The notes beneath the pieces were generated by a model. That model worked only from the letters and a program-made list of their open reading frames with translations. It was not told the DNA's origin and did no database searches. Shown here piece after piece: positions 1-64,000 of a DNA stretch of 64,000 nucleotides (positions within the stretch are counted from its first letter, which is position 1; each line of letters opens with the position of its first letter). Location: positions 1,472,001 through 1,536,000 of the forward strand of contig CM000154.2 of the NCBI GenBank assembly GCA_000004695.1, in the 5' to 3' direction. This DNA comes from Dictyostelium discoideum (Eukaryota). The translations under genes were made by a program, and so were the position numbers.

Positions 1-1
1 T

Positions 2-1138
2 GTCAAATCTGGTACCATCACCACCTCTGAAGTTGCTCACAACATTCGTGTCATGAAATTCTCCGTATCACCAGTCGTCCGTGTTGCCGTCGAACCAAAG
101 AATCCATCTGATTTACCAAAACTCGTCGAAGGTCTCAAACGTTTAGCCAAATCCGATCCATGTGTACTCTGTTACTCTGAAGAATCTGGTGAACACATCG
201 TTGCCGGTGCTGGTGAACTCCATCTCGAAATTTGTCTTAAAGATCTTGCTGAAGATCACGCTGGTATTGAAATTAAAACCACCGATCCAGTCGTATCATT
301 CAGAGAATCCGTCTCAGAAGAATCATCAATCATGTGTCTTTCTAAATCACCAAACAAACACAATCGTCTCTTCATGAAAGCTTCACCAATCTCTATGGAA
401 TTACAAGATCTCATTGAAGCTGGTTCTGATATCTCATCCAAAGATGATCCAAAAGCTCGTGCTAACTATCTCGCTGATAACCACGAATGGGATAAAAATG
501 ATGCCATGAACATTTGGTCTTTCGGTCCAGAAGGTAACGGTGCCAATCTCCTCGTCAATGTCACCAAAGGTGTTCAATATTTGAATGAAATTAAAGATTC
601 TTTCGTTGGTGCTTTCCAATGGGCCACCAAAGAAGGTGTTGTTTGTGATGAAAACATGAGAGGTATCCGTTTCAATCTTTATGATGTCACCCTCCACACT
701 GATGCCATCCACAGAGGTGGTGGTCAAATCATCCCAACTGCTCGTCGTGTACTCTATGCTGCTGAATTAACTGCCTCCCCAACTCTCTTAGAACCAATCT
801 ACTTAGTAGAAATTACTGCCCCAGAAAACGCTATTGGTGGTATTTACTCTGTACTCAATCGTCGTAGAGGTATTGTTATTGGTGAAGAACGTCGTATCGG
901 TTCCCCATTATTCTCTGTCAAAGCTCATTTACCAGTATTAGAATCCTTCGGTTTCACCGCTGATTTACGTTCCCACACTGCCGGTCAAGCTTTCCCACAA
1001 TGTGTCTTCGATCATTGGGCTTCAATTGGTGTTGTCAACAAAGATAAGAAAGCCACTGAAGTCGCTTTAGCCACCAGAAAGAGAAAAGGTTTAGCCCCAG
1101 AAATCCCAGATCTTGACAAATTCCACGAAAAACTCTAA
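2..1138 (+). CDS. efbA: Elongation factor 2 (EF-2), C-terminal part. The gene starts upstream of the window.
   Basis: The open frame runs from base 2 with no stop until TAA at 1136-1138. Translation [47 protein letters not shown]...[18 protein letters not shown] is the conserved EF-2 domain IV/V sequence. Confidence 0.9.
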
Positions 1139-1381
1139 ACAATTTAAGTCGCACTTTGAGTTTTCAAATATAGTAATCAAATCTAAAAAAAATTTTAAAA
1201 AAAAAATAATAAAAAAAAAAAAATTAAAAAAAATAATATTTGTTTTGTAATTTATTTTCTTTTTTTTTTAAATTGATGTCCATTTTTAATTTTTATTGTT
1301 TAATATTTCCAAGCCTTATTTGAATAAAAAAATACTTTGTCAAATTACAGTTTCTAATTTTTTTTTTAAAAAAAAAATATA

Positions 1382-1389
1382 ACCCATAA
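1382..1389 (+). promoter_or_regulatory. DUSE-like upstream element (ACCCATAA) about 70 nt upstream of the Class I RNA candidate
   Basis: The sequence ACCCATAA matches the Dictyostelium upstream sequence element consensus [AT]CCCA[CT]AA described upstream of ncRNA genes. It lies 72 nt 5' of the GTTGG start of the candidate RNA. Confidence 0.4.
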
Positions 1390-1460
1390 TTTTTTTTTTT
1401 TTAAAAGTTTGGTAGAATTTAAATTTAGTTTGTGATTATTTTAATGTGTTTAACAAATAA

Positions 1461-1519
1461 GTTGGCCTTACAGCAAATTCTCACAAATTTTTACTGATTA
1501 AAAAAAACCCCTTGTCAAC
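1461..1519 (+). ncRNA. Candidate Class I RNA (Dictyostelium-specific small ncRNA)
   Basis: GTTGG is followed directly by CCTTACAGCAA, the 11-nt Class I motif, at 1466-1476. About 40 nt downstream is an A-rich ...ACCCC block, and UCAAC at 1515-1519 can pair with the 5' GUUGG as a 5-bp terminal stem with one G-U wobble. The total length is about 59 nt. A T-run follows. Confidence 0.5.
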
Positions 1520-2053
1520 TGTCCACTTTTATTTTTTTTTTGTTTGTTGTCCTGAAACGGGGATAATTTTTTGTGAATGACAAATTATCCACTATTTAAT
1601 GTATCAGTGAAAAAAATTTAAAACAAGATCCAAGCAATTTTAAATTTCTAAACGATTTCTTTTGTAAAATTTACAGACTAAGAAAATTAACATGCAAAGC
1701 TTATTTTATTCTGGAATCTGTGCTTTCGAATATATTTACTTTGCCCAATTCATATAATTAACTACAATTTCAATATTAAATTTATCGATTTAATTCATTT
1801 AATTTAAAACATGGGTGTATTAAAAAAAAAAAAAAAAAAAAAAAATAATAATGCACTAAATTTTAAAATTCTTTATTTGCTAACTCAAACAAAAAAAAAA
1901 AAAAAAGAAAAACTACTTTACATTTTAAAATTAAAATTCATAAATAAAACTATTTCATTGTTTATTCCTTTAATGTATAAACACTGATTAATCAATATTA
2001 AAAAAAAAAAAAAAAAAAAAAAGTAAACCAACAAGTAAAAAAAAAAAGTACAA

Positions 2054-2089
<36 letters not shown>

Positions 2090-2121
2090 AATTTTTTAAT
2101 TTATTTATTATTACTTTTTTT

Positions 2122-5100
2122 TTATTTATTTAAATCTTTTTTCAAAGATTCAAATAAAAATTCTTTTTGTTGAGTTGAAATAAAAGGTAAAAGATTTTGG
2201 AAACCATCAACGATTGATTCTGAATCTGATTGAACAAAATTTAAAATTTGATTGATAGCATATTGTTTTGAAAGATCAATAATCTTATCATTAATTATAT
2301 GAGAATTTGATTCGATTGTTGAAGAAATTAATTTATCGTTTTGATGGTAATCAACTGATTGATTGTTACCAAGGATTTGTTTAATCCAAGTTTCCAATAG
2401 ATTCAATTTTGATTGACGATTTAAACCTGGATGAGATTTATCGATTAATTTTAATTTATCCTCTTCAAATAATCTTCTCTTTATACGATCATAGAAGAAG
2501 GAACGAGCCGATTTCCATGGTACCATTTGTTTAATAACACCCTTTGCTTTCATTCTACCTGGAGTATCATGAAGATCAGCAAATTTAATGGCAATTTGTT
2601 GATAAATACCCAAGAGTTCTTTTTCTCTTTGTTGAATTTGAGATTTAATGGTCTTTTGAGATTGATCCAAACCATTGACACTAACACCAATTGGAATTGA
2701 TTTATCCCATTCAATAAGTTTTGGATCTAAACGATGCATAGTTTTAATGAGTTCTGGATCTCTATATTTAATTTCAGCGATACCATTTGGTTCCAATACA
2801 CCACCTCTACCTTCTTCACTACAATACATTTCCATCATATCCAAATTGATTGTTGAATCTAAAACTACCCAAGCACCACCACGTAATTCAGCAAATGGTG
2901 GAATATAGACCATAACTGGTTGTTTATAGTTTCTAAGGTTATCGACAATCATTGAACCAAATTTAAGGATTTCATCAAACATATCTCTCATACCACCACT
3001 AAAACCTCTCCAATTGGCCAAGATCATCAATGGTAACTCTTCACCATTATTGAAATCAGCGATTGCTTGAGCGGTCTTGAATGAAGAATCTGGATACCAA
3101 ACTTGGCCTGCTTGAGTATTAACTTGTTCATAAGAGAGTGGATTTGCTGGATCAGCAGGAATGATCTTTTCAACACTCTTTGTCTCGACTGCAATGATAC
3201 CAACTGGAATACCACCTAACCTAGCACGACCAGTGATTACAGTATTTGCCCAGCCAGCCAATGTTTCCATGAAACTATCCTTATCAAACATACCAGAAAT
3301 CCAATAGTTTGGATCGAGTTCCGATTGTAAACCTGCAATCAAATGTCTAGTATCACATTTACCATTGATTGAATTGGAAGGATCAAATTCGATATCTCTG
3401 TGTGGTGAATCGATTGGTGAAATAATTGGTACCATTTCACCACCACTCTTTGGTACAAATGATAACCATTGAAGTACATTTGTAATACCACGAAGTTCAT
3501 CATTGACAATGATATGAGAAACACCATTTGGATACATAATTTGTGAACCACCCAATTGTTGATTGGATTCATAGACTTCTTTACCCAAAACTTTATTCAA
3601 AGCTGAAGCACCAGTTAAAATGATTGGAGCATCATTTTGAATGGTTCTTTGACCCAATCTAACTAGGTATGCACCAATACCAACTGAACGACCTGATACG
3701 AGTGTAATTGTAAAGATTTCATTGTAAGCTTGTGAGGTTTCACCAGCGATTAAACCTGACCAACTTAAATTTTCAACACCAATACCATTTTTTTGACCAA
3801 TGATATCATGAATGATCCATTTGTCTTTATCGGTAGTATCTTGATAAGCAATGACACTATCTTTTAATGCTTGATAATCGTTATTGGTTAAATAAAGGTT
3901 TTTAATACCTTTGGTTGGATCGGATGGAACGTTCCAAGTTACTTTAAATTTACTCTTAATTTCATCGGCTAAACCAATTCTAGCACCAGAATTTGAAGAT
4001 AAATAAATTCTTGGTATTTTTTCTTTTCTTGCCAATTCCGAAGCCAATTTAAATAACATATCTTCTTGTGGACCGAATGAACCAATTTGGTGAGTGATAT
4101 CATTAGCAATCACTATGGCCTGTCTACCTAATGGATATTCAGGAGTATAGAAAGTCATTCTCCAAGCTACCATACCAATATCATTGTAACCAATTGGACG
4201 ATAGGTTTCTTCAAGTTTTGGTTTACTCTCTTCTGGTAATTGATCCAATGGAATTGATGGTGGGAAATCAGTATTGATAGTAGATGGTAGAATCAATTCA
4301 ACACTTTCTAAAACACCACGAGATGATGGATAAACCTTGACAGGATTTGTTTTATTTGATTCCATAAATTCCATCCAAATGTTTTGCATTGCCTCTCTAA
4401 AGAGATCAGGATAATCATAACAATAGGTTGTATCTAAACGTTGAGCTTTAAATCTATTTCTTTGAACAGCATCCATAATTGGGTAAGGTGTATCAACTGG
4501 TAAACCTTCCCAACTACCTTTTGAACTACCAGGTACAACTGCGAAAACCATTTGACCAATTGAATTTTGTTGTTCATAATAGCATTGAACTTGGAAAGCA
4601 TAACCAGTTGGGTTTTGTACAAAGAAACGAACTGGAATTAAACCATCACCTTTTCTAATACGACCTCTAACCTCTACACGACCAACTCTAAGTTTCCAAA
4701 GTCTTTTACCTAAACGATCACCAATCTCTTGAACTACATAACCAATCATTTTCTCATCAAACATTACCTCTGGCATTACATTTAAAAATATTGAATGATT
4801 TTGTGCTTTTTCATACTTTTTATTTGACATTGCAATCTCTAATGATTCAATTGACTCTGAGAGTAGAGTTTCAATTTGTGATAATAAAATATCAACTTTA
4901 ATCTCATTGGAATGACCATATAGATCTGAATAACGAATAACTGAACGTACAAAGAAACTACGATCAGCATCCGGATCAGTTTCTTTCTTACCTTTCTCTT
5001 GAGCATAGTAGAGATGAATTCTTTGACTAGTGGTTGGAACGTGAGTTATATCGAAATTTGATAATTTTCTAACCTCTAAATGATAGGCCATAGCTGGTTC

Positions 5101-8100
5101 AATATGTCTAAAGATTGGATCCTCCATATACATATGACGTTCTCTAAAAGTGAAATATTTCAATGGTTTACCTTCATCACCACCACAACAAATAAATGTT
5201 ATACGACGAATACGTGCAATTGACAACTCTTTAATATAACCCTTTAATATTGATTGGAATGAAGAGATAGCTTGATTCTCTTGTGAGATTGATTCTGGAT
5301 AGATTGAAATGATAACACTAAGAATATCTGTACTTTCATTTGGTGAGAGGGATAATTGAGATTTCTTATTATTCTCTTCATTGTAGCGTGTTAAAATCAA
5401 TGGTAATTTCTCTTCAAATTTCTTTTCATTTTCAAAGAATACCATCATACCATAACGAAGTTTTGTTTGATCTTCCATTGCAGTTAATGAGTCAGTTGAA
5501 TCAGTTCTTAACATTGATAAACCATTAAAAATTGACATTGATGGTCTTGGTGAAATTTGGAAACCACTACCACCACTACTACCACCACTACTACTAATAG
5601 ATCTTATTAATGGTGAACCATAAGTTGGTGAGCCACTATTACTACCACCAAGATTTGATTGTTGTGGTAAATTAATATAGAAATGCCATTCAATGAATGA
5701 AAATCCACTTGATCCTTCATCATTTGATAGTGTAACTTTAGTATCTTCAACATAATAGGAACGATAACTATGACGTACATAAACTTCCATTGCTAATTTA
5801 CGAATATCATCATCATTATTTGATTCATTGAAAAACATTGGTATTAAAATATCACTAATTTCATTTGTTTGTTTTGATAATTTTGAAATTTTTTCATCCT
5901 TATTATCTTGAACTTTTTCATCAACTTGTTGTTGTTGTTCATTGTTTACATTTAAAATTGATTTTAATGAATTAATTAAATCATTTGATCTTTGTTTATT
6001 TGAAGGTAATTGAGAATGAACCATGATATGTTTAGCTTTTAAAGAGATTTCCATACAATTACCACCAAGTGATGATAATTTTTTAAATTGTTCAACGAAA
6101 TCACAAACTAAACCTTGTTCTTGAATTTTATTTAGTAATAATAAAATGAATTTATATTTTTTAGATTGTGGATGTAATGATTGAGCGATATCAACAACCT
6201 TTGAAATATTATCTTTATAGGTAGGTCTAATTGATTTTAAAACTGTTTGAATATTTTTATTTTGTAAATTAGTTTCAATTTGAATGAATTCTTCTAAATA
6301 ATTTTTAAAGATATTAATCGCAGCGAATGAAACACCATCATTATATTTCTCTGCTAATAAAATGATTGGTTTAATTAATAATTGAATTGCAATTGATAAT
6401 TGTTCATTCTCTAATAATAATTTATTTAAATATAATGAAATTGATAATTGTAAATTTTTTGAATTAAATAATTCACTATCATCTTCATCGTCGTCGTCAT
6501 TATTAAATTCAAATTTATTTAATTCATCATTAATTAATTTAAATAATGATTGTGGTATTCTTGACTGAACAATTGATAATTGTTCTTTAAATTCAAATAA
6601 TGGTAATTTTTGATTTGATAATTGTTTAATTGTATCATTTAAAAGTTGATTTAAATCATTTGATTCATAACCACATAAAACATTTGAAATTTTACCAAGA
6701 GTATAATTTAAGAGTTGATGTGGTTTATTACCAATTAGAGTTGGTGGTGACATTTTTGTAAGGGAACCAGTGAAAACGGTTGATTTTTGAATTGATGATT
6801 GGTCTGATAATTCCAAGTTAGCAATGATTGCACCAGGTGCCATTACTGAACCTTCAGTGAGTACGAATTTAATGATACCTTTCTCTGGTACTAACAATGG
6901 CATATACATTTTCATAACTTCAATCTCTGCAAATGGAGTACCTTTTACAACTAATGAACCATCATCAACCAAATAACGTACTAATTTACCAGGTGATGAG
7001 GTTCTAAGTATACTTGGATCATATTCTTGAGAGAAAACACAAGTTTTAGAGTCAATCATTAATGATAACCCAATTACATCCTCTCTACCATAACAAACAT
7101 GTGTTGAACCATTCAATAGAATTAATAAACCACTATCGGATAACATTATAACACTTGAATCGATTGAGACTGCACTTTTATCATTCTTTAAACAAACTGA
7201 ATAATTGTTTATACCAGTTCTTGAGACTTCAAATTGATATTTAACATTATTATAGATCAATTCAATTGGTAGCGAATTATTTAATAACTCCAAACTTGGT
7301 AATTGACCATTTGATAATTGATTTGAGAATTCTTGAATCTTTGTTGAGAAAATGGTTGAAGCTTTATAGATTGCACCACATAATACAACGATCATTGTTT
7401 CTGGTTTTTTAGTTTGAATCTTTTCACTAATCAATTGATCTAACCAACCGGTATGAATATGGTTCTCTTTGAAATCTTTACTCTCCAATAAATGAATGAT
7501 ATATTCCACTGGGGTTCTAATATCACCACGAATTGAAATCTCTTTTAGACCCAAAATAATGGTTTTTCTAGCTTCTTCTCTTGTTGCACCATTGGCAAAG
7601 ATATGACCAAATTGTGAATCTGCATACTCGTGAAGACCACCTTTAGCACCAACACTGAAATAACCCCAAATATTTGGTGTACTTCTAAAGGTGAGTTCAT
7701 GGATTTGACCAGACGTTGGTTTAAAACCCTCATCAGGATTTTCACCTGTGATTCTAACTGCAATACAATGACCAGCTGGTGGATTACGTTTAGTGAAATC
7801 GTGTAAATCAATCATTGAATCCCCATAGAGATCATCACCAGTACGACCATACAATTTTCTAATATCCGGTATTCTATGTAATGGTATACCCATTGCAATT
7901 TGTAATTGAGTTGCTGGTAAATTTACACCAGTGATTTGTTCAGTCACTGGATGTTCAACTTGAAGACGTGGATTCAATTCCAAAAAGTAATATTCTCCCT
8001 CTGCAAATAAATACTCTACTGTACCAGCACCAACATAACCAACCTCTTTGACTAAACGTACGGCGGCACGTTCCATCTCTTCCCAAACTTGTGGGGTTGG

Positions 8101-8997
8101 TGCAATTGCTGGACCCTCTTCAATGATCTTTTGATGACGACGTTGTACTGAACAATCACGACCATTCAATGAGATGGCTTCACCATGACGATCGGCAACG
8201 ATTTGAACCTCTAAATGACGGGCATTCGATACTAACTTCATAAAGAAAATCGGTGAACCTGGTACTTCATTTTGAACCTGTCTAAACGATGACTCGAGAT
8301 CCTCCATTGAGGTCACCTTTCTAATACCTTTACCACCACCACCTTCACTTGCTTTAATCATTGCTGGGAAACCAACACGTTGAGCACATTCACGTGCCTC
8401 CTCAACTGAATTGATACATGCACGACCATAGATTTCCGATGGTACGCCATTACATTCGCTATAGTCCACTTTTAATCCACTACCACTCCATGGTACACAT
8501 GCGACACGTGCACTTTGTGCAACGATTGTCGATGCAATTTTATCACCTAAATCTGCCATAGCCTTGGCGGGTGGCCCAATGAAAACTATACCTGTCTCTG
8601 TTTTTGATAAAAGGTCTGGTAAACGTGGATTCTCTGATGCGTGTCCCCAACCGGCCCAAACAGCTTGTACACCAGCTCGTTCTGCAAAATCTACAATAAT
8701 ATCCACATTTGCATAGTTGTTATTATTCGATCCACCTGGTACCTGTAATATTTGGTCTGCCATTCTAATATATTCAGCGTTTGCCTTCATATCCTCTGGT
8801 GTTGCCATCACAACAAATTTAATTGCTCTTTCATTACCAAAGTTTGTATATGCCCATTTTCTAACTGATCTAATTGCTTTTACCGCTGCTATACCATTAT
8901 TTGCAATTAATATCTTTTCTATATTTTTATCACCTCCTAATTTTTTAATATATTCATTAATTTCAATCATTTCATCTGAAATAATTTTAAAAAACAA
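2122..8997 (-). CDS. accA: Acetyl-CoA carboxylase (biotin carboxylase + BCCP + carboxyltransferase), apparently one 6.9-kb exon
   Basis: The ORF encodes 2291 aa. The N-terminus has GGDKNIEKILIANNGIAAVKAIRSVRKWAY, the biotin carboxylase ATP-grasp. The biotinyl-lysine motif is EVMKMYMPL. The C-terminal carboxyltransferase has ...GGSQIMYPNGVSHIIV... The whole length aligns with eukaryotic ACC1. Confidence 0.9.
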   Translation of the reverse strand: MFFKIISDEMIEINEYIKKLGGDKNIEKILIANNGIAAVKAIRSVRKWAYTNFGNERAIKFVVMATPEDMKANAEYIRMADQILQVPGGSNNNNYANVDIIVDFAERAGVQAVWAGWGHASENPRLPDLLSKTETGIVFIGPPAKAMADLGDKIASTIVAQSARVACVPWSGSGLKVDYSECNGVPSEIYGRACINSVEEARECAQRVGFPAMIKASEGGGGKGIRKVTSMEDLESSFRQVQNEVPGSPIFFMKLVSNARHLEVQIVADRHGEAISLNGRDCSVQRRHQKIIEEGPAIAPTPQVWEEMERAAVRLVKEVGYVGAGTVEYLFAEGEYYFLELNPRLQVEHPVTEQITGVNLPATQLQIAMGIPLHRIPDIRKLYGRTGDDLYGDSMIDLHDFTKRNPPAGHCIAVRITGENPDEGFKPTSGQIHELTFRSTPNIWGYFSVGAKGGLHEYADSQFGHIFANGATREEARKTIILGLKEISIRGDIRTPVEYIIHLLESKDFKENHIHTGWLDQLISEKIQTKKPETMIVVLCGAIYKASTIFSTKIQEFSNQLSNGQLPSLELLNNSLPIELIYNNVKYQFEVSRTGINNYSVCLKNDKSAVSIDSSVIMLSDSGLLILLNGSTHVCYGREDVIGLSLMIDSKTCVFSQEYDPSILRTSSPGKLVRYLVDDGSLVVKGTPFAEIEVMKMYMPLLVPEKGIIKFVLTEGSVMAPGAIIANLELSDQSSIQKSTVFTGSLTKMSPPTLIGNKPHQLLNYTLGKISNVLCGYESNDLNQLLNDTIKQLSNQKLPLFEFKEQLSIVQSRIPQSLFKLINDELNKFEFNNDDDDEDDSELFNSKNLQLSISLYLNKLLLENEQLSIAIQLLIKPIILLAEKYNDGVSFAAINIFKNYLEEFIQIETNLQNKNIQTVLKSIRPTYKDNISKVVDIAQSLHPQSKKYKFILLLLNKIQEQGLVCDFVEQFKKLSSLGGNCMEISLKAKHIMVHSQLPSNKQRSNDLINSLKSILNVNNEQQQQVDEKVQDNKDEKISKLSKQTNEISDILIPMFFNESNNDDDIRKLAMEVYVRHSYRSYYVEDTKVTLSNDEGSSGFSFIEWHFYINLPQQSNLGGSNSGSPTYGSPLIRSISSSGGSSGGSGFQISPRPSMSIFNGLSMLRTDSTDSLTAMEDQTKLRYGMMVFFENEKKFEEKLPLILTRYNEENNKKSQLSLSPNESTDILSVIISIYPESISQENQAISSFQSILKGYIKELSIARIRRITFICCGGDEGKPLKYFTFRERHMYMEDPIFRHIEPAMAYHLEVRKLSNFDITHVPTTSQRIHLYYAQEKGKKETDPDADRSFFVRSVIRYSDLYGHSNEIKVDILLSQIETLLSESIESLEIAMSNKKYEKAQNHSIFLNVMPEVMFDEKMIGYVVQEIGDRLGKRLWKLRVGRVEVRGRIRKGDGLIPVRFFVQNPTGYAFQVQCYYEQQNSIGQMVFAVVPGSSKGSWEGLPVDTPYPIMDAVQRNRFKAQRLDTTYCYDYPDLFREAMQNIWMEFMESNKTNPVKVYPSSRGVLESVELILPSTINTDFPPSIPLDQLPEESKPKLEETYRPIGYNDIGMVAWRMTFYTPEYPLGRQAIVIANDITHQIGSFGPQEDMLFKLASELARKEKIPRIYLSSNSGARIGLADEIKSKFKVTWNVPSDPTKGIKNLYLTNNDYQALKDSVIAYQDTTDKDKWIIHDIIGQKNGIGVENLSWSGLIAGETSQAYNEIFTITLVSGRSVGIGAYLVRLGQRTIQNDAPIILTGASALNKVLGKEVYESNQQLGGSQIMYPNGVSHIIVNDELRGITNVLQWLSFVPKSGGEMVPIISPIDSPHRDIEFDPSNSINGKCDTRHLIAGLQSELDPNYWISGMFDKDSFMETLAGWANTVITGRARLGGIPVGIIAVETKSVEKIIPADPANPLSYEQVNTQAGQVWYPDSSFKTAQAIADFNNGEELPLMILANWRGFSGGMRDMFDEILKFGSMIVDNLRNYKQPVMVYIPPFAELRGGAWVVLDSTINLDMMEMYCSEEGRGGVLEPNGIAEIKYRDPELIKTMHRLDPKLIEWDKSIPIGVSVNGLDQSQKTIKSQIQQREKELLGIYQQIAIKFADLHDTPGRMKAKGVIKQMVPWKSARSFFYDRIKRRLFEEDKLKLIDKSHPGLNRQSKLNLLETWIKQILGNNQSVDYHQNDKLISSTIESNSHIINDKIIDLSKQYAINQILNFVQSDSESIVDGFQNLLPFISTQQKEFLFESLKKDLNK

Positions 8998-9459
8998 TTA
9001 AAAAAAATAAAAATAAAAAAAAAAATAAAAAAAAAAATAAAAAAAAAAATAAAAAAAAAAAAAAAATGAAAATATTAATATTTTAAAACAGTAATTAAAT
9101 TATTTTTAAAAATAAATATGATTAAAAAAAAAAAAAAAAATAAAAAAAAAATAAAGTAAAAAACAAATAAAATAAATACTAATAAAAAACTATATTGAAA
9201 CTATTTAAAGTTTTTAACCTATATTACAATTTTTCTATGTTGGTTATGGTTTGGTTGTTAATTTCCTTATCCCCTTTTTTTTTTTTTTTTTTGTTTTTTT
9301 TTTTTTTTTATTTTTTTTTAAAAAAAAAAAAAAAAATTAATTTTAAATTATAAGTTTGAAAGTTTTAATTTGTTATTGTTATTATTGTTATTGTTTTTAT
9401 TTCTATATTTTTATTGTTGTTGTTATTGTTGTTATTACCCGTATTTTATTATTTTATTA

Positions 9460-9491
<32 letters not shown>

Positions 9492-9640
9492 TATATATAA
9501 ATTATCTTAATTATATATTACAACTCCAATATTATTACAATTGTTATTAATGATATCTATTAATGTTTATAGGGTAGCCTTTGTTTGAGTGTTGTGTATT
9601 GTGTGGTGTGTGGGTGTGTGGGTTTGTTATGAATGTGTGT

Positions 9641-9700
9641 GTTTTGGTTTTGGGTTTGGGTTTGGGTTTGGGTTTGGGTTTGGGTTTGGGTTTGGGTTTT
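9641..9700. repeat. (GGGTTT)n microsatellite inside a GT-rich block at 9590-9700
   Basis: ggtttgggtttgggtttggg... is about 10 units. It is preceded by gtgtgtgg-type GT-rich sequence. Confidence 0.7.
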
Positions 9701-9783
9701 ATTTATAAGGGATTAATTTCTAAAGTTAATTTTATTTTAAATAGATTAGTATAACTTTTAAAATTTACAGATTTAAAAATTAA

Positions 9784-9823
<40 letters not shown>

Positions 9824-10203
9824 CTTTTTTCTTTTTTTTTTTATTTTTTATTTTTTTTATTTTTTTTCTTCTTATTTTGTTTCTTTTTATATCAGACAAA
9901 AAATCTATTTAGAGGATGAAACTCCTCAAGTTGAAAGATTTATTTTAAAATCCGATTAAAGGAATAAAAAATAAAAAAAAAAAAAAGTATATAAAAAGGA
10001 ATTCCATCAAATAATAAAAAAAAAATAAAATAAAAAAAAGATATTTTGATATTTTAATTTTTTATTTTATTTTATTTTATTTTATTTTATTTTATTTTAT
10101 TTTATTTTAAAATTTTTTTATATTACAATTTAAAATCGTATTTGATTATTCGGGTAAAAATAATTATTGTTTTAATTAATTGAAATGAGCACTTCTTGCC
10201 TTG

Positions 10204-10243
<40 letters not shown>

Positions 10244-10941
10244 AAAATGAAAATTATTTTTTTAAAAAATGAAATTAAAAAAAAAATTAAAAAAAAAAAA
10301 AAAGATATTTTTTGATTAAAGGGATTTTTATTATTTATTTTTATTTATTTTATTTTATTTTTTTTTTTTTATTTTCGTCTGAAAATATTTTTTGGTTGGG
10401 AAAACAAAAAAAAATAAAAAAATAAAAAAAACTAATTAATAGTTAATAGTTAACTATATTGGTGACGAATATAGATTTTTTTTTTAATTTTTAAAAAATA
10501 AAAAAATAAAAAATATTGAAAGTTGATGGTTTTTTTCTTTTTTCCCAAAATGTTTTAATTATTTTTAATTTTTTTTTTTTTTTTTTTTTTTTTGACACCT
10601 TACAATGTGTTTGTTAATATTTATTTTTTTTTTTTTTTTTTAAAAAAAAAAGATTTGACCAGTCAAAAAATTTTGTATTATCTTTTGGAATATCATAGGT
10701 TTTATCTTAAATTTTCGTTTAATCTTTATTAGCGTCATAAATTACTTATTATTAATAATATTGTCATCATTACAATAACATTTATTTATTTATTTTATTT
10801 TTTGGTTTTATAAATAATTTTTGATGGGTTGCACCACAATAAAAAAAAAAAAAAAAAAAAACCATCCCAAGATCTTTAATTTTCGAATGTACACTTTGTT
10901 TTATTTTATTTCGTTTATTTTTTATATTCTCTCTAAAGATA

Positions 10942-12969
<2,028 letters not shown>

Positions 12970-14051
12970 TTAAATTCAAAAAGTAAAAAATAATGTGAAA
13001 AAAAAAATAAAAAAAAAAAAAAAAAAAAATAAAAAAAAATCTTTTTTTTAAATTTTTTTTTATTTTTTTTAATTTTTTTTTAATTAATAAATTTTTATTT
13101 TCTTATTTTTAATTTCCTTAAATGGAAATATTAAAAAATTATCAATGAAATATTTGGAAATACTTTTAACCTTCAAAAAATTCCAATGTAAATAAAGTCT
13201 TAAAATTTCAATCAAAAAAGAAATTAATTTTGTTTTTATTAAATTTCTTATTAAACAAAAATAATTAAAAAAAAAAAAGAGTTTAGAAAAAGATAAAAAT
13301 TAATTCCTATTATATCAAAATGAATTGAAATTTTAAATAAAATTCCAATATATATGATTGTTTTGGATGAAGTAATTTTTTAAAAATAGAATTTATTGAA
13401 AAAAAAAAAAAAAAAAAAAGTTTAAACCAAGAAATAATTTATAATTTCAAAATAAAAGCACTAAACCAATAAAAAAATTAATTTTTAATAATAAATAATA
13501 TTAATATTCTTATCCATTTCATAAAAAAACATCATAATTTTTTTTTTTTTTATAACACTAATAAAATATAAAAAATTAATATTATTTATTCATTTGTTTT
13601 AAAAAATATTAAAAACCACACCAACATCGAATTTTTTTTTTTTTTTTTTAAAAAAATGTACAAAATTGGAAAATCTCCCACACACACCCACACAAACCAT
13701 TAAAAGTGAAAAACATAATTCTTGATAAATTAGTGCCATAGAAAAAACTTAAACAAATAAATACATACACAAATTCAACTAGTATCATACTTAGGCAAAG
13801 GAATTTTTTTATTTTTTAAAATTTTTTTAATTTTAATTTTTATTTTTATTTTATATAACCCACACGTATTAGTTTTCTAAACCATTGTTTTCTATTTTTT
13901 TTTATATTTTTTTTTTTTATTTTTTTTTTTTTTTTTTTTTTATATTTTTTAATTTTTTAAAACTCTTTTAATTTATTTATTGTATAAAAAAAATTTTATT
14001 TTGTAATAAGTCAACAAATATCAATAATTTAATAAAAAATCTTTAGATCTT

Positions 14052-14098
<47 letters not shown>

Positions 14099-14101
<3 letters not shown>

Positions 14102-14735
14102 TTTGGAAAATTAAAAAAAAGTCAATCCAGTAAAACATTAGGAACCTTAAATTATCAAACCTATGATAATAATTATAAAGATACCAATTATTTAACATCA
14201 AGATGTTTTTTAACACCATCATTAGTTTTAATAAGTGGTGATAATCAATGTATGAATCAATATTCAAATGAAAAAGTTGTAGTAAAAATTACAAATACAT
14301 ATGTGGAAATTATGGAAAAAACAAATTTAGTAAGTTTTTTTTAAAATGAAAAAAAAAAAAAAAAAAAAAAACCAAATTAATTATTTTTTATTTTATTAAT
14401 TTTAAATAATTAATTTTTGATTAATAAAGGTTGTTATAAAAACTTTTTTATTAAGAGATGTTAAAGAATTTATTTTTAATGGTCAATTTTGGGAAATTAT
14501 ATGTAGAAATTCTCAAGGAGAATTTGTAACATATAGTTTCAATGTTTCAAAAGCACATATTTTACAATCAAAAGTAATGGAATTTCTTAAACAAGTACAA
14601 AAAGTAAATATTTTTATAAAAAAAATTAAAAAATCATTAAATATTTTAACTAATTCAATTTTTGTTTAATTATTTATTCAAATATTTTAGGAGGAAGACC
14701 ATAATAGTGAATTCATCCCAAAAATTGTTTATTAA
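14099..14735 (+). CDS. Hypothetical protein of about 149 aa in three exons
   Basis: The exons are 14099..14329, 14430..14603 and 14691..14735. The donors are GTAAGT at 14330 and GTAAAT at 14604. The acceptors are AG at 14428-29 and 14689-90. All junctions are phase 0. The product is MFGKLKKSQSSKTLG...VEIMEKTNL / VVIKTFLLRDVKEFIFNGQFWEIICRNSQGEF... / EEDHNSEFIPKIVY. I recognise no domain. Confidence 0.4.
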
Positions 14736-14831
14736 TTTAAAAAATATTATATATATATATAAACCAAAAAAAATAAAATGTAATCCCCTTTTGTACAATA
14801 GAAATTATTAAATTATAAATATTGTTTAAAT

Positions 14832-14869
<38 letters not shown>

Positions 14870-14879
14870 ATTTTAATTT

Positions 14880-15969
<1,090 letters not shown>

Positions 15970-15994
15970 TCTCTGTATTTATATATATATTTAG

Positions 15995-15995
<1 letters not shown>

Positions 15996-16029
<34 letters not shown>

Positions 16030-16044
16030 GTGTGTTGTGTGTGA
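15996..16044. repeat. (GT)n/(CA)n dinucleotide repeat immediately upstream of the U1A start codon
   Basis: tgtgtgtgtgtgtgtgtgtgtgtgtgttgtgtgttgtgtgtg. It is CA-rich on the coding strand, 30-80 nt upstream of the ATG at 15969. Confidence 0.8.
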
Positions 16045-16573
16045 ATGGAAAGTTTTGAGTTTATTTTGATGTTTTATTTAGATCTGTATTTAATACAACC
16101 AATAAATTTATACTGGAAGGGATATTTTTTTAAAAAAAAAAAAAAAAAGAAAAAAAAAAATGTTGGTTTTAATCGATAGAAATGAAAATGAATAAAAAAA
16201 AAAAAAAATAAAAAAAAAAAAAAAATGTTTTCTAATTTTGAAAATTTTTGAAAAATGAATTTTTTTCATCAATTGACAAATTATTTGTGGGGGTTGGAGT
16301 AAAAATAATAATAAAATAAAATAGAGAATAGTAATAAATAAAATAGGAAAAGAGATTAAAAATGGATTTCATATAACACTATTTAATTAATTTAAAAGAA
16401 AAAAAAAAAGTGTGTAAAAAAAAAAAAATAAAATAAAAAAAAAGCTTTTTTAATAGAGGGTTAAAAAACAACTAGAAATTTAAAAAAAAAAAAAAAAACT
16501 CATTCTATTTATAATCATTATTAATTATTGTCAGAGTTAATTATAATTTTTAAATAATTATAAATTTATTAAA

Positions 16574-16616
<43 letters not shown>

Positions 16617-16762
16617 CCCATGGTTTTTTTAATAAAAAACATAAATAAAAATATAATAAAATTATAATTATTATTAATTAATTTTTTCCAAGAAATAAAA
16701 AATAAAGTTAAAAATAGGTTTGTTATTTAATTTATTTAATTTTTTCATTTTATTTTATTTCA

Positions 16763-16808
<46 letters not shown>

Positions 16809-16950
16809 GATCAAAAATTTTTTTTTTTTTTTTTAATTTTTGTTTTTAAAATATCTTTTTTTTTTTTTTCACCATTATACTTATTTATTTTTTATAATTT
16901 ATATATATGAAATAAAAAAAAAATAAAAAAAAAAATAAAGAAAAATAAAA

Positions 16951-17589
16951 ATGGAAGTAATGGAAATTGATAAAAAAATAAATAAATGTGAAGAATTATT
17001 TTGGAAAGTTATAAGAAATAAATATTTATTTAATTATATATTTCAAGTATTGGAAACAATGCCAATTGAATTCGATTCAGTTAGTAAATATTATATTGGT
17101 AATAGAATTAAATTTAAGAATATAAAGAATTTAGATTGGATGGTTAAACATGGTCAATGGGAAATATTAAGAGATAAATTAATTTCCAGTCAATATATTT
17201 GCATTAATCTTGAAATGATATCACCTTTTCTAATGAAATGTAAAGATGAATCAATATTAGAACTAATGTTTGAAAAAAAGATAACGGAATTAAGACAAAT
17301 CAATATAATTGATTCTTGTGTGTCTAGTGCAAATGAAATATCAATAAATTTCTTTTTATCAAAACTTGAAAATAATCCACACCTTTTGAAAACATCTTTA
17401 CCAATTTATCAATCAACCATTAGAAATTCAATCACAAATTCAACACCTAAAGTATTTGAAAATCTTATAAAAACTCAACCAATTTTAGATGAATCTTTAA
17501 AAGAAAATTGTATTCAATATGCTTTATTAAATAAAAATCATAAAGTTGAAATGATTAAATCTGTTAAAAAATATTTGGAAATTATTTAA
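16951..17589 (+). CDS. Hypothetical protein, 212 aa, single exon
   Basis: The ORF has ordinary amino-acid composition, MEVMEIDKKINKCEELFWKVIRNKYLFNYIFQVLETMP... I recognise no domain. It is flanked by typical A/T-run intergenic DNA. Confidence 0.4.
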   Translation: MEVMEIDKKINKCEELFWKVIRNKYLFNYIFQVLETMPIEFDSVSKYYIGNRIKFKNIKNLDWMVKHGQWEILRDKLISSQYICINLEMISPFLMKCKDESILELMFEKKITELRQINIIDSCVSSANEISINFFLSKLENNPHLLKTSLPIYQSTIRNSITNSTPKVFENLIKTQPILDESLKENCIQYALLNKNHKVEMIKSVKKYLEII

Positions 17590-17691
17590 AAAAATTTAAA
17601 AAAAAAAAAAAAAAAAATTTAAAAAAAAAAAAATAAAATTTAAAAAATAAAATTATTTTTATTATTATTGTTATTATAATTATTTATTTAT

Positions 17692-18102
17692 TTATTTTTG
17701 TGTTTCTTTACTATATGAATATTTAACTTGACAAATTCTAATTTCATAATGTTCATACCAATTTGTTATTCCAAATTTTTGTGCTATTTTATGATTTGAA
17801 TTATCTTTCCAATTTTTAATAGAATTCAAGGATTCCCAATATGAAACTGTGATACCAAATCTTGAATGATCATTTCTTGTAGATTCTATACCAAGATAAC
17901 CATCTTGTGATTTTGCTAATTCATCCATTTCATCTTTATTTTAAAATGTTAATAAACATTAAACCAATGGGTTGGGATATTTTAATATTTTAAAGAAATA
18001 TGTACCTGCCATTTTATTATATTCTTCATTATATTCTGATGTTCTTATACTTGAAAATATACAAGCATAATAATCTTTTTTTGGTGTTTTCGCAAATACC
18101 AT
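17692..18102 (-). CDS. Antibiotic-biosynthesis-monooxygenase (ABM) / dimeric alpha-beta-barrel family small protein in two exons
   Basis: The exons are 18102..18006 and 17933..17692. The donor is GTACAT, phase 1. The acceptor is AG at 17935-34. The product is MVFAKTPKKDYYACIFSSIRTSEYNEEYNKMA-D-EMDELAKSQDGYLGIESTRNDHSRFGITVSYWESLNSIKNWKDNSNHKIAQKFGITNWYEHYEIRICQV, which carries the ABM hallmark ...SYWES.EA..AW..S..H..A...G..WY..Y.IR... Confidence 0.6.
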
Positions 18103-18103
18103 C

Positions 18104-18134
<31 letters not shown>

Positions 18135-18396
18135 TTAAAAATGAAAAAAAAAATAAAAAATTATTTTTGTGGAAAAAAAAAAAAAAAAAAACAAAAAAAA
18201 AAAGTAATATAATAATTTAATTTGTGAAGATTTTTTTATTTACAATTTTGTGTTTAGATTAATTTATATATAGGGTTGTTTTTTTTTATTTTTTTTTTAT
18301 TTTTTTTATTTTTTTATTTTTTTTTTTTTTTATTTAATTGAAATTAAAAACTTTGGAAAAGAGAAATATACAATTTGAAATTCAATTTGAATTTAT

Positions 18397-18660
18397 TCAT
18401 CCAAGTAAATAATGTTCATCAACTTCTGGGTCAAATTCTCTAGAGTTATCAATATGTGGCCAAACTAAACCTTCAACTGGCTTTTGAACTAAATTGTCAT
18501 CAAGATTTCTATCAACTCTTTTAACTGGTCGTGGATCAAACTCATCGTCAAGTTCTTTATCAACCTTGAATCTAACAGATTTTGGCTTTAATGCATCCTT
18601 GGCTGCTTTAAAATTAGCAGAATCCATAACCTCTTCATCTACATTTGAATGTGTGTTTCC

Positions 18661-18663
<3 letters not shown>
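18397..18663 (-). CDS. Small acidic protein of 88 aa with an N-terminal MGxxxS N-myristoylation motif. It is paralog 1 of a tandem pair.
   Basis: The sequence is MGNTHSNVDEEVMDSANFKAAKDALKPKS...GLVWPHIDNSREFDPEVDEHYLLG. It shares its N-terminus, the GLVWPH motif and the DEHYLLG C-terminus with the ORF at 19224..19445. The 3' flanks are also similar (…aaaactttggaaaagag). Confidence 0.5.
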
Positions 18664-18692
<29 letters not shown>

Positions 18693-19223
18693 TTTTTTTT
18701 TTTTTTTTTAAAAAGTAAATATTTGTTTTTTTTTTTTAAATAAATATTATTATTTTTTAAAAATTAAGGTTTGTATTTTTAAAGTTTTGTTAAAATTATA
18801 AAAATCTATTTAAATTAAAAAAAAAAAAAAAAAAAAAAAATATTTTAATTTAAAATAAAAAAAAAAAAAAAATAATAAAAAAAAAAAAAAAATTAAAATA
18901 AAATTAAAAAAACCTTTTTTTTCCCTTATTTAAATAAAACCTTGGTATCTATTAAAAATTTTTCAATTTTAAATTTCCAATTTCCAATTTCCAAAAGGTG
19001 GAATTGAATTAAGATTAAAAAAAAAAAAATAAAAAAAAATTAAATTTGGGTTGCAATTCTATATATTTTGAAATATATTAATTTTTTATTTACAAATGTG
19101 TATAGATATTTTTAATTTTTATTTTTATTTTTATTTTTTTTTATTTTTATTTTTATTTTTGTTTGAATTGAAACTAAAACTTTGGAAAAGAGTTAAACCG
19201 CACAATTATTTGAATTTATTTAT

Positions 19224-19445
19224 TTATCCAAGTAAATAATGTTCGTCAAATTCTGGGTAAAGTTCTCTAAAGTTATCATTATGTGGCCAAACTAAACCTT
19301 CATCTGGTTTTTGATATAAACGATCATTAAGATTTCTATCGACCTTGGATTTGTTAACAATTTTAGGATTTAATGGTTCTTTGGGTGGTTGGAATTTATT
19401 TGAATCCATATTCCATTCACTTAAATTTGATTGTGTATTTCCCAT
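19224..19445 (-). CDS. Small acidic protein of 73 aa with an MGxxxS N-myristoylation motif. It is paralog 2 of the tandem pair.
   Basis: The sequence is MGNTQSNLSEWNMDSNKFQPPKEPLNPK...GLVWPHNDNFRELYPEFDEHYLLG. The ends of the coding sequence are conserved between the two copies, which argues that both are real genes. Confidence 0.5.
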   Translation of the reverse strand: MGNTQSNLSEWNMDSNKFQPPKEPLNPKIVNKSKVDRNLNDRLYQKPDEGLVWPHNDNFRELYPEFDEHYLLG

Positions 19446-20015
19446 TATTATTATTATTAAAATTATTATTTTTTTTTATTTAATTTTTTTATTGTTATTG
19501 GTTTTATTATTTTTTGAAACTAAATAATACTAATATCCAATTTTTTTTTTTTTTTGTTTGGAAAAAAAAAAAAAAAATTAATTAAAAAAAAAAAAAAAAA
19601 AAAAAATTAAATTTAAATAAATTTACCTTTACCTTTTTTTTTTTCCCTTAATTAAATTATAAACTTCCAATTGTTAAAAGGTTATTTATAAAAAAAAAAA
19701 AAAAAAAATTTTTGTTTGTTTAGTGAAATTCGGAAAGACACTCTGTTTTTAAAAAAAAAAAAAAATAATAATTAAAAAATAGATTTTTTTCCTAATTTGA
19801 GGTTTCTTTATAGAAAAATTGTTTAAACAATTTTAATTTTTTTATTTGTAATTATTTTAATTTACATTTTTATTTTATAAATTATTATTATTATAAATAA
19901 AATTTTTGTTATTATAATATTAAAATTATTGTTGTTTTATTACAATAATTTTTTTTTTTTTTGAATAAAAATAAAAGGAAAAAAAGAAAAAAAAGGAAAA
20001 AAAAAAAAAAGACTG

Positions 20016-21273
20016 TTAATCGAGAGATACTTGATCAGAAGTTGCACCATATAATGATCTTAATTTTTTTAAACTTTCGGATTCTTCTTTTGGTTGTTTT
20101 TCTGTTGTAGTAGTTGCAGTTGTAGTAGTTGTTGTTGTTTCTTTTTGAGTTGAATTATTTTTTGAATCCCTATCTCTACTATTACTTCTTGATCTACTTC
20201 TTTTTCTACCTCCATAGGTTCTACCGTCTTCTGAATCATCATCATCGTCACTATAATAACTGTCTCTTTTATAACCATTACCATTACCACCACTACTACT
20301 ACTATAATCACGGTCTCTATCTCTATCATTACTACGACTTTTACTGTAGTCATCATAGTCATCTCTTTTGCTATAATTTCTACCACCACTACCACTGCTT
20401 TTATTTCTTTCATTTTTAAAACGTTCTAATTCTTCAGCATAAGAATCTTTTCCATTATCATCATTATTGTATCTACTATTATTTCTATAACTATCTCTAT
20501 AGTTATCTCTGTAGCTATCTCTATTATCTCTATCTCTATCTCTACTATATGAATCTCTATCTCTGTAACTATCCCTGTGGTTATCTCTACTATCCCTACT
20601 ATCTCTACTATCCCTACTATACCTGTAGTTATCTCTACTATCTCTACTATCTCTACTATCCCTACTATCTCTATTATCCCTATTATCTCTATTATCTCTA
20701 CTATATGAATCTTTTTTTGTATTATTATTATTATTATTATAAGTTAAATTATTTTCTATTTCATAATCTTTAATTTTCTTATCTAAATCTTGTTGAATTT
20801 TAGTTGGTATTCTTGGGAGTACAGTTCCAGAGAATTTATTATCTTTTAAAAGGTCCAATAGAAATCTTTGAATTGTAACTTCAGTATTTTTTGAAATGAA
20901 TACTGTTTCTTGATCATCCAAATAATCGACATACCAATCCCAAAGATTTGCTGGTGGATGACAATAACGAAGATACAATGCACCAATGGCTCTAATATAT
21001 GGTGATTCATTATTACCCAATAATCCTTTCATTTGCTTCACTGTTAATTTCATTAAAAAGAATTTATACAATAAACAAAAAGTAGTTGATGGTGTTTTTG
21101 TATTTGGTATATATGGTGCTAAAATCTCTACATTTCTTTTAATTTCTTCAATTACTTCATGATATGATCTCTTTGGACTAATTTAATTTTTTTTTTGAAA
21201 AAAAAAAAAAAAAAAATAAAAAAAATAAAAAATAAAAAAAATAAAAAGAAATGTTAATATAATTTATTTGTTT

Positions 21274-21312
<39 letters not shown>

Positions 21313-21496
21313 TATATTATAAATATTATATATTTTTGTATTTTACCAATAATTTTTATAAATTCTATATTATCAAGAATAATGAATCGCTAAATACTTA
21401 CTATAAATTTTTAAAGTATAATGAAGATTGAATGTTTGTTAATAAAACATTATCCAAATTCATGGATTTTTCATTTCCAAATGTTTCGAGTGACAT
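20016..21496 (-). CDS. Pre-mRNA splicing factor PRP38 with a C-terminal RS/RD-repeat domain, in two exons
   Basis: The exons are 21496..21402 and 21177..20016. The donor is GTAAGT at 21401-21396. The acceptor is AG at 21179-78. The product is MSLETFGNEKSMNLDNVLLTNIQSSLYFKNL-Y-PKRSYHEVIEEIKRNVEILAPYIPNTKTPSTTFCLLYKFFLMKLTVKQMKGLLGNNESPYIRAIGALYLRYCHPPANLWDWYVDYLDDQE..., which is the PRP38 family core. It is followed by (RDS/RDN)n repeats. Confidence 0.85.
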
Positions 21497-22027
21497 ATTT
21501 AAAATTTTAAATAAAAAGTAAATAAAAAATTAATAATAACTTTAAAAAAAAATAAAAAAAAAAAGTGAGGTTTAAAAAAAAAAAAAAAAAAAGTGGAGTA
21601 TAAAAAAAAAAAAAATTCTAGTTGTTGAAAATTCAAAAAAATAAAAAAAAAAAAAAATATAAAAAAAGTGAAGTATAAAAAAAAAAAAAAAAAGAAAAAA
21701 AAGAAAAAAAAAAAAAAAAAGAAAGTTAAAATAAGAAAGTAATTAAAAGAGAATAAATTTACAAAAACTAATCAAACATCTGTTTCGTTATTTTCATTAA
21801 AAATGGTGAAAAAAATAAAATAAAAAAAAAAAAAAAATAAAAAAAAAGTTTTTCATTTTTCGAAAAAACTTTTTTTTTTTTTTTATTCATTTCTCATTTT
21901 TTTAGTTCATTTATTTTAATAATTATCTGTTTTATTTACAAATTTCTTTTTTAAATAGAAAATATATAAATATATATAACAGTAATCTCTTTTTTTTGTA
22001 AAAAAAAAGAGATAATTATAAAATAAA

Positions 22028-22190
22028 ATGGATCCAGAATCAGTTGGATATTGTAATAATCCCGACTTTCTTCATAAGGGGTCAATGGATGAATTATACA
22101 ATATATCAAAATTAACAGATGATATTAAACCAGTTGAAGTAATTATTTTTATTATATTATTATTATTATCAATTAAAATTTTAATATTAA

Positions 22191-22228
<38 letters not shown>

Positions 22229-25200
22229 TCAAATATTATAGGAAAAATGGAAATTAGTACCAGCATTTATGAAATGTAGAGGTTTAGTAAAACAACATAT
22301 AGATTCATTTAATTTTTTTATAAATGTTGAAATGAAAAAGATTGTTAAAGCAAATGAAAGACTTACAGCAGAAAATGATCCTTCATATTTTGTAAGGTTT
22401 GTATCCTAAAATATATTAATATATATATATATATATTAATCATAATTATGCTCGCGTAGGTATGAAAATAAATATTAATTAATTATTATTTATATGTATG
22501 TATGTATGTATGTATGTATATAGATTCACAGATATTAATGTTGGATCACCAACATCAACAGAGGATAATTTAGATTCAGTTCAATTAACACCACAAAGAT
22601 GTAGACTTAGAGATATGACATATTCAGCACCAATCTTTGTTAATATAGAGTATACACGTAATAAACAAATCATATCAAAGAGAGATGTACATATTGGTAA
22701 TATACCAATTATGTTACGTAGTAGTAATTGTGTTTTATCAAAGAAAACACCAGAACAAATGGCGGCATTGGGTGAATGTCCAATGGATCCAGGTGGTTAT
22801 TTCATAGTTAGAGGACAAGAGAAGGTTATTTTAAATCATGAACAGTTATCAAAGAATCGTATTATCATTGAGATGGATTCAAAGGGATTGCCATCGGCAT
22901 CGGTAACTTCATCAACACACGAACGTAAATCAAGAACTGGTGTAACACTAAAGAATGAGAAACTCTACTTAAAGCATAACACCTTTGGTGAAGATATACC
23001 AGTGGCAATTGTGTTGAAAGGTATGGGTGTTGAAACCGATCAAGAGATGGCACAGTTGGTGGGGTCCGATGATGTTTTCCTCAACGCAATCACTCCATCA
23101 TTGGAGGAGTGTCAAAAATGTGGTGTGCACACTGCCGCCCAAGCATTGGATTATTTGGGTAGTCGTATTAAAGTTTTCCGTAGACCTTATGGTGTGCAAA
23201 ATAAAAAGACAAAGTCAGAGGAGGCTCGTGATATTTTAGCGGGTGTGGTACTTAATCATGTGCCAGTACGTCGTTACAATTTCAGATTGAAGGTTATTTA
23301 TCTCTCTCTTATGATTCGTCGTATTATTATGGCATCAAAGGACAAGAGTTGCCTCGACGATAAAGATTACTATGGTAATAAAAGAATAGAGTTATCGGGT
23401 CAATTGATATCACTACTCTTTGAAGATTGTTTTAAAAAGTTTCAAAGTGAATTAAAGAAATCAGTGGATCAAGCAATTGCCAAAGCTAATCGTGCAGAGA
23501 ATTTAGATTTACCCAAATTAATTCGTACCGATACAATCACCAATGGGTTCACACATGCGATCTCTAGTGGTCAATGGAATTTAAAACGTTTTAGAATGGA
23601 ACGTTCTGGTGTATCACAAGTTTTATCACGTCTTTCCTATATCTCTTGTATGGGTATGATGACACGTATTCAATCACAATTTGAGAAAACTCGTAAAGTG
23701 GCTGGTCCACGTTCACTTCAACCATCACAATGGGGTATGTTATGTCCATCCGATACACCTGAAGGTGAGGCTTGTCTACATCCTGACACAATAATCACAA
23801 TGTCCAATGGTCAACAAAAACCAATACGTCAATTAAAAGATGGTGATTCAATCATCACTCTAGATCCAATCACTATGGAAGCACATTCAACTCGTATCTA
23901 TTCACATTTCATTAAATCCTCTTCACAATATGGTAAACAATTATTAAAAATAACTACAATCACTGGTAAAGAAATCATTTGTACAAATGATCATAGATTC
24001 TTAACTTCAAATGGTAATTGGAAACAATCAAAAGATTTATTATTAAATGATAAATTATTTTTAATTTCTTCATCAAATCAATTAGAATTTAATAATAATA
24101 ATAATGAAAATAATAATGAGAATAATAATGATATAATTGAAATTTTAAATGAAAATCAATTAATTAATCAAGGAGTAGTACCAATTAAGATTATTCAAGA
24201 ATTAAAATCAATTGAATTATTACCTTTATTAAATAATAATGAAAAGTTAATTACAATTTCAAGAATTATAGGTTCAATTGATAAAATTGGTTCAAATAAA
24301 CAAAATGAACCAATCATTCAATATCAATTTAATTTAATTTCAGATTTTGATCAATTTTTAAAAGATTTACAATATTTAGGTTTTATAAATCCAATTTATA
24401 AATTAAATGAAGAACAACAACAACAACAACAACAAAAAATAGATCATCAACAACAACAACAACAACAAGTAGAACAACAACAAAAATCAATTATTATAGA
24501 TTTTATTGGTAGTTCATTTGGATATTTTATTCAATCACTTTTAAATGAAAAAAATTGGATTGAAAAATCAAATAATCAATTTGTTAAAAAAGAATTTTTA
24601 TCAAGTTTTATTAGTAATGTAAATAGAATTCAATTTAATATTATTGAAGAAATTAATCAACAAAATAATGATTCAAATTTTAAAATTTTATTAAATTATA
24701 AACAACAAAAACAACAACAAAATGAAAAAGAAGAAAGAGCAGTAGTAGATCATGATAATGAAATATTTAATATTAAATCATTACAAATTTTATTAAATCA
24801 ATTTAATGTTATATCAAGTATTGATTTTGAAGAATCAAATTTAATTATAATTAATTCAAGTTTAAAAAAGTTTATTGATTTAATTAATATTAAATTTAAT
24901 CAAAAATTAAATAATCAAATTATACAAATTAGAGAATATTTAAATTATATAAATTATAATAATAATAATAATAATAATGAAGAAATTAATATAAAAAAGA
25001 AAGATTTTGGTTATTTTAAAAAATTAAAAATTAAAAGAAATAGTTTTGAAATTGAAATTGAAAAGATTGAACAATTAAATTATCAAGATTGTCCAGAGAT
25101 TTCAGATTTTACAACAGAATCAGATTATCATAGTATGATTAGTAATGGTTTCGTTAGTCATAACTGTGGTTTGGTAAAGAATTTTGCATTGATGAGTCAT

Positions 25201-27084
25201 GTAACCACTGATGATTCAGAAGGTCCTTTACTTAGATTAGCATACAATTTAGGTGTACAAGATATTCTATTGGTAACTGGTGAAGAGTTAAATTCAAGAA
25301 ATGCATATTTAGTATTATTAAATGGTCAGATCATTGGTATTCATAATTCACCCGATTATTTTGTAACTACTCTAAGAAAGATGAGAAGAGCTGGTAGAAT
25401 TAGAGAATTTGTTTCAATTTGTAAGAATAAGGCTCAACAAACTATTTCAGTTGCATGTGATGGTGGAAGATTGTGTAGACCTGTTATTATTGTAGATGAT
25501 CAACGTCCAAGATTAACTCAAGAACATATTGAAGATTTAAAAGATGGTCTTAGAACATTTGATGATTTCATTAGAGAAGGTATCATTGAATATTTGGATG
25601 TGAATGAAGAGAATGATAGTTTCTTGGCATGGAGAGAGGCAGCTATTCAACCATGGACAACCCATCTCGAGATTGAACCATTCACAATGTTGGGTTGTGT
25701 AGCTGGTTTAATTCCATATCCACATCATAATCAATCACCACGTAATACCTATCAATGTGCTATGGGTAAGCAAGCAATTGGTGCAATCGCTTACAATCAA
25801 TTGACTCGTATCGATACATTACTCTATCTATTGGTACATACTCAACGTCCATTATGTCAAACACGTACAATCGATCTATTGAATTGGTATAAATTACCAG
25901 CTGGTCATAATGCCACCGTGGCGGTAATGTCCTACTCTGGCTATGATATTGAAGATGCTTTGGTCATGAATAAAGCCTCATTGGATCGTGGTTTCGGTCG
26001 TTGTATCGTATTGAAAAAACAAGTTACCTCAATCAAAAAACATGGTAATGATACATCGGATCGTATTTTCCCACCAACTCCAAACGATTTGAGACAACCA
26101 AAATATGGTCTCTTGGATAGTGATGGTATCGCAAAACCAGGTGAACTCGCTCAAAAAGGTCAAATTTTAGTAAACAAATATTCACCATTGAATACCATCG
26201 ATGCAACACCAAATCCAGAACTCATACCAGACTCTGCCTATAAATCAAGTTATATGGGTTATAAATATGATAATCCTGCATTCATCGATAAGGTCCTTTT
26301 GACAAGTGGTGATGATGAACAATTACTCATTAAAATGTTAATGAGAAGTACTCGTCGTCCAGAGTTGGGTGATAAATTCTCTTCACGTCATGGTCAAAAA
26401 GGTGTTTGTGGTATCATTGTCAAACAAGAAGATATGCCATTCTCTGATCTAGGTATTTGTCCAGACATTATTATGAATCCTCATGGTTTCCCATCTCGTA
26501 TGACTATTGGTAAAATGATTGAATTGTTGGCTGGTAAAGCGGGTGTCTTGAGTGGTAAATTTGGTTTTGGTACTTGTTTTGGTGGTGATCGTGTTGAAAA
26601 TATCTCCAAAGTACTCATTAGCAAAGGTTTCAGTTATGGTGGTAAAGATTATGTTACCAGTGGTGTAACTGGTGAACCATTGGCATGTTTCATCTTTTTC
26701 GGACCAATCTTTTATCAAAAACTCAAGCATATGGTCATGGATAAAATGCATGCTCGTGCTCGTGGTCCAACAGTAACTCTAACAAGACAACCTACCGAAG
26801 GTAGAGCAAGAGGTGGTGGTCTTCGTTTAGGTGAGATGGAAAGAGATTGTCTCATTGGTTATGGTGCTTCAGCTCTCATCATGGAAAGATTAATGATCTC
26901 CTCTGATAGATTCACAGTTTATGCTTGTAAAAATTGTGGTTTCCTTGGTTATGAAGGTTATTGTCAATATTGTAAGAGTAGTGTCGATATCTCAACAATT
27001 CAAATACCATATGCTTGTAAATTATTATTCCAAGAATTACAAGCAATGAATATTGTACCACGTCTTAAACTAGTTGATTCTTAA
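22028..27084 (+). CDS. rpc2: DNA-directed RNA polymerase III second-largest subunit (RPC2/POLR3B) in three exons. It is interrupted by an in-frame intein.
   Basis: The exons are 22028..22138, 22242..22396 and 22524..27084. The introns run GTAATT...AG and GTTTGT...AG. Intron 2 contains (TATG)n. The N-terminus is MDPESVGY...KPVE / [39 protein letters not shown]... / FTDINVGSP...[20 protein letters not shown]. The C-terminus [59 protein letters not shown]...[11 protein letters not shown] is Pol III-specific (POLR3B-like), not RPB2 or RPA2. Confidence 0.9.
23773..25164 (+). other. Intein of 464 aa (a Hint domain with a degenerate LAGLIDADG-like core) inside the RPC2 coding sequence
   Basis: The extein junctions are ...[14 protein letters not shown] | [31 protein letters not shown]...TNDHRFLT...ISNGFVSHN | [10 protein letters not shown]. 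The first residue is Cys. TxxH is Hint block B. The C-terminus is HN, and the +1 residue is Cys. The element is in frame and is not bounded by GT/AG. Confidence 0.8.
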
Positions 27085-27231
27085 AAACAATAATAAAATA
27101 ATTATAAAAAAAAAATAATACAATTAAAAAATAATAATAATAATAATAATAATAAACATAATAAAATATATTAACAACAGCAACAACAACAACAATAATA
27201 ATCATTTATTTTTATTTTTATTTTATTTTTT

Positions 27232-28540
27232 TTAATTTAATTTAAACCAAATATTAGTTTTTAATTCATAAGCTTTTTCATCACTTAAATCAGCAAAATT
27301 TAAATCATCAATAAATACACCACCATTAATATCTAATAATTGAAATTTTGTTTTTGTTTTATAACCAAAAGTGTTTAAGATCTTTTCAGATATTTCCATT
27401 TGAGTATCTGAATATTTAATTTTAACATTTTGATTTTTATCAAAGTAACTGAAAAATCCATGATAAATGATTGTTATGGTTTTATGAATTGGTATTGAAC
27501 CAACTAAAACATAATCACCTGAATTAAATGGTGATTTTACTCTTTGAGAATTGAAATCACCTTTTTTTTTTAACCATCCACCAACAATATTAAAATTTTT
27601 TCCAATTGTATTCATATCAATACCACTTTGAAATTCTAATGCTGGTTGAGTTTCAAAATCATTTGAAAATACTCTAACTTTAATATTATTATTATTATTA
27701 TTTTTATAATTATTTTTATCATTATTATTATTATTTGGATTTGGATTTGGATTTGATTCATCATAATTATTAAAATTATTTGAAATTGAATAATTTGAAA
27801 TTCCAAGGAATAATGCTGAATTAATTTGTTGTGGGGATAAAACTTTAAAATAGATATTATTTGGTAAATTATTTGGATCATTAATTAAAGTTTCAGGATC
27901 AATTAATGATTTTGAATTTAATGATGAATTATTATACATTTGAATATAGGGTGACAATTGTTCAACACCAAATGCAATTTTAATAAATGGTCTTAAATGA
28001 GTAAATCTCCAAACATTTTCAAATTTAATTTCTTCTTTAATTTCTGAATGACCACAATGTACCCAACAAAGAAATGTTTGTGGTACATTTTCAATTTCTG
28101 GTGGTGGTTGTGGTGGTGTTAAATTAACTGGTTTTTGATTATTTAATAATTGCATTTGTAATTGTTTAAATTGTTGGAGGTTGAAACTTTCTTCTTTTTG
28201 TTGTTGTTGTTGTTGTTGCTGTTGTTGTTGTTGGTGCTCATGGTGTTGAGGTTGTTGATGTCGATTCTTTGGGTGGTGGAAATGTTGTTGTTGTTTTTGC
28301 TCTTGTTGTTGCTGTTGATGATTTCGTGGTGAATCATCAAGATGATTTTGTTTTTGTTCTTGAGAGTATGATATTGAATCGGGGGTTTCATGATATTCTT
28401 CATGGTTATGATGTGAATTTGATGTTTTATCACCATCAACTTCTTTATTAATTGATTCATTTTTTGAATTATCTTCCTTACTACTATCATTATAATTATT
28501 ATTACTCTTTTTATTATCATCATTTTTATTTTTATTATTA

Positions 28541-28571
<31 letters not shown>

Positions 28572-28686
28572 CATTATTGTTACCTCCATCGCGATTGTTT
28601 ATTTCATTTTTATCATAACCATTATTTGTTTCAAAATTATTTTCATCATTACTATTATTTTTGGGACTGGTATTTGGGTCTGGCAT
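27232..28686 (-). CDS. Q/N-rich (prion-like composition) hypothetical protein of 484 aa with a structured C-terminal half
   Basis: The ORF is continuous. The N-terminus is poly-N and poly-Q. The C-terminal region FLCWVHCGHSEIKEEIKFENVWRFTHLRPFIKIAFGVEQLSPY...GDYVLVGSIPIHKTITIIYHGFF... has normal complexity. I recognise no domain. Confidence 0.45.
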
Positions 28687-29718
28687 TTTAAAAAAAAAAT
28701 TTTATTTCTTTTTTTTTAAACAAATATAAAATTTTAAGGATAACCAAAATTATTTTTATTTTTATAAGCTGGTAAAAAATAATAAAAAAAAAAAAAAAAA
28801 AATTGCAGAATTAACTCAAATCTCTTTTCCATTGTTAGATAAAAACTCAAGTTTTAAAGTTTGGAAATTTATTTTATTCGATTCAATATAAAAAATAAAC
28901 AATAGGTTTTTTTTTTTTTTTTTTTTTTATTATTTTTATTATTCTGTTTAATTTTTTTCTTTTTTAATTTTATTTTTAATTTTATTTCATTTTATTTTTT
29001 TATTTGAAACATATTATTTCATTTGAAACTATTTTTTTTTTTTTTTTTTTATTTATTATTTTATTTTTAAAACTATTATTTTTTATTTTTTATTTTTTAT
29101 TTTATATTTTATTTTTTTTATTTCGGTTTTTCAAATTGCGTATGTTGCATTTTAACTAACACAATGCTTCTTTTTAGTTTAAAGAATGAAAAAAAAAATA
29201 AAAAAAAAAATAAAAAAAAAAAATAAAAAAAAATAAAAAAATTAATTTTTTTTTTTTTTATTTGTGCAATTGATCGCCATCATTTCAGACAAAAACAATT
29301 AAATACACTTGAGAATCATAATATCGTCGTCATTTTCCATTATTACATGAAATTAATTTTTCATGTTTTTATTATTTTATTTTAATTTTTTTTTATTTTT
29401 TTTTTTTTATTTTTTATTTTTTTTTTTATTATTTTTTTATTTTTTTTTTTATTTTTTTTTTATTTTTTTTCCAATATTTAAATTAAAAAGAAATCTAAAT
29501 AATATTATTTTATTATTTTATGTCTTTTGAACTTAAAAAACAAATAAATTAATAAAAACATTAATTTTTTCAAATAAAAAAAAAAACAAAAAAAATTCTA
29601 AAATTATCTTGGATATTATTTTTTTTAGGTGTGAAAAAAACAAAAAAAAAAAAAAAAACCCTTCGCAAGGGTAGGTTCAATGTTTTGAAATTTAATAAAA
29701 AAAAAAGATATTATTTTA

Positions 29719-29762
<44 letters not shown>

Positions 29763-30005
29763 CAATAATTCGTAATTAAAAATCAACATTGTGCAAACCA
29801 GAGAATATTTTTTTTTTTAAAATTTTAATTTTTTTTTTATTTTTGTTTTTTTTAAAGAAAATATTTTAAAAGTGAAACAGGATTGTCATTAATCCTGTTG
29901 TCTGTTTAAATTTGTCATTAACCTGTTGAAAATTATTTTTTTTTATTTTTTGTTTTATTTTTATTTATTTTATTTTTTGTATAAATTCACACACTATTTT
30001 AATTT

Positions 30006-30064
<59 letters not shown>

Positions 30065-30692
30065 CTTTTCTTTTCTTCTTTCTTTTTCCTTCACCCATAT
30101 TTAGATATAAAGAGTAATACCTTATTTACCAACAAGTTATAATTCCTTTTTATCATAAGCATACATTTTTTTGTACCACCACTCTTACCAGTAATAAAAA
30201 AAAATAAAAAAAAATTAATTATTTACAATCGTTCAATTTTTTGATTTCTCAACACACCCCCACACATTCACATCACACATTATAATTCACACACATTGCG
30301 TTTTTACATATATCACCTAAACACTAAAATATAATAAAAATTTAAATAAATAAAAAAATTATAAAAGATTAAATTAATTGATTATTGATATTAAATTATT
30401 TTATTTTTTCAATTTTTTCAATTTTTTTTTATTTTTATTTTTTTTCTAATCAAAAAATAAAAAAAAACAAACAAAAATAAAAAAAAAACACCTAGACCTA
30501 CAACCACACAACCCAAATATCATAACCTCATATATTCTTGTTAATTTAAATTTTATTTTTTATATATATTTTTTTTTTTCCTATTACATATAATATTTTT
30601 TATTTATTTTTTATTTAATTTTTATTATTTATTTTGTATTATTAATAATTAAAAATAATTTTTTTTTTTTTTTTTAAAAATTATTTAAAAAA

Positions 30693-30789
30693 ATGGAATC
30701 TTCAACAGAACCAAATTTACCATTAAAAGCAGAAAGTGCTTCAATTGGAATTTCAATAACCGACACTTGTAATACAACAAATTTAACCA

Positions 30790-30842
<53 letters not shown>

Positions 30843-32056
30843 CCAAATAATAATAATAATAATAATCCAAATAATAATAATAATAATAATCCAAATAATA
30901 ATAATAATAAAAATAATCCAAATAATAAAAATAATAATTTAATTGTTGATAATATAGTTGATTATAATAATTTAACAGTATCACCATTACCACTTAATAG
31001 AAGTAGAAGTAATAGTATGAATAGTGGACCAACAGTTCATGTAATTAGTAGTACTACTGGTAGAGGTAGAAGTAGTAGTATGTCAAATAATAGTATGGTG
31101 ATTAATCAACCTTGTGGTAGTACTATTACTACAACCAATATCAATTCCAATACCAATAATAATAGTAGTAGTAGTAGTAGTAGTAGTAATAGTTATTATA
31201 ATTATTTTAGTAGAAAGAGTAAAAATAATAAAAAAATTAAAGTACCAAGTTCACCAGAATCAATTGGAGGTATGGGAATAATGGGAGGTGGTATTGAAGG
31301 TGGTGATAAATATTCATTCGTTTTAACAGCATCACCATCACCAAATACCTATTTCAATAATAATAGTGTAAATAATAATTTGGCAAACTTTTCATTAACC
31401 GATGAAGGATATCTTGATACGATCGCACATGAGAATTTAAAAGATCCAGCAACATTAATTAGACAAAGAGAGATATCAAGTGAATGGACAAGTAAAATCA
31501 TACCAACCAATTGTACAACCGATCAAGCTAGAAAGAATCTAAAAGCATTAATAAGAAAAGGTATACCAGATAAAAAAAGAAACCTAGTTTGGAAAGCGAT
31601 CATTGGTACAAATGAAGCCGACCAAACTCATTGTTACAATAGTGCATACTCTTCATCATTTGGTGATGAATCAGATCCAAACATTAGAAATATACCAGCC
31701 TTTGGTGGTTTATTCTCACCATCAGATCATTTAATCACTGAACAGGGTGTAAAACAAGTTAAATCCATTCTAAACCTTATTCATACAAATTCACATGTTG
31801 AATATTGTCCACAAATCTCTGACCTTGTACATATTTTAATCTCCTTTATGTCAGAAGCAAACACATACACCACAACTTCATTAATCTTAAAAGATGCTGA
31901 AGAAAATAGACCTCATAGATTCTTAAATATTGATAAAAAAGAATGTGCTAAATTTGTTCATTCTTTTGATCATTTAATTGAATTACATTTACCAAAACTT
32001 CATAGACGTAAGTTATTTAAATAGTCAATTAATTTAATAATAGAATTTTAAAAACT

Positions 32057-32104
<48 letters not shown>

Positions 32105-32578
32105 GATATGATTACAATTGGTTTAACAAATTCATTTGTATTTTCAGATGAATGGTTTTCAAGATTATTTGTATCATTTTTACCATATAATACAGTTTTA
32201 AGAATTTTTGATATTTTATTAAATGAAGGTTATAAAGTTTTATATAGAATTGGTTTGGCATTATTAAAAACTCATAAAAAACAATTAAAGAAACAAAAGG
32301 ATATTGAAAAGTTTTTGTCAACTTTAAACAAATTAAATTTACAAATGTTTGATGCTGATGCTTTAATTAAAGTTGCTTTTGAAAGTATCTCTTTAAAAAG
32401 AAGTCATTTAGAAGATATCAATGATAAACAAAATCATAAAGTTAAAGATGTACCTGAACCCGCACCAATTTATTATAGATCAAAAATTACAATACCTTCT
32501 GTAATTTTAAATTCTGATGATGTAATTATTAAATTATTATTATTATTTATTATTTATATTTAATTTTATAAAATAATA

Positions 32579-32616
<38 letters not shown>

Positions 32617-33171
32617 CTTTTCTCTCTCTCTTCTAGTTTGAATTAATTTGGGCATGGTTACCACCAAGATTATCAGTTGCAACACCAAGAAAATTATTCA
32701 ATTCAGTTACAGATGGTAATAATGTTAGATTATTATTTGAAAGTTTAGTTGAACATACTTGTATTTTAGTAGTTTTAAAATCTGATAATGGAAGTATTTT
32801 TGGATTTTATAGTGACTCTGAAGTTCAACCAAAGTTTGGTTTTGGTGATAGAAATGTCTTTTTATTCACTCTTAAACCTCATGTTCATGTTTATAAACCA
32901 ACTGAAAAAAATCAATTATATACAAGTTTTAAAGAACAATCAATTTCAATTGGTCATTCAAAGTATGTTTTTTTTTTTTTTTTTAATACAAAAAGTTCTT
33001 AATATTAACTTTTTTTTTTTTTATAGTTTGGGAGAGATAGGATTATTTATTGGTGCAGATTTAAATGGTAAAACTGGTGCCACGGAAACTTTTGGAAACC
33101 CATGTTTGAATGATAAAGATCAACATACTTTCCAAACTATTGTTTTAGAAGCATTCACAATTGAACAATAA
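30693..33171 (+). CDS. TBC (Rab-GAP) + TLDc domain protein (TBC1D24-like) in four exons
   Basis: The exons are 30693..32007, 32106..32500 (or ..32521; there are two candidate GTAATT donors), 32637..32962 and 33027..33171. The TBC arginine-finger motif is IRKGIPDKKRNLVWKAIIG. The TBC C-terminal part is in exon 2. The TLDc part is FELIWAWLPPRLSVATPRKLFNSVTDGNNVRLLFESLVEH...IGHS-N-LGEIGLFIGADLNGKTGATETFGNPCL. Confidence 0.8.
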
Positions 33172-33495
33172 AAAAATATAATAACATGTAATTATAACAA
33201 CAAATACCAACAATAGTAAATAATTTTTTAGAATAATCTATTTTATTTTTCTGGAAAAAAAAAAAAAAAAAAACAACCGATGTAAATAAATATTTTTTTA
33301 ATTATTTCTTTTTTATTTCCAAGATATATTTTCACAATTTTTTAATAATTTCTTTATTTTTGTTTTTTTTATTTTTTTTTTTTATACCAAACCTTGAGTA
33401 ATTTTGAAATTGATTGGGGTGATAAAAAATTTCCCGAACACATTTATTATTTATTATTACACGATATAATGCTTTATTTTCTTATTTTTTTTTAT

Positions 33496-34295
33496 TTATT
33501 TTTCTAATGTTATTTTTTTAATTTCACCATAAAACTCACCTAAATCAATTTCAAATTTACCATCTTTTTCAACCTCTTTATCAAATAAATTGCCACGATG
33601 TCTTAGTTTTGATTTTGGCAATAGGTCTCTGAAGCTTTTTAAATCACTTTGATTTTTAAATATGATAGGATTACTTTGGTAGTTTTCTATTAGACTTTTC
33701 ATAGTCTGATCAGTATCAAGATTTTAATATCTTTCTTTTGTAATAGGTGATGGATAATGGATACATTTCCATTTATAAAAGTATCTGCAAGAATTTTACC
33801 TTGTACACTTGTTATATTTGGAGGAATTATTACCTTAGATATAACTGATGAATTAGAACTGTTGTGATTTTTATCATTATCTTGTATGTCAATAGAAATT
33901 TTTCCACTTTGGTTATTAATGTCCATTCTGAATGGCAATTTTTTTTCTCCAGAGTATAAAGCAACTGATTTTATACGACTTTCTCCATTTAATAAAATTT
34001 CAGGTTCTTGACCAATCTTTTCAATAATGTTTTGATAAACTTCTAATGATAGTTTTTTTGTAAAATGTTTCAATTTTTCAACTTGAATGATACTATCGGT
34101 GTGTGTGTAGTTATTATCAGATTTACCCTTATACAAATGATCTATGGAATTAGGTGTACTTATACCTTCATCTGTTTCATATGCCACAGTTTTTTTATTT
34201 GCATCAATTAAAAGAGCTTTTGAATGATTTAAATTAGATGCAGCTTCACCATGATCGCCTATTTTAGTATTTATACTGTAATTAAGTTCATACAT
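33496..34295 (-). CDS. Hypothetical protein. Two abutting ORFs, 33699..34295 and 33496..33702, are offset by one base.
   Basis: MYELNYSINTKIGDHGEAASNL...ILILIRL* overlaps the ATG of MKSLIENYQSNPIIFK... as ATGA. No GT..AG intron fits. This is either two small genes, or one gene with a frameshift in the gene or in the sequence. Confidence 0.3.
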
Positions 34296-34560
34296 ATCAC
34301 TTTGATTTTCTTTTAATAATATTTGAAGGATATTTTCAAATTCACTATCGACCGGGTAAATATGAACTATATTAGTGTTTTTTTCCTATTCCCAGGCAGA
34401 AATCGATTTTTTCGAACATTATTTTTTTTTTTTTTTTTTTTTTTAAAGAAATTAATTAAATGAAAGATCTATATTTAGATCTTAGGAAGTTAGTCTATTT
34501 TATTTTATTTTTATCTTTTTCCTAAAAAAATCTTTTTTTTTTATTTTTTTTTATTTTTTA

Positions 34561-35971
34561 TTTTAATTTATAATAATGAGAAGAGAGAATGAATGTAAAG
34601 AAAATGGAGAAAAAAGAAATAATGTAAATTCATTTAATAAAATCATTAAGCTAAGAGTAACTGATGATATTGAATATAGTGAATTATTATTTTGGAAGAT
34701 ATTTAGAAATAGTGATCAATAAAACAATAATGTCATTCATGGATAAACGATTCACACCAAAATATAAAACAATTTCAGATGGAGCTGAAATGATTCGAAA
34801 TAATCAATTCAGTCTATTAAAAGATAAAATTAAAATAAATTGCAGATATTTACAATTTCATGACAAAAGATATTCACAATTTTATGACAAAATAGGTTGT
34901 GAAATTGAAGTTTTAATAAATTATTTAAAACAATCGTTCGCGATAATCAATTTTACAGAAAATTCTTTAGAAACCACCTTTTTGAATATAGAAATAGAGG
35001 AGTAATCATTTCATTAATTATATCAAAGAATTTACAAGTATATCAACTATTCATAGAAGAGTTTAATCATATACCAACTGTTGAGGATTTAAAAATAGCA
35101 ACTTCATTTGGTGCAAACAAATTCATTAGATATCTATTAGAAAAATCACAACTAGAACAACCAAAATTTGAAAGATGATTTAGACAATTATAATTCAATC
35201 TATACAATAGTTACTTCATATAAATCATCAAATTTAAAGAGAGATATGTTTAAAGGATTACTATGCTATTTTAATTGTTATCAAAGTTTAAGAGATCATA
35301 ATAATAATAATAAATAATAATAATAATAATAATAAATTTCAAGAACTAACGATTGATACTCTTTTGAGTATTCACTCGAATAGAGAAAATGGGTTTATAA
35401 TAAAATCAACATCAACAATAAAATCACTATTTAGAGTTTGTAAATTAATATTAAAATTAAAAGTAATGACGAAAACAAATGAATCAGCAAACAACTAATC
35501 AGATTCAGCATCTCCTTCAATTACAATTCAATATATTGAAACATTTATAAAAATAACACCAAAAGAAAAATTAAAATCAACATTAGGAAACCCAATAAAT
35601 TCCAACTTTAACAATGATTGCAAGTATGATGATAGTGATGATGATGATGATGAACAACGTTTTTCTAAATTAATAGCATATCAAATTCAAGAATATTATA
35701 GTAATAGAAATAGAATACCACGGAAAGTATTCTATAAATCAAAAAGTGGTCAAATGGTTCAATTAATTCGTAAACATTGCAGAGATTCAGACTTTTGAAG
35801 TTATGGAAGTTTTTTTAGCTCATTATCAATCAACACATAACCTTTCACCTTCTCCACATTTTAAAGACGCCGAAGAAGTTAGTAATTAATTGCTTGGCTA
35901 ACAAGAACTATTTTTATATACACCCGATTTAGACAGTAGTTTTTTCAAAAGATTTGATAAACAACCTGAAG

Positions 35972-36034
<63 letters not shown>

Positions 36035-37500
36035 GTTGTAGGTCTAATGATGATAATGATGAACATAAAATCTTTATAAAGAAATTATTGGATGAATATT
36101 ATTCGATATTTTGTAAAGATAGATCAGCCATTTTATATTATTATTATTATGATGGATTTAATAATATCAATTTAGAAAATAAAAGTTTATACAGTGTAGA
36201 TTTAGAAGAATATTATGAATCATTTAGATTTGGAATTCCAACATTTGACTTGGTTGGCCATTTTCTTTGTGACTACCTTAACTTTTCATCATTGATAGAT
36301 ATCATGGAATATCCATATAAAAAGTCAATTAATATTTTATTCTCAAACTGTACAGATAGATTAAAAAGATTCGGTTTATAGATAAAGCCATTCAATCAAT
36401 AAAATCAGATGGTTTGCGAAATGTTGAAAATCAATTAACGAATTTCTTTCGTATGGTTGTCATGCACGACGATTTAGAATTAATAAAGTATTTTTTTAAA
36501 CAAGTTAATGGTTATCAATTAGATTTAGGTGGAAATTCACACTACTTATATAGATTTCACCCGACAATTTATATTGGTTCGGTAGATGTTTTAAATTATT
36601 TATTTGAAAATCATAGAGAATACTATTGACCATAAAAACAACTATTATTCCTATTTCGAGAATTTAGAATTATTAAAACATTTTGAAGGATTAACACTCA
36701 AAGTTCCATCAACATCAAGACTTGGTGGATACTTGCAACACTATACTAGAGGTGATAATTTTTAAAATTACGTATCACATCACCAGAAACCGTTTGTATT
36801 TGAGTACTGATTTGATTGAATCAATTTTTTCTTTCTTTCCAGAGAAAACAAGATTCCCAATCAATTTTATTCAATCTACAACTATTAATCTTAAAACATA
36901 CAAACTATTAACAACCATCGTACTTATACAAAGAAATTTCAAAGCCATAAGAATTGGACCAGATGTCTTCTCCAAAGATTTTTTAAACTTTTTAGATTGG
37001 ATATTTACAAATTATCCTAATATGATGAAAATAGGAGGAAGATTTTTTAATTAAAATCAACTACTTAAATTATTTCTTTTTCTAGCTAATAGGTTAAACA
37101 CTGGTGAAATTACTGATAATAATGAACTTGGATACATTCTATGCATCTAATTATGAACATTTTTCATGTTATAATAATTTTAAATATTTAGATTCAATGT
37201 TAAAAAATGTTAAAGATAATGAAATCTTTTTTAGGGCTATTGTAATTGCTGTTGCTAATTCAAGATTACATATTTTAGAATTTTTAAATGAAAAATGTGG
37301 TGATCTTGTAAAAGAAATAAAGAATTATAAAGGATTTAATTTTTTTCTAAATCAAGAATTTCCAAGAGATAATGTAAGGGTATCAGAATTTCTACTTCAA
37401 TTAATTAACCAAGCAGATTCAGAAAAATTATTTGGTCAAAAATCATTATTATATTTCAAATAAATTAAAGTCTTTAAATAAATAAATTTTTATTTTATTT
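34561..37500 (+). pseudogene. Copy A of a duplicated gene unit of about 3 kb. It is co-linear with copy B and carries 1-nt indels relative to it.
   Basis: Segments 34561-34810, 34925-35300, 35950-36700 and 37381-37500 are 90-95% identical to 38086-38325, 41586-42060, 42050-42830 and 44821-44950. Relative to B, A has a 1-nt insertion at about 34677, a 1-nt deletion at about 36365 and a shift at about 36625. These break the MRRENECKENG... ORF and the MDEYYSIFCKDRS... ORF that are intact in B. An (AAT)n tract lies at 35950-36040. Confidence 0.5.
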
Positions 37501-38085
37501 CTTTTTTAGAAACTTTTTTTTTTTTTTTTTTTTGTAGTAAACATTTCATAAAAAGAGAAATTAAATATAATCATATATTAATTAAATATAAAAAGATTAT
37601 AAATAAATTATAAATAAAAAAGATATAAAAAAGATATAAAATAGATTTTTTTTTTTTTTTTCACTGTTTCATCGATTTTATTTATTATTATTCTTATTAT
37701 TCCCATGAATTTATTATTATAGTTAATTCTTTAATTATATATATATTTTTTTTTTAAATAATAATTTTATTTTATTTATTTTAATATGGATTTGGTATAG
37801 AAATAGAACACTCTAAAATACACAAAATGATATAAAAAATGAATGTAATTATTTTTTTTTAATTTTTATTTTTTTTATTTAAATGATTGCATTCTTTTTT
37901 TTTAAAAGAATGATTACATTTATTTTTTGTATTTTTTATATCATTTTATGTATTTTTGAGTACTCTATTTATATGTACTAAATTATATTAAAAATTAATA
38001 AAATTAAATTGTTTAAAAAAAAAAAAAAAAAAAAAAATTTCATTTTTTTTTTTTTTACTTTTTTTTTTTTTTATTTTGGTTTATA

Positions 38086-38334
38086 ATAATGAAAAGAGAG
38101 AATGAATGTAAAGAAAATGGGGAAAAAAGAAATAATGTAAATTCATTTAATAAAATCATTAAGCTAACAGTAACTGATGATATTGAATATGTGAATTATT
38201 ATTTTGGAAGATATTTAGAAATAGTGATCAATAAAATAATAATGTCATTCATGGATAAACGATTCACACCAAAATATAAAACAATTTCAGATGGAGCTGA
38301 AATGATTCGAAATAAATTTTTTGAAAAATATTGA
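38086..38334 (+). pseudogene. Copy B, 5' segment. The ORF is 81 aa, MKRENECKENGEKRNNVNSFNKIIKLTVTDDIEYVNYYFGRYLEIVINKIIMSFMDKRFTPKYKTISDGAEMIRN, then stops a few codons after the insertion junction at about 38326.
   Basis: It is identical in arrangement to copy A at 34561-34810. Similarity to A stops abruptly after ...gattcgaaataa and resumes at about 41586. Confidence 0.5.
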
Positions 38335-38940
38335 CTGTAAAGAGATCTTGAATATTTTTGACTTGAACTAAATGATCACTACCACTATAGTAGTGTAATA
38401 CATCTCTGAATTGAAAAAGAGGTAAGGAACCATCTTCGTTAACTTTGGGTGATTGATAAAGTATTGATGCAGTTTTATACATTTCAAGTCTTTCTACTAC
38501 TTCCTTGATACATTCTGCTGTACAATCTTCCCCAAATTCAAATTCCAGTAAGTTATCATATTGAAAAAGGTTTCAGTAAAATCTGGAAATTTACTACTAT
38601 TATTTTCGAGACGTGGTGTATAGTTGAAATAACAAGAGTTTTCTTCCTTGAAACCACCTACCAAAATGGATATAATTTGAAAAGCACGAGGGCCCATTAT
38701 CATCAAACTTTTTTGGTATATTAACATCATTATAGTACCAACATACAGAGTTCATATAGTTTTTAAACATGGCCTATGTATATTGTATCATTTTTTTTTT
38801 ACATTCTTCACTACATCCATTTTTGATATCAGGAAAAAGATCACCCCTCATGAATTCTTCGATAACAGCAAATGATGTGCCACTGCCTACTCTTTGGAAC
38901 AAATCTTCAAAATTATATTTATCATGAACGCACATTCCAA
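38264..38940 (-). CDS. Cysteine-containing small protein, a paralog of the gene at 39045..39428. It is split over three frames, by introns or by decay.
   Basis: The minus-strand translation gives ...GDLFPDIKNGCSEECKKKMIQYT / AMFKNYMNSVCWYYNDVNIPKKFDDNGPRAFQ... / ...VNEDGSLPLFQFRDV..., which parallels FPLFTQGCTNECKEKMIKITQYVYKYQSNALCWFFNDAKLIRDK...NEDGSLPDYPN of the neighbouring ORF. Confidence 0.3.
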
Positions 38941-39044
38941 CAATTGTATATAAAAAATGAAATAAAAAAAATAAAAAAAAAAAAAAAAATAAAAAATCAA
39001 TTAATAAAAACTTTTTTTTTTTTTTAATTTTTAATTTTTATTTT

Positions 39045-39428
39045 TTAACTATGTAAGGTATTTGGATAATCTGGAAGGCTACCATCTTCATTTAATTCAA
39101 TTGATAAATCAAAACCATGTTCAAAATCTTTTTTATTTCCACGTCCCGATAATGAATCTAGATATGAGCCTGGGGTGATACTTTTATCTCTAATTAACTT
39201 GGCGTCGTTGAAGAACCAGCACAAGGCATTGGATTGATATTTGTACACATATTGGGTTATTTTTATCATCTTTTCTTTACACTCATTGGTACATCCTTGA
39301 GTAAATAAAGGGAAGTTGTCCCCTACTGTCAATATTTCTAAATACCTAAGAGGTACTTTTACAGCACCATCAAAGGTTAGGCTCTCGTGAGGGCACACTT
39401 TATATTTTCTACAATTATAATTTAACAT
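39045..39428 (-). CDS. Small cysteine-containing hypothetical protein of 127 aa
   Basis: The ORF is intact: MLNYNCRKYKVCPHESLTFDGAVKVPLRYLEILTVGDNFPLFTQGCTNECKEKMIKITQYVYKYQSNALCWFFNDAKLIRDKSITPGSYLDSLSGRGNKKDFEHGFDLSIELNEDGSLPDYPNTLHS. It has a paralog immediately downstream. Confidence 0.4.
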   Translation of the reverse strand: MLNYNCRKYKVCPHESLTFDGAVKVPLRYLEILTVGDNFPLFTQGCTNECKEKMIKITQYVYKYQSNALCWFFNDAKLIRDKSITPGSYLDSLSGRGNKKDFEHGFDLSIELNEDGSLPDYPNTLHS

Positions 39429-39817
39429 TTTAAAAATATATGTAAAATATTGGGTGGTGGTTAAATAAAAGCTATTTTTTTTTAAAAAAAAAAAAAATAA
39501 AAAAAAAAAAAAAAATAAAAATAAAATAAAAAAAAAAATTAATAAAAATAAACAACCTAAATAATTAAGAAAAGTTGGGTTATTTGTATTTTACATTTTT
39601 TTTTATGAAAACAACCACTAAAAATATACATACAATTAAAGTTAAAAATAGAAACAAGCAAAACAAAAATGGTAGCAAATTAAAATAATAATAATAAAAA
39701 TAAATTAAATAAAAATAAATTAAAAAATTATTTAAATAAAAAAAAAAAAAAAATTACCATTAAATTAATTATTTTTTTTATCTTCATTATATACAATTTA
39801 ATTTCATTAATTTTTTA

Positions 39818-41272
39818 ATGGCAAAACTAAAAATAATTATTTATATTGTAATAATTTTTTGTAGTAGTATCCAATTTTCTTTTGGATACGAAAAGGCGAT
39901 TGCTTCATTTTATCCACCTCCAGGTGATTTGCATCCCACTACTCATAATTTTTGGGCATGTAATAGTGTCATTAACCAAAACGGTGGATTCGGTCCACTT
40001 GAATGCAATAATGCCGGTATCTATGCAATTTTCTCGACCGCCAATGAGATCATCGACGGTAATGAATACATGCTTCCACTATTTTATATTGGAAGATCCA
40101 CTATAGATGTTCGAGATAGAATTGCTGATCACAGTAGACGAAACCATGTTGATAATGATTTCATTGTGTGTTATATGCGTTTCCCAGCATTGGATGATTA
40201 TGGTTACAGTAACAAAGTAACACCCGTTGAACAAGCTCTCCTTCACCAATTCAAAACTCAATTCAACTCATGGGATAACCTCGGTTTTGATCCACAGTAT
40301 GATACTGCTTATCCAGATGAAAATGGTTTGGGATGGGATATCCTTGCATCTTTTTATAATATGGATATCAATGCTCCATCTTTTAATATTGAAAAAGAGC
40401 CAGGCTTTGTATGGAATGGTCAAACTAATGGACATACTGAACGTTTCGTCCAATCATCATTAAAAGCTGATCAATCTGAAATATTTCCAGAGGGTATACC
40501 ATTCAGAACTGGTGAAGTAGCCATAGAAGGCAGTGATTTCTGTAATAGAACTGAAGAGGATTATACTTTTCATTCGCAGGGCTACTACCTAAGAATATCA
40601 AATGCTTTGGCATCAAGAAATAAGAATTCAAATCAAAATCAAAATCAAAATCAAAATCAAAATCAAAATCAAAATCAAAATCAAAATCAAAATCAAAATC
40701 AAAATCAAAATCATAATCAGAATCAAAATCCACATTCAAACTTTCAGGTTTCTAATGATCAATTAATTGCTATAGATGTTGGTATTGCAGGTGGTGCTAT
40801 CGTTGCAGGCGCTGGTGCAGCAGCAGCCGGTGCAGCAGCCGGTGCTGAGGGTGGTGCCGCAGGAGTTGCTTCCAGAGCTGGTGGTTATATTTCTCGTACT
40901 GCTAGTCGTGTTGGTAACTCTATACGTAGCAGAGCTACTCGTTATGCTAATCAAGGTTACAATTCCATGAGAAATGGTGCACAAAGAGCTGGCAACGGCG
41001 CACGTAATTATGCTAATGAAGGTTACAATTCCGTGAGAGATGGTGCACAAAGAGCTGGCAACGGCGCACGTAATTATGCTCAACAAGGTTATCAAGCATG
41101 GAGAGAAGGTGTCAATGAGATTGGTGATGATATCGCCAATACTGCACATGATGTAGGTGATGGTTTCGCCAATACTGCACGTGAAGTAGGTGATGGAATT
41201 AGAATCACTGCAGAGGAGGGATATGAACTCATTAAAGATGGAGCTGAAGAAACTTGGGTGAAGAAATATTAA
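39818..41272 (+). CDS. Signal-peptide protein of 484 aa. It has an N-terminal GIY-YIG-like domain, an (NQ)n linker, a Gly/Ala-rich hydrophobic segment and a C-terminal tandem-repeat region.
   Basis: The signal-peptide-like N-terminus is MAKLKIIIYIVIIFCSSIQFSFG. Then ...AGIYAIFSTANEIIDGNEYMLPLFYIGRSTIDVRDRIADH....PVEQALLHQFKTQFNSWDNLGF has the GIY / YIG-S/T-x7-R-x3-H / E / N order of GIY-YIG nuclease folds, with an unusually long GIY-YIG spacer. (AATCAA)n at 40621-40735 encodes (NQ)17. LIAIDVGIAGGAIVAGAGAAAAGAAAG is a predicted transmembrane or flexible segment. The C-terminal repeats are RYANQGYNSMRNGAQRAGNGARNYA(N/Q)EGYNSVRDGAQRAGNGARNYA. Confidence 0.6.
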   Translation: MAKLKIIIYIVIIFCSSIQFSFGYEKAIASFYPPPGDLHPTTHNFWACNSVINQNGGFGPLECNNAGIYAIFSTANEIIDGNEYMLPLFYIGRSTIDVRDRIADHSRRNHVDNDFIVCYMRFPALDDYGYSNKVTPVEQALLHQFKTQFNSWDNLGFDPQYDTAYPDENGLGWDILASFYNMDINAPSFNIEKEPGFVWNGQTNGHTERFVQSSLKADQSEIFPEGIPFRTGEVAIEGSDFCNRTEEDYTFHSQGYYLRISNALASRNKNSNQNQNQNQNQNQNQNQNQNQNQNQNQNHNQNQNPHSNFQVSNDQLIAIDVGIAGGAIVAGAGAAAAGAAAGAEGGAAGVASRAGGYISRTASRVGNSIRSRATRYANQGYNSMRNGAQRAGNGARNYANEGYNSVRDGAQRAGNGARNYAQQGYQAWREGVNEIGDDIANTAHDVGDGFANTAREVGDGIRITAEEGYELIKDGAEETWVKKY

Positions 41273-41585
41273 AGGTTATCCTTAATTAAAATTAAAAAAG
41301 CACAACAAAGAATGGCTGAACAAGAAGAAAGAAGAAGGTTGATGCAAGAAGAAAGTGAAAGAAGACGATTGCAAAGAAACAGAGAAAGACAAGAGCCAAT
41401 TAGAACTTATACAACTGCACAAGAAGCTCAACGATATATACCCAAACCTGGTAACTTTGCACGTAAAAGAGGTGCAAGAAATTAAAAAAAGAAAAAATAA
41501 AAATAATTAAAAGAAATAAAAAAAAAAAAAATTAAAAATTAAAAATTTTAAAAAAAAAAAAATAAACTACATCTCTTATATATAA

Positions 41586-42042
41586 AATAAATTATTCAAA
41601 ACAATCATTAGCGATAATGAATTTTACAGAAAATTCTTTAGAAACCACCTTTTTGAATTTACTAATAGAAAAGTAATCATTTCATTAATTACATCAAAGA
41701 ATTTACAAGTATATCAACTTTTTATAGAAGAGTTTAATCATACACCATCTGTTTATGATCTAAAAATAGTAATTTCAGTTGGTGCTAACAAATTCATTAG
41801 ATATCTATTAGAACAATCACAACTAGAACAATCAAAATTTAAAATAAACATATCAAAAGATGATTTAGATAATTATAATTCAATTGATACAATAGTTGCT
41901 CCAAATAAAGTTATTTCAAATTTAAGAAAAATTATTATAAATAATTCTTCTAAATTTTTTTTTCCATTTAAATTATTAAATTTAAAGAGAGATATGTTTA
42001 AAGGATTACTATGCTATTTTAATTGTTATCAAAGTTAAAGAG

Positions 42043-42135
<93 letters not shown>

Positions 42136-42830
42136 GTTGTAGGTCTAATGATGATGATGAACATAAAACCTTTATAAAGAAATTATTGGATGAATATTAT
42201 TCAATATTTTGTAAAGATAGATCAGTCATTATATATTATTATTACGATGGATTTAATAATATCAATTTAGAAAATAATAGTTTATACAGTGTAGATTTAG
42301 AAGAATATTATGAATCATTTAGATTTGGAATTCCAACATTTGACTTGGTTGGTCATTTTCTTTATGACCACCTTAATTTTAAATCATTGATAGATATCAT
42401 GGAATATCCATATAAAAAGTCAATTAATATTTTATTCTCAAATTGTACAGATAGATTAAAAAAGATTCAGTTAATAGATAAAGCCATTCAATCAATAAAA
42501 TCAGATGGTTTGCGAAATGTTGAAAATCAATTAACGAATTTCTTTTATATGGTTGTCATGCACGACGATTTAGAATTAATAAAGTATTTTTTCAAACAAA
42601 TTAATGGTTATCAATTACATTTGGGTGGTGGGGGTGGAGATTTACATTACTTATATATGTTTAACCCAACAATTTATATTGGTTCGGTAGATGTTTTAAA
42701 TTATTTATTTGAAAATCATAGAGAATATTTTATTGATGATAAATATAACTATTATTCCTATTTCAAGAATTTAGAATTATTAAAACACTTTGAAGCATTA
42801 TATATTTCAAATAAATCTTTAAATAAATAA
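41586..42830 (+). pseudogene. Copy B, 3' segment. It contains an intact 214-aa ORF at 42186..42830 (MDEYYSIFCKDRSVIIYYYYDGFNNINLENNSLYSV...FENHREYFIDDKYNYYSYFKNLELLKHFEALYISNKSLNK).
   Basis: It is co-linear with copy A at 34925-36700. (AAT)n lies at 42050-42130. Downstream of 42840 the similarity to A is lost for about 2 kb, and it resumes at 44821-44950, which matches A at 37381-37500. Confidence 0.5.
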
Positions 42831-42954
42831 ATAAATAAAAAAATTTAAAATAAAAATATTAACTGGGTTTAGAAAAAAAAATAATCAAATATATATTATT
42901 AAGCAATTTCAAGTTGATCTGTGTAATCATTGATGCAGAATGGTCTGCGAAACT

Positions 42955-43140
42955 TTGGAACTTTTATCTTTGATCACTATCATTCAGAGGGTGGCTTCTT
43001 ATGTTGCCATCATATAGAATTGTTCTGGATACTGCTTCAATCACCATTACAAAGAGAGTAGGTGATAATGTATCTCCCTGTTTTACTCCTCTTTTTATAG
43101 TAAAGGGGGGTGTGAGTTTTCCATTGATTTCTATCCTGTT
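42955..43140 (-). mobile_element. Degenerate fragment of a non-LTR retrotransposon reverse-transcriptase domain
   Basis: The minus-strand translation is IEINGKLTPPFTIKRGVKQGDTLSPTLFVMVIEAVSRTILYDGNIR...FADH. The GV(K/R)QGDxLSPxLF and FADD-like motifs are diagnostic of LINE/TRE-type reverse transcriptases. Stops on both sides show that only about 180-260 bp survive. The GC content is locally higher than the surrounding DNA. Confidence 0.5.
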
Positions 43141-43540
43141 TTGAGTCTGTCAGTGGTTTCATAATTAGGTTTGTTAGGTTGGTGAGAACTTTGATATGTT
43201 AAACGTTCTAAGTATTAATTTTAAAAAAGTTATTTATCTCTGATTTTTTTTTTTTTTAATATTATAAAATCAGTGTTTATCCATGGTTATTCTTTTTTAA
43301 TTTGAGTTATCTAAGAGTTTTAATTTTAAAATGAAGTGTAGTTAAAATTGGTTTTGTGAATTGTTCGAATAGGTGTTTTTTTTTTTTTTATTTTATTTAT
43401 TCTTGTCGTCAGTATTGTTACTATAATTAATCCCATGAGTTTTTTTTTATTATTATTTTTTATTCTTTTATATTTGAGATGATTATTATTAATTAAATGA
43501 CTTTGAGTTTTTTTTTTTATTTTTCTATGCCTAAAATTAC

Positions 43541-43700
43541 CATATTAATTTCGGTAGGCATATTAATTTCAGCCTAAAATAGTTGGTCTGTGCATGCCAA
43601 AATTAATATGGCTGCTGAAATTAATATGGTAATTCTAGCAGACATAAGTCCCATGCCAAAACTATCATATTAATTTCAGCATCCATTATTAAAATTTTAT
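43541..43700. repeat. Cluster of a 14-nt palindromic motif, CATATTAATTTC(A/G)G and its reverse complement CTGAAATTAATATG
   Basis: ...ccatattaatttcggtaggcatattaatttcagcc...gccaaaattaatatggctgctgaaattaatatgg...tatcatattaatttcagc. There are five copies in 160 bp in alternating orientation. They lie next to the retroelement fragment. Confidence 0.5.
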
Positions 43701-44520
43701 TAAAAAATAAAATTTATAAAATTTATAAAAAAAAAAAAAGCATTTTTTATTAAAATTTAATTAATACTAAAAAATAAGAAATTATATTAGAATTTTATAA
43801 ATTTTTTTAATTCGAGGTTATTTTTTTTTAAAAAAATAATTATAATAATTATTAGAAAATAGGATATTTTATAAAAAAATAAGATTATTATAAAAAATGT
43901 AGCCTTTATTATTTTAAATAAAATATATTAAAAAATAAGATAAATAAAAAAAAAATAATAAAATATATTAAAAATTAAAACATTATATAATTTTTAACAT
44001 GTTTTATTAAAATATAATAAATACTAAAAAAATGAGATAATATATAGAAGGTTATAAATTTTATTAATTATGGTTTTAATACTAAGATGTTTAGAAAATA
44101 ATAAAATAAATTATAAATAGGGAAATTTTATAATATTCAACATATTTTATTAAAATATAAGTAATCCCTAAAAAATAAGATAAAAAATATTAAATGAAAC
44201 TTTTTATTATTTTAAAAAATATAGGAATTGAATTAATAAAAATAAGATATATTATAAGAATACATATGTTAAAACAAGCAAAATTTTATTAATTTTGAAA
44301 AAAAATAAAAAAAATTTAGAAAAATAATTTGGCTTTTTTGGCACAACAATGTCCAATAAATTTAGTTAGTAAAAATTCAGACAGATTAATATTGCCATTA
44401 TGTAAAGGTATGATATCAAATAATAATTAAATCAAAATAGCTTTAATATTAATTATTTCTTTTTATTAAAAAATTAAATAGACGTTCCATAATAATCAAT
44501 TGATTTTCAAGACCAGAGAA

Positions 44521-44665
44521 ATCCAATGTGGCCTCATCTGAATGCATGGCGAATACCCATTGTATCCTGTAAGACCAATTAATTCCAATGTAGCTTCATC
44601 TGACGGTATTATGAATACCCATCTTATAAGACCAATTAATTCCAATGTGGCTTCATCTGTTGCAA
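44521..44665. repeat. Tandem repeat of about 57 bp, about 2.5 copies (ccaatgtggcytcatctga...gaatacccat...taagaccaattaatt)
   Basis: The direct repeats start at about 44523, 44581 and 44639 and are about 85% identical. Confidence 0.5.
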
Positions 44666-45404
44666 ATCGATTTTCATTTATTAACTCTTATAATAATATA
44701 TTAAAAATTAATAAAATTTCTTTTTTTTTTAACATATTTTAAAATTTTTTTTTAATTTTTAATGAATTTTATTATTAGTATTATTTTTTTAATAATAAAA
44801 TTATAAATAAATGATTTATTTATCAGAATTTCTACTTCAATTTATCAACCAAGCAGATTCAGAAAAACTTTTTTGGTCCAAAATCATTATTATATATTTC
44901 AAATAAATTTTAAAATCTTTAAATAAATAAATTTTTATTTTATTTCTTTTAAAAACTTTTTTTTTTTTTTTTAATATCCTTTTCTTTATTTTTTTTTTTA
45001 ATATTGGTTAATCAATGTTTATCAATTAAAGGAGATAACAATGGTTCATATTTTTTTTATGAATTTTAAATTTAAAATGTAATGCGGTTATTCTTTTTTA
45101 ATTTTAATTATCTATTAATGAATTTTAATAATATATTATTAGTAATAATAATAACCATACATGTGTAGTAAATAATTTATTGTAAATAATTTTTTAGAAT
45201 AAAAAAAAAATAAACCAATGTAAAAATATTTTTTTATTTATTTCTTTTTTATTTCTAATATATATATTATAAATTTTTTGATTAGATATTTTTAATAATT
45301 TTTTTATTTTTTTTTTTTTTTTTCCTTTTTTTTTTTTTTTTTTTTTTTTTTTTGTTTGATAATGTATATTTTAATAAATAAATAAAAAGTTTTTTTTTTT
45401 TTTT

Positions 45405-45466
45405 TTTTTTTTAAAAAAGGGGTTTATTTTTAGACCAAAAATTTGATGAATTGCTGTAAGGTCGAC
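45405..45466 (-). ncRNA. Second Class I RNA motif occurrence, on the minus strand
   Basis: The plus strand reads ttgctgtaaggtcgac at 45451-45466, which on the minus strand is GTCGACCTTACAGCAA followed by ...AAATAAACCCC and then a T-run. This is the same architecture as the candidate at 1461-1519: a G-rich 5' end, the 11-nt motif, an A-rich spacer and ACCCC. I found no clean DUSE upstream and no obvious 3' stem partner. Confidence 0.3.
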
Positions 45467-45709
45467 TTTTATATTAAACACATTTAATAAATTAAAAAAA
45501 TAATTTTAAATCCCATCTGATTTTTCAAATTTTTTTTTTTTTTTTTTTTTTCTTTTTTTTTATTAGGTCCAATACCAATAAAATAAATAATTTAAAAAGA
45601 AAAAAAATAAAAAAAGAAAAATTAACATCCTTTTATAACAATTCTCAAATAAAATATTTTTTTAAAATTTTCAATTTTTTTTTTTTTTTTTTTTTTCAAT
45701 CATACAATT

Positions 45710-49638
<3,929 letters not shown>

Positions 49639-49808
49639 ATAAATAAAATCTTTTTTTTTTTTATTAGTCACCAACTCATACTCTTCATTAAATTATTATT
49701 ATATAAGATATTTTAAAATAATAAAATGATTACCAGTTTATTATTTTTTTTATTTTTATTTTTATATTTATTTTTGTTTATAAATAAAAAAAATTTTAAA
49801 ATTTTTAT

Positions 49809-51561
49809 TTAAACCAAACTTAATATTTTAATATTACCTTGACTATTTGCAGCTAATAAAATATTTGAGTCTTTTTTCCAACAAACTGAACTAACGAATT
49901 GAGAACCATCATCATCAGTTTCTTCACCTGTACCAGAGTTTGCACCGAATCTATGAGTGACAATTGGTTTGGATAAAGTTTTGTAGTATGTGTAAACACC
50001 ATTATTTTCACTGCCACAGCAAATGTAATCACCATTAACGGTGAGACCAACGAAATTCTTTTCATTTGAATGACCAGTGAAAGTTCTAACGCAATCATTT
50101 TGATTAACATTCCATAGTTTCAAAGTACTATCAGTTGAGGCGGATATAATCTCATCCTTATTCATAAATTTGACATAACTAACCGCTTTTCTATGACCCT
50201 TGAAAATGAGTAATGGATCTTTATATTGACGAAGATCATAATAGTGAATGTGATGATCAGCCGAACCAAATGCAATTAAATTCGAAGAGCAAGGATTGAA
50301 TTTAACACAACAAATATTTGCCTTACTCTCGATTGTTGTAATTGCACGTTCAGTTGTTGTTGACCATAGTTTCACTCTTGTATCATCGGAACCTGATGCT
50401 AATTGTGTTGGATCAGTACGTGAGAAATCTACACTCCAAACTCTCTTTTCATGTTCTTCCAATGTCATAATGTTTTGACCAGTATTTGCATCCCATAGGG
50501 ATATGATACCTTCATAATCACTACTGGCAATTTGTGATTTTATATAGGTATTCCAACTTAAACAACTAATCTTTGATCTACAAGTCATCTCTTTAACTGG
50601 TGAATGAACCTCGACATTGTCACGAATTTGACTAAATTCAAATATCTTGATTTTCTTTGTAACGCCTGCAGTCGCAAAATATTCTTCATCCCTATCAAAT
50701 TCTATACTACTAACGATTGATGATGTATTAAATAAATCACCATACTTTAAAGTTGCTAAAACTTTAAATTCATTATATTTTGTAAACTTTAATAAATTTC
50801 TTGAAAAACTTAATAATCCTTTACCAACTTTTAATGATTCTATATTATTATTTAAATTATTTAAATTTGAATTTGTATTATTATTATTATTACTATTACT
50901 ATTACTATTTATTATTGATGAAGATGATGAATTAACTGAATTTGGTGACTTTAATATATTATTATTGTTATGGTTAGTTTCACTTATTATCGTTGGTGAA
51001 TCATAATCTGATTCATTATATGCTGAAAAATAACAACTTTGTAAATCATCTAAATGTATTTCAACTCTTCTTTTCTTACTTATTAATGAATTATTATTAT
51101 TATTTGTTGTTGTTGTTGTTGTTGTTGATATTGAAGATGAGGTTGCTGCTGTTGTTGATGGTGTTGTTGATGGTGGTGGTGTTGCTGCTGTTGTTGTTGT
51201 TGTTGTTGTTGGTGTCGAAGTAGTTGTTGTTGTTGGTGTTGCTGATGTAGTTGTTGCTCCTGTTGTTGTTGTTGTTGATGTTGTTGGTGTTGCTGCTGTT
51301 GTTGTTGTCGTTGCTGCTGTTGTCGTTGCTGCTGTTGTCGTTGCTGCTGTTGTCGTTGCCGTATTTATTCCATTTAAACTTGATTCTAAAATTTTATTAT
51401 TATTCGGGTTATTATTACTATTATTTACATTACTACTATTATTCGGTATATTGTTATTATTACTATTATTATTATTATTATTATTGCTATTATTATTGCT
51501 ACTACTATTATTATTGCTATTATTATTGTTACTACTATTATTATTATTATTGATATTATTA

Positions 51562-51659
<98 letters not shown>

Positions 51660-52180
51660 TGGATTGATATTATTGTTATTATTATTATTATTACTATGAT
51701 GTGGTATTGATAAAACTATATTTGAATCATCACCACCTTTACCAATAAATAAAGCATCCCTTAACATATCTAAATCACCATTCGAAAGTGATTCAGAGAT
51801 ATCTTTTTGATGTTCAATTGCTTTAATATCATTCTCTAAATAAGAGATTTGTCTCTTTAATTGTTTAAAAGTTTCCATTTTTTGTGATCTTGTTTTTTGT
51901 AGGAAATCCAATAGAATATCATATTCAACTTGTTGATCGTGTACCTCTAAATTCTTTTTCTTCTCCAATAATGTTGATACCATTAAATTTATATCATGTA
52001 ATGATAAATTCTCATTACTTAATGTATTTCTAAATTGCTTAACTGTTGGTGTTGGTAATAAACTACTCTTTACTCCAATCTTTTCAACAAATTTATTTAC
52101 TTTTTTTAATTACAAAAAAAATAATAATATAAAATAAAAAATGAAATATTAATATAGATATAGATTATTATTATTATTAC

Positions 52181-52262
<82 letters not shown>

Positions 52263-53011
52263 AAAATTTAAAATAAAATAAACATACATGCAAAATTTGG
52301 AAATATTTGTTCTCTTGTTAAATACACCATACAAATTGGACAAGTTTTTGATTTTGATAAATGAATAATAATACATTGATAACTAATTTTTTTTTTTTAA
52401 TTATTTTAGAAATATTGATTAGAATAAATATGTATATAATGATATATTGATGTATCATTTATATTAATAAATAATAATAATTACCAAAAAGAATGACCAC
52501 ATTTCGAAATGAATGGTTCTTTAATCATATCATTACAAACTGGACATAATAATAACTCGTCTACTTCTTCAGTCGCATCAGAGTTTGACTCTGAATCTTT
52601 TTTAATTTTATATGTTTTTGGATTTAATGTTGACACTTTGTTATTACTATTGTTAATACTACTGTTATTATTATTTGGATTATTTGGATTATTTGAATTA
52701 TTATTATTACCATTACTATTACTATTACTATTACTACCATTTAAATTCTCTAAATTTTCATTCATATCTATATTAGTATTATATAACAATAATGATGATG
52801 ACGATGTTGTTATAGATATCCTAGGTGGTTCTATACTTTCATTACTATTATTATTATTATTATTTGGATTATCTGGATTATTATTATTGAAATTGATATG
52901 ATTATGATTACTATTACCATTTGATATTGGTGATGAAGTTGCCATACCTGGTGAATCAACCATTGTGTTTGTTGGTGTACTACTTGATGCCATTAAATTG
53001 AATGTTTCCAT
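49809..53011 (-). CDS. COP1/RFWD2-type E3 ubiquitin ligase (RING + coiled coil + WD40) in three exons
   Basis: The exons are 53011..52485, 52382..52288 and 52099..49809. The donors are GTAATT at 52484 and GTATGT at 52287. The acceptors are AG at 52384-83 and 52101-00. The RING spans exons 1-2: [51 protein letters not shown]. The WD40 domain is [70 protein letters not shown]...[11 protein letters not shown]...[13 protein letters not shown]...[14 protein letters not shown]...[12 protein letters not shown]...[17 protein letters not shown]...[22 protein letters not shown], which is near-identical in motif order to plant and animal COP1. Intron 2 carries an (ATT)n tract at 52150-52262. Confidence 0.85.
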
Positions 53012-53365
53012 TAATATCGTTTATAATTATCTATTTAAAAATAACTACTTTGATTTATTTGGTGGTGTTTGTATGTGTGGTTTTCCAAAAAAATTTACTG
53101 TATAATAATATTTTTATTTATTTATTTATTTATTAATTGTATAAATTTTTTTTAATATTTATTTAATTGTTTAAAAATAGTGTAAAAAAAAAATAAATAA
53201 AATAAAATAATATAAAAATAATAACTTTTAAAAATAAATAAAAGAGTGAAATATTAATACAAAATGAGCAAACGGTAGAGTGAGTGAGTGAGTGAGTGAG
53301 AGGAGAGAGTGTGTGTGTATGTGTGTGTGTAACAATTTGTTGTTATATTAAAAAATAGTAAGTTG

Positions 53366-53402
<37 letters not shown>

Positions 53403-53658
53403 AAAAAAATATTTTAATATTTACAAAATAAAAAAAAAAAAAAAAAAATTTTCAACAGATTTTTTTTTTTTTTTATTTTTATTTTTAAAATAACAATTAA
53501 ATTGAAAATTTACAACAACCGTAAACTGTAAACGGGAAAATTTTCTTTTTGTTTAAATTAAAATTAAATAAAAAAAAAAAAAAAAATTAAAAAATTAAAA
53601 AATTAAATAGTTAAACAATAAAAAACAACAACAACACCAACACCAACAACAATACAAT

Positions 53659-54324
53659 ATGAAAACTAAAACGTGTAAAAATTTAATTTCAAACGAACAA
53701 ATCCAAGAAGTACAAGAAGTTTATGATACTTTTAAATGTAGAAATGGTAAGATTATATTCAATTACTCTACCCTCTTTATTGGTCCATTTTTTCATTTTA
53801 TTTTATTTTTTTTTATACTAACACCCCCTATTCATCTGATTATATATATATAGGAGAAATGGATAAAATTAATATACAATATGGATTTAGAGCGTTAGGT
53901 GTTAGATTAGGAGAAGAAGAGGTTGAAAAGATATTTAAAAATCAACAATACATTAATTTTAATTCATTTTTAGATATTGTTACACCATTAATCGTAAGAA
54001 TTGTTATCACTACATCATTAATCAATTGCTTCGTTCACTCACTCATTCATTGATTCATTGATTCATTGATTCATTGATTCATTCATATATTAATATTTTT
54101 TTTTGGATATAATTATGTTACATAGTATAAAATTGATGTCTATGCATCATTTGAACAGGCATTTAGTTTATTTGATAGAGATGGCTCTGGTTATATTACA
54201 TTTGATGATTTAAAAACAGTTGCTATTAATTTAGGTGAAGCAAGATCAGATTCAAAATTGTACAATATGATAAAACGTGCAGATTTAAGTAAGTATTATA
54301 ATCCTTATTTTTTTATTTATATAT

Positions 54325-54355
<31 letters not shown>

Positions 54356-54462
54356 GTCTCTTTATATTTAATTTACTAATAAATAATATAATTTTAGATG
54401 GGGATAAAAAAATTAGTAAAATAGAATTTATCCAATTATTATATTGGAAAAAGATATATTGA
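53659..54462 (+). CDS. Centrin-like EF-hand calcium-binding protein in four exons, about 140 aa
   Basis: The exons are 53659..53746, 53854..53993, 54159..54288 and 54398..54462. The donors are GTAAGA, GTAAGA and GTAAGT. The product is MKTKTCKNLISNEQIQEVQEVYDTFKCRN-G-EMDKINIQYGFRALGVRLGEEEVEKIFKNQQYINFNSFLDIVTPLI / AFSLFDRDGSGYITFDDLKTVAINLGEARSDSKLYNMIKRADL-N-GDKKISKIEFIQLLYWKKIY. EF-hands 3 and 4 are canonical (DRDGSGYITFDD and DLNGDKKISKIE). It aligns with the C-terminal half of centrins. Confidence 0.7.
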
Positions 54463-55196
54463 TTTAGAAAAAAAAAAAAAAAAAAAAAAAAATGAAAAAA
54501 TGAATAGAAAAAGGAAAAAAAGGAAAAAGGAAAAAGAAAAAGGAAAAAAGGAAAATCAATTGTAAATAATATTTTTTCAAATCATATCAAAAAAAAAAAA
54601 AAAAAAAAAGTTAAAAAGAATATTTTAATTAGTTATGGTAAATCAAAATTTTTTTTTTTTTTATTTTTTTTTTTTTTAAAAAAATTCATTTATTGTACAT
54701 ATTTCTCAATACCGATACTATATTACTATTATTATTATTATTATTATTACTATAATAAATAAAAATTTCTGGACGTGACACTTAGCTAAAAATGGAAATT
54801 GAAGTTCATATTAAATTCATTTTTATTTTTATTTTTATTTTTATTTTTATTTTTATTTTTATTTTTATTTTTTTCATTTTGCTTTTTTTTTCAGTTTCAG
54901 GAAAAAAAACTAAAAAAAAATTATTAAATTAAATTAAATTAATTTGTTGCCATCAACAGATTTTTTATTTTTTTTTTATTTTTATTTTTTTTTTCAATTT
55001 ATTTTTTTAATAATAATAATAATAATAATAATGCTTTTATATTTTATTATTTTTTTTTTTCAACTCCTCACAACAAAGGAAGTTTCATATACATATATAA
55101 AATTCCTAAATAAAATAAAATAAAATAAAATAAAATAAAATAAAATAAAATAAAATAAAATAAAATAAATTAAAATAAAAATTAAAATAAAATAAA

Positions 55197-55381
55197 ATGA
55201 TAACAGCGTCAAAATGGTTTTGGAATGGACTTTGGAATTATACCAATCGTGGTTTCGAGAAAAAGAAACAACATTTTAATGAAAATGATTTAAATCAAGA
55301 TATTAGTTCAAAACATTTTATAATAACTGGTGGAAATAATGGTTTAGGCTTTCAAACTTCTTTAGAATTAGCAAGTAAGAA

Positions 55382-55413
<32 letters not shown>

Positions 55414-56361
55414 TTATTATCAAATTAACCAATGTTTTTATTTTTATTTTATTTTTTTTATTTATTTATAGAACTTGGTGGAAATGTTCATATATTATGC
55501 AGAAATCAAGAGAAAGGTGAACAAGCAATAAATGAAATTAAAGATAAATCAAAATCAGATAAAGTTCATCTTCATTTATGTGATGTTTCAATAATTGGTA
55601 GTATAAAATCATTTGTAGATGATTGGAAGAAACAAGGTAATTCAGTGGATGTATTAATTCATAATGCAGGCGTTATGTTACCAAATAGAGAAGAAACCTC
55701 AGAAGGTCATGAAAAAACATTTGCAACCAATTTATTAGGTCCATTTTTATTAACAAAATTATTAATGTGTGATGATAATAATAGTGGTAGTGGTAGTGGT
55801 GAAGGTGCACATAAAAGAGTTATATTCGTATCATCAGGAGGTATGTTAACATCAAAAATGTCAAAAGATTTTGAATTTAAAAAGTTTACAACAAATAAAA
55901 ATTTAAAATGGGATGGTATGAGAGCATATGCTGAAACCAAAAGAGCAATCATTTATTTAACAGAATTATTTAGTCAAAATTATCAATCATTTAATTCATA
56001 TTCAATGCATCCAGGTTGGGGTAAATATAAATACATAAAATTTTATTAAATTTTATTTAACTAATTTTCCCAATTTTTATAATATTATATTATAGTCAAT
56101 ACAACTGGAGTAATGAATGGAATGCCTTTGTTTTATAAAATGACAAAATCACAATTAAGAACATTGGAACAAGGTTGTGATACAATTGTTTGGTTAGCAG
56201 TTTCACCAACGGTTGAAGATCATTCAAAGTATAGTGGTCAATTTTTTGAAGACCGTCAAATTGTTGATAAATTCATACATAATTCTCATACTGAGTCAAG
56301 TCAAGAAGATATAAATTCTTTATGGAATTATTTAAATGAAATATTTTTAAAGAGTTGTTAA
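55197..56361 (+). CDS. Short-chain dehydrogenase/reductase (retinol-dehydrogenase-like) in three exons
   Basis: The exons are 55197..55374, 55472..56020 and 56096..56361. The donors are GTAAGA and GTAAAT. The acceptors are AG at 55470-71 and 56094-95. The cofactor motif is ITGGNNGLGFQTSLELA. LCRNQEKGEQAINEIK, LIHNAGVM, RVIFVSSGG and Y..TKRA form the catalytic YxxxK region. The C-terminus HPGW-V-NTTGVMNGMPLFYKMTKSQLRTLEQGCDTIVWLAVSP...YSGQFFEDRQIV parallels RDH11/12. Confidence 0.8.
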
Positions 56362-56753
56362 TTAAATATTTTTAAAAAATAAAAATAAAATAAAAAATTT
56401 AAAAATACATTAAAGTAACCACACACACACCACATACTCAACCCCCCACAATAATGATTATTTATTAATATAAAAACAATACAAAAAAAATTGAATATTA
56501 TTTTTTATTGGTTTAATTTAATTTTTATTTATTTAATTTATTTATAAAACACACACATAAAAAAAAAAAAAACAGATTGTGTGTTTATTTTTTATTTTAT
56601 TTTTTTTTTTTTATTTTTTTTTTTTTTTATTATTATCATTATTATTTTATTACTATTAGTATTAAAAATAATATAAATTAATTAATGTAATAATAATATT
56701 ATTGCTGAAAAAAAAAAAAAAAATAGTAAAAAATAAAAAAAAAAAATAAAAAA

Positions 56754-57203
56754 ATGTATAATTATAAAATAATATTATTATTAATAATATTTTATAATTT
56801 TTATATGAAAATAAATGGATTAAATACAACAAATGTTGATTATTATCAAATAAAAAGATATGAAAATTCAGATTGTACTGGAGAAGTAATGACATTTTTT
56901 GTATTTTATGAAAGTTTAATATTCTCATCATACCTTTCAATCCAATTCCTATGTGATAATTCCAATAGAGATAATATAACTTGTGCTATGGTATCAGGTT
57001 ATCCTGATGGTCAATCAATTACAAATTTAGAAAATCCAATTCATATCAGTTCAACAGCTTGTTCAAGAGGTTATAAATTATTTTATGAAAAGGAATTTGA
57101 TTATAATGAAAAAAAATATTGTGTAGTTTCTGAATATTCAACGTATGTAATAGATTAAATAAAAAAAAAAAATAAAAAATAAATTATTAATATTTTTTTT
57201 TTC

Positions 57204-57234
<31 letters not shown>

Positions 57235-57692
57235 TAATTTGGGTTTGATTTAAAAGAATGTCATGTGAATATAGACCAATTTTAAATTTTGGAAATATTA
57301 AAAATGTTTGTTTTAAAGGTAAATATTATGAATGTTCAACATTGTCATTTAAGGAACGTACATGTGGTGTATTATTGAATAAAACAATTTATGATAAAGA
57401 ACCAGTGGTTGAAATTGCAACATATGTTTGTATGGGTGATATTAAATATGAAAGATCTGTAGTTGTACATGCTGTTACAATTAAAGGTGCAATTGATCCA
57501 AATATAAAGGGAATTTATGCACCAAATTTAAGACCATCAAATGGTGATTATAGTCTAGATACCGATGACCAAGATTACAATCCTGAATTTTATTATAATA
57601 GTTCATTATCATCATCATTATATCATCAAATACTTTATTTTCCAATCATTGTAATTTTTATAAAATCGACTTTAATTTTATTAATATTTTAA
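56754..57692 (+). CDS. Cysteine-rich putative GPI-anchored surface protein in two exons
   Basis: The exons are 56754..57142 and 57257..57692. The donor is GTATGT at 57143, phase 2. The acceptor is AG at 57255-56. The N-terminus is hydrophobic and signal-like, MYNYKIILLLIIFYNFYMKING. There are many Cys residues. After a Ser-rich stretch (NSSLSSSLY) comes a C-terminal hydrophobic tail ILYFPIIVIFIKSTLILLIF, typical of a GPI attachment signal. Confidence 0.5.
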
Positions 57693-57814
57693 AATAATTA
57701 AATAATAATAATTAATCACTTTATTTGGGAAAAAAAAAAAAAAAAAGAATAAATAAAAAAAAAAAATTCTATTTTTGGTGAGAAATTAAAAATAGCCAAG
57801 ATTTAATCAAAAAC

Positions 57815-57845
<31 letters not shown>

Positions 57846-58777
57846 AAAAAAAAAAAAAAGGTAATAACACATATAATTTAAATCTTTATTTTGTTGAATC
57901 ATTTATTTTTTTTTTAAAAAAGCAATAAAAAAAATGAAAATAAGAAATTTTTTTTTTATTTTTTTTTTATGTATAAAATATATTCCCTACTCGTTGATCT
58001 TCATCTTATAAAAAAAATATCTTCATCTTAACAATTAAAAAAAAAAAAAATAAAATAAAAATTCTAGAATAATGTATATTCGTACACCTAATTATTTTAA
58101 TTTTTTTTTTGGTGTAACCTTTATCATTATTTAAATTTTTTTTATTTTTTAAGATGCAGATATTTTTTAAGATTGGGGACGTCTTTTTTTTTTAATTATT
58201 TTTATTTTTTTTTTTTTTTATATTTTTTTTTTTTTTATTTTTTTTTTTTATGAAAATTTTTATTTTTTTTTTTTATTTTTTTTTTATTTTAGTTGTGGTG
58301 AGACAGTTTGTTTGTTCTTTGTATGTCTATGACCAAAGTTTTTAAAAAAAAATCAATTCAACCACTTCAAAATCTCATCACAAGGGAACAATCAAAAATA
58401 AAATAATATTACGATTTTGTTTTTTTTTTTAAAAAAAAAAAATAAAATAAAATAAAATAAAATAAAATAAAATAAAATAAAATAAAACAAAATAAAAAAA
58501 AAATAAAAAAAATAAAAAATAAAAAATAATAATAATAATAATAAAAATAAGATAATAAAGATAAATCCTTTAATAATTAATTACTTATTTATTTATTTAT
58601 TTATTATTCATTTATTATTATTTTAAAAACCAAGTATTTTTTTTTTTTTTTTTATTCATTTATTTTTTATTTTTTCAATTAATGTATATGCAATTAATTG
58701 CATATACGAAAAAATAATTAAAATTAAATTTATTTCAATAATATCTAAAAATTGTAAAAACAAAAGAAAAAAAAAAT

Positions 58778-60414
58778 ATGGATAGCGATATTGAAAATAT
58801 CAATAGTAATAATAATAATAAAAAAATAGAAAATCATGCAATAATAATAAATAATAATGATGAAAAGAATCAAATAAATAACAATAATAATAATAATAAT
58901 AATCAAACACCAATAAAGGAAAGATCATTTCTATATATTCATAAAATTAATAATGATGTTAGTTATATGAACTTGCTAACAAGTTATATTGGATCATTTT
59001 TAAGTATTTGCTTTTTTGTATTCATAAATGTTGCACAACCTGATATTTTATCATCACTTGGTATTAGTGATGATCAACAAGGTAAATATCATAATTTATT
59101 TAATTTTTTTTTTTTTTTTTTATAAAAAAAGTATATTAATAAATAAATAAATAAATATATATAGGTAGAATTAGTGGTAATTTATCATTTTGTAATGAAA
59201 TAGTTATAGTGGTAGCATCATATACATGGGGTATATTAAGTGATAAAATTGGTAGAAGAGGAGTTTATAGTGCAGGTATGTTTATAATTGGAATTGGTTT
59301 AGCAATTTATCCATTTGCAAATTCAATAGTATGTTTATATATATTTAGAATGATATTTGCAGTTGGTGCTGCATCATGTTCATCAATGTTAAGTGCAGTA
59401 TTGGCTGATTATATACCATTTAGAGATAGAGGTAAAGCAAGTGGATTATTAGGATTTGCAGCTGGAGGTGGAGCAGTATTGGCATCATTGGTTTTAATGA
59501 AGATACCGAATCTAATTAAACAGAATAGCGATCTACCCTCAAGACAATCAACAGAGGTCGTTTATGGGATGACTGCCGCTTTGGCAATCATTGGTTCGGT
59601 ATTGCTGTTCTTTTGCCTACAACGTAAATCAAAGGATATCAAATTGATGTGTAATGAAAAGAAGAATGCATTAAAGATCGCATGGGATGGATTAAAAGCT
59701 GGAAAGAAACCATTGCTTTCATTAGCGTATGGTTCAGGGTTTCTAGCGAGGGGCGACAGTGCTATCGCCACTACGTTCCTCTCATTGTGGATCTACCAAT
59801 ACACTCTATCGATCAATGGTGGTGACAAAACTGCTGCCCTCTCAAAATCAGGCACCATCAGTGGTATCGCTCAAACTTGTGCACTCTTTTTCGCATTGGT
59901 GGCCGGCTTCCTTTGTGATAGAATGAATAGAATCTTTGCAATGGTATTGTTGGCAATGATTGGGTGTGTGGGTTATTTCATGTTGGCATTCAGTGAGAAT
60001 CCATTAACAACTCAGTTCTTTGTTGGTGCTTGTATCATTGGTTGTGCAGAAACTGGAATGGTGGTTTCTTCAACTGCTTTGGTTGCACAGGAATCTCCAA
60101 CTGAACTCAGAGGTTCTGTAAGCGGTTTCTTCTCACAATGTGGTTCAATTGGTATTTTGGTGGCTTCATTATTGGGTGGTATTTTATATGACAAATGGAA
60201 TGGTTATCCATTTGCATTATTTGGTGTATTCAGTGCACTTCTCTCAATTTGGGGTTTAGTAGTTTTCTTTATCACACAATTCAAACAATCACTTGTACCA
60301 AATAGTCCAATCAAAAATTTCTTTAAAAATTTTATTCAAAATAATGATAGGGAATTTAATAATCAAAAACAAATTGATTCTTTAAAAGATCCATTAATTT
60401 CAAATTTATTATAA
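58778..60414 (+). CDS. Major facilitator superfamily transporter in two exons
   Basis: The exons are 58778..59081 and 59165..60414. The donor is GTAAAT. The acceptor is AG at 59163-64. The MFS signature is GILSDKIGRRGV after TM2. There are multiple predicted TM helices (FIIGIGLAIYPF, IFAVGAASCSSMLSAVLADYIPF, ...). A second half follows a central loop. Confidence 0.8.
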
Positions 60415-60523
60415 AAAAAAAAAAAAAAAAAGAAAATAAAAAAAAAAAAAAGGAAAAATAAATCAAAAACAATTTTTTTTTTTTTTTTTGTTTGTTTAAT
60501 ATTATATTACTAAAAATAAAAAA

Positions 60524-62762
60524 ATGAAAATATTTATTAAATTATTTAGTTTAATTAATTTATTTTTTATTAATTTTATTTATTCAAAAGAAGTTTGTAG
60601 TTTAATTGAACCAATTATTGCATTTGGACAAACAGGATGTGAAAATCCAAAAATAGAAATTGGAAATTATAGAGACTATGATGATATCATTTTCGAACCA
60701 AACCCAATTTCCAAATCATTTGAATTACCAAATAATTTTATTGTGGCTTTAGATTTTGGAATAAACTATCGAATTACATTTATAAATGTATTGATAATAT
60801 TTTTAGAAGCTTTCAAACTCATGATGGACCAAGATTTAAAAGTACCAAAGGAGCATGTTCTGAAATTGTCACTACTTATTTTGGTGAAAGTAGAGGTCAA
60901 TATATTGGTCAAAGTGATATAGAATATCCAAAATGTTCTATCCTACCGGTATGGGTAATTTAACAATTTACAATAAAGATACCAAAGAAGTTATTGGGCA
61001 GAGAGTTGAAGATTTAGACTATAATCCAACTAGTGGAAATTTTTCATTTTATTTTGGTAGTCTAATGAGATATTGTTATTTAAAACCAAATGTATTCACC
61101 TTTCATATTGAATTACCAGAACCAGTTGTTACCCTTAGAATAACTTGTAAATTCCAAGATATAGGAGGGATGAGTAGTGGTAAAACTCAAATTGACTCAA
61201 GTGAGCATATTTATAAAATTTTTATTAATGGTGATGAATTATTATATAGTCCTGATCTTATTCTCAGTCTACCATACGGGTACTCAAACTTAACTTTTAT
61301 TTTCGAAGGGATTTGTCAACCACAAACATATATTCATTTCGTTGACTCAAATGATGACTTTGCGTTATCATTTGAAATTGTTAATGTTACTGATTGCTCT
61401 CAATCAAATGGGACCAACTTGAACATTTAGATGTTGAATTTTTAAAAAGTAATAATGATCTACAAAATTATTACCCCAATTCTGAACATTGGTATTTAAA
61501 ATTACCAAGTGGATTTTATAAAATAACAATTGAAAAACTTAATGAAGATGGCTTAAGTTGTTTGGGAAGTTCTATTATTTTAATACCAACAAATTTAGAG
61601 GTACCAAATGTATCTTACACAATAATTAATAAACCAATTTGTAATGAAGACTATAATGGTTCAATATCATTTGAATATGTCACTTTTAGGGATCAAACTA
61701 CAATGGCAATTGGCAATGTTTTTTATTACGGTTATAAAACTATGTTTGAAAATGGTATGGTTATTGGTTTTAATCCTGGTCATTATGTTTTTAGTATTGC
61801 ATCTGGAAGTTGTTCTTGGGCAGTACCAGTTACCATACCAGTGGAACCAATTTCATATACTTATGAAACCCTATGGTATTATAGAAGTGATTTTTGCTCG
61901 ATTGAATTTGGCTATCAATTTAATTTCGATAATTATATGGAAGCTAATGTCAGGGTCCCTTTTTTTAAAGAAGGAAGTTATTGTAAAGGATTATTATCTG
62001 GAAGTACTAGAGAGAGTTTAAATGTTTCATTTATTATTAAAAATGTATGCCAGTTTACATTTCCAGTTTATATTGATGAATCAATTTTTCAACTAGATTT
62101 AAGTTATACAATAGCGAGAACTCCTGTTTGCGATACAGGTGGTGAAACATTTGATATTCAATTTTCAAGATGAAATTTGTTTGGGTAGTAAAAATGGTGA
62201 ACTTTTATTAAATGATGATGAATATAATTACCAGCCATTTGTTTATTCTGATTCTTACTTTAAAGTATTATTACCATTATTAAATTCAGAAGAAAGAAAA
62301 AGAATTACAACAGATTATTGTAGGAGATGGTTCACTAAACTATCTGTTGATATTGGTATTTCAATTTTCTCACTCAATATTTCGTCAAATCCCTATCAAT
62401 CAGTTATTATTCCATCAATTTTAAACTCAACTTATTCAAGTGATTTATTATTTAACTATAATATTACTACACCTTCAAATTTATCTATGCAATTCATTAA
62501 ATCTGGTGTATTAACAATTGATTCATTAAAAGAGAGTGGTCAATATAATTTAACAGTTTCGGATAGCCATTGCATCCAAACTCATAAATTTAGTATTAAC
62601 CAATGTCAATTAGATAATGGTGATGATGGTTCAACAAACATGGGTTTAGCTATTGGTTTACCAATCGGTTTGGTAGCTGCTGGCGCTACTGCTACTGGTG
62701 TTTTCTTTTATAAAACGTGTTGGATCAATAAAAACCAAAGAACTACTTCCCGAGGAACATGA
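60524..62762 (+). pseudogene. Frameshifted member of a tandem type-I membrane protein family. It has a signal peptide, a Cys-containing ectodomain and a C-terminal TM.
   Basis: The homologous reading frame changes at least four times (ORFs 60524.., ~60790.., 60933.., 61394.., 62139.. are in frames 2/1/0/2/0) with no GT..AG introns at the switches. For example, ...NYRITFIN(V) continues in another frame as KCIDNIFRSFQTHDGPRFKSTKGACSEIV..., whereas the downstream paralog reads SYNFQFVKDECVEDEPIITSNGPRFIITDPPCIGSLSTI in one frame. A C-terminal TM segment (GLAIGLPIGLVAAGATATGVFFY) is retained. Confidence 0.45.
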
Positions 62763-63365
62763 AATGGAAACTGTTACTACCTTCCAAGGCGGTCGTTTGG
62801 TTGAACTTGATAAATTTTAATGCGTTTGAACCAAAATAAATTAAAAAAAATAAAAATAAATTAAAAAATGATAAAAAAAAAATATAGTTTGTGTGTGGTT
62901 TGTGAAATTTTTTTTTTCAAAAATTCCAAAATACCAAAAAAGGCTTAGAGTTTAGGAGAAAGAAAAAAGATAAAAAATTAAAAAATCAAAAAATCAAAAA
63001 GGTTTAGAATTAAGTTTAACAAAAAAAAATTATTATAAATACTGATATTTTGAAATTGTTTGAAAAAAAAAAAATATAATTTGATTATAAAAAAATAAAA
63101 TAAAAAAAAAATAAAATAAAAAAATAAATAAAAAAAAAAAAAAAAATCCCAAGCAATTGGGAAAATTTTCAGTTGCTAAAAAATCTATTTATAAATTTTT
63201 TTTTTTATTTTTTTGTTGATTTTCTTTTCTTTTTTTATTTTTTATTTTTTTATTTTTTATTTTTTTTTTTTAAATTTTTTTAATAGAACTTACATTAATC
63301 AACCTTTTTTTTATATATTCTAAATATAAATTTTTATTTTTATTTTTTTTAGGTAAAAAAAAAAA

Positions 63366-64000
63366 ATGAAAATTAAAATTTTTTCATTAATATTATTAGT
63401 TTCAATTTTAATTAATATTAGTAAATCAGAAATTTGTGATATTATAACACCAATATATTATTTTGATGATACAAATTGCGATCCAGATTATTATTCAGTA
63501 GTTAATCCAACAGTGTACATTCAAAATATTAAAGATTATGATTATGTTCTTGTTAGTCCTGAACCAATTTCAAGATCTTACAATGCACCAGACAACTATA
63601 TTGTTGTATTAGATTTTGGTAAAAGTTATAATTTTCAATTTGTTAAAGATGAATGTGTAGAAGATGAACCAATAATAACAAGTAATGGACCAAGATTTAT
63701 AATTACAGACCCACCATGTATTGGATCCTTAAGTACAATAGATTTCATTCCAGATCCAAAAAAGAACGGCATAAACTATACCTTCGCAATGGACAGTGAC
63801 CCAATAACGCTTCCAATTCAACTCGATTCTCCAAATCAATATATAATTGAAGTGTTTTTCGATGGTGTTTCAAAATGTAAAGAACCAATAACATTGAAAG
63901 GTTCAAATAATCCTGGAGTACAACCTAAAATTAAAACAACAAATCCAGTTTGTGGTCAATTAAATGGTGTTATTGAAATTGAAAATTATAATAATTTTAC
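63366..64000 (+). CDS. Intact paralog of the above, 5' part only. It runs off the window end.
   Basis: The ATG is at 63366. The product is MKIKIFSLILLVSILINISKSEICDIITPIYYFDDTNCDPDYY...PISRSYNAPDNYIVVLDFGKSYNFQFVKDECVEDEPIITSNGPRFIITDPPCIGSLSTIDF... The frame is open for 635 nt to the end of the window. It is collinear with MKIFIKLFSLINLFFINFIYSKEVCSLIEPIIAFGQTGCENPKIEIG...PISKSFELPNNFIVALDFGINYRITF of 60524. Confidence 0.55.
   Translation, partial: MKIKIFSLILLVSILINISKSEICDIITPIYYFDDTNCDPDYYSVVNPTVYIQNIKDYDYVLVSPEPISRSYNAPDNYIVVLDFGKSYNFQFVKDECVEDEPIITSNGPRFIITDPPCIGSLSTIDFIPDPKKNGINYTFAMDSDPITLPIQLDSPNQYIIEVFFDGVSKCKEPITLKGSNNPGVQPKIKTTNPVCGQLNGVIEIENYNNF

Follow-up and report, generated by a model that had tools for sequence, protein, structure and literature searches.

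The genes for EF-2 and acetyl-CoA carboxylase (ACC) of Dictyostelium discoideum converge on a short non-coding interval. Is this interval home to a small RNA gene, and if so, which one? A preliminary description, made from the letters of the sequence, had proposed that a Class I RNA gene lies here, together with a DUSE (Dictyostelium upstream sequence element). We analysed the whole stretch of 64 kb in which the interval lies, called the window hereafter, whose G+C content is 23.8%. The flanking genes are those that had been described. The C-terminus of EF-2 (EFG_III, EFG_IV, EFG_C) is encoded on the + strand with its stop at 1138, and the ACC ORF of 2291 aa occupies 2122-8997 on the - strand. 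The spacer between the two stops (1138 and 2122) is 983 bp long. All ORFs in this spacer are of low complexity and at most 58 aa long, with no hidden coding gene among them. A protein search with the C-terminal 600 aa of ACC gave best matches of 56% identity in fungi and other eukaryotes, and no dictyostelid protein.

The RNA gene is found at 1461-1521 of the window, on the + strand, or at 1461-1522 if the CUGU tail is counted. We assign it, with a probability of about 97%, to the D. discoideum Class I RNA gene DdR-31 (dictyBase r31, DDB_G0295607, chromosome 5). Judged from the match of both sequence and coordinates, this identity is effectively certain. Positions 1461-1521 are identical at 61/61 nt to DdR-31 in the curated FASTA file of Kjellin et al. 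2021 (PMC7919456). In the dictyBase GFF file of the same supplement, r31 is annotated as class_I_RNA (AJ699392) on DDB0232432 (chromosome 5), at 1473461-1473521 of the + strand. These coordinates minus exactly 1,472,000 give 1461-1521 of the window, and taken together with those of r58, another Class I locus considered below, they place the window at 1,472,001-1,536,000 of chromosome 5 (DDB0232432). Sequence, strand, position, DUSE (ACCCATAA) and TGTG box (TAATGTG) are all the same in the DdR-31/r31 record and at the locus, and we found no difference between them.

The sources disagree by 2 nt on the start of the gene: Table S3 of PMC7919456 gives 1473459 and a length of 61, and the GFF and FASTA files give 1473461. 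This offset corresponds to the conserved AA ahead of the mature 5' G. DdR-31 was cloned in 2004 and has been annotated since Aspegren et al. 2004 (cited in PMC7919456), and it was re-validated by RNA-seq in 2021 (PMC7919456). A full-text literature search with the name 'DdR-31' returned no match, and the name was found in supplementary files only. The locus is already known, and it adds nothing new. Both the existing annotation and the TGTG box had been missed in the preliminary description.

Covariance models also recognize the locus. The Rfam model RF01414 (Dicty_Class_I_RNA) matches 1461-1521 (+) over its full length (model positions 1-56) with 48.8 bits, above its gathering score of 41.5. 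Since the RF01414 seed may contain DdR-31, we ran a leave-one-out test. A covariance model was built from 29 Class I RNAs in the curated D. discoideum set of the PMC7919456 supplement, the DdR-31 sequence being excluded, with the 6-bp terminal stem as its sole structure, and the whole window was scanned with filters off. This model matches the locus over its positions 1-58 with 62.0 bits (E about 1.3e-15). The second match in the window is r58, a local match of 29.6 bits that lacks the stem, and the best match outside Class I reaches 14 bits. For comparison, Table S2 of PMC7919456 lists a classifier score of 64.5 and a CM score of 46.1 for DdR-31. The Class I call thus passed the covariance-model check with either model. 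Permissive Rfam scans, run on the entire window and separately on the spacer, gave nothing credible besides DdR-31.

The defining parts of a Class I RNA can be read directly from the sequence. GTTGG occupies 1461-1465, CCTTACAGCAA follows at 1466-1476, and TCAAC is found at 1515-1519. The preliminary description had placed the 11-nt motif right after GTTGG, and these positions are correct. The conserved Class I motif, CCUUACAGCAA, is matched exactly from position 6 of the RNA (1466-1476, +), and the motif file of the authors has the same 11-nt motif under DdR-31 (PMC7919456). The exact 11-mer occurs twice in the 64 kb, in DdR-31 and in r58, against a chance expectation of about 0.46 when up to one mismatch is allowed. 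In DdR-31, it adjoins the 5' half of the terminal stem, as expected of Class I RNAs.

This stem joins the two ends of the RNA. Its 5' half, GUUGGC (1461-1466, +), pairs with the 3' half, GUCAAC (1514-1519, +), which is identified by the RF01414 match, the fold and the family alignment. The pairing of GUUGG with UCAAC had been proposed correctly, but the stem is one pair longer than described, with 6 bp, five of them Watson-Crick and one a G.U pair at stem position 5. At 22 °C, which is the growth temperature of the amoebae, the minimum-energy structure of the RNA has the 6-bp terminal stem, with -8.78 kcal/mol and a pair probability of 0.67. In the unconstrained fold at 37 °C the terminal stem is not used, and the energy is no better than that of shuffled sequences (z = -0.18); the structure with the terminal stem lies 0.5 kcal/mol above the minimum-energy fold at that temperature. 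Thermodynamics alone would not identify DdR-31. Nevertheless, the 22 °C and constrained folds make the stem the optimum at growth temperature, and the 37 °C result is therefore uninformative rather than contrary. The 22 °C fold is also the structure given by the authors for DdR-31 (PMC7919456).

Comparison across the family supports the same stem. We used an alignment of 31 D. discoideum sequences, DdR-31 included. With the stem in register, 96.7% of the cells pair, and when the 3' partner is slid by 1-3 columns the proportion is at most 54%. Compensatory double changes are found in three of the six stem pairs, and no shuffle reached the covariation score of the stem. The stem is thus conserved in structure and not in sequence, which is characteristic of Class I RNAs, and both the 22 °C minimum-energy fold and the family covariation bear it out in DdR-31.

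The ends of the RNA carry the conserved Class I termini. AA is found at 1459-1460, the 5' G at 1461 and CTGT at 1519-1522; a 5' G after genomic AA and a 3' CUGU are the termini described for the class (PMC7919456, section 10). RNA-seq indicates that the CUGU tail belongs to the Class I RNA, which would extend DdR-31 to 1522 (PMC7919456). The RNA had been estimated at about 59 nt; this proved too short, the annotated length being 61 nt, or 62 nt with the CUGU tail. With 61-62 nt and an intergenic location, DdR-31 falls within the range of Class I RNAs, which are intergenic and about 42-65 nt long.

Upstream of the RNA, we found the two expected promoter elements. The DUSE ACCCATAA, a putative promoter element of DdR-31, lies at 1382-1389 (+), as read from the sequence and as listed in Tables S2 and S3 of PMC7919456, which give a duse_dist of 70. 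A DUSE-like box about 70 nt upstream had been noted beforehand, and we indeed count 71 nt between the element and the 5' G, or 79 nt from its start to the mature 5' end. The second element, the TGTG box TAATGTG (consensus AAATGTG), lies at 1442-1448 (+), 60 nt from the DUSE, start to start, and 12 nt before the 5' G. In Table S2 of PMC7919456, the TGTG box of DdR-31 is likewise TAATGTG, with a TGTG-box_dist of 11 and an inter_dist of 59. This layout is that of D. discoideum Class I genes in general, in which the DUSE is often >60 nt from the mature 5' end and the TGTG box (AAATGTG) follows about 60 nt past the DUSE, while the distance between this box and the RNA varies (PMC7919456). A spacing of about 60 nt from the DUSE down to the start or to the TGTG box, as is present here, is a distinctive feature of the class, and candidates without a correctly placed DUSE were found not to be expressed (PMC7919456).

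The DUSE at 1382-1389 is the sole + strand WCCCAYAA in the non-coding DNA of the window, and the bare 8-mer is not enriched, with three WCCCAYAA sites in the window versus 10.4 expected. The element is informative only through where it stands with respect to the TGTG box and the RNA. The composite of a DUSE, 49-55 nt and a TGTG box occurs once in the window, at DdR-31, and in 3% of whole-window dinucleotide shuffles.

Published data document the transcript. The small RNA of DdR-31, about 61-62 nt long, is very abundant (PMC7919456). The libraries of 0, 4 and 8 h contain 561,763-979,132 reads of it each, and its read coverage is validated (flag 1) (Table S2, PMC7919456). According to these counts, it ranks about third among the tabulated Class I RNAs; DdR-21 exceeds it in every library, and DdR-60 in those of 4 and 8 h (PMC7919456). 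AJ699392 is the cDNA accession for DdR-31 (dictyBase GFF, PMC7919456 supplement). The small transcript that the Class I proposal called for is thus on record.

Based on these features, a course of events for DdR-31 can be suggested. The promoter reads, in order, DUSE, 60 nt, TGTG box, 12 nt and 5' G, and transcription would depend on the DUSE. Downstream of the RNA, runs of four and ten T (TTTTATTTTTTTTTT, 1527-1541, +) form a probable RNA polymerase III (Pol III) termination signal. Pol III probably transcribes the gene and would stop in these T4 and T10 runs, 5-20 nt past the mature end, and the primary transcript would then be trimmed to CUGU. T-runs downstream of many Class I genes have been taken as a hint of Pol III, and DUSE elements occur at Pol II and Pol III genes alike (PMC7919456).

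A different start of transcription is possible though rather unlikely. The primary transcript might begin in the region of the TGTG box (about 1442-1448), perhaps as a snRNA-like product of Pol II, and be processed at its 5' end to G1461. The distances lend this some weight, as the DUSE is normally about 60 nt from the transcription start, and at DdR-31 it is the TGTG box that lies 60 nt away, the mature 5' end being at 79 nt. The authors of the RNA-seq study allow for two roles of the TGTG box, as a promoter element or as the place where a precursor starts, and the DUSE serves genes of both polymerases (PMC7919456). Nevertheless, D. discoideum Class I RNAs begin at G by RNA-seq, no Class I precursor is reported in the accessible parts of the text of that study (PMC7919456), and the T-runs directly downstream of DdR-31 fit Pol III.

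Once formed, the RNA would act as part of a ribonucleoprotein. Class I RNAs are mainly cytoplasmic, and DdR-21 binds the RRM protein Rnp1A (CIBP) directly; its knockout leads to more, smaller fruiting bodies (PMC7919456). By analogy with DdR-21, the stem and motif of DdR-31 may provide a platform for Rnp1A and partners in the cytoplasm; an association of DdR-31 itself with this protein is suggested by the motif and stem that the two RNAs have in common. The pooled Class I RNPs would modulate early multicellular development, and DdR-31 could be a major contributor to this pool.

For a second element of the spacer, a hairpin, the proposal had been that it could act like a terminator or represent another small RNA. 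The hairpin exists, with a perfect 9-bp inverted repeat (GGATAATTT/AAATTATCC) and a 12-nt loop as described, but its position had been given as 1553-1582, 8 nt off; the arms lie at 1561-1569 and 1582-1590, with no strand assigned, adjoining DdR-31. Its folding energy is -8.8 kcal/mol at 37 °C. From the mature 3' end to the hairpin there are 39 nt, and from the T10 run 20 nt; lying beyond both, the hairpin is outside the likely transcription unit.

To gauge how unusual such a structure is, we counted perfect 9-bp inverted repeats with at least two G/C per arm and a loop of 3-15 nt. The window contains 13 of them versus 5.0 +/- 2.7 in shuffles, about 2.6-fold more, and at least one falls within the 983-bp spacer in 8.5% of shuffles. 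If any perfect 9-bp stem is counted, the window has 163 versus 27.6 in dinucleotide shuffles, most of them AT-only. Short inverted repeats are strongly over-represented, and therefore isolated AT-rich hairpins carry little weight in the D. discoideum genome.

It is very unlikely that the hairpin is functional, be it as a terminator or 3'-processing structure of DdR-31 or as a second small RNA gene. A perfect stem of this stability so close to the mature 3' end, and the excess of such hairpins over shuffles, would speak for a function. Nevertheless, the hairpin sits beyond the T10 run, and chance alone produces a comparable one in this spacer at the frequency given above. None of the three WCCCAYAA sites of the window is placed, on either strand, to drive it. 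No Rfam family was assigned to it at E<=10, the sole overlap being a 20-bit chance match to a Francisella sRNA. With 9 bp, its stem is shorter than a Dicer substrate requires, compared with roughly 40 bp in the mir-7131 hairpin of the window, and r58, the only other Class I locus of the window, has no comparable downstream hairpin. Eukaryotic Pol III termination requires just a T-run and no hairpin. The inverted repeat is probably incidental and outside the DdR-31 gene; that it acts as a barrier to read-through or a signal for 3' processing, or gives a small transcript of its own, appears extremely doubtful.

The least tenable reading, that the locus is a chance match to the motif or a silent pseudogene copy, could appeal to decayed Class I copies such as r58, which keeps the motif and the TGTG box without a DUSE or a 3' stem half, but the defining Class I features are all intact at DdR-31, and it is refuted by the cDNA on record together with the roughly 0.56-0.98 million reads in each library (PMC7919456), so that its probability is practically nil.

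The r58 locus (DDB_G0295609) is the second annotated Class I locus of the window, at 45413-45466 on the - strand (chromosome 5 1517413-1517466), with an upstream region that extends to about 45557. Like DdR-31, it has the exact 11-mer, here after GTCGA, and a similar variable core and upstream sequence, and the two loci are 74% identical, the upstream part being included in this figure. Its TGTG box is AAATGTG, with the same 12-nt spacing as in r31. Unlike DdR-31, r58 is devoid of a DUSE, a poly-A run being present at that position, and the 3' half of the stem is replaced by a T6/A-run. Rfam made no call at r58, and the leave-one-out match to it is the local one without the stem mentioned above. 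The locus is absent from the curated and expressed lists of PMC7919456. It has the appearance of a degenerate copy that has kept its gene annotation.

At 43603-43692, some 1.7 kb away from r58, the window also contains a strong match to the mir-7131 microRNA precursor family (RF03716), with 85.5 bits on the + strand and 83.4 bits on the - strand (gathering score 74). This match is a long, near-perfect hairpin, which is presumably a known D. discoideum miRNA locus.

The value of the DdR-31 call is one of calibration: without any tools, a reader recognized a lineage-specific RNA family from the sequence, setting the 5' end of the RNA exactly and the stem to within 1 bp. The family-wide questions, namely the role of the Class I RNPs, the polymerase used and the nature of the TGTG box, are not advanced by this locus.

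Among known Class I RNAs, DdR-21 is the only one whose function has been studied. DdR-31 resembles it in family architecture, promoter layout, abundance and, as a class, developmental regulation. The two RNAs differ in their variable regions, and the knockout phenotype and direct binding of Rnp1A are known for DdR-21 only (PMC7919456). The closest D. discoideum paralogs of DdR-31 are DdR-33, DdR-28 and DdR-60, which have in common with it the variable-region core CAAAUUUUUACUGAUUAAAAAAA..CCCCU as well as the 11-nt motif and the terminal stem. Inspecting the alignment, we count about five positions at which DdR-33 differs from DdR-31. Stem position 5 is G in DdR-31 and A in the paralogs, giving a G.U instead of an A-U pair, and this G is common only to DdR-44 of D. 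discoideum and DfiR-9 of D. firmibasis. The promoters differ slightly as well, the DUSE of DdR-31 beginning with A and those of the paralogs with T, and the TGTG box being TAATGTG in DdR-31 and AAATGTG in the paralogs. DdR-31, DdR-33, DdR-28 and DdR-60 are all among the most highly expressed members of the family (PMC7919456).

Follow-up and report, generated by a model that had tools for sequence, protein, structure and literature searches.

A catalogued class-1 intein in RPC2 of Dictyostelium discoideum: conserved splicing regions around a probably inactive homing endonuclease

The 1392 nucleotides at positions 23773-25164 (+ strand) of the analyzed window, a stretch of 64,000 nucleotides of Dictyostelium discoideum DNA, can with high confidence be identified as the catalogued class-1 intein of the RNA polymerase III subunit RPC2 (Ddi RPC2 intein), with a probably inactive endonuclease and a probable history of vertical inheritance. 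The intein was already known. The initial annotation, which was made from the sequence without tools, had suspected that it might be re-finding an entry of the intein catalogues and this suspicion was right, because the product of the gene is identical to EAL63250.1, the accession in which the 464-aa intein was described by Goodwin, Butler & Poulter 2006 (BMC Biol 4:38, PMC1635734). The find is a correct rediscovery of an intein that has an entry in InBase. The 2006 description (allele RPC2-a) mentions Cys1, the terminal His-Asn and the +1 Cys, and it likewise notes the runs of Asn/Gln and a central part called 'possibly degenerate LAGLIDADG'. Green, Novikova & Belfort 2018 (Mob DNA 9:4) print the Ddi sequence in their supplement and list there an orthologue in T. 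lacteum (also 'Dictyostelium lacteum'). What is new here are the orthologues, the measures of selection, the decay at the level of the motifs and the relatives at the same site.

The intein resides within an ORF of 1528 aa (22498-27084), which matches every Rpb2 Pfam domain. ORF residues 5-426 align with residues 72-490 of human RPC2 (PDB 7a6h_B) and ORF residues 890-1525 with human residues 490-1128. Compared to the human and yeast RPC2 structures the 464 aa form a clean insertion just before human Cys490, as the initial annotation had anticipated for an alignment with RPC2 orthologues. To the ORF two upstream exons were added (Table 1). Exon 1 is followed by a GT donor at 22139, and both introns are of the GT..AG kind and very poor in GC (6.8% for intron 1 and 16.5% for intron 2). 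The reconstructed gene model yields a precursor of 1608 aa, identical to D. discoideum AX4 EAL63250.1/XP_636731.1, in which the intein takes up residues 506-969. Because of the two additional exons the mature RPC2 counts 1144 aa, and not the around 1064 aa that had been estimated before. The insertion point is located exactly between ...DTPEGEA and CGLVKN... and its intein-less form reads ...GATACACCTGAAGGTGAGGCT/TGTGGTTTGGTAAAGAAT... (the slash here and below marks a junction). The site had been placed initially in an active-site motif of the catalytic cleft. It belongs to the 'fork' domain, which lines the cleft near the active site (Goodwin 2006, PMC1635734), and strictly speaking the sequence is no catalytic motif.

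Table 1. Features of the RPC2 gene and its intein (window positions; aa numbers are those of the intein)
Feature	Position	Strand	Basis or remark
RPC2 exon 1 (Met1 ... PVE)	22028..22138	+	rebuilt gene model; joined CDS identical to EAL63250.1
RPC2 exon 2	22242..22396	+	between AG acceptor and GT donor
RPC2 exon 3, N-extein part	22524..23772	+	aligned with human RPC2 72-489; 37% GC
N-terminal splicing region, aa 1-100	23773..24072	+	NCBIfam intein_Nterm over cut-off; invariant residues
Block A Cys1	23773-23775	+	
Block B TNDH (T71, H74)	23983-23994	+	
Degenerate endonuclease domain of LAGLIDADG type in the centre, aa 101-419	24073..25029	+	phmmer matches, predicted structure
Asn/Gln/Glu low-complexity runs in the centre	24091-24129, 24415-24483, 24700-24735, 24958-24978	+	
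LAGLIDADG motif 1 remnant, aa 159-174	24247..24294	+	aligned to consensus LPILARIxGfxlxDGs
LAGLIDADG motif 2 remnant, aa 272-286	24586..24630	+	gapless against consensus KREFLAGFQGGDG
C-terminal splicing region, aa 420-464	25030..25164	+	NCBIfam intein_Cterm over cut-off
C-terminal block preceding block G	25099-25149	+	
Block G FVSHN	25150-25164	+	
RPC2 C-extein to stop codon	25165..27084	+	aligned with human RPC2 490-1128; +1 Cys first

Translation of the insert confirmed what had been read from the letters: 464 in-frame codons without a stop, a start with Cys1, TNDHRFLT in block B, FVSHN at the end and a Cys as the first extein residue (codon TGT, 25165-25167). Both junctions had been placed correctly to the base. 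In an alignment of 22 inteins (alignment A1) the residues C1, T71, D73 and H74 of the N-terminal half are invariant, and likewise D445, T447, T448, H453, H463 and N464 of the C-terminal half. A search with Hint/intein profiles, proposed at the outset as a check, gave scores over the cut-off for both NCBIfam intein profiles (intein_Nterm TIGR01445, 31.7 bits against 24.5; intein_Cterm TIGR01443, 21.9 bits against 15.6). The Pfam family Intein_splicing (PF14890) was matched with E=3.5e-8 and 33.8 bits, slightly below its gathering cut-off of 35.8, and by all 22 inteins of A1 at E<=0.01. In the AlphaFold model the splicing halves have a pLDDT of 83-96, and the predicted Hint fold superposes on the Ssp and Npu DnaB mini-inteins with an rmsd of 1.6-1.7 A over around 100 columns. 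Considering the insertion, blocks A/B and F/G, the profiles and the predicted Hint fold together, the element classifies as a class-1 intein.

In the literature searched, no experimental report on the Ddi RPC2 intein was found. Going by the standard chemistry of class-1 inteins, splicing would start with an N-S acyl shift at Cys1, after which the thioester would be attacked by the +1 Cys to give a branched intermediate. Asn464 would then cyclise with help from His463 and thereby release the intein, and an S-N shift would ligate ...PEGEA to CGLVKN... to yield the RPC2 of 1144 aa. The conserved residues suggest that the Ddi RPC2 intein does splice in this way.

The phmmer matches extend through the centre of the intein into inteins that bear a homing endonuclease, and the model shows repeated alpha-beta-beta-alpha-beta-beta-alpha elements at this position. 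Foldseek matched it to PI-PfuI (E=1.4e-9), the Tli and Pho VMA inteins, PI-SceI, I-AniI, I-Tsp061I and E-DreI, with the proviso that the alignment underlying the model contained intact relatives, which may pull the predicted central fold towards theirs. Within this scaffold, the remnant of motif 1 is two residues shorter than in intact inteins of the same site and carries DK instead of DG. Its alignment is ambiguous, and one acidic residue of the motif might have survived, because a gap of two residues brings Asp170 onto the column of the catalytic Asp. In motif 2, FISNVN aligns to FQGGDG, and the column of the catalytic Asp holds a Val in D. discoideum, a Ser in P. violaceum and a Leu in T. 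lacteum. A helix-turn-helix (HTH)-like segment of around 60-70 residues, present in the intact same-site relatives, is missing from the dictyostelid inteins. Given the replaced Asp of motif 2, the shortened motif 1 and the missing segment, the endonuclease is most likely inactive, so that the element would be unable to home. These changes bear out the initial description of a degenerate LAGLIDADG motif and a decayed endonuclease in a middle rich in Asn and Gln. That the decay had not involved deletion of the domain holds for the LAGLIDADG core, which is kept, but not for the HTH-like segment. For the Ddi intein, no LAGLIDADG family of Pfam was recovered at E<=1, but this test discriminates poorly within the subfamily, as even intact relatives seldom match (LAGLIDADG_3 was found in only 2 of the 22 inteins of A1).

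At the same site, five other Dictyostelium genomes have uninterrupted ORFs of 427-458 codons, and inteins of 441 aa and 399 aa are present there in P. violaceum and T. lacteum, respectively. The differences in length between the species are located in or beside the low-complexity runs. The residues C1, T71, H74, D445, H453, H463, N464 and the +1 Cys are kept in all dictyostelid copies. Identity to the D. discoideum copy is 43% for P. violaceum and 38% for T. lacteum, a ranking that equals the order of the species in the dictyostelid phylogeny. Among the RPC2 homologues of Heterostelium, Acytostelium, Synstelium and other Amoebozoa the intein was absent, and in the three named genera the site reads uninterrupted as ...TPEGEACGLVKN... 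The survey covers dictyostelids outside group 1, as C. fasciculata RPC2 is represented by a 203-aa C-terminal fragment only; D. purpureum RPC2 was not among the matches. From this distribution we infer vertical descent that goes back at least to the ancestor shared by the Dictyosteliaceae and the Raperosteliaceae. The intein would persist by descent because the host gene is essential and removal needs a precise in-frame deletion. Over that time the centre would have drifted towards a non-coding composition and gained its Asn/Gln runs, which come out as disordered loops in the predicted structure (pLDDT <50).

Between the Dictyostelium species dN/dS is around 0.02 for the N-extein and 0.01 for the C-extein. 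Strong purifying selection acts on the splicing halves, with values of around 0.04-0.10 (0.04-0.05 for the N-terminal region, 0.07-0.25 for the C-terminal region), and the centre is relaxed. Without masking, omega of the centre reached 0.93, and 4.3 in one very close pair. These values were judged inflated because of misalignment of the low-complexity runs and the very low local dS, and were replaced by a masked calculation. For the masked, non-low-complexity central blocks an omega of 0.24-0.61 was obtained, and in two of the three species pairs it was significantly lower than 1 (Fisher p = 0.001 and 0.003), although masking of gap-adjacent columns favours conserved ones and pulls omega down. 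In the centre, local dS amounts to 0.11-0.20 versus 0.35-0.48 in the exteins, and AT saturation distorts it. With omega below 1 the centre does not seem to evolve fully neutrally, and this could be taken as a sign that it is retained for a function, be it in precursor folding or splicing, residual binding or nicking of DNA, or after co-option by the host. The folded LAGLIDADG core that is predicted, with the low-complexity runs only in low-confidence segments, fits this explanation, as does the fact that the centre has remained undeleted since the ancestor of Dictyosteliaceae and Raperosteliaceae, though mini-inteins of 135-172 aa occupy the same site elsewhere. Nevertheless, we consider a retained function unlikely. 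The catalytic Asp of motif 2 was lost in all three dictyostelid lineages, together with the absence of the HTH-like segment, and the base composition of the centre (15.6% GC and a GC3 of 0.02, compared to 36-37% GC in the exteins) indicates that constraint has been relaxed for long. Moreover, the masking bias and the AT-saturated dS distort omega, and selection against misfolding or stops in an essential precursor would suffice to keep it below 1.

The clear decay of the endonuclease part could also be read as that of the whole element, which would then be a relic that no longer splices and remains as a permanent insertion in mature RPC2. We regard this as very improbable: dictyostelid copies keep all splicing residues, which are invariant across 22 relatives, the low omega of the splicing halves coincides with a relaxed centre, the host is an RPC2 orthologue, and an insert of 464 residues was judged hard to fit on the cleft surface of the fork domain (site: PMC1635734). 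A spliceosomal intron of 1392 bases with an incidentally open frame can practically be dismissed. In its favour stands the intron-like GC content of the centre when set against the true introns of the gene; it is contradicted by boundaries that read GCT/TGT and AAC/TGT instead of GT..AG, a length that is a multiple of three, 464 open codons where the five other frames have 31-90 stops each (chance of an open random frame of that length ~6e-23 at the local 19% GC), a frame that in spite of many indels has stayed open in the five further genomes of Dictyostelium, the matches to Hint/intein profiles and predicted fold, and the strong amino-acid-level purifying selection on the ends of the element.

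The catalogued class-1 intein with its probably inactive endonuclease thus stands as the preferred reading, and it has many relatives elsewhere. Related inteins are present at the same site in at least 32 metagenomic proteins of the Rpb2 type. A segment identical to the first 100 aa of the intein occurs in the cluster representative P0002. The contig of one same-site intein, P0009, carries dense intronless genes, including those for Rpb5, RNase III, a PBCV_P4-like protein and HSP70, and appears giant-virus-like, this being the one informative contig. The neighbourhood of another, P0021, contains few annotated genes. Because many same-site inteins are found in divergent Rpb2-type genes and one contig is virus-like, it may be proposed that the intein originated in a giant-virus Rpb2 and reached RPC2 by homing across paralogues; separately, the centre may be kept folded by weak purifying selection. 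To these proposals we attach little probability at present.

The intein itself is of little news, as it entered the literature and InBase in 2006 and was listed again in 2018. For intein biology the additional results are of modest interest. They supply a dated case of the homing-cycle stage 'fixed, endonuclease dead, not yet lost' within an essential gene of the nucleus, and they quantify the selection on the splicing part versus the endonuclease part. If the centre were retained, a role in precursor folding, in the control of splicing or in a co-opted function would be implied. Furthermore, inteins in environmental genomes make heavy use of the PEGxx/CGLVKN site of the Rpb2-family subunits, which bears on the question whether viruses bring inteins into protists.

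With respect to known systems, the element is the same object as the Ddi RPC2 intein of InBase, identical in sequence, length and residues and without any difference. The T. lacteum intein shares the RPC2 site (TPEGEA/C...HN/CGLVKN), the level of identity given above and degenerate LAGLIDADG motifs, but is shorter and lacks the long Asn/Gln runs. The metagenomic Rpb2-type inteins (for example P0009-P0012, P0021, P0022 and P0026) have the insertion point ..ETPEGxx/C ... HN/CG(L/I)VKN.. and have the splicing blocks and the LAGLIDADG scaffold in common with Ddi. They are 22-27% identical to it over the whole intein in A1, and local identity in phmmer is up to 42% (for example P0010, query residues 1-214). 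Unlike Ddi, those that bear a homing endonuclease possess canonical ..ADGS.. and ..GGDG.. motifs next to the HTH-like segment, and they are found in divergent Rpb2-type hosts; some same-site inteins are the mini-inteins mentioned above. PI-SceI (VMA1), PI-PfuI and the Tli and Pho VMA inteins, the best Foldseek matches, resemble Ddi in having a Hint domain split by a LAGLIDADG endonuclease, but these enzymes are active or intact in their motifs, identity is only 8-11% and their hosts and sites are others. Finally, Bde RPB2-c of Batrachochytrium RPB2 also resides in the fork domain and is nearest to Ddi on the 2006 tree, with around 20% identity and weak support (PMC1635734), but its host is the Pol II paralogue and its site lies 10 alignment positions upstream (843 versus 853 in the 2006 alignment).

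The in-frame insert that the initial annotation had proposed in the gene for RNA polymerase III subunit 2 (RPC2) was borne out at its proposed position, as 464 open codons forming a clean insertion relative to human RPC2. The 464 sense codons are enclosed by a single ORF of 1528 codons, the flanks of which match all Rpb2 Pfam domains (Rpb2_1, 2, 3, 4, 5, 6 and 7), and the top PDB matches to this ORF (phmmer) were human RPC2 (7a6h_B) and yeast RPC2 (5fj8_B). ORF residues 5-426 aligned with human residues 72-490 and ORF residues 890-1525 with human residues 490-1128. As both stretches join at human Cys490, the 464 residues constitute a pure insertion. Considering that the GC content of the region is 19%, a stop is expected in a random frame about every ten codons, which puts the chance of 464 open codons at around 6e-23; the other five frames contain 31-90 stops. 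Spliceosomal-type boundaries were rejected, as the edges read GCT-TGT and AAC-TGT and not GT..AG.

Given that human residue 72 corresponded to ORF residue 5, the missing N-terminal part was expected upstream, and the gene model was rebuilt with two further exons (see the table). The two introns are of the GT..AG type, 103 and 127 nt long. The joined coding sequence specifies 1608 amino acids, with the intein at residues 506-969, and is identical to EAL63250.1 / XP_636731.1 / Q54IZ9. The product after protein splicing would comprise 1144 residues according to this model, which replaces the earlier estimate of about 1064.

Coordinates of RPC2, its intein and other features in the window
Feature	Position	Strand	Remark
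RPC2 upstream exon	22028-22138	+	rebuilt gene model
RPC2 upstream exon	22242-22396	+	rebuilt gene model
RPC2 ORF enclosing the intein	22498-27084	+	
Intein	23773-25164	+	
Intein centre	24073-25029	+	
+1 Cys codon	25165-25167	+	directly 3' of intein
ORF upstream of RPC2	20016-21071	-	Arg-Asp/Arg-Ser repeat-rich protein
ORF downstream of RPC2	27232-28686	-	484-aa Asn/Gln-rich protein
Dicty_Class_I_RNA (RF01414)	1461-1521	+	48.8 bits, gathering score 41.5
mir-7131 precursor (RF03716)	43603-43692	both	85.5 bits (+), 83.4 bits (-)

In the other Dictyostelium genomes, too, RPC2 lies between opposite-strand genes of comparable size, which, judged by gene size and strand, suggests conserved synteny. 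Elsewhere in the window two Rfam matches were recovered. Dicty_Class_I_RNA is a known small non-coding RNA family of Dictyostelium, and the mir-7131 match is a near-palindromic hairpin, so that the match does not tell the transcribed strand.

The reading of the insert as an intein was corroborated by profiles, invariant splicing residues, the predicted fold and the published Ddi RPC2 intein. Both NCBIfam models passed (intein_Nterm, 31.7 bits against a cut-off of 24.5; intein_Cterm, 21.9 against 15.6), and Pfam Intein_splicing matched residues 8-464 at E=3.5e-8, with 33.8 bits slightly below the gathering score of 35.8. Residues 71-78 read TNDHRFLT and the C-terminal end FVSHN. In an alignment of 22 inteins (Ddi RPC2, 4 dictyostelid orthologues and 17 metagenomic relatives) the invariant columns were exactly the splicing residues C1, T71, D73, H74, D445, T447, T448, H453, H463 and N464. 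The AlphaFold model computed from this alignment had a mean pLDDT of 77.7 and a pTM of 0.78, with 83-96 in the splicing halves; four segments with pLDDT <50 match low-complexity runs. When compared with the PDB using Foldseek, the whole model resembled PI-PfuI, the Tli and Pho VMA inteins, PI-TkoII and PI-SceI, the Hint part superposed on mini-inteins (Ssp and Npu DnaB) at 1.6-1.7 A, and the centre matched I-AniI, I-Tsp061I and E-DreI. Sequence, predicted structure and selection point to protein splicing of Ddi RPC2.

The endonuclease had been called decayed by loss of function and not by deletion. The former is supported by the motifs. Intact same-site relatives carry ..LPILARIxGFxLxDGS.. as motif 1 and ..KREFLAGFQGGDG.. 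as motif 2. The D. discoideum motif 2 aligns to these without gaps and has Val in the catalytic Asp column, where P. violaceum has Ser and T. lacteum Leu. Motif 1, which takes in the LAGLIDADG-like stretch at residues 165-174, is two residues shorter than in intact relatives and has Lys in place of the next Gly, and Asp170 falls in or out of the catalytic column depending on gap placement. The absence of deletion holds only in part, as the dictyostelid inteins lack around 60-70 residues between the LAGLIDADG core and the C-terminal splicing strands, a segment that in some relatives matches helix-turn-helix Pfam families. From sequence, predicted structure and selection, we infer that the endonuclease is probably inactive.

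Selection was estimated per region (Nei-Gojobori) on orthologous Dictyostelium DNA, for the three between-species pairs of D. discoideum AX4, D. firmibasis and D. citrinum. The dN/dS was 0.013-0.016 for the exteins, 0.04-0.05 for the N-terminal and 0.07-0.25 for the C-terminal splicing region, and 0.24-0.61 for the centre with low-complexity and gap-adjacent columns masked, a masking that favours conserved columns. The local dS of the centre (0.11-0.20) is far below that of the exteins (0.35-0.48), probably because of AT saturation. In the centre, Fisher tests of synonymous against non-synonymous counts yielded p = 0.17, 0.001 and 0.003 in the three comparisons. The splicing function has clearly been preserved, and constraint on the centre is much reduced but not demonstrably absent. 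Length differences between species lie in or beside Asn/Gln/Glu runs. The centre has 15.6% GC and a GC3 of 0.02 in masked (non-low-complexity) codons, the exteins 36-37% and 0.24, and the introns of the gene 6.8% and 16.5% GC; in composition it is near the introns and far from the surrounding exons. The centre is a coding segment that has drifted to non-coding composition with its frame still open.

Members of the RPC2 90% cluster carry inteins of 456 aa (D. cf. discoideum), 458 aa (a second D. discoideum), 449 aa (D. firmibasis), and 438 and 427 aa (two D. citrinum genomes). Same-site inteins occur in P. violaceum (441 aa) and T. lacteum (399 aa). The intein was absent from the RPC2 sequences examined of Heterostelium album, Acytostelium subglobosum and Synstelium polycarpum, and from those of the non-dictyostelid Amoebozoa Balamuthia, Planoprotostelium, Physarum and Ceratiomyxa. 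Carriers span both families of the order Dictyosteliales (NCBI taxonomy). The P. violaceum intein shares 43% identity with that of D. discoideum and the T. lacteum intein 38%, which agrees with the species order in the dictyostelid phylogeny. This pattern suggests a single old gain followed by vertical descent. The motif-2 loss is common to all three lineages, which makes it likely that their common ancestor already had an impaired endonuclease. A 684-aa JGI metagenome fragment (P0013), which ends inside the intein and clusters at >=90% identity with P. violaceum RPC2 (P0158 / P0013), seems to come from an environmental dictyostelid with the same intein.

A phmmer search without index of 1.84 billion representatives gave 658 matches at E<=1e-3 (139 at E<=1e-10), and junctions were parsed in the best 150. 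Nearly all of these 150 belong to the Rpb2 family and contain between one and three inteins, which together use a small number of sites; 32 of the 119 parsable inteins occupied the D. discoideum site, between PEGxx and CG(L/I)VKN. Most of the latter were 443-534 aa long with an endonuclease, 10 were mini-inteins of 135-172 aa, and most same-site relatives were metagenome sequences. On the contig of one (P0009) the genes lie close together and have no introns, and among them are Rpb5, RNase III, a PBCV_P4-like protein and HSP70, as is typical of giant viruses. The contig of another (P0021) has too few annotated genes for a viral origin to be judged. A viral source of the dictyostelid intein is possible; intein-bearing RNA polymerase subunits common to eukaryotes and Nucleocytoviricota have already been noted in the literature. 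A giant-virus-like contig (GCA_040384225.1, JAWVHC010000653.1; positions 10001-19205 of the extracted locus L006) holds an Rpb2-type gene with three inteins in one 1939-aa ORF. Two more ORFs follow, in which Rpb2_6/Rpb2_7 domains and a faint match to LAGLIDADG_3 were detected, which suggests either that a further element interrupts the gene or that the gene was mis-called.

The 464-aa intein in EAL63250 was named Ddi RPC2 by Goodwin et al. 2006 (PMC1635734), who reported Cys at its start, His-Asn at its end and Cys thereafter, a possibly degenerate LAGLIDADG centre, Asn and Gln runs confined to the endonuclease segment, and an insertion site within the fork domain, at the surface of the cleft and close to the active site. 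Green et al. 2018 (PMC5784728) printed the same sequence, taken from InBase, in their supplement, along with the T. lacteum orthologue. In view of this earlier description, the finding and its interpretation are a correct rediscovery: the intein is real, precisely placed, rightly interpreted and already known as Ddi RPC2.

Follow-up and report, generated by a model that had tools for sequence, protein, structure and literature searches.

The tgr loci of Dictyostelium are reported to evolve by birth and death, through tandem duplication followed by pseudogenisation (bioRxiv 10.1101/2025.08.01.668227). Here we describe a locus on Dictyostelium discoideum chromosome 5, within a 64-kb stretch of DNA (the window), that resembles them in its adjacent same-orientation paralogues, partial gene fragments and duplicated pieces of neighbouring genes, and in rearrangement boundaries that fall within and between genes at breakpoints without a recurrent sequence motif. 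It differs from the tgr loci in involving another, uncharacterised family on another chromosome, in the size of the duplication, which is gene-sized at 3.0 kb where theirs run to tens of kilobases, and in showing no sign of ongoing hypervariability, since the AX4 assembly and that of a sister laboratory strain are essentially identical here. We are confident, short of certainty, that the locus is a tandem pseudogene pair of a lineage-specific family, caught midway through birth-and-death evolution; it would represent ordinary gene birth and death, preserved unusually well.

One gene in two damaged copies

Gapped self-BLAST of the window identified five same-strand collinear blocks, each with E ≤ 1e-47, that pair a continuous copy A with a copy B lying in three pieces (Table 1), and no further match to these blocks anywhere in the 64 kb. 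This bears out the collinear, tandem segmental duplication proposed in the first-pass annotation, whose copy boundaries were roughly right, the true limits lying ~30 bp further out at either end. The copies lie head to tail, 517 bp apart, and the duplicated segment comprises the gene only, with 43 bp in front of the ATG and ~66 bp beyond the stop codon.

Instead of a unit with several ORFs, as first described, the duplicated segment is one intron-less gene of ~2.9 kb and ~930 codons, and family homology covers the full length of A. The repaired 926-aa conceptual protein matches nine Dictyostelium proteins of 547-1076 aa (E 1e-54 to 3e-4), with HSPs spanning residues 1-385 and 471-926; eight of the nine, DDB_G0268918 among them, are 887-1076 aa long. 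This DDB_G0268918-like family of 890-1080-aa proteins is confined to Dictyostelium, and no Pfam domain was found in it.

Substitution divergence between A and B in four aligned blocks is 2.6, 7.9, 5.4 and 4.1%, or 5.4% overall, and over 409 codons dS = 0.095 and dN/dS = 0.51. A ratio of 0.5, below 1, would mean either that part of the divergence arose under constraint or simply that the sample is small.

Table 1 Features of the duplicated locus, in window coordinates
Feature	Position	Strand	Description	Basis
Copy A	34533-37529	+	whole-architecture, heavily decayed pseudogene	self-BLAST, three-frame translation, family homology
A-only 112 bp	34803-34914	+	encodes family-conserved 'NCRYLQFH'	absent from B at 3.27-kb insertion site
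A-only 637 bp	35336-35971	+	between (AAT)12 and (AAT)21	deleted in B
A-only 687 bp	36694-37380	+	encodes family-conserved 'LDWI..NY.N.MKIG'	absent from B
A-B spacer	37530-38046		outside repeat unit	homology stops at 37529, resumes at 38047
B 5′ piece	38047-38315	+	43-bp leader and first 75 codons	frame intact, unlike A
Cassette	38316-41585		replaces 112 bp of unit	collinear with L005, L008, L009, L010, L011
Small gene, 3′-truncated copy	38325-38697	-	stops at 38325 within CDS	92-95% identity to L005, L003
Small Cys-rich gene, decayed paralogue	38700-38930	-	in-frame stop and frameshift	minus-strand translation
DDB_G0288417	39045-39428	-	intact, 127-aa Cys-rich protein	
GIY-YIG-fold gene	39818-41272	+	484 aa	
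Small basic-protein gene ('MAEQEERRRL...')	41282-41582	+	5′-truncated	94-96% identity to L008, L009, L010
B central piece	41586-42800	+	one reading frame, lone TAA stop at ~42035	
Fused (AAT)31 tract	42043-42135	+	in B central piece	
214-aa ORF	42186-42830	+	in B central piece	
3′-end motif, first B copy	42793-42832	+	equivalent to A 37441-37487	local alignment
Foreign AT-rich DNA	42833-44820		~2 kb, carries transposon debris	
RT fragment	42925-43155	-	~75 codons, 'KRGVKQGDTLSPTLF...SFADH', internal stop	translation
thug-S-like repeat fragment	43376-43692		~320 bp recognisable	Rfam, inverted repeats
57-bp tandem repeat	44522-44659		2.3 copies, 80% matches	TRF
B 3′ piece	44821-44972	+	last ~26 codons, stop codon, 3′ flank	
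3′-end motif, second B copy	44888-44931	+	within B 3′ piece	
A/B block 1	A 34533-34803 = B 38047-38315		96.7% identity	gapped self-BLAST
A/B block 2	A 34915-35237 = B 41586-41925		85.9% identity, indels present	gapped self-BLAST
A/B block 3	A 35217-35335 = B 41965-42082		95.0% identity	gapped self-BLAST
A/B block 4	A 35972-36693 = B 42073-42800		92.6% identity	gapped self-BLAST
A/B block 5	A 37381-37529 = B 44821-44972		91.6% identity	gapped self-BLAST

Small lesions in copy A, structural lesions in copy B

Damage to both copies, claimed at first pass, is confirmed by three-frame translations and the indel list, and takes two forms: A carries many small frameshifts and stops, and B has a cleaner frame where it survives and three structural lesions. 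From the reading frames we infer that both copies are dead and that the locus itself is functionless.

At least eight frameshifts or stops mark copy A, whose last 113 codons are annotated separately in AX4 as DDB_G0288413. A single-base insertion (+1 bp at 34678) does break its 5′ ORF, as the first reading had it; of the single-base indels thought to break the counterpart of B's 214-aa ORF, one is present (-1 bp at 36363) but the second is a 2-bp deletion (36623). Further gaps relative to B measure 14 bp at 35170 and ~63 bp near 35209-35227. Three segments of A are missing from B, with no trace of any of them within the B span. Alignments to paralogues (33-37% identical to the unit) are continuous through all three and meet conserved motifs in each, including the first ~90 codons of the 637-bp segment ('EKLKS.LG.PIN'). 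The 3.27 kb inserted in B was sought in A even as a degraded remnant, which the first-pass annotation had named as contrary evidence, and was not found; paralogues run straight through A at that point. Because these intact paralogues, serving as outgroups, align through every A-only segment, we regard A as the ancestral architecture and B as derived at three sites, a polarity drawn from paralogues, not orthologues.

At the first site B lost 112 bp of coding sequence and gained 3.27 kb; the gene-carrying segment of ~3.3 kb described earlier does split the copy, but as a replacement and not a clean insertion. At the second, two (AAT)n tracts have merged into (AAT)31 with loss of the 637 bp that separated them; the merged tract is flanked on the left like A's first tract, (AAT)12 at 35298-35335, and on the right like its second, (AAT)21 at 35972-36034. 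The internal (AAT)n tract once listed as common to the copies is therefore real as repeat sequence, but A has two tracts and B one, and the deletion had been overlooked. At the third, 687 bp of the unit are replaced by ~2 kb, in agreement with the repeat-rich replacement first reported (42801/42833-44820). Unit sequence breaks off at the position matching A 36693, and the next 40 bp repeat the 3′ end of the unit (local alignment scored 26.5, whereas 782 null windows averaged 10.6, with SD 3.8 and a maximum of 24.0). The 214-aa ORF takes its stop codon from this first copy of the 3′ end, which the foreign segment separates from the second.

A 3.27-kb gene cassette within copy B

Contiguous homologues of the 3.27-kb segment occur in strain ACTFIR (L005), in strain ACTFIW (L008, L009) and in two genomes of D. 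cf. discoideum (L010, L011); no match to the unit's family was found in L009, L010 or L011 (tblastn), and none to the unit itself in L005 or L008 (blastn). Homology to these paralogues ends at 38325 and ~41582-41591, in agreement to ~3-10 bp with the junctions at 38315/6 and 41585/6, and each end truncates a different gene; the match at both junctions indicates that the segment was dropped into the unit and is not native flanking DNA. A search of its ends returned no terminal inverted repeat (TIR) and no target-site duplication (TSD), and the junctions show only AATAA-type microhomology. On these comparisons the segment is best described as a copy, captured at this site, of a gene cassette with paralogues elsewhere, not a mobile element. 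The earlier phrase 'mobile-element-influenced' thus suits the ~2-kb segment but not this one, with its arbitrary ends. Three wild-strain cassette paralogue loci (L002, L006, L008) adjoin genes with TIG and EGF domains.

Both small Cys-protein genes reported at first are recognisable in the cassette, but only DDB_G0288417, in whose product no Pfam domain was found, is intact; strain ACTFIW has an intact counterpart of the other, of 126 aa (95.7% identity to L009 9385-9820). The ACTFIT model of the truncated small gene (121 aa) crosses the junction into antisense unit sequence, and the basic-protein gene is complete in L009 as an 84-aa ORF. The 484-aa gene is oriented divergently from the small Cys-rich genes; it and DDB_G0288417, the intact genes of the cassette, may still be expressed. 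In the 90% cluster of the 127-aa gene AX4 apparently has one member and wild strains two or three, so the cassette in B may be a relocation instead of an extra copy.

The 484-aa protein has a signal-peptide-like N-terminus, a GIY-YIG-fold domain (~residues 60-160), an (NQ)n tract, an Ala/Gly-rich hydrophobic stretch, and 22-aa and 11-aa repeats, and D. cf. discoideum has full-length counterparts of 482-487 aa. The label 'GIY-YIG-like' holds at the level of fold and motif, the sequence match to Pfam PF01541 being below threshold. In the known superfamily (T4 EndoII, R.Eco29kI, the UvrC N-terminal domain, I-TevI, SLX1) the GIY and YIG motifs are ~10 residues apart, compared with ~20 here, and known GIY-YIG nucleases have no signal peptide, low-complexity tracts or hydrophobic Ala/Gly segment, whereas this protein has all three. 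The family appears to be dictyostelid-restricted, and its nuclease activity is putative.

Transposon debris in the ~2-kb segment

The reverse-transcriptase (RT) fragment, the palindromic cluster (43531-43692) and the 57-bp tandem repeat all lie where the first-pass annotation placed them. The RT fragment matches Pfam RVT_1 with E = 8e-4, under the gathering score, and its motifs suggest a LINE-type element. The fragment is not similar to an LTR-element RT, and the 64-kb window contains no tRNA gene.

Multicopy miRNA loci of D. discoideum have been reported within thug-S elements (PMC6161686, PMC4894637), though we found no statement in the literature that mir-7131 specifically is a thug-S miRNA. 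Only a fragment of such an element is recognisable here, and L009 has two inverted blocks that match it at 78-88% identity. The fragment includes a 35-nt motif in three alternating copies (43531-43686) and, at 43603-43692, a full-length mir-7131 precursor hairpin that exceeds the curated threshold on either strand (Rfam RF03716, 85.5 bits; gathering 74).

Alternative histories

AT-rich sequence loaded with repeats could invite assembly or sequencing artefacts, namely collapsed or chimeric repeats and false homopolymer frameshifts. That such errors account for the whole pattern is highly improbable: GCA_054883475.1, a de novo chromosome-scale Nanopore and Illumina assembly of a sister laboratory strain, very probably AX2-214, is collinear with window positions 29000-49440 over 20.4 kb at 99.7% identity and carries the same architecture and every frameshift and indel of both copies, differing within the locus in three homopolymer lengths only, all non-coding. 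We also consider it unlikely that B is the product of two or three separate events, each of which duplicated part of A next to pre-existing DNA, so that the 3.27 kb and 2 kb were never inserted. The lower divergence of B's 5′ piece (2.6% against ~6% elsewhere; dS 0.024 against ~0.11) could reflect a separate younger duplication, and the unit's 3′-end motif, present twice in B, possibly points to more than one partial copy on the 3′ side. Yet the difference is marginal (7/268 substitutions in the 5′ piece, 71/1180 in the remaining blocks) and would fit local gene conversion with A, at a distance of 517 bp, as the source. Every piece also keeps the order of the unit and one orientation, and the pieces end at 34802 and restart at 34915, a 112-bp gap in a 3-kb unit that independent events would very seldom leave. 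Homology to five paralogous loci, moreover, ends close to both cassette junctions, one end cutting a gene.

The 3.27-kb cassette might itself be a mobile element, perhaps related to thug-S, whose GIY-YIG nuclease, like a free-standing homing endonuclease, would open the breaks through which the cassette is copied to new sites. The fold with its GIY, YIG, Arg, Glu and Asn positions kept, the recurrence of the cassette, whole or in part, in six or more different settings among the strains, and a family member in L009 that lacks a signal peptide and lies 15 bp from a thug-S-like hairpin block all lend this some appeal, but we rate it very unlikely. The signal peptide, found also in most relatives, and the hydrophobic Ala/Gly stretch suggest a secreted or membrane protein, not a nuclear one; the ends are undefined, with a gene truncated at each, 112 bp of target deleted and no TIR or TSD; and the extent of DNA in common varies between loci, as segmental duplication in a rearranging cluster predicts. 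Hardly any weight attaches to the reverse polarity, in which the cassette-bearing structure is ancestral and A deleted both the 3.27 kb and the 2 kb. The cleaner reading frame of B's central block speaks for it, and it is otherwise a formal possibility, but at every A/B junction the sequence of A aligns collinearly with eight intact family members, drawn from four genomes; sister species hold the cassette as an independent block without unit sequence nearby; and the genes it carries, some of them on the opposite strand, have no relationship to the unit.

Proposed course of events

For the tandem pseudogene pair that we favour, duplication would have occurred by unequal exchange or replication slippage. 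The first lesion in B could then go back to the repair of a double-strand break in which ectopic DNA was copied or captured, through end joining or microhomology-mediated template switching. Its anatomy resembles 'filler' capture in NHEJ, microhomology-mediated break-induced replication (MMBIR) and FoSTeS: a foreign segment replaces a short target without TIRs or TSDs, with 5-6 bp of junction microhomology, a few bases of uncertain origin and, presumably, another genomic locus as donor. The mechanism is read from junction anatomy, in an AT-rich context that weakens short microhomology as evidence. The second lesion may be explained by recombination, or by slippage, involving the two microsatellites as direct repeats, and the outer flanks kept around (AAT)31 are those of a microsatellite-mediated deletion, although the tracts have since drifted in length (A has 12 + 21 units, B has 31). 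The third might stem from a single template-switching repair event, or from a deletion and insertions that came in succession; its path of 750 bp forward, 40 bp copied, 2 kb of other DNA and a return 110 bp upstream recalls serial template switching.

Two descriptions of the locus in the first-pass annotation were not upheld. 'Recently rearranged' sits poorly with an A/B dS of ~0.095 and a structure common to AX4 and AX2 essentially base for base, and in the supposedly conserved neighbourhood a WD40 gene alone is common to D. purpureum. The spacer between the copies also holds a hairpin of ~170 nt (37795-37980) with a minimum free energy of -51.1 kcal/mol, against -21.0 ± 3.0 kcal/mol for shuffled sequences (z = -10).

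Tandem duplication of a single gene

Self-BLAST of the window resolved five blocks shared by copies A and B, which are adjacent, on the same strand and collinear, with 86–97% identity and E ≤ 1e-47 (table); no further match to these blocks was found across the 64-kb window. The pair is therefore a tandem segmental duplication, in agreement with the two collinear copies described by the first-pass annotation, which was made by a model from the sequence alone. Counting substitutions only, four aligned blocks differ by 2.6, 7.9, 5.4 and 4.1% (78/1448 in total, 5.4%). The single-base-type indels that the annotation had placed in copy A are all present in the alignment (+1 bp at 34678, -1 bp at 36363 and -2 bp at 36623, relative to B), as are a frameshifting 14-bp deletion at 35170 and the absence of ~63 bp near 35209–35227.

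The duplication is also found in an independent assembly. L001, a stretch of a 5.29-Mb chromosome (GCA_054883475.1, locus tags ACTFIT_), is collinear with window positions 29000–49440 at 99.7% identity, and within the locus the two differ only in the lengths of three non-coding homopolymers. The architecture and every frameshift are thus real, at least in the laboratory lineage shared by AX4 and L001. It is one of a series of genomes assembled de novo from Nanopore and Illumina reads, among them the laboratory strain AX2-214 (bioRxiv 10.1101/2025.08.01.668227), and its near-identity to AX4 makes it very probable that L001 is AX2.

Coordinates of the duplicated blocks and of the features that distinguish the two copies
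Feature	Position in window	Strand	Description	Basis
Shared block	A 34533–34803; B 38047–38315		96.7% identity	window self-BLAST
Shared block	A 34915–35237; B 41586–41925		85.9% identity, many indels	window self-BLAST
Shared block	A 35217–35335; B 41965–42082		95.0% identity	window self-BLAST
Shared block	A 35972–36693; B 42073–42800		92.6% identity	window self-BLAST
Shared block	A 37381–37529; B 44821–44972		91.6% identity	window self-BLAST
A-only 112 bp	34803–34914		encodes conserved 'NCRYLQFH'	paralogue alignment
A-only 637 bp	35336–35971		first ~90 codons conserved, '...LILKLK...EKLKS.LG.PIN'	paralogue alignment
A-only 687 bp	36694–37380		'LDWI..NY.N.MKIG' to shared C-terminus 'LLYF'	paralogue alignment
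(AAT)12, copy A tract 1	35298–35335			TRF
(AAT)21, copy A tract 2	35972–36034			TRF
(AAT)31, copy B	42043–42135			TRF
Small gene, 3'-truncated	38325–38697	-	cassette part 1	
Cys-rich gene paralogue, decayed	38700–38930	-	cassette part 2; intact 126-aa gene in L009, a wild-strain locus	
DDB_G0288417, intact 127-aa gene	39045–39428	-	ORF exactly XP_636740.1	
484-aa gene	39818–41272	+	divergently oriented	
Small basic-protein gene, 5'-truncated	41282–41582	+	cassette last part	

The G+C content of the window is 17–33%. The 517-bp spacer between A and B lies outside the repeat unit and contains a near-perfect hairpin of ~170 nt (37795–37980, +; MFE -51.1 kcal/mol vs. -21.0 +/- 3.0 kcal/mol for shuffles, z = -10) that matches no Rfam family at the gathering threshold and may represent either an inverted repeat of the MITE kind or a miRNA-type precursor missing from the annotation. 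Two AT-rich stretches with ~80% ungapped similarity over 96 nt, one (33255–33383) just after the TBC/TLDc gene of 30693–33171 and one (45191–45319) just before the WD40 gene of 45710–49638, bracket the locus together with an upstream 246-aa gene; the similarity could reflect chance in low-complexity DNA or the trace of an older, larger rearrangement. The window also carries a Dictyostelium Class I RNA gene at 1461–1521 (+; Rfam RF01414, 48.8 bits vs. gathering 41.5).

Both copies are pseudogenes of a lineage-specific family

Three-frame translation shows copy A to be a single, continuous coding region of ~930 codons that repeatedly shifts frame and meets stops, which rules out a set of small genes, and shows the central block of copy B (41571–42830) to be in one frame with one TAA. 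Neither copy retains an intact ORF: A has at least eight frameshifts or stops, and B has the in-frame stop and three structural lesions. Using a repaired conceptual protein (frameshifts mended, B where intact, A elsewhere, poly-Asn tracts cut out), we found nine Dictyostelium matches of 547–1076 aa (E 1e-54 to 3e-4, 25–37% identity), eight of which are 887–1076 aa long (E 1e-54 to 1e-18) and include AX4 DDB_G0268918. Their HSPs span repaired-protein residues 1–385 and 471–926, so that the unit is collinearly homologous to a DDB_G0268918-like family; none of the nine matches has a Pfam domain. The repeat unit begins 43 bp before the ATG and ends ~66 bp beyond the stop, and the duplicated DNA is therefore essentially the gene alone.

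The locus is thus an ordinary tandem pseudogene pair of a lineage-specific family, real, well delimited and mechanistically instructive. Copy A decayed by point lesions, and copy B by probable ectopic DNA capture, an intermicrosatellite deletion and a complex 3' rearrangement with transposon debris. The locus itself matters little: the duplicated gene, which is amoeba-specific and uncharacterised, is dead here in both tandem copies, and no function is at stake. Its annotation does need correction: the 113-aa ORF at 37122–37463 is exactly XP_636738.1 (DDB_G0288413), annotated in AX4 and in fact a piece of the pseudogene, and gene predictors split A and B in the ACTFIT assembly into 'hypothetical proteins' of 113, 140, 183, 292 and 416 aa. 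These pieces are better joined and labelled as pseudogenes. Exact-match lookup showed the 416-aa and 459-aa models to be absent from the protein collection, the fragment models form singleton clusters with no strain orthologues in that collection, and we found no mention of the gene IDs of the locus in the searchable literature.

Two further observations concern the family. An 'acidic run + F/LIKKLL..YYS' motif occurs twice in copy A (~35600–35700 and 36040–36110, repaired residues 354–385 and 471–495) and once in the paralogue P0015, which suggests an internal duplication in the A/B ancestor. In the wild strain ACTFIR, one locus (L004) holds a tandem pair of unit-family genes of 948 and 751 aa (10001–12847 and 13750–16636), with 67–72% DNA identity to the 5' part of the window unit, so this family has undergone tandem duplication more than once.

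Copy A as the ancestral form, and divergence of the copies

Polarity was assigned with intact paralogues as outgroups. Paralogue alignments run unbroken through all three segments present only in A, and no degraded remnants of these segments were found anywhere in the 7-kb span of B or in its foreign DNA. On both grounds, copy A keeps the ancestral architecture and copy B is derived at all three sites. The first-pass annotation had proposed its own refutation, namely that the insertion might also be present, degraded, in copy A; no such remnant is there, and the paralogues align straight through A. D. purpureum shares only the WD40 gene and is useless for polarity. A homology search with this flanking gene returned the D. 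purpureum orthologue only, its word stage being very probably swamped by low complexity, and exact-match lookup showed the 1276-aa WD40 model and three TBC-gene variants to be absent from the protein collection.

Over 409 alignable codons, A and B differ with dS = 0.095 and dN = 0.048; the resulting dN/dS of 0.51, based on small counts, indicates relaxed constraint that is not demonstrably neutral. The locus had been described as recently rearranged, which does not hold for the duplication in any laboratory-strain sense, as the whole of it is common to AX4 and the AX2-like assembly. Copy B is somewhat less diverged in its 5' piece than elsewhere (7/268 vs. 71/1180 substitutions), which we attribute to gene conversion with A, only 517 bp distant, as donor; a younger partial duplication is a possible alternative source of the same difference.

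A captured gene cassette in copy B

The first-pass annotation described copy B as split by a gene-carrying insertion of 3.3 kb with two small Cys-protein genes. The segment (38316–41585, 3.27 kb) is indeed foreign, and one of the two genes (DDB_G0288417) is intact. The other is decayed, and the segment replaces 112 bp of the unit and is not a transposon. The same cassette is contiguous elsewhere: in ACTFIR (L005) over window positions 38325–41113 at 88–92% identity, in the wild strain ACTFIW (L008) from 38951 to ~41582, and as a full block near a dNK gene in two D. cf. discoideum genomes (L010 and L011), where complete 482–487-aa counterparts match residues 1–484 of the 484-aa protein at 87–90% amino acid identity. 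A further ACTFIW locus, L009, holds parts of it (38572–39573 and 41282–41582, 88–96%). No match to the unit was found in L005 or L008 by blastn, and no unit-family match in L009, L010 or L011 by tblastn.

The edges of this homology lie near the junctions with the unit. On the left it ends at 38325, inside the coding sequence of the small gene (unit junction 38315/38316), and on the right at ~41582–41591 (unit junction 41585/41586), with AATAA-type bases the only ones in common at the junctions. The cassette ends have no inverted repeat above background (TIR score 10.0 vs. null 95th percentile 9.5, maximum 13), there is no target-site duplication, 112 bp of target having been lost instead, and no ORF of the segment has a Pfam match beyond a sub-threshold GIY-YIG hit, so that no transposase, integrase or RT is encoded. 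Together with the contiguity of the block elsewhere, this identifies the segment as a paralogous gene cassette that was captured, probably as a copy, and the lesion in copy B would be explained by capture of ectopic DNA at a break.

The 90% cluster of the 127-aa gene holds one AX4 protein, two from ACTFIR and three from ACTFIW. The sequence closest to the AX4 gene in either wild strain has 95–98% DNA identity to it over 39005–39856. These closest relatives (loci L002 and L006) lie in another context, adjoining a gene with TIG and EGF domains. Large TIG and EGF genes lie directly beside copies of the Cys-rich gene or cassette in L002 (11616–15373), L006 (11266–15031) and L008 (2031–8199), and the GIY-YIG-fold family is near such genes in three of the paralogous loci sampled in wild strains; these neighbours look tgr-like, and the tgr family was recently reported in rearrangement hotspots. 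At 38264–38697 (-), the 121-aa ACTFIT model for the truncated small gene is a chimeric ORF made by the rearrangement: it crosses the cassette/unit junction and ends in sequence antisense to B's 5' piece.

Deletion between coding microsatellites and rearrangement of the 3' end

A 637-bp deletion between (AAT)n tracts in copy B was missed by the first-pass annotation. Copy A has two such tracts, separated by 637 bp of ancestral coding sequence, and copy B has a single tract whose left flank aligns with the left flank of A tract 1 and whose right flank aligns with the right flank of A tract 2. With the 637 bp present in the paralogues, these tracts and flanks identify a microsatellite-mediated deletion, for which recombination or slippage between the direct (AAT)n tracts would be the simplest explanation. 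As (AAT)n tracts abound in the coding sequence of D. discoideum, genes might quite generally decay through intertract deletion.

At the 3' end, B can be aligned with A as far as 42800 (A 36693). A 40-bp motif at 42793–42832 corresponds to the stop codon and 3' end of the unit itself (A 37441–37487; match score 26.5 vs. a null mean of 10.6, SD 3.8, maximum 24.0 over 782 windows) and provides the stop of B's 214-aa ORF. It is followed by ~2 kb of AT-rich DNA. Unit sequence then starts again at the position matching A 37381 and continues as far as the end of the unit, so that the ~2-kb segment is bracketed by a direct repeat of the unit 3' end. A single template-switching repair event (a forward jump, the 40-bp copy, foreign templates and a return) would give this order; a deletion, insertions and a third partial copy occurring in sequence would give it equally.

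The ~2-kb segment replaces unit sequence and contains an RT fragment, a block with a palindromic motif cluster and a 57-bp tandem repeat (TRF), as the first-pass annotation reported. The putative RT fragment (~75 codons, minus strand) has the motif GVKQGDTLSPTLF...FADH / KRGVKQGDTLSPTLF...SFADH, is LINE-type by this motif and matches Pfam RVT_1 below threshold (E = 8e-4, 19.6 bits, gathering 29.6). An origin from an LTR element is unsupported, as the fragment does not resemble the RT of an LTR element in L010. TRE elements of D. discoideum characteristically lie beside a tRNA gene; ARAGORN found no tRNA gene in the 64-kb window, and assignment to TRE is likewise unsupported. The 317-bp block at 43376–43692 recurs twice, inverted, in L009, and the thug-like match to the L009 blocks is limited to it. 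It contains a mir-7131 precursor (RF03716) over the full model length (85.5 bits on the plus and 83.4 bits on the minus strand, gathering 74). According to two papers (PMC6161686, PMC4894637), D. discoideum has its multicopy miRNA loci within the thug-S repetitive element; we infer that mir-7131 is this miRNA.

Three kinds of structural mutation in a 78% A+T genome have left their mark on this 10-kb stretch, namely the probable capture of ectopic DNA at a break, the loss of DNA lying between coding (AAT)n tracts and a multi-step 3' rearrangement, with the undamaged architecture kept next door in copy A for comparison.

A GIY-YIG-fold signal-peptide family

The most interesting by-product, more so than the duplication, is the GIY-YIG-fold signal-peptide family to which the 484-aa gene belongs. 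The first-pass description of this gene as GIY-YIG-like is borne out by motifs and fold: the family alignment (A1) contains PGIY, YIG, R, E138 (≥90% conserved) and N150 (invariant), and the 484-aa product has the GIY-YIG alpha/beta fold. It is not borne out by Pfam, where PF01541 scores 13.5 bits (E = 0.089; residues 66–109 against profile positions 2–34), below the gathering score of 22.6, and the family is invisible at threshold. A profile search of PDB sequences with the family gave no match, nor did a homology search with the full 484-aa protein, in which the word stage was very probably swamped by low complexity. Among 1.84 billion proteins, the family (39818–40612, +; relatives P0026–P0039) has 17 representatives and is apparently small and dictyostelid-restricted. 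We found no description of a dictyostelid GIY-YIG family in the searchable literature, and this one appears to be undescribed. The full-length counterparts in L010 and L011 led us to drop the notion, prompted by a 1458-aa model in L005, that the 484-aa gene is truncated.

Could the GIY-YIG-fold gene, instead of being carried along passively, belong to a dictyostelid family of nuclease-driven selfish cassettes that promote their own duplication into new nuclear loci by break and repair? We regard this as very improbable. If true, the cassette in copy B would be a homing-like event in a eukaryotic nuclear genome, and the family would possibly comprise protein-coding relatives of thug-S elements.

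L009 encodes a GIY-YIG-family ORF without a signal peptide (3532–4137, -), whose first 60 residues are identical to P0038 and which starts 15 bp from a thug-S-like hairpin block; one may ask, then, if the family and thug-type elements are linked. The two thug-S-like hairpin blocks of L009 (4152–4294 and 5677–5968) are inverted and ~1.7 kb apart.

Follow-up and report, generated by a model that had tools for sequence, protein, structure and literature searches.

The single-exon open reading frame (ORF) at positions 39818 to 41272 (plus strand, stop codon included) of a 64,000-nucleotide stretch of Dictyostelium discoideum DNA, hereafter the window, probably encodes a functional member of a lineage-restricted protein family. 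The product would be secretory, membrane-tethered and disulfide-stabilised, with a divergent GIY-YIG domain working as a metal-dependent nuclease on the outer or lumenal side of the membrane. The ORF, which runs from an ATG at 39818 to a TAA at 41270-41272 and codes for 484 amino acids (ORF listing), is an intact, real gene under purifying selection. Comparison with the copy in locus L005 gave a dN/dS of 0.17 overall at a dS of 0.20, with values of 0.22, 0.27 and 0.03 for the N-domain, the GIY-YIG core and the tail, respectively. Splicing of a downstream 57-codon ORF onto the gene was considered and rejected, the possible 45-nt intron being out of frame, and an antisense ORF (40763-41149) was attributed to a GC-rich repeat region and discarded. 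DDB_G0269010 was mentioned in no paper found by literature search.

Predicted structure and profiles together supported the assignment of the domain to a divergent GIY-YIG core with a complete catalytic motif set. PF01541 was the only Pfam match for the isolated window domain (E=0.013-0.026), at 13.6-16.3 bits, under the gathering score of 22.6 bits. The same family was matched by 6 of 13 family cores, that of homologue P0019 reaching 23.7 bits (E=6e-5), above the gathering score, and that of P0020 18.9 bits. Since P0019 passes the threshold that the window protein misses, superfamily membership of the latter would rest on transitive homology within the family. Other recurring Pfam matches of the cores were MUG113 and GIY_YIG_2 only, both GIY-YIG-type families. 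The full-length protein displayed no GIY-YIG match in Pfam or NCBIfam, and its full-length matches in Pfam, NCBIfam and PDB sequences (Presenilin, PsbI, WalE1, FAM155A) were rejected as compositional, low-complexity noise. Likewise, PHROGs and NCBIfam scans of the family cores returned nothing significant (Cho at E=0.19). Family profiles A2 and A3, run as HMMs over the sequences in the PDB, recovered no GIY-YIG protein, the one match being syntaxin (E=0.83). Weak PDC-S14 matches were recorded in a PADLOC scan (E=0.0025).

Profile-to-profile comparison by hhalign was not informative against I-TevI as a single sequence or against a shallow 7-sequence profile, and a 15-sequence profile of phage GIY-YIG homing endonucleases was used instead. 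Against it, family profile A3 gave P=0.0012, at a probability of only 19.5% and with only about 20 columns aligned confidently. This alignment paired Y90, G92, R101 and H105 with Y17, G19, R27 and H31 of I-TevI, and the YIG box was also aligned by the Pfam HMM. Pairing of GIY with GIY and of E138 with E75 occurred in greedy or global alignments only and at low confidence; no hhalign alignment placed N150 on I-TevI N90 confidently. The AlphaFold model of residues 24-266 displayed a pLDDT of 81.4 and a pTM of 0.83 (pLDDT 84.6 for the core model). Its elements succeed one another as beta(GIY)-hairpin-beta(YIG)-alpha(R,H)-beta-alpha(E), and it contains the three-stranded beta-sheet flanked by helices that characterises the GIY-YIG alpha/beta fold. 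Foldseek searches of the PDB with whole-domain and core models returned nothing at E<=0.001. The GIY-YIG assignment, which an earlier sequence-only reading had put forward as tentative, was thus borne out at the profile level by P0019 and by hhalign but not by the sub-threshold window protein itself, and at the structural level by the element order with its inserted beta-hairpin but not by a fold match in Foldseek.

Translation of the plus strand placed GIY at residues 67-69 (40016-40024) and YIG at residues 90-92 (40085-40093). The further candidate catalytic positions are R101 (40118-40120), H105 (40130-40132), E138 (40229-40231) and N150 (40265-40267), residues 90-105 reading YIGRSTIDVRDRIADH and residues 137-156 VEQALLHQFKTQFNSWDNLG. 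Together with Y69 and Y90 they make up a candidate catalytic set in GIY-YIG order, as the sequence-only reading had described it. That reading was also right in that the GIY to YIG spacer is about twice the usual length, with 21 residues from Y69 to Y90 (inserted hairpin) against 11 from Y6 to Y17 in I-TevI (PDB 1LN0/1MK0); the spacing from Y to R is 11 against 10 and that from E to N 12 against 15.

Conservation of the set was pronounced among the family members. Y69, on strand E44-49 of the AlphaFold model, was found in 15 of 18 members (W, F or M in the others), and Y90 in 15 of 18 (Trp in the other three), next to a G92 that was kept in all 18. R101 occurred in 18/19 members and H105 in 15/19, with N or D in the remaining four. 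E138, on helix H111-121 of the model, was present in 21 of 23 members and in every one of the 13 intact cores, and N150, 12 residues further, in 21 of 22. Four cysteines were also nearly invariant: C48 (14/15), C63 (18/19), C118 (21/22) and C242 (21/21). Across the approximately 23 homologues the near-invariant motif residues were the most conserved polar positions, which argues that their order is more than chance.

Alternatively, the domain may have the GIY-YIG fold but no catalytic function, its role as an ectodomain being to bind nucleic acid or some other ligand or to act as a scaffold. A precedent would be the Unc-1 domain of the membrane-anchored protein ANKLE2, structurally similar to GIY-YIG enzymes, yet devoid of the motifs and inactive (PMC13179284). 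The variation at H105, the loss of E138 or N150 in some paralogues (P0021 and P0022 sequences) and the failure to detect any accessory DNA-binding domain agree with such a pseudo-nuclease. Yet Y69, Y90, G92, R101, E138 and N150 were kept at 83-100%, unlike in the motif-less ANKLE2, and the core is itself under purifying selection at the dN/dS given above, so that loss of activity in the window protein appears unlikely.

A succession of plus-strand segments surrounds the core. Residues 1-23 (39818-39886) form a predicted signal peptide, in which MAKLK is followed by 17 hydrophobic residues and then by S-F-G|YE. The n-h-c layout, small residues at -3/-1 and a Kyte-Doolittle (KD) value of 2.07 over residues 4-22 point to this function on a hydropathy heuristic only, and equivalent hydrophobic N-termini were observed in all nine members with complete 5' ends. 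A family-specific N-terminal extension (residues 24-59, 39887-39994; FYPPPxxxHPxTxxxWxC) comes next, modelled as beta-strands and conserved at Y32 (15/16), H39 (15/15), W46 (13/14) and the already mentioned C48. The divergent GIY-YIG core itself covers residues 60-162 (39995-40303) and includes C63, C118 and the inserted hairpin, modelled at residues ~77-84 between the GIY and YIG strands. It is followed by a C-terminal subdomain of the ectodomain (residues 163-265, 40304-40612), also family-specific, with the motifs NGLxxDILxSFYNMDINxP and FPEGIPxxxG and, further on, C242 with an NRT sequon at 243. D174 (20/21) and I175 (19/21) are conserved here as well as C242. No Pfam family matched this subdomain, which was mostly confident in the AlphaFold model, residues ~201-215 excepted.

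Beyond the ectodomain, an in-frame (AAATCA)n microsatellite (40630-40730; TRF period 6, 16.8 copies, 96% matches) encodes an (NQ)n linker. The sequence-only reading had counted (NQ)17, which is roughly right, since 13 perfect NQ units are accompanied by imperfect ones; the length differs between the window and L005 copies. The hydrophobic glycine-rich segment and the 22-aa tandem repeats that it had reported after the linker are present too. The former, a Gly/Ala-rich segment at residues 316-345 (40763-40852), is a candidate single transmembrane (TM) helix: residues 316-334 are the sole hydrophobic stretch apart from the signal, their KD of 1.87 exceeds the classical 1.6 cut-off and an Arg-rich stretch comes after them. 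Its composition, which includes D320, is unusual in a TM helix. The segment was kept in six family members (comparable KD values of 1.7-2.2 were obtained in P0001, P0004, P0006, P0009 and P0015) and was missing from the 'MRRLAS' clade. The remaining tail (residues 346-484, 40853-41269) is rich in Gly, Ala, Arg, Asn and Tyr. TRF resolved in it a 66-nt (22-aa) unit repeated 2.3-2.6 times (40942-41111) and a 33-nt (11-aa) unit, not mentioned in the sequence-only reading, repeated 2.2 times (41123-41196). The tail also carries four GYxx[MVWI] tetrapeptides (residues 380, 402, 424 and 468) and, by tblastn, was weakly similar (E=1.8e-5) to its counterpart in the D. purpureum orthologue. Judging from hydropathy, the -3/-1 rule, the conserved cysteines and the positive-inside rule, the window protein most likely enters the secretory pathway, carries disulfide bonds and is anchored in the membrane with type I topology. 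Profiles, conservation and hydropathy favoured the earlier proposal, in which a signal peptide precedes a GIY-YIG-type domain and the protein is secretory or membrane-bound.

All homologues, about 23 in number, were "hypothetical proteins" of Dictyostelium or Polysphondylium. As far as these sequences tell, they constitute a gene family that was unannotated until now and is confined to the Dictyostelium/Polysphondylium violaceum lineage. P0008 (749 aa, W-rich repeats) was rejected as a member, its repeat match being spurious. Several of the copies found in other genomes have become pseudogenes, which implies that the family is dispensable, and copies differ in presence or absence between isolates. 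Such features would also be expected of a secreted or membrane-bound nuclease employed, instead of in digestion, as a toxin or defence between strains or between predator and prey. This interpretation, drawn by analogy with bacterial Rhs/T6SS and TANFOR toxins that carry GIY-YIG domains (PMC11669294, PMC7073777), is in keeping with a multi-copy, lineage-restricted family of fast divergence (37% identity between the window protein and its D. purpureum orthologue, against 65% for the neighbouring exon). It is also in keeping with the location of paralogues near transposons and with the large TIG/EGF surface-protein gene adjoining the L005 copy. All of this evidence is circumstantial, however. 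No module for delivery or translocation could be identified, dN/dS was well below 1 and no conserved immunity-like partner appeared: the 57-codon ORF downstream has no ATG in L005, and no counterpart of it was detected in D. purpureum. We therefore consider a role of this kind improbable, and a conserved ectodomain nuclease remains the preferred reading.

The gene lies in a block (38316-41585) that is present in one of two tandem paralogues, copy B, and absent from the other, copy A, as established by blastn and junction alignment. Copy A segments 34533-34803 and 34915-35237 matched copy B segments 38047-38315 and 41586-41925 at 97% and 86% identity, respectively. Between them copy B holds 3,271 bp and copy A about 110 bp, and the ~105 bp unique to copy A were found nowhere else. 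The insertion of about 3.3 kb splitting another gene, as described by the sequence-only reading, is real in the sense that the block interrupts an ORF that runs on unbroken in copy A, but polarity may go either way, insertion in copy B or deletion in copy A. Fragments of a minus-strand neighbour gene, the 484-aa nuclease-like gene and the 57-codon ORF make up its contents. The neighbour is represented by a divergently oriented exon (39045-39428, minus strand), a 127-aa Cys-rich ORF with the motif CTxxCKEKMIKxTQY. Homologues of this exon adjoin both the D. purpureum orthologue (L004 5349-5723) and the L005 copy, where the exon is the first of a FNIP-repeat gene. An ancient host gene is indicated by the fact that the D. 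purpureum orthologue keeps this same divergent neighbour.

The sequence-only reading had further suspected that a mobile-element-derived or homing nuclease stood behind the insertion. On this account a free-standing endonuclease of homing type or transposon origin would have made the 3.27-kb insertion, its hydrophobic N-terminus being incidental. Free-standing GIY-YIG genes do invade genes in organelles (PMC4466345), and besides the absence of the block from the 92-97% identical tandem paralogue and the interrupted ORF, D. cf. discoideum (L001) contains a related block with the same left boundary and different flanks. The ends of the block (38316 and 41585), however, displayed A/T low complexity only, with neither terminal direct or inverted repeats nor a target-site duplication, and neither block nor ORF contained a reverse transcriptase, a transposase or a DNA-binding module such as NUMOD or HTH. 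The nuclease is not the sole cargo of a block that carries two or three genes, and other family members are not situated at comparable insertion junctions. Moreover, the predicted signal peptide and four cysteines are conserved in the family, a candidate TM segment is found in six members and the pair of gene and neighbour is syntenic in D. purpureum, which leaves a mobile origin very improbable. As for a coincidental order of motifs in an unrelated alpha/beta fold, the sub-threshold Pfam score of the window sequence and the negative Foldseek and PDB sequence-profile searches would allow it, but it is hardly credible in view of the conservation of the motif residues.

The preferred reading, that of a catalytically competent ectodomain, rests on data for the ORF, family conservation, purifying selection and the fold assignment (predicted structure plus profiles), and we infer from there the secretion and topology, the catalytic activity, the substrate and the biological role. 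A cleavable signal peptide would direct the product into the secretory pathway, and its ectodomain of ~240 residues would be stabilised by disulfides. Its core (residues ~60-160) would be a divergent domain of the UvrC/homing-endonuclease/restriction-enzyme type, i.e. the type with a C-terminal Asn, to which the family would have added the beta-hairpin between the GIY and YIG strands as well as N- and C-terminal extensions. In the clade of the window protein, the low-complexity (NQ)n stalk would join the ectodomain to one Gly/Ala-rich TM helix, and type I topology would leave the repeat-containing tail in the cytosol. By analogy with characterised GIY-YIG enzymes, phosphodiester cleavage would involve one divalent metal held by E138. 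Around the scissile phosphate Y69 and Y90 would work together with R101 and H105, and N150 would buttress the fold. Extracellular or ingested nucleic acid, for instance from bacterial prey, may be the substrate, since the domain would face either the exterior of the cell or the endo-/phagolysosomal lumen.

GIY-YIG nucleases are known from textbooks as enzymes that act inside the cell, in repair, recombination, restriction and homing. Those of bacterial restriction systems (R.Eco29kI, PDB 3MX4; Hpy188I) are cytoplasmic, paired with methyltransferases and, unlike the window protein, devoid of signal peptide, disulfides and membrane anchor; no sequence relationship between them and the window family was detectable by HMM-to-sequence search. 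The window protein lacks the linker and DNA-binding domain of homing endonucleases (NUMOD/IENR1/HTH; Pfam, NCBIfam and PHROG scans), and its gene is nuclear and chromosomal, with secretory signals and no intron or homing context, in contrast to those of phages and organelles. The N-terminal nuclease domain of UvrC/Cho (PDB 1YCZ) acts in cytoplasmic repair with UvrB and is without the family-specific extensions. Among eukaryotic proteins, SLX1, ANKLE1, plant HIGLE/GRXS16/MSH1 and the Penelope-element endonuclease act in the nucleus, cytosol or organelles, and the SLX1 lineage is without the C-terminal Asn (PMC1564403). Signal peptides and TM segments are nowhere mentioned in the 2006 survey of the superfamily (Dunin-Horkawicz et al., PMC1564403), and in the literature searched, exported GIY-YIG domains were found in bacterial toxins only, where they are documented (PMC11669294, PMC7073777). 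In PAAR-RhsA-GIY-YIG T6SS effectors and TANFOR toxins the domain is exported, as proposed here, but it is a C-terminal cassette delivered into target cells by T6SS or T9SS, with an immunity gene alongside. The nuclease domain of the window protein is N-terminal, by prediction Sec-type, probably membrane-tethered and eukaryotic, and the likeness to these toxins is considered here at the level of the superfamily.

If a eukaryote does possess a GIY-YIG ectodomain that is conserved, under selection and catalytically intact, the range of compartments in which this fold operates would be widened, and a fold together with a testable activity would be assigned to some two dozen 'hypothetical' Dictyostelium proteins. 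We suggest, tentatively and as a rather unlikely extension, that this Sec-routed family of social amoebae may serve at the cell surface or in phagosomes as a weapon against rival strains or bacterial prey, one that evolves quickly and varies between strains. The conserved repeat tail would then control trafficking, and the small ORF next to the gene, or the neighbour gene, might be a partner. If true, polymorphic nuclease toxins would have a eukaryotic counterpart in this family. The window protein and its relatives would be candidates for the means by which a professional phagocyte breaks down the nucleic acids of its prey or surroundings, or combats its competitors.

As is typical of dictyostelid genomes, the window had a very high A+T content, and its coding sequences formed short islands richer in GC. 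The nuclease ORF (39818-41272, + strand) was recovered exactly as described in the sequence-only reading and encoded 484 aa in the ORF listing. Its translation displayed GIY at residues 67-69, the YIG/R/H stretch YIGRSTIDVRDRIADH at residues 90-105 and the E/N stretch VEQALLHQFKTQFNSWDNLG at residues 137-156. TRF found three arrays, among which both the NQ microsatellite and the 22-aa tandem repeats noticed earlier. The array at 40630-40730 held 16.8 copies of AAATCA, coding for 13 perfect NQ and imperfect units; that at 40942-41111 held 2.3-2.6 copies of a 66-nt (22-aa) unit, and that at 41123-41196 held 2.2 copies of a 33-nt unit. A 128-aa antisense ORF (40763-41149, - strand), rich in Ser/Thr/Cys/Ile, overlapped the stretch of the gene that encodes the Gly/Ala segment and the repeats, and was also present in L005 (the locus of a D. 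discoideum isolate). The simplest reading is that it arises incidentally from the repetitive, GC-rich sense strand.

A word-indexed search with the nuclease protein retrieved a single fragment. When 1.84 billion representatives were searched exhaustively with phmmer, 17 proteins matched, of which P0008 was dropped as a repeat-driven spurious match, and a profile search yielded 11 further homologues. All were labelled hypothetical proteins and none carried a precomputed GIY-YIG-type Pfam domain. They originated from D. purpureum, D. firmibasis, D. dimigraforme, D. discoideum isolates, D. cf. discoideum and Polysphondylium violaceum; the window contained one member. The AX4 share was limited to DDB_G0269010 (P0025), a degenerate, frame-scrambled fragment of 171 aa that was not mentioned in the papers found by literature search. 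The L005 copy was intact except for one in-frame stop at codon 112 (8334-8336), and displayed three 22-aa repeats and more NQ units than the window gene. The copy in L001 (a D. cf. discoideum locus; 9551-11238) had lost its start codon, contained stops, deletions and frameshifts, and was fused to a methionine-synthase (Met_synt_B12) fragment with adjoining retroelement genes. Family copies in these other genomes (L005, L001 and AX4) are decaying and some paralogues adjoin retrotransposon or DDE-transposase genes, both being typical of dynamic, lineage-specific gene neighbourhoods. The window gene itself is under purifying selection (dS 0.20 and dN/dS 0.17 against the L005 copy; regionally 0.22 in the N-domain, 0.27 in the core and 0.03 in the tail).

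The full-length protein had no Pfam match. With the isolated domain, PF01541 was the sole match and stayed below threshold (E=0.013-0.026, 15-16 bits versus 22.6). Yet, 6 of the 13 intact family cores matched PF01541; P0020 scored 18.9 bits and P0019 reached 23.7 bits (E=6e-5; gathering score 22.6). The Pfam threshold was passed by a homologue, not by the protein of the window. Besides PF01541, only MUG113 and GIY_YIG_2 recurred among the 13 cores. Weak PADLOC matches of the same cores were also recorded, 3/13 to models of PDC-S14, a candidate prokaryotic anti-phage system (best E=0.0025), and 1/13 to UzuA. PDB sequences searched with the family profiles gave nothing. For comparison with phage enzymes, the I-TevI catalytic-domain sequence was checked against 1MK0/1LN0 and a profile of 15 sequences was built, including 12 diverse phage homologues (invariant columns Y17, G19, R27, H31 and E75). 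In one planned hhalign comparison, the family core matched this profile with P=0.0012 (calibrated probability 19.5%), pairing Y90/G92/R101/H105 with I-TevI Y17/G19/R27/H31; greedy and global alignments also paired GIY with GIY and E138 with E75. Over ~23 members, the motif residues were conserved, namely G92 (18/18), R101 (18/19), E138 (21/23), N150 (21/22), Y69 (15/18), Y90 (15/18, plus three Trp) and H105 (15/19), and the GIY-YIG catalytic set corresponded exactly to the most conserved polar residues of the family.

AlphaFold2, run with the family alignment, modelled residues 24-266 with confidence (pLDDT 81.4, pTM 0.83; 84.6 pLDDT for the core alone), with the element order beta(GIY)-hairpin-beta(YIG)-alpha(R101, H105)-beta(IVCYM)-alpha(E138). 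The long GIY-YIG spacer corresponded to an inserted hairpin in this predicted model. In structure comparison, I-TevI (4.6, 24% identity), PD-T4-3, HIGLE, Hpy188I and SLX1 appeared further down, within the top 40 matches. Foldseek, a less sensitive method, returned no significant match for the whole-domain or core models. Together, the PF01541 matches, the phage-profile comparison, the predicted fold and the motif conservation strengthen what had been a tentative assignment, and homology of the domain to GIY-YIG is very probable. By its motifs and predicted structure the domain can be counted in the superfamily as a divergent member, the equivalence of N150 being only putative. Since a C-terminal Asn separates the UvrC/HEase/REase lineage from the Slx1 lineage (PMC1564403), conservation of this residue would place the family with the former.

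The hydropathy profile was compatible with the signal peptide proposed earlier. Only two hydrophobic stretches were present (residues 4-22 and 316-334, Kyte-Doolittle 2.07 and 1.87, respectively), the N-terminus consisting of MAKLK, a hydrophobic core of 17 residues and S-F-G|Y, and signal-like N-termini occurred in 9/9 homologues with complete 5' ends. Gene models of the 'MRRLAS' clade, named after their first residues, begin immediately downstream of this segment. Four cysteines were near-invariant (C48 14/15, C63 18/19, C118 21/22 and C242 21/21), as would be expected of a lumenal or extracellular disulfide-bonded domain, and one N-glycosylation sequon (N243-R-T) directly followed C242. Six members of the window's clade shared the Gly/Ala-rich hydrophobic segment, the D. 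purpureum orthologue and the P. violaceum member among them; the Arg-rich sequence that follows the segment appears to fit type I topology. The 'MRRLAS' clade lacked this segment and its members may be soluble. The tail displayed four GYxx[M/V/W/I] tetrapeptides, which match the LAMP-type GYxxPhi consensus for tyrosine-based sorting to endolysosomes. As the D. purpureum sequence does not keep the Tyr, these putative signals are only a lead.

The nuclease gene lies in copy B of a tandem duplication of an unannotated Dictyostelium-type gene (copy A 34533-36693, copy B 38047-42800), which is recent (92-97% identity). Copy A (34533-34803, 34915-35237) aligned with copy B (38047-38315, 41586-41925); between the aligned parts were 3,271 bp in copy B versus ~110 bp and a continuous ORF in copy A, and the '3.3-kb insertion' is real in this relative sense. 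Copy A had its own extra sequence (~640 bp between 35335 and 35972). ORFs of copy A (including 34664-35005 and 36088-36381) and copy B (including 38089-38334 and 42186-42830) had no Pfam match. Also observed in the window were a 198-aa ORF (33699-34295) and, downstream of the nuclease gene, a 1,217-aa WD40-like ORF (45985-49638, + strand) whose product includes (NE)n repeats and a long run of Asn. A 57-codon Arg/Glu-rich ORF (MAEQEERRRLMQEESERRRLQRN..., 41312-41485, + strand) began 40 bp past the nuclease stop. This region was 95.8% identical to L005 DNA, more than the nuclease gene; the counterpart there showed only three peptide changes, had no ATG and was preceded by ...TTATTAG, resembling a splice acceptor, and 441 bp of additional sequence lay upstream. 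The ORF may be a small gene in its own right or a 3' exon of another gene. No counterpart was detected in D. purpureum.

On the minus strand, the neighbour exon (39045-39428) was an intact, Cys-rich 127-aa ORF with the motif CTxxCKEKMIKxTQY. A second, distal copy (~38717-38935, within minus-strand region 38264-38940) was decayed and fragmented, yet resembled the D. purpureum sequence more closely (65% aa) than the intact one did. In L005 the homologue of the neighbour exon is the first exon of an FNIP-repeat gene, whose downstream FNIP-repeat exons (6326-7003) were absent from the window. Directly upstream of the FNIP gene and nuclease block in L005 lies a 1,891-aa gene (31-6199, + strand); its TIG and EGF/teneurin-type domains point to a large protein of the cell surface. 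The D. purpureum orthologue, too, has a homologue of the neighbour exon immediately upstream, likewise divergently oriented (L004, 5349-5723); therefore, the gene pair predates the D. discoideum/D. purpureum split. In L001, a related block shared the left boundary and had different flanks, so the block moved or was rearranged as a segment, and nothing implicates the nuclease in this movement. The suggested mobile-element origin is not supported: block 38316-41585 showed neither terminal repeats, direct or inverted, nor a target-site duplication, its ORFs matched no Pfam family, and the pair is kept in D. purpureum. Likewise, the gene is neither a homing endonuclease nor a Penelope-type module because the accessory and context features defining these were looked for in the window gene and not found.

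The 2006 superfamily survey did not mention signal peptides or transmembrane segments (PMC1564403), and no secreted eukaryotic GIY-YIG protein was found in literature searches, whose coverage was incomplete and whose silence is not proof; on this basis the family is classified as new and lineage-restricted, with a predicted secretory/membrane architecture unprecedented for GIY-YIG. Given the turnover of the family, a role as conflict effector is a plausible alternative to nucleic-acid digestion; exported bacterial GIY-YIG toxins show that the fold is usable as a weapon (PMC11669294, PMC7073777). The cautionary example of an inactive GIY-YIG-like fold is ANKLE2 (PMC13179284), which lacks the motifs that the present family retains. 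From the established ORF, family, purifying selection and predicted fold, we infer a mechanism for an active nuclease. The protein would be translocated into the ER, lose its signal by cleavage near G23|Y24, acquire two disulfides and then traffic in a type I membrane topology, an (NQ)n stalk holding the nuclease domain on the outer or lumenal side. Nucleic acid would be hydrolysed via the one-metal GIY-YIG mechanism, E138 binding the metal, Y69, Y90, R101 and H105 acting at the phosphate and N150 being structural. For a phagocyte that feeds on bacteria, breakdown of ingested or extracellular nucleic acid would be the most economical function.
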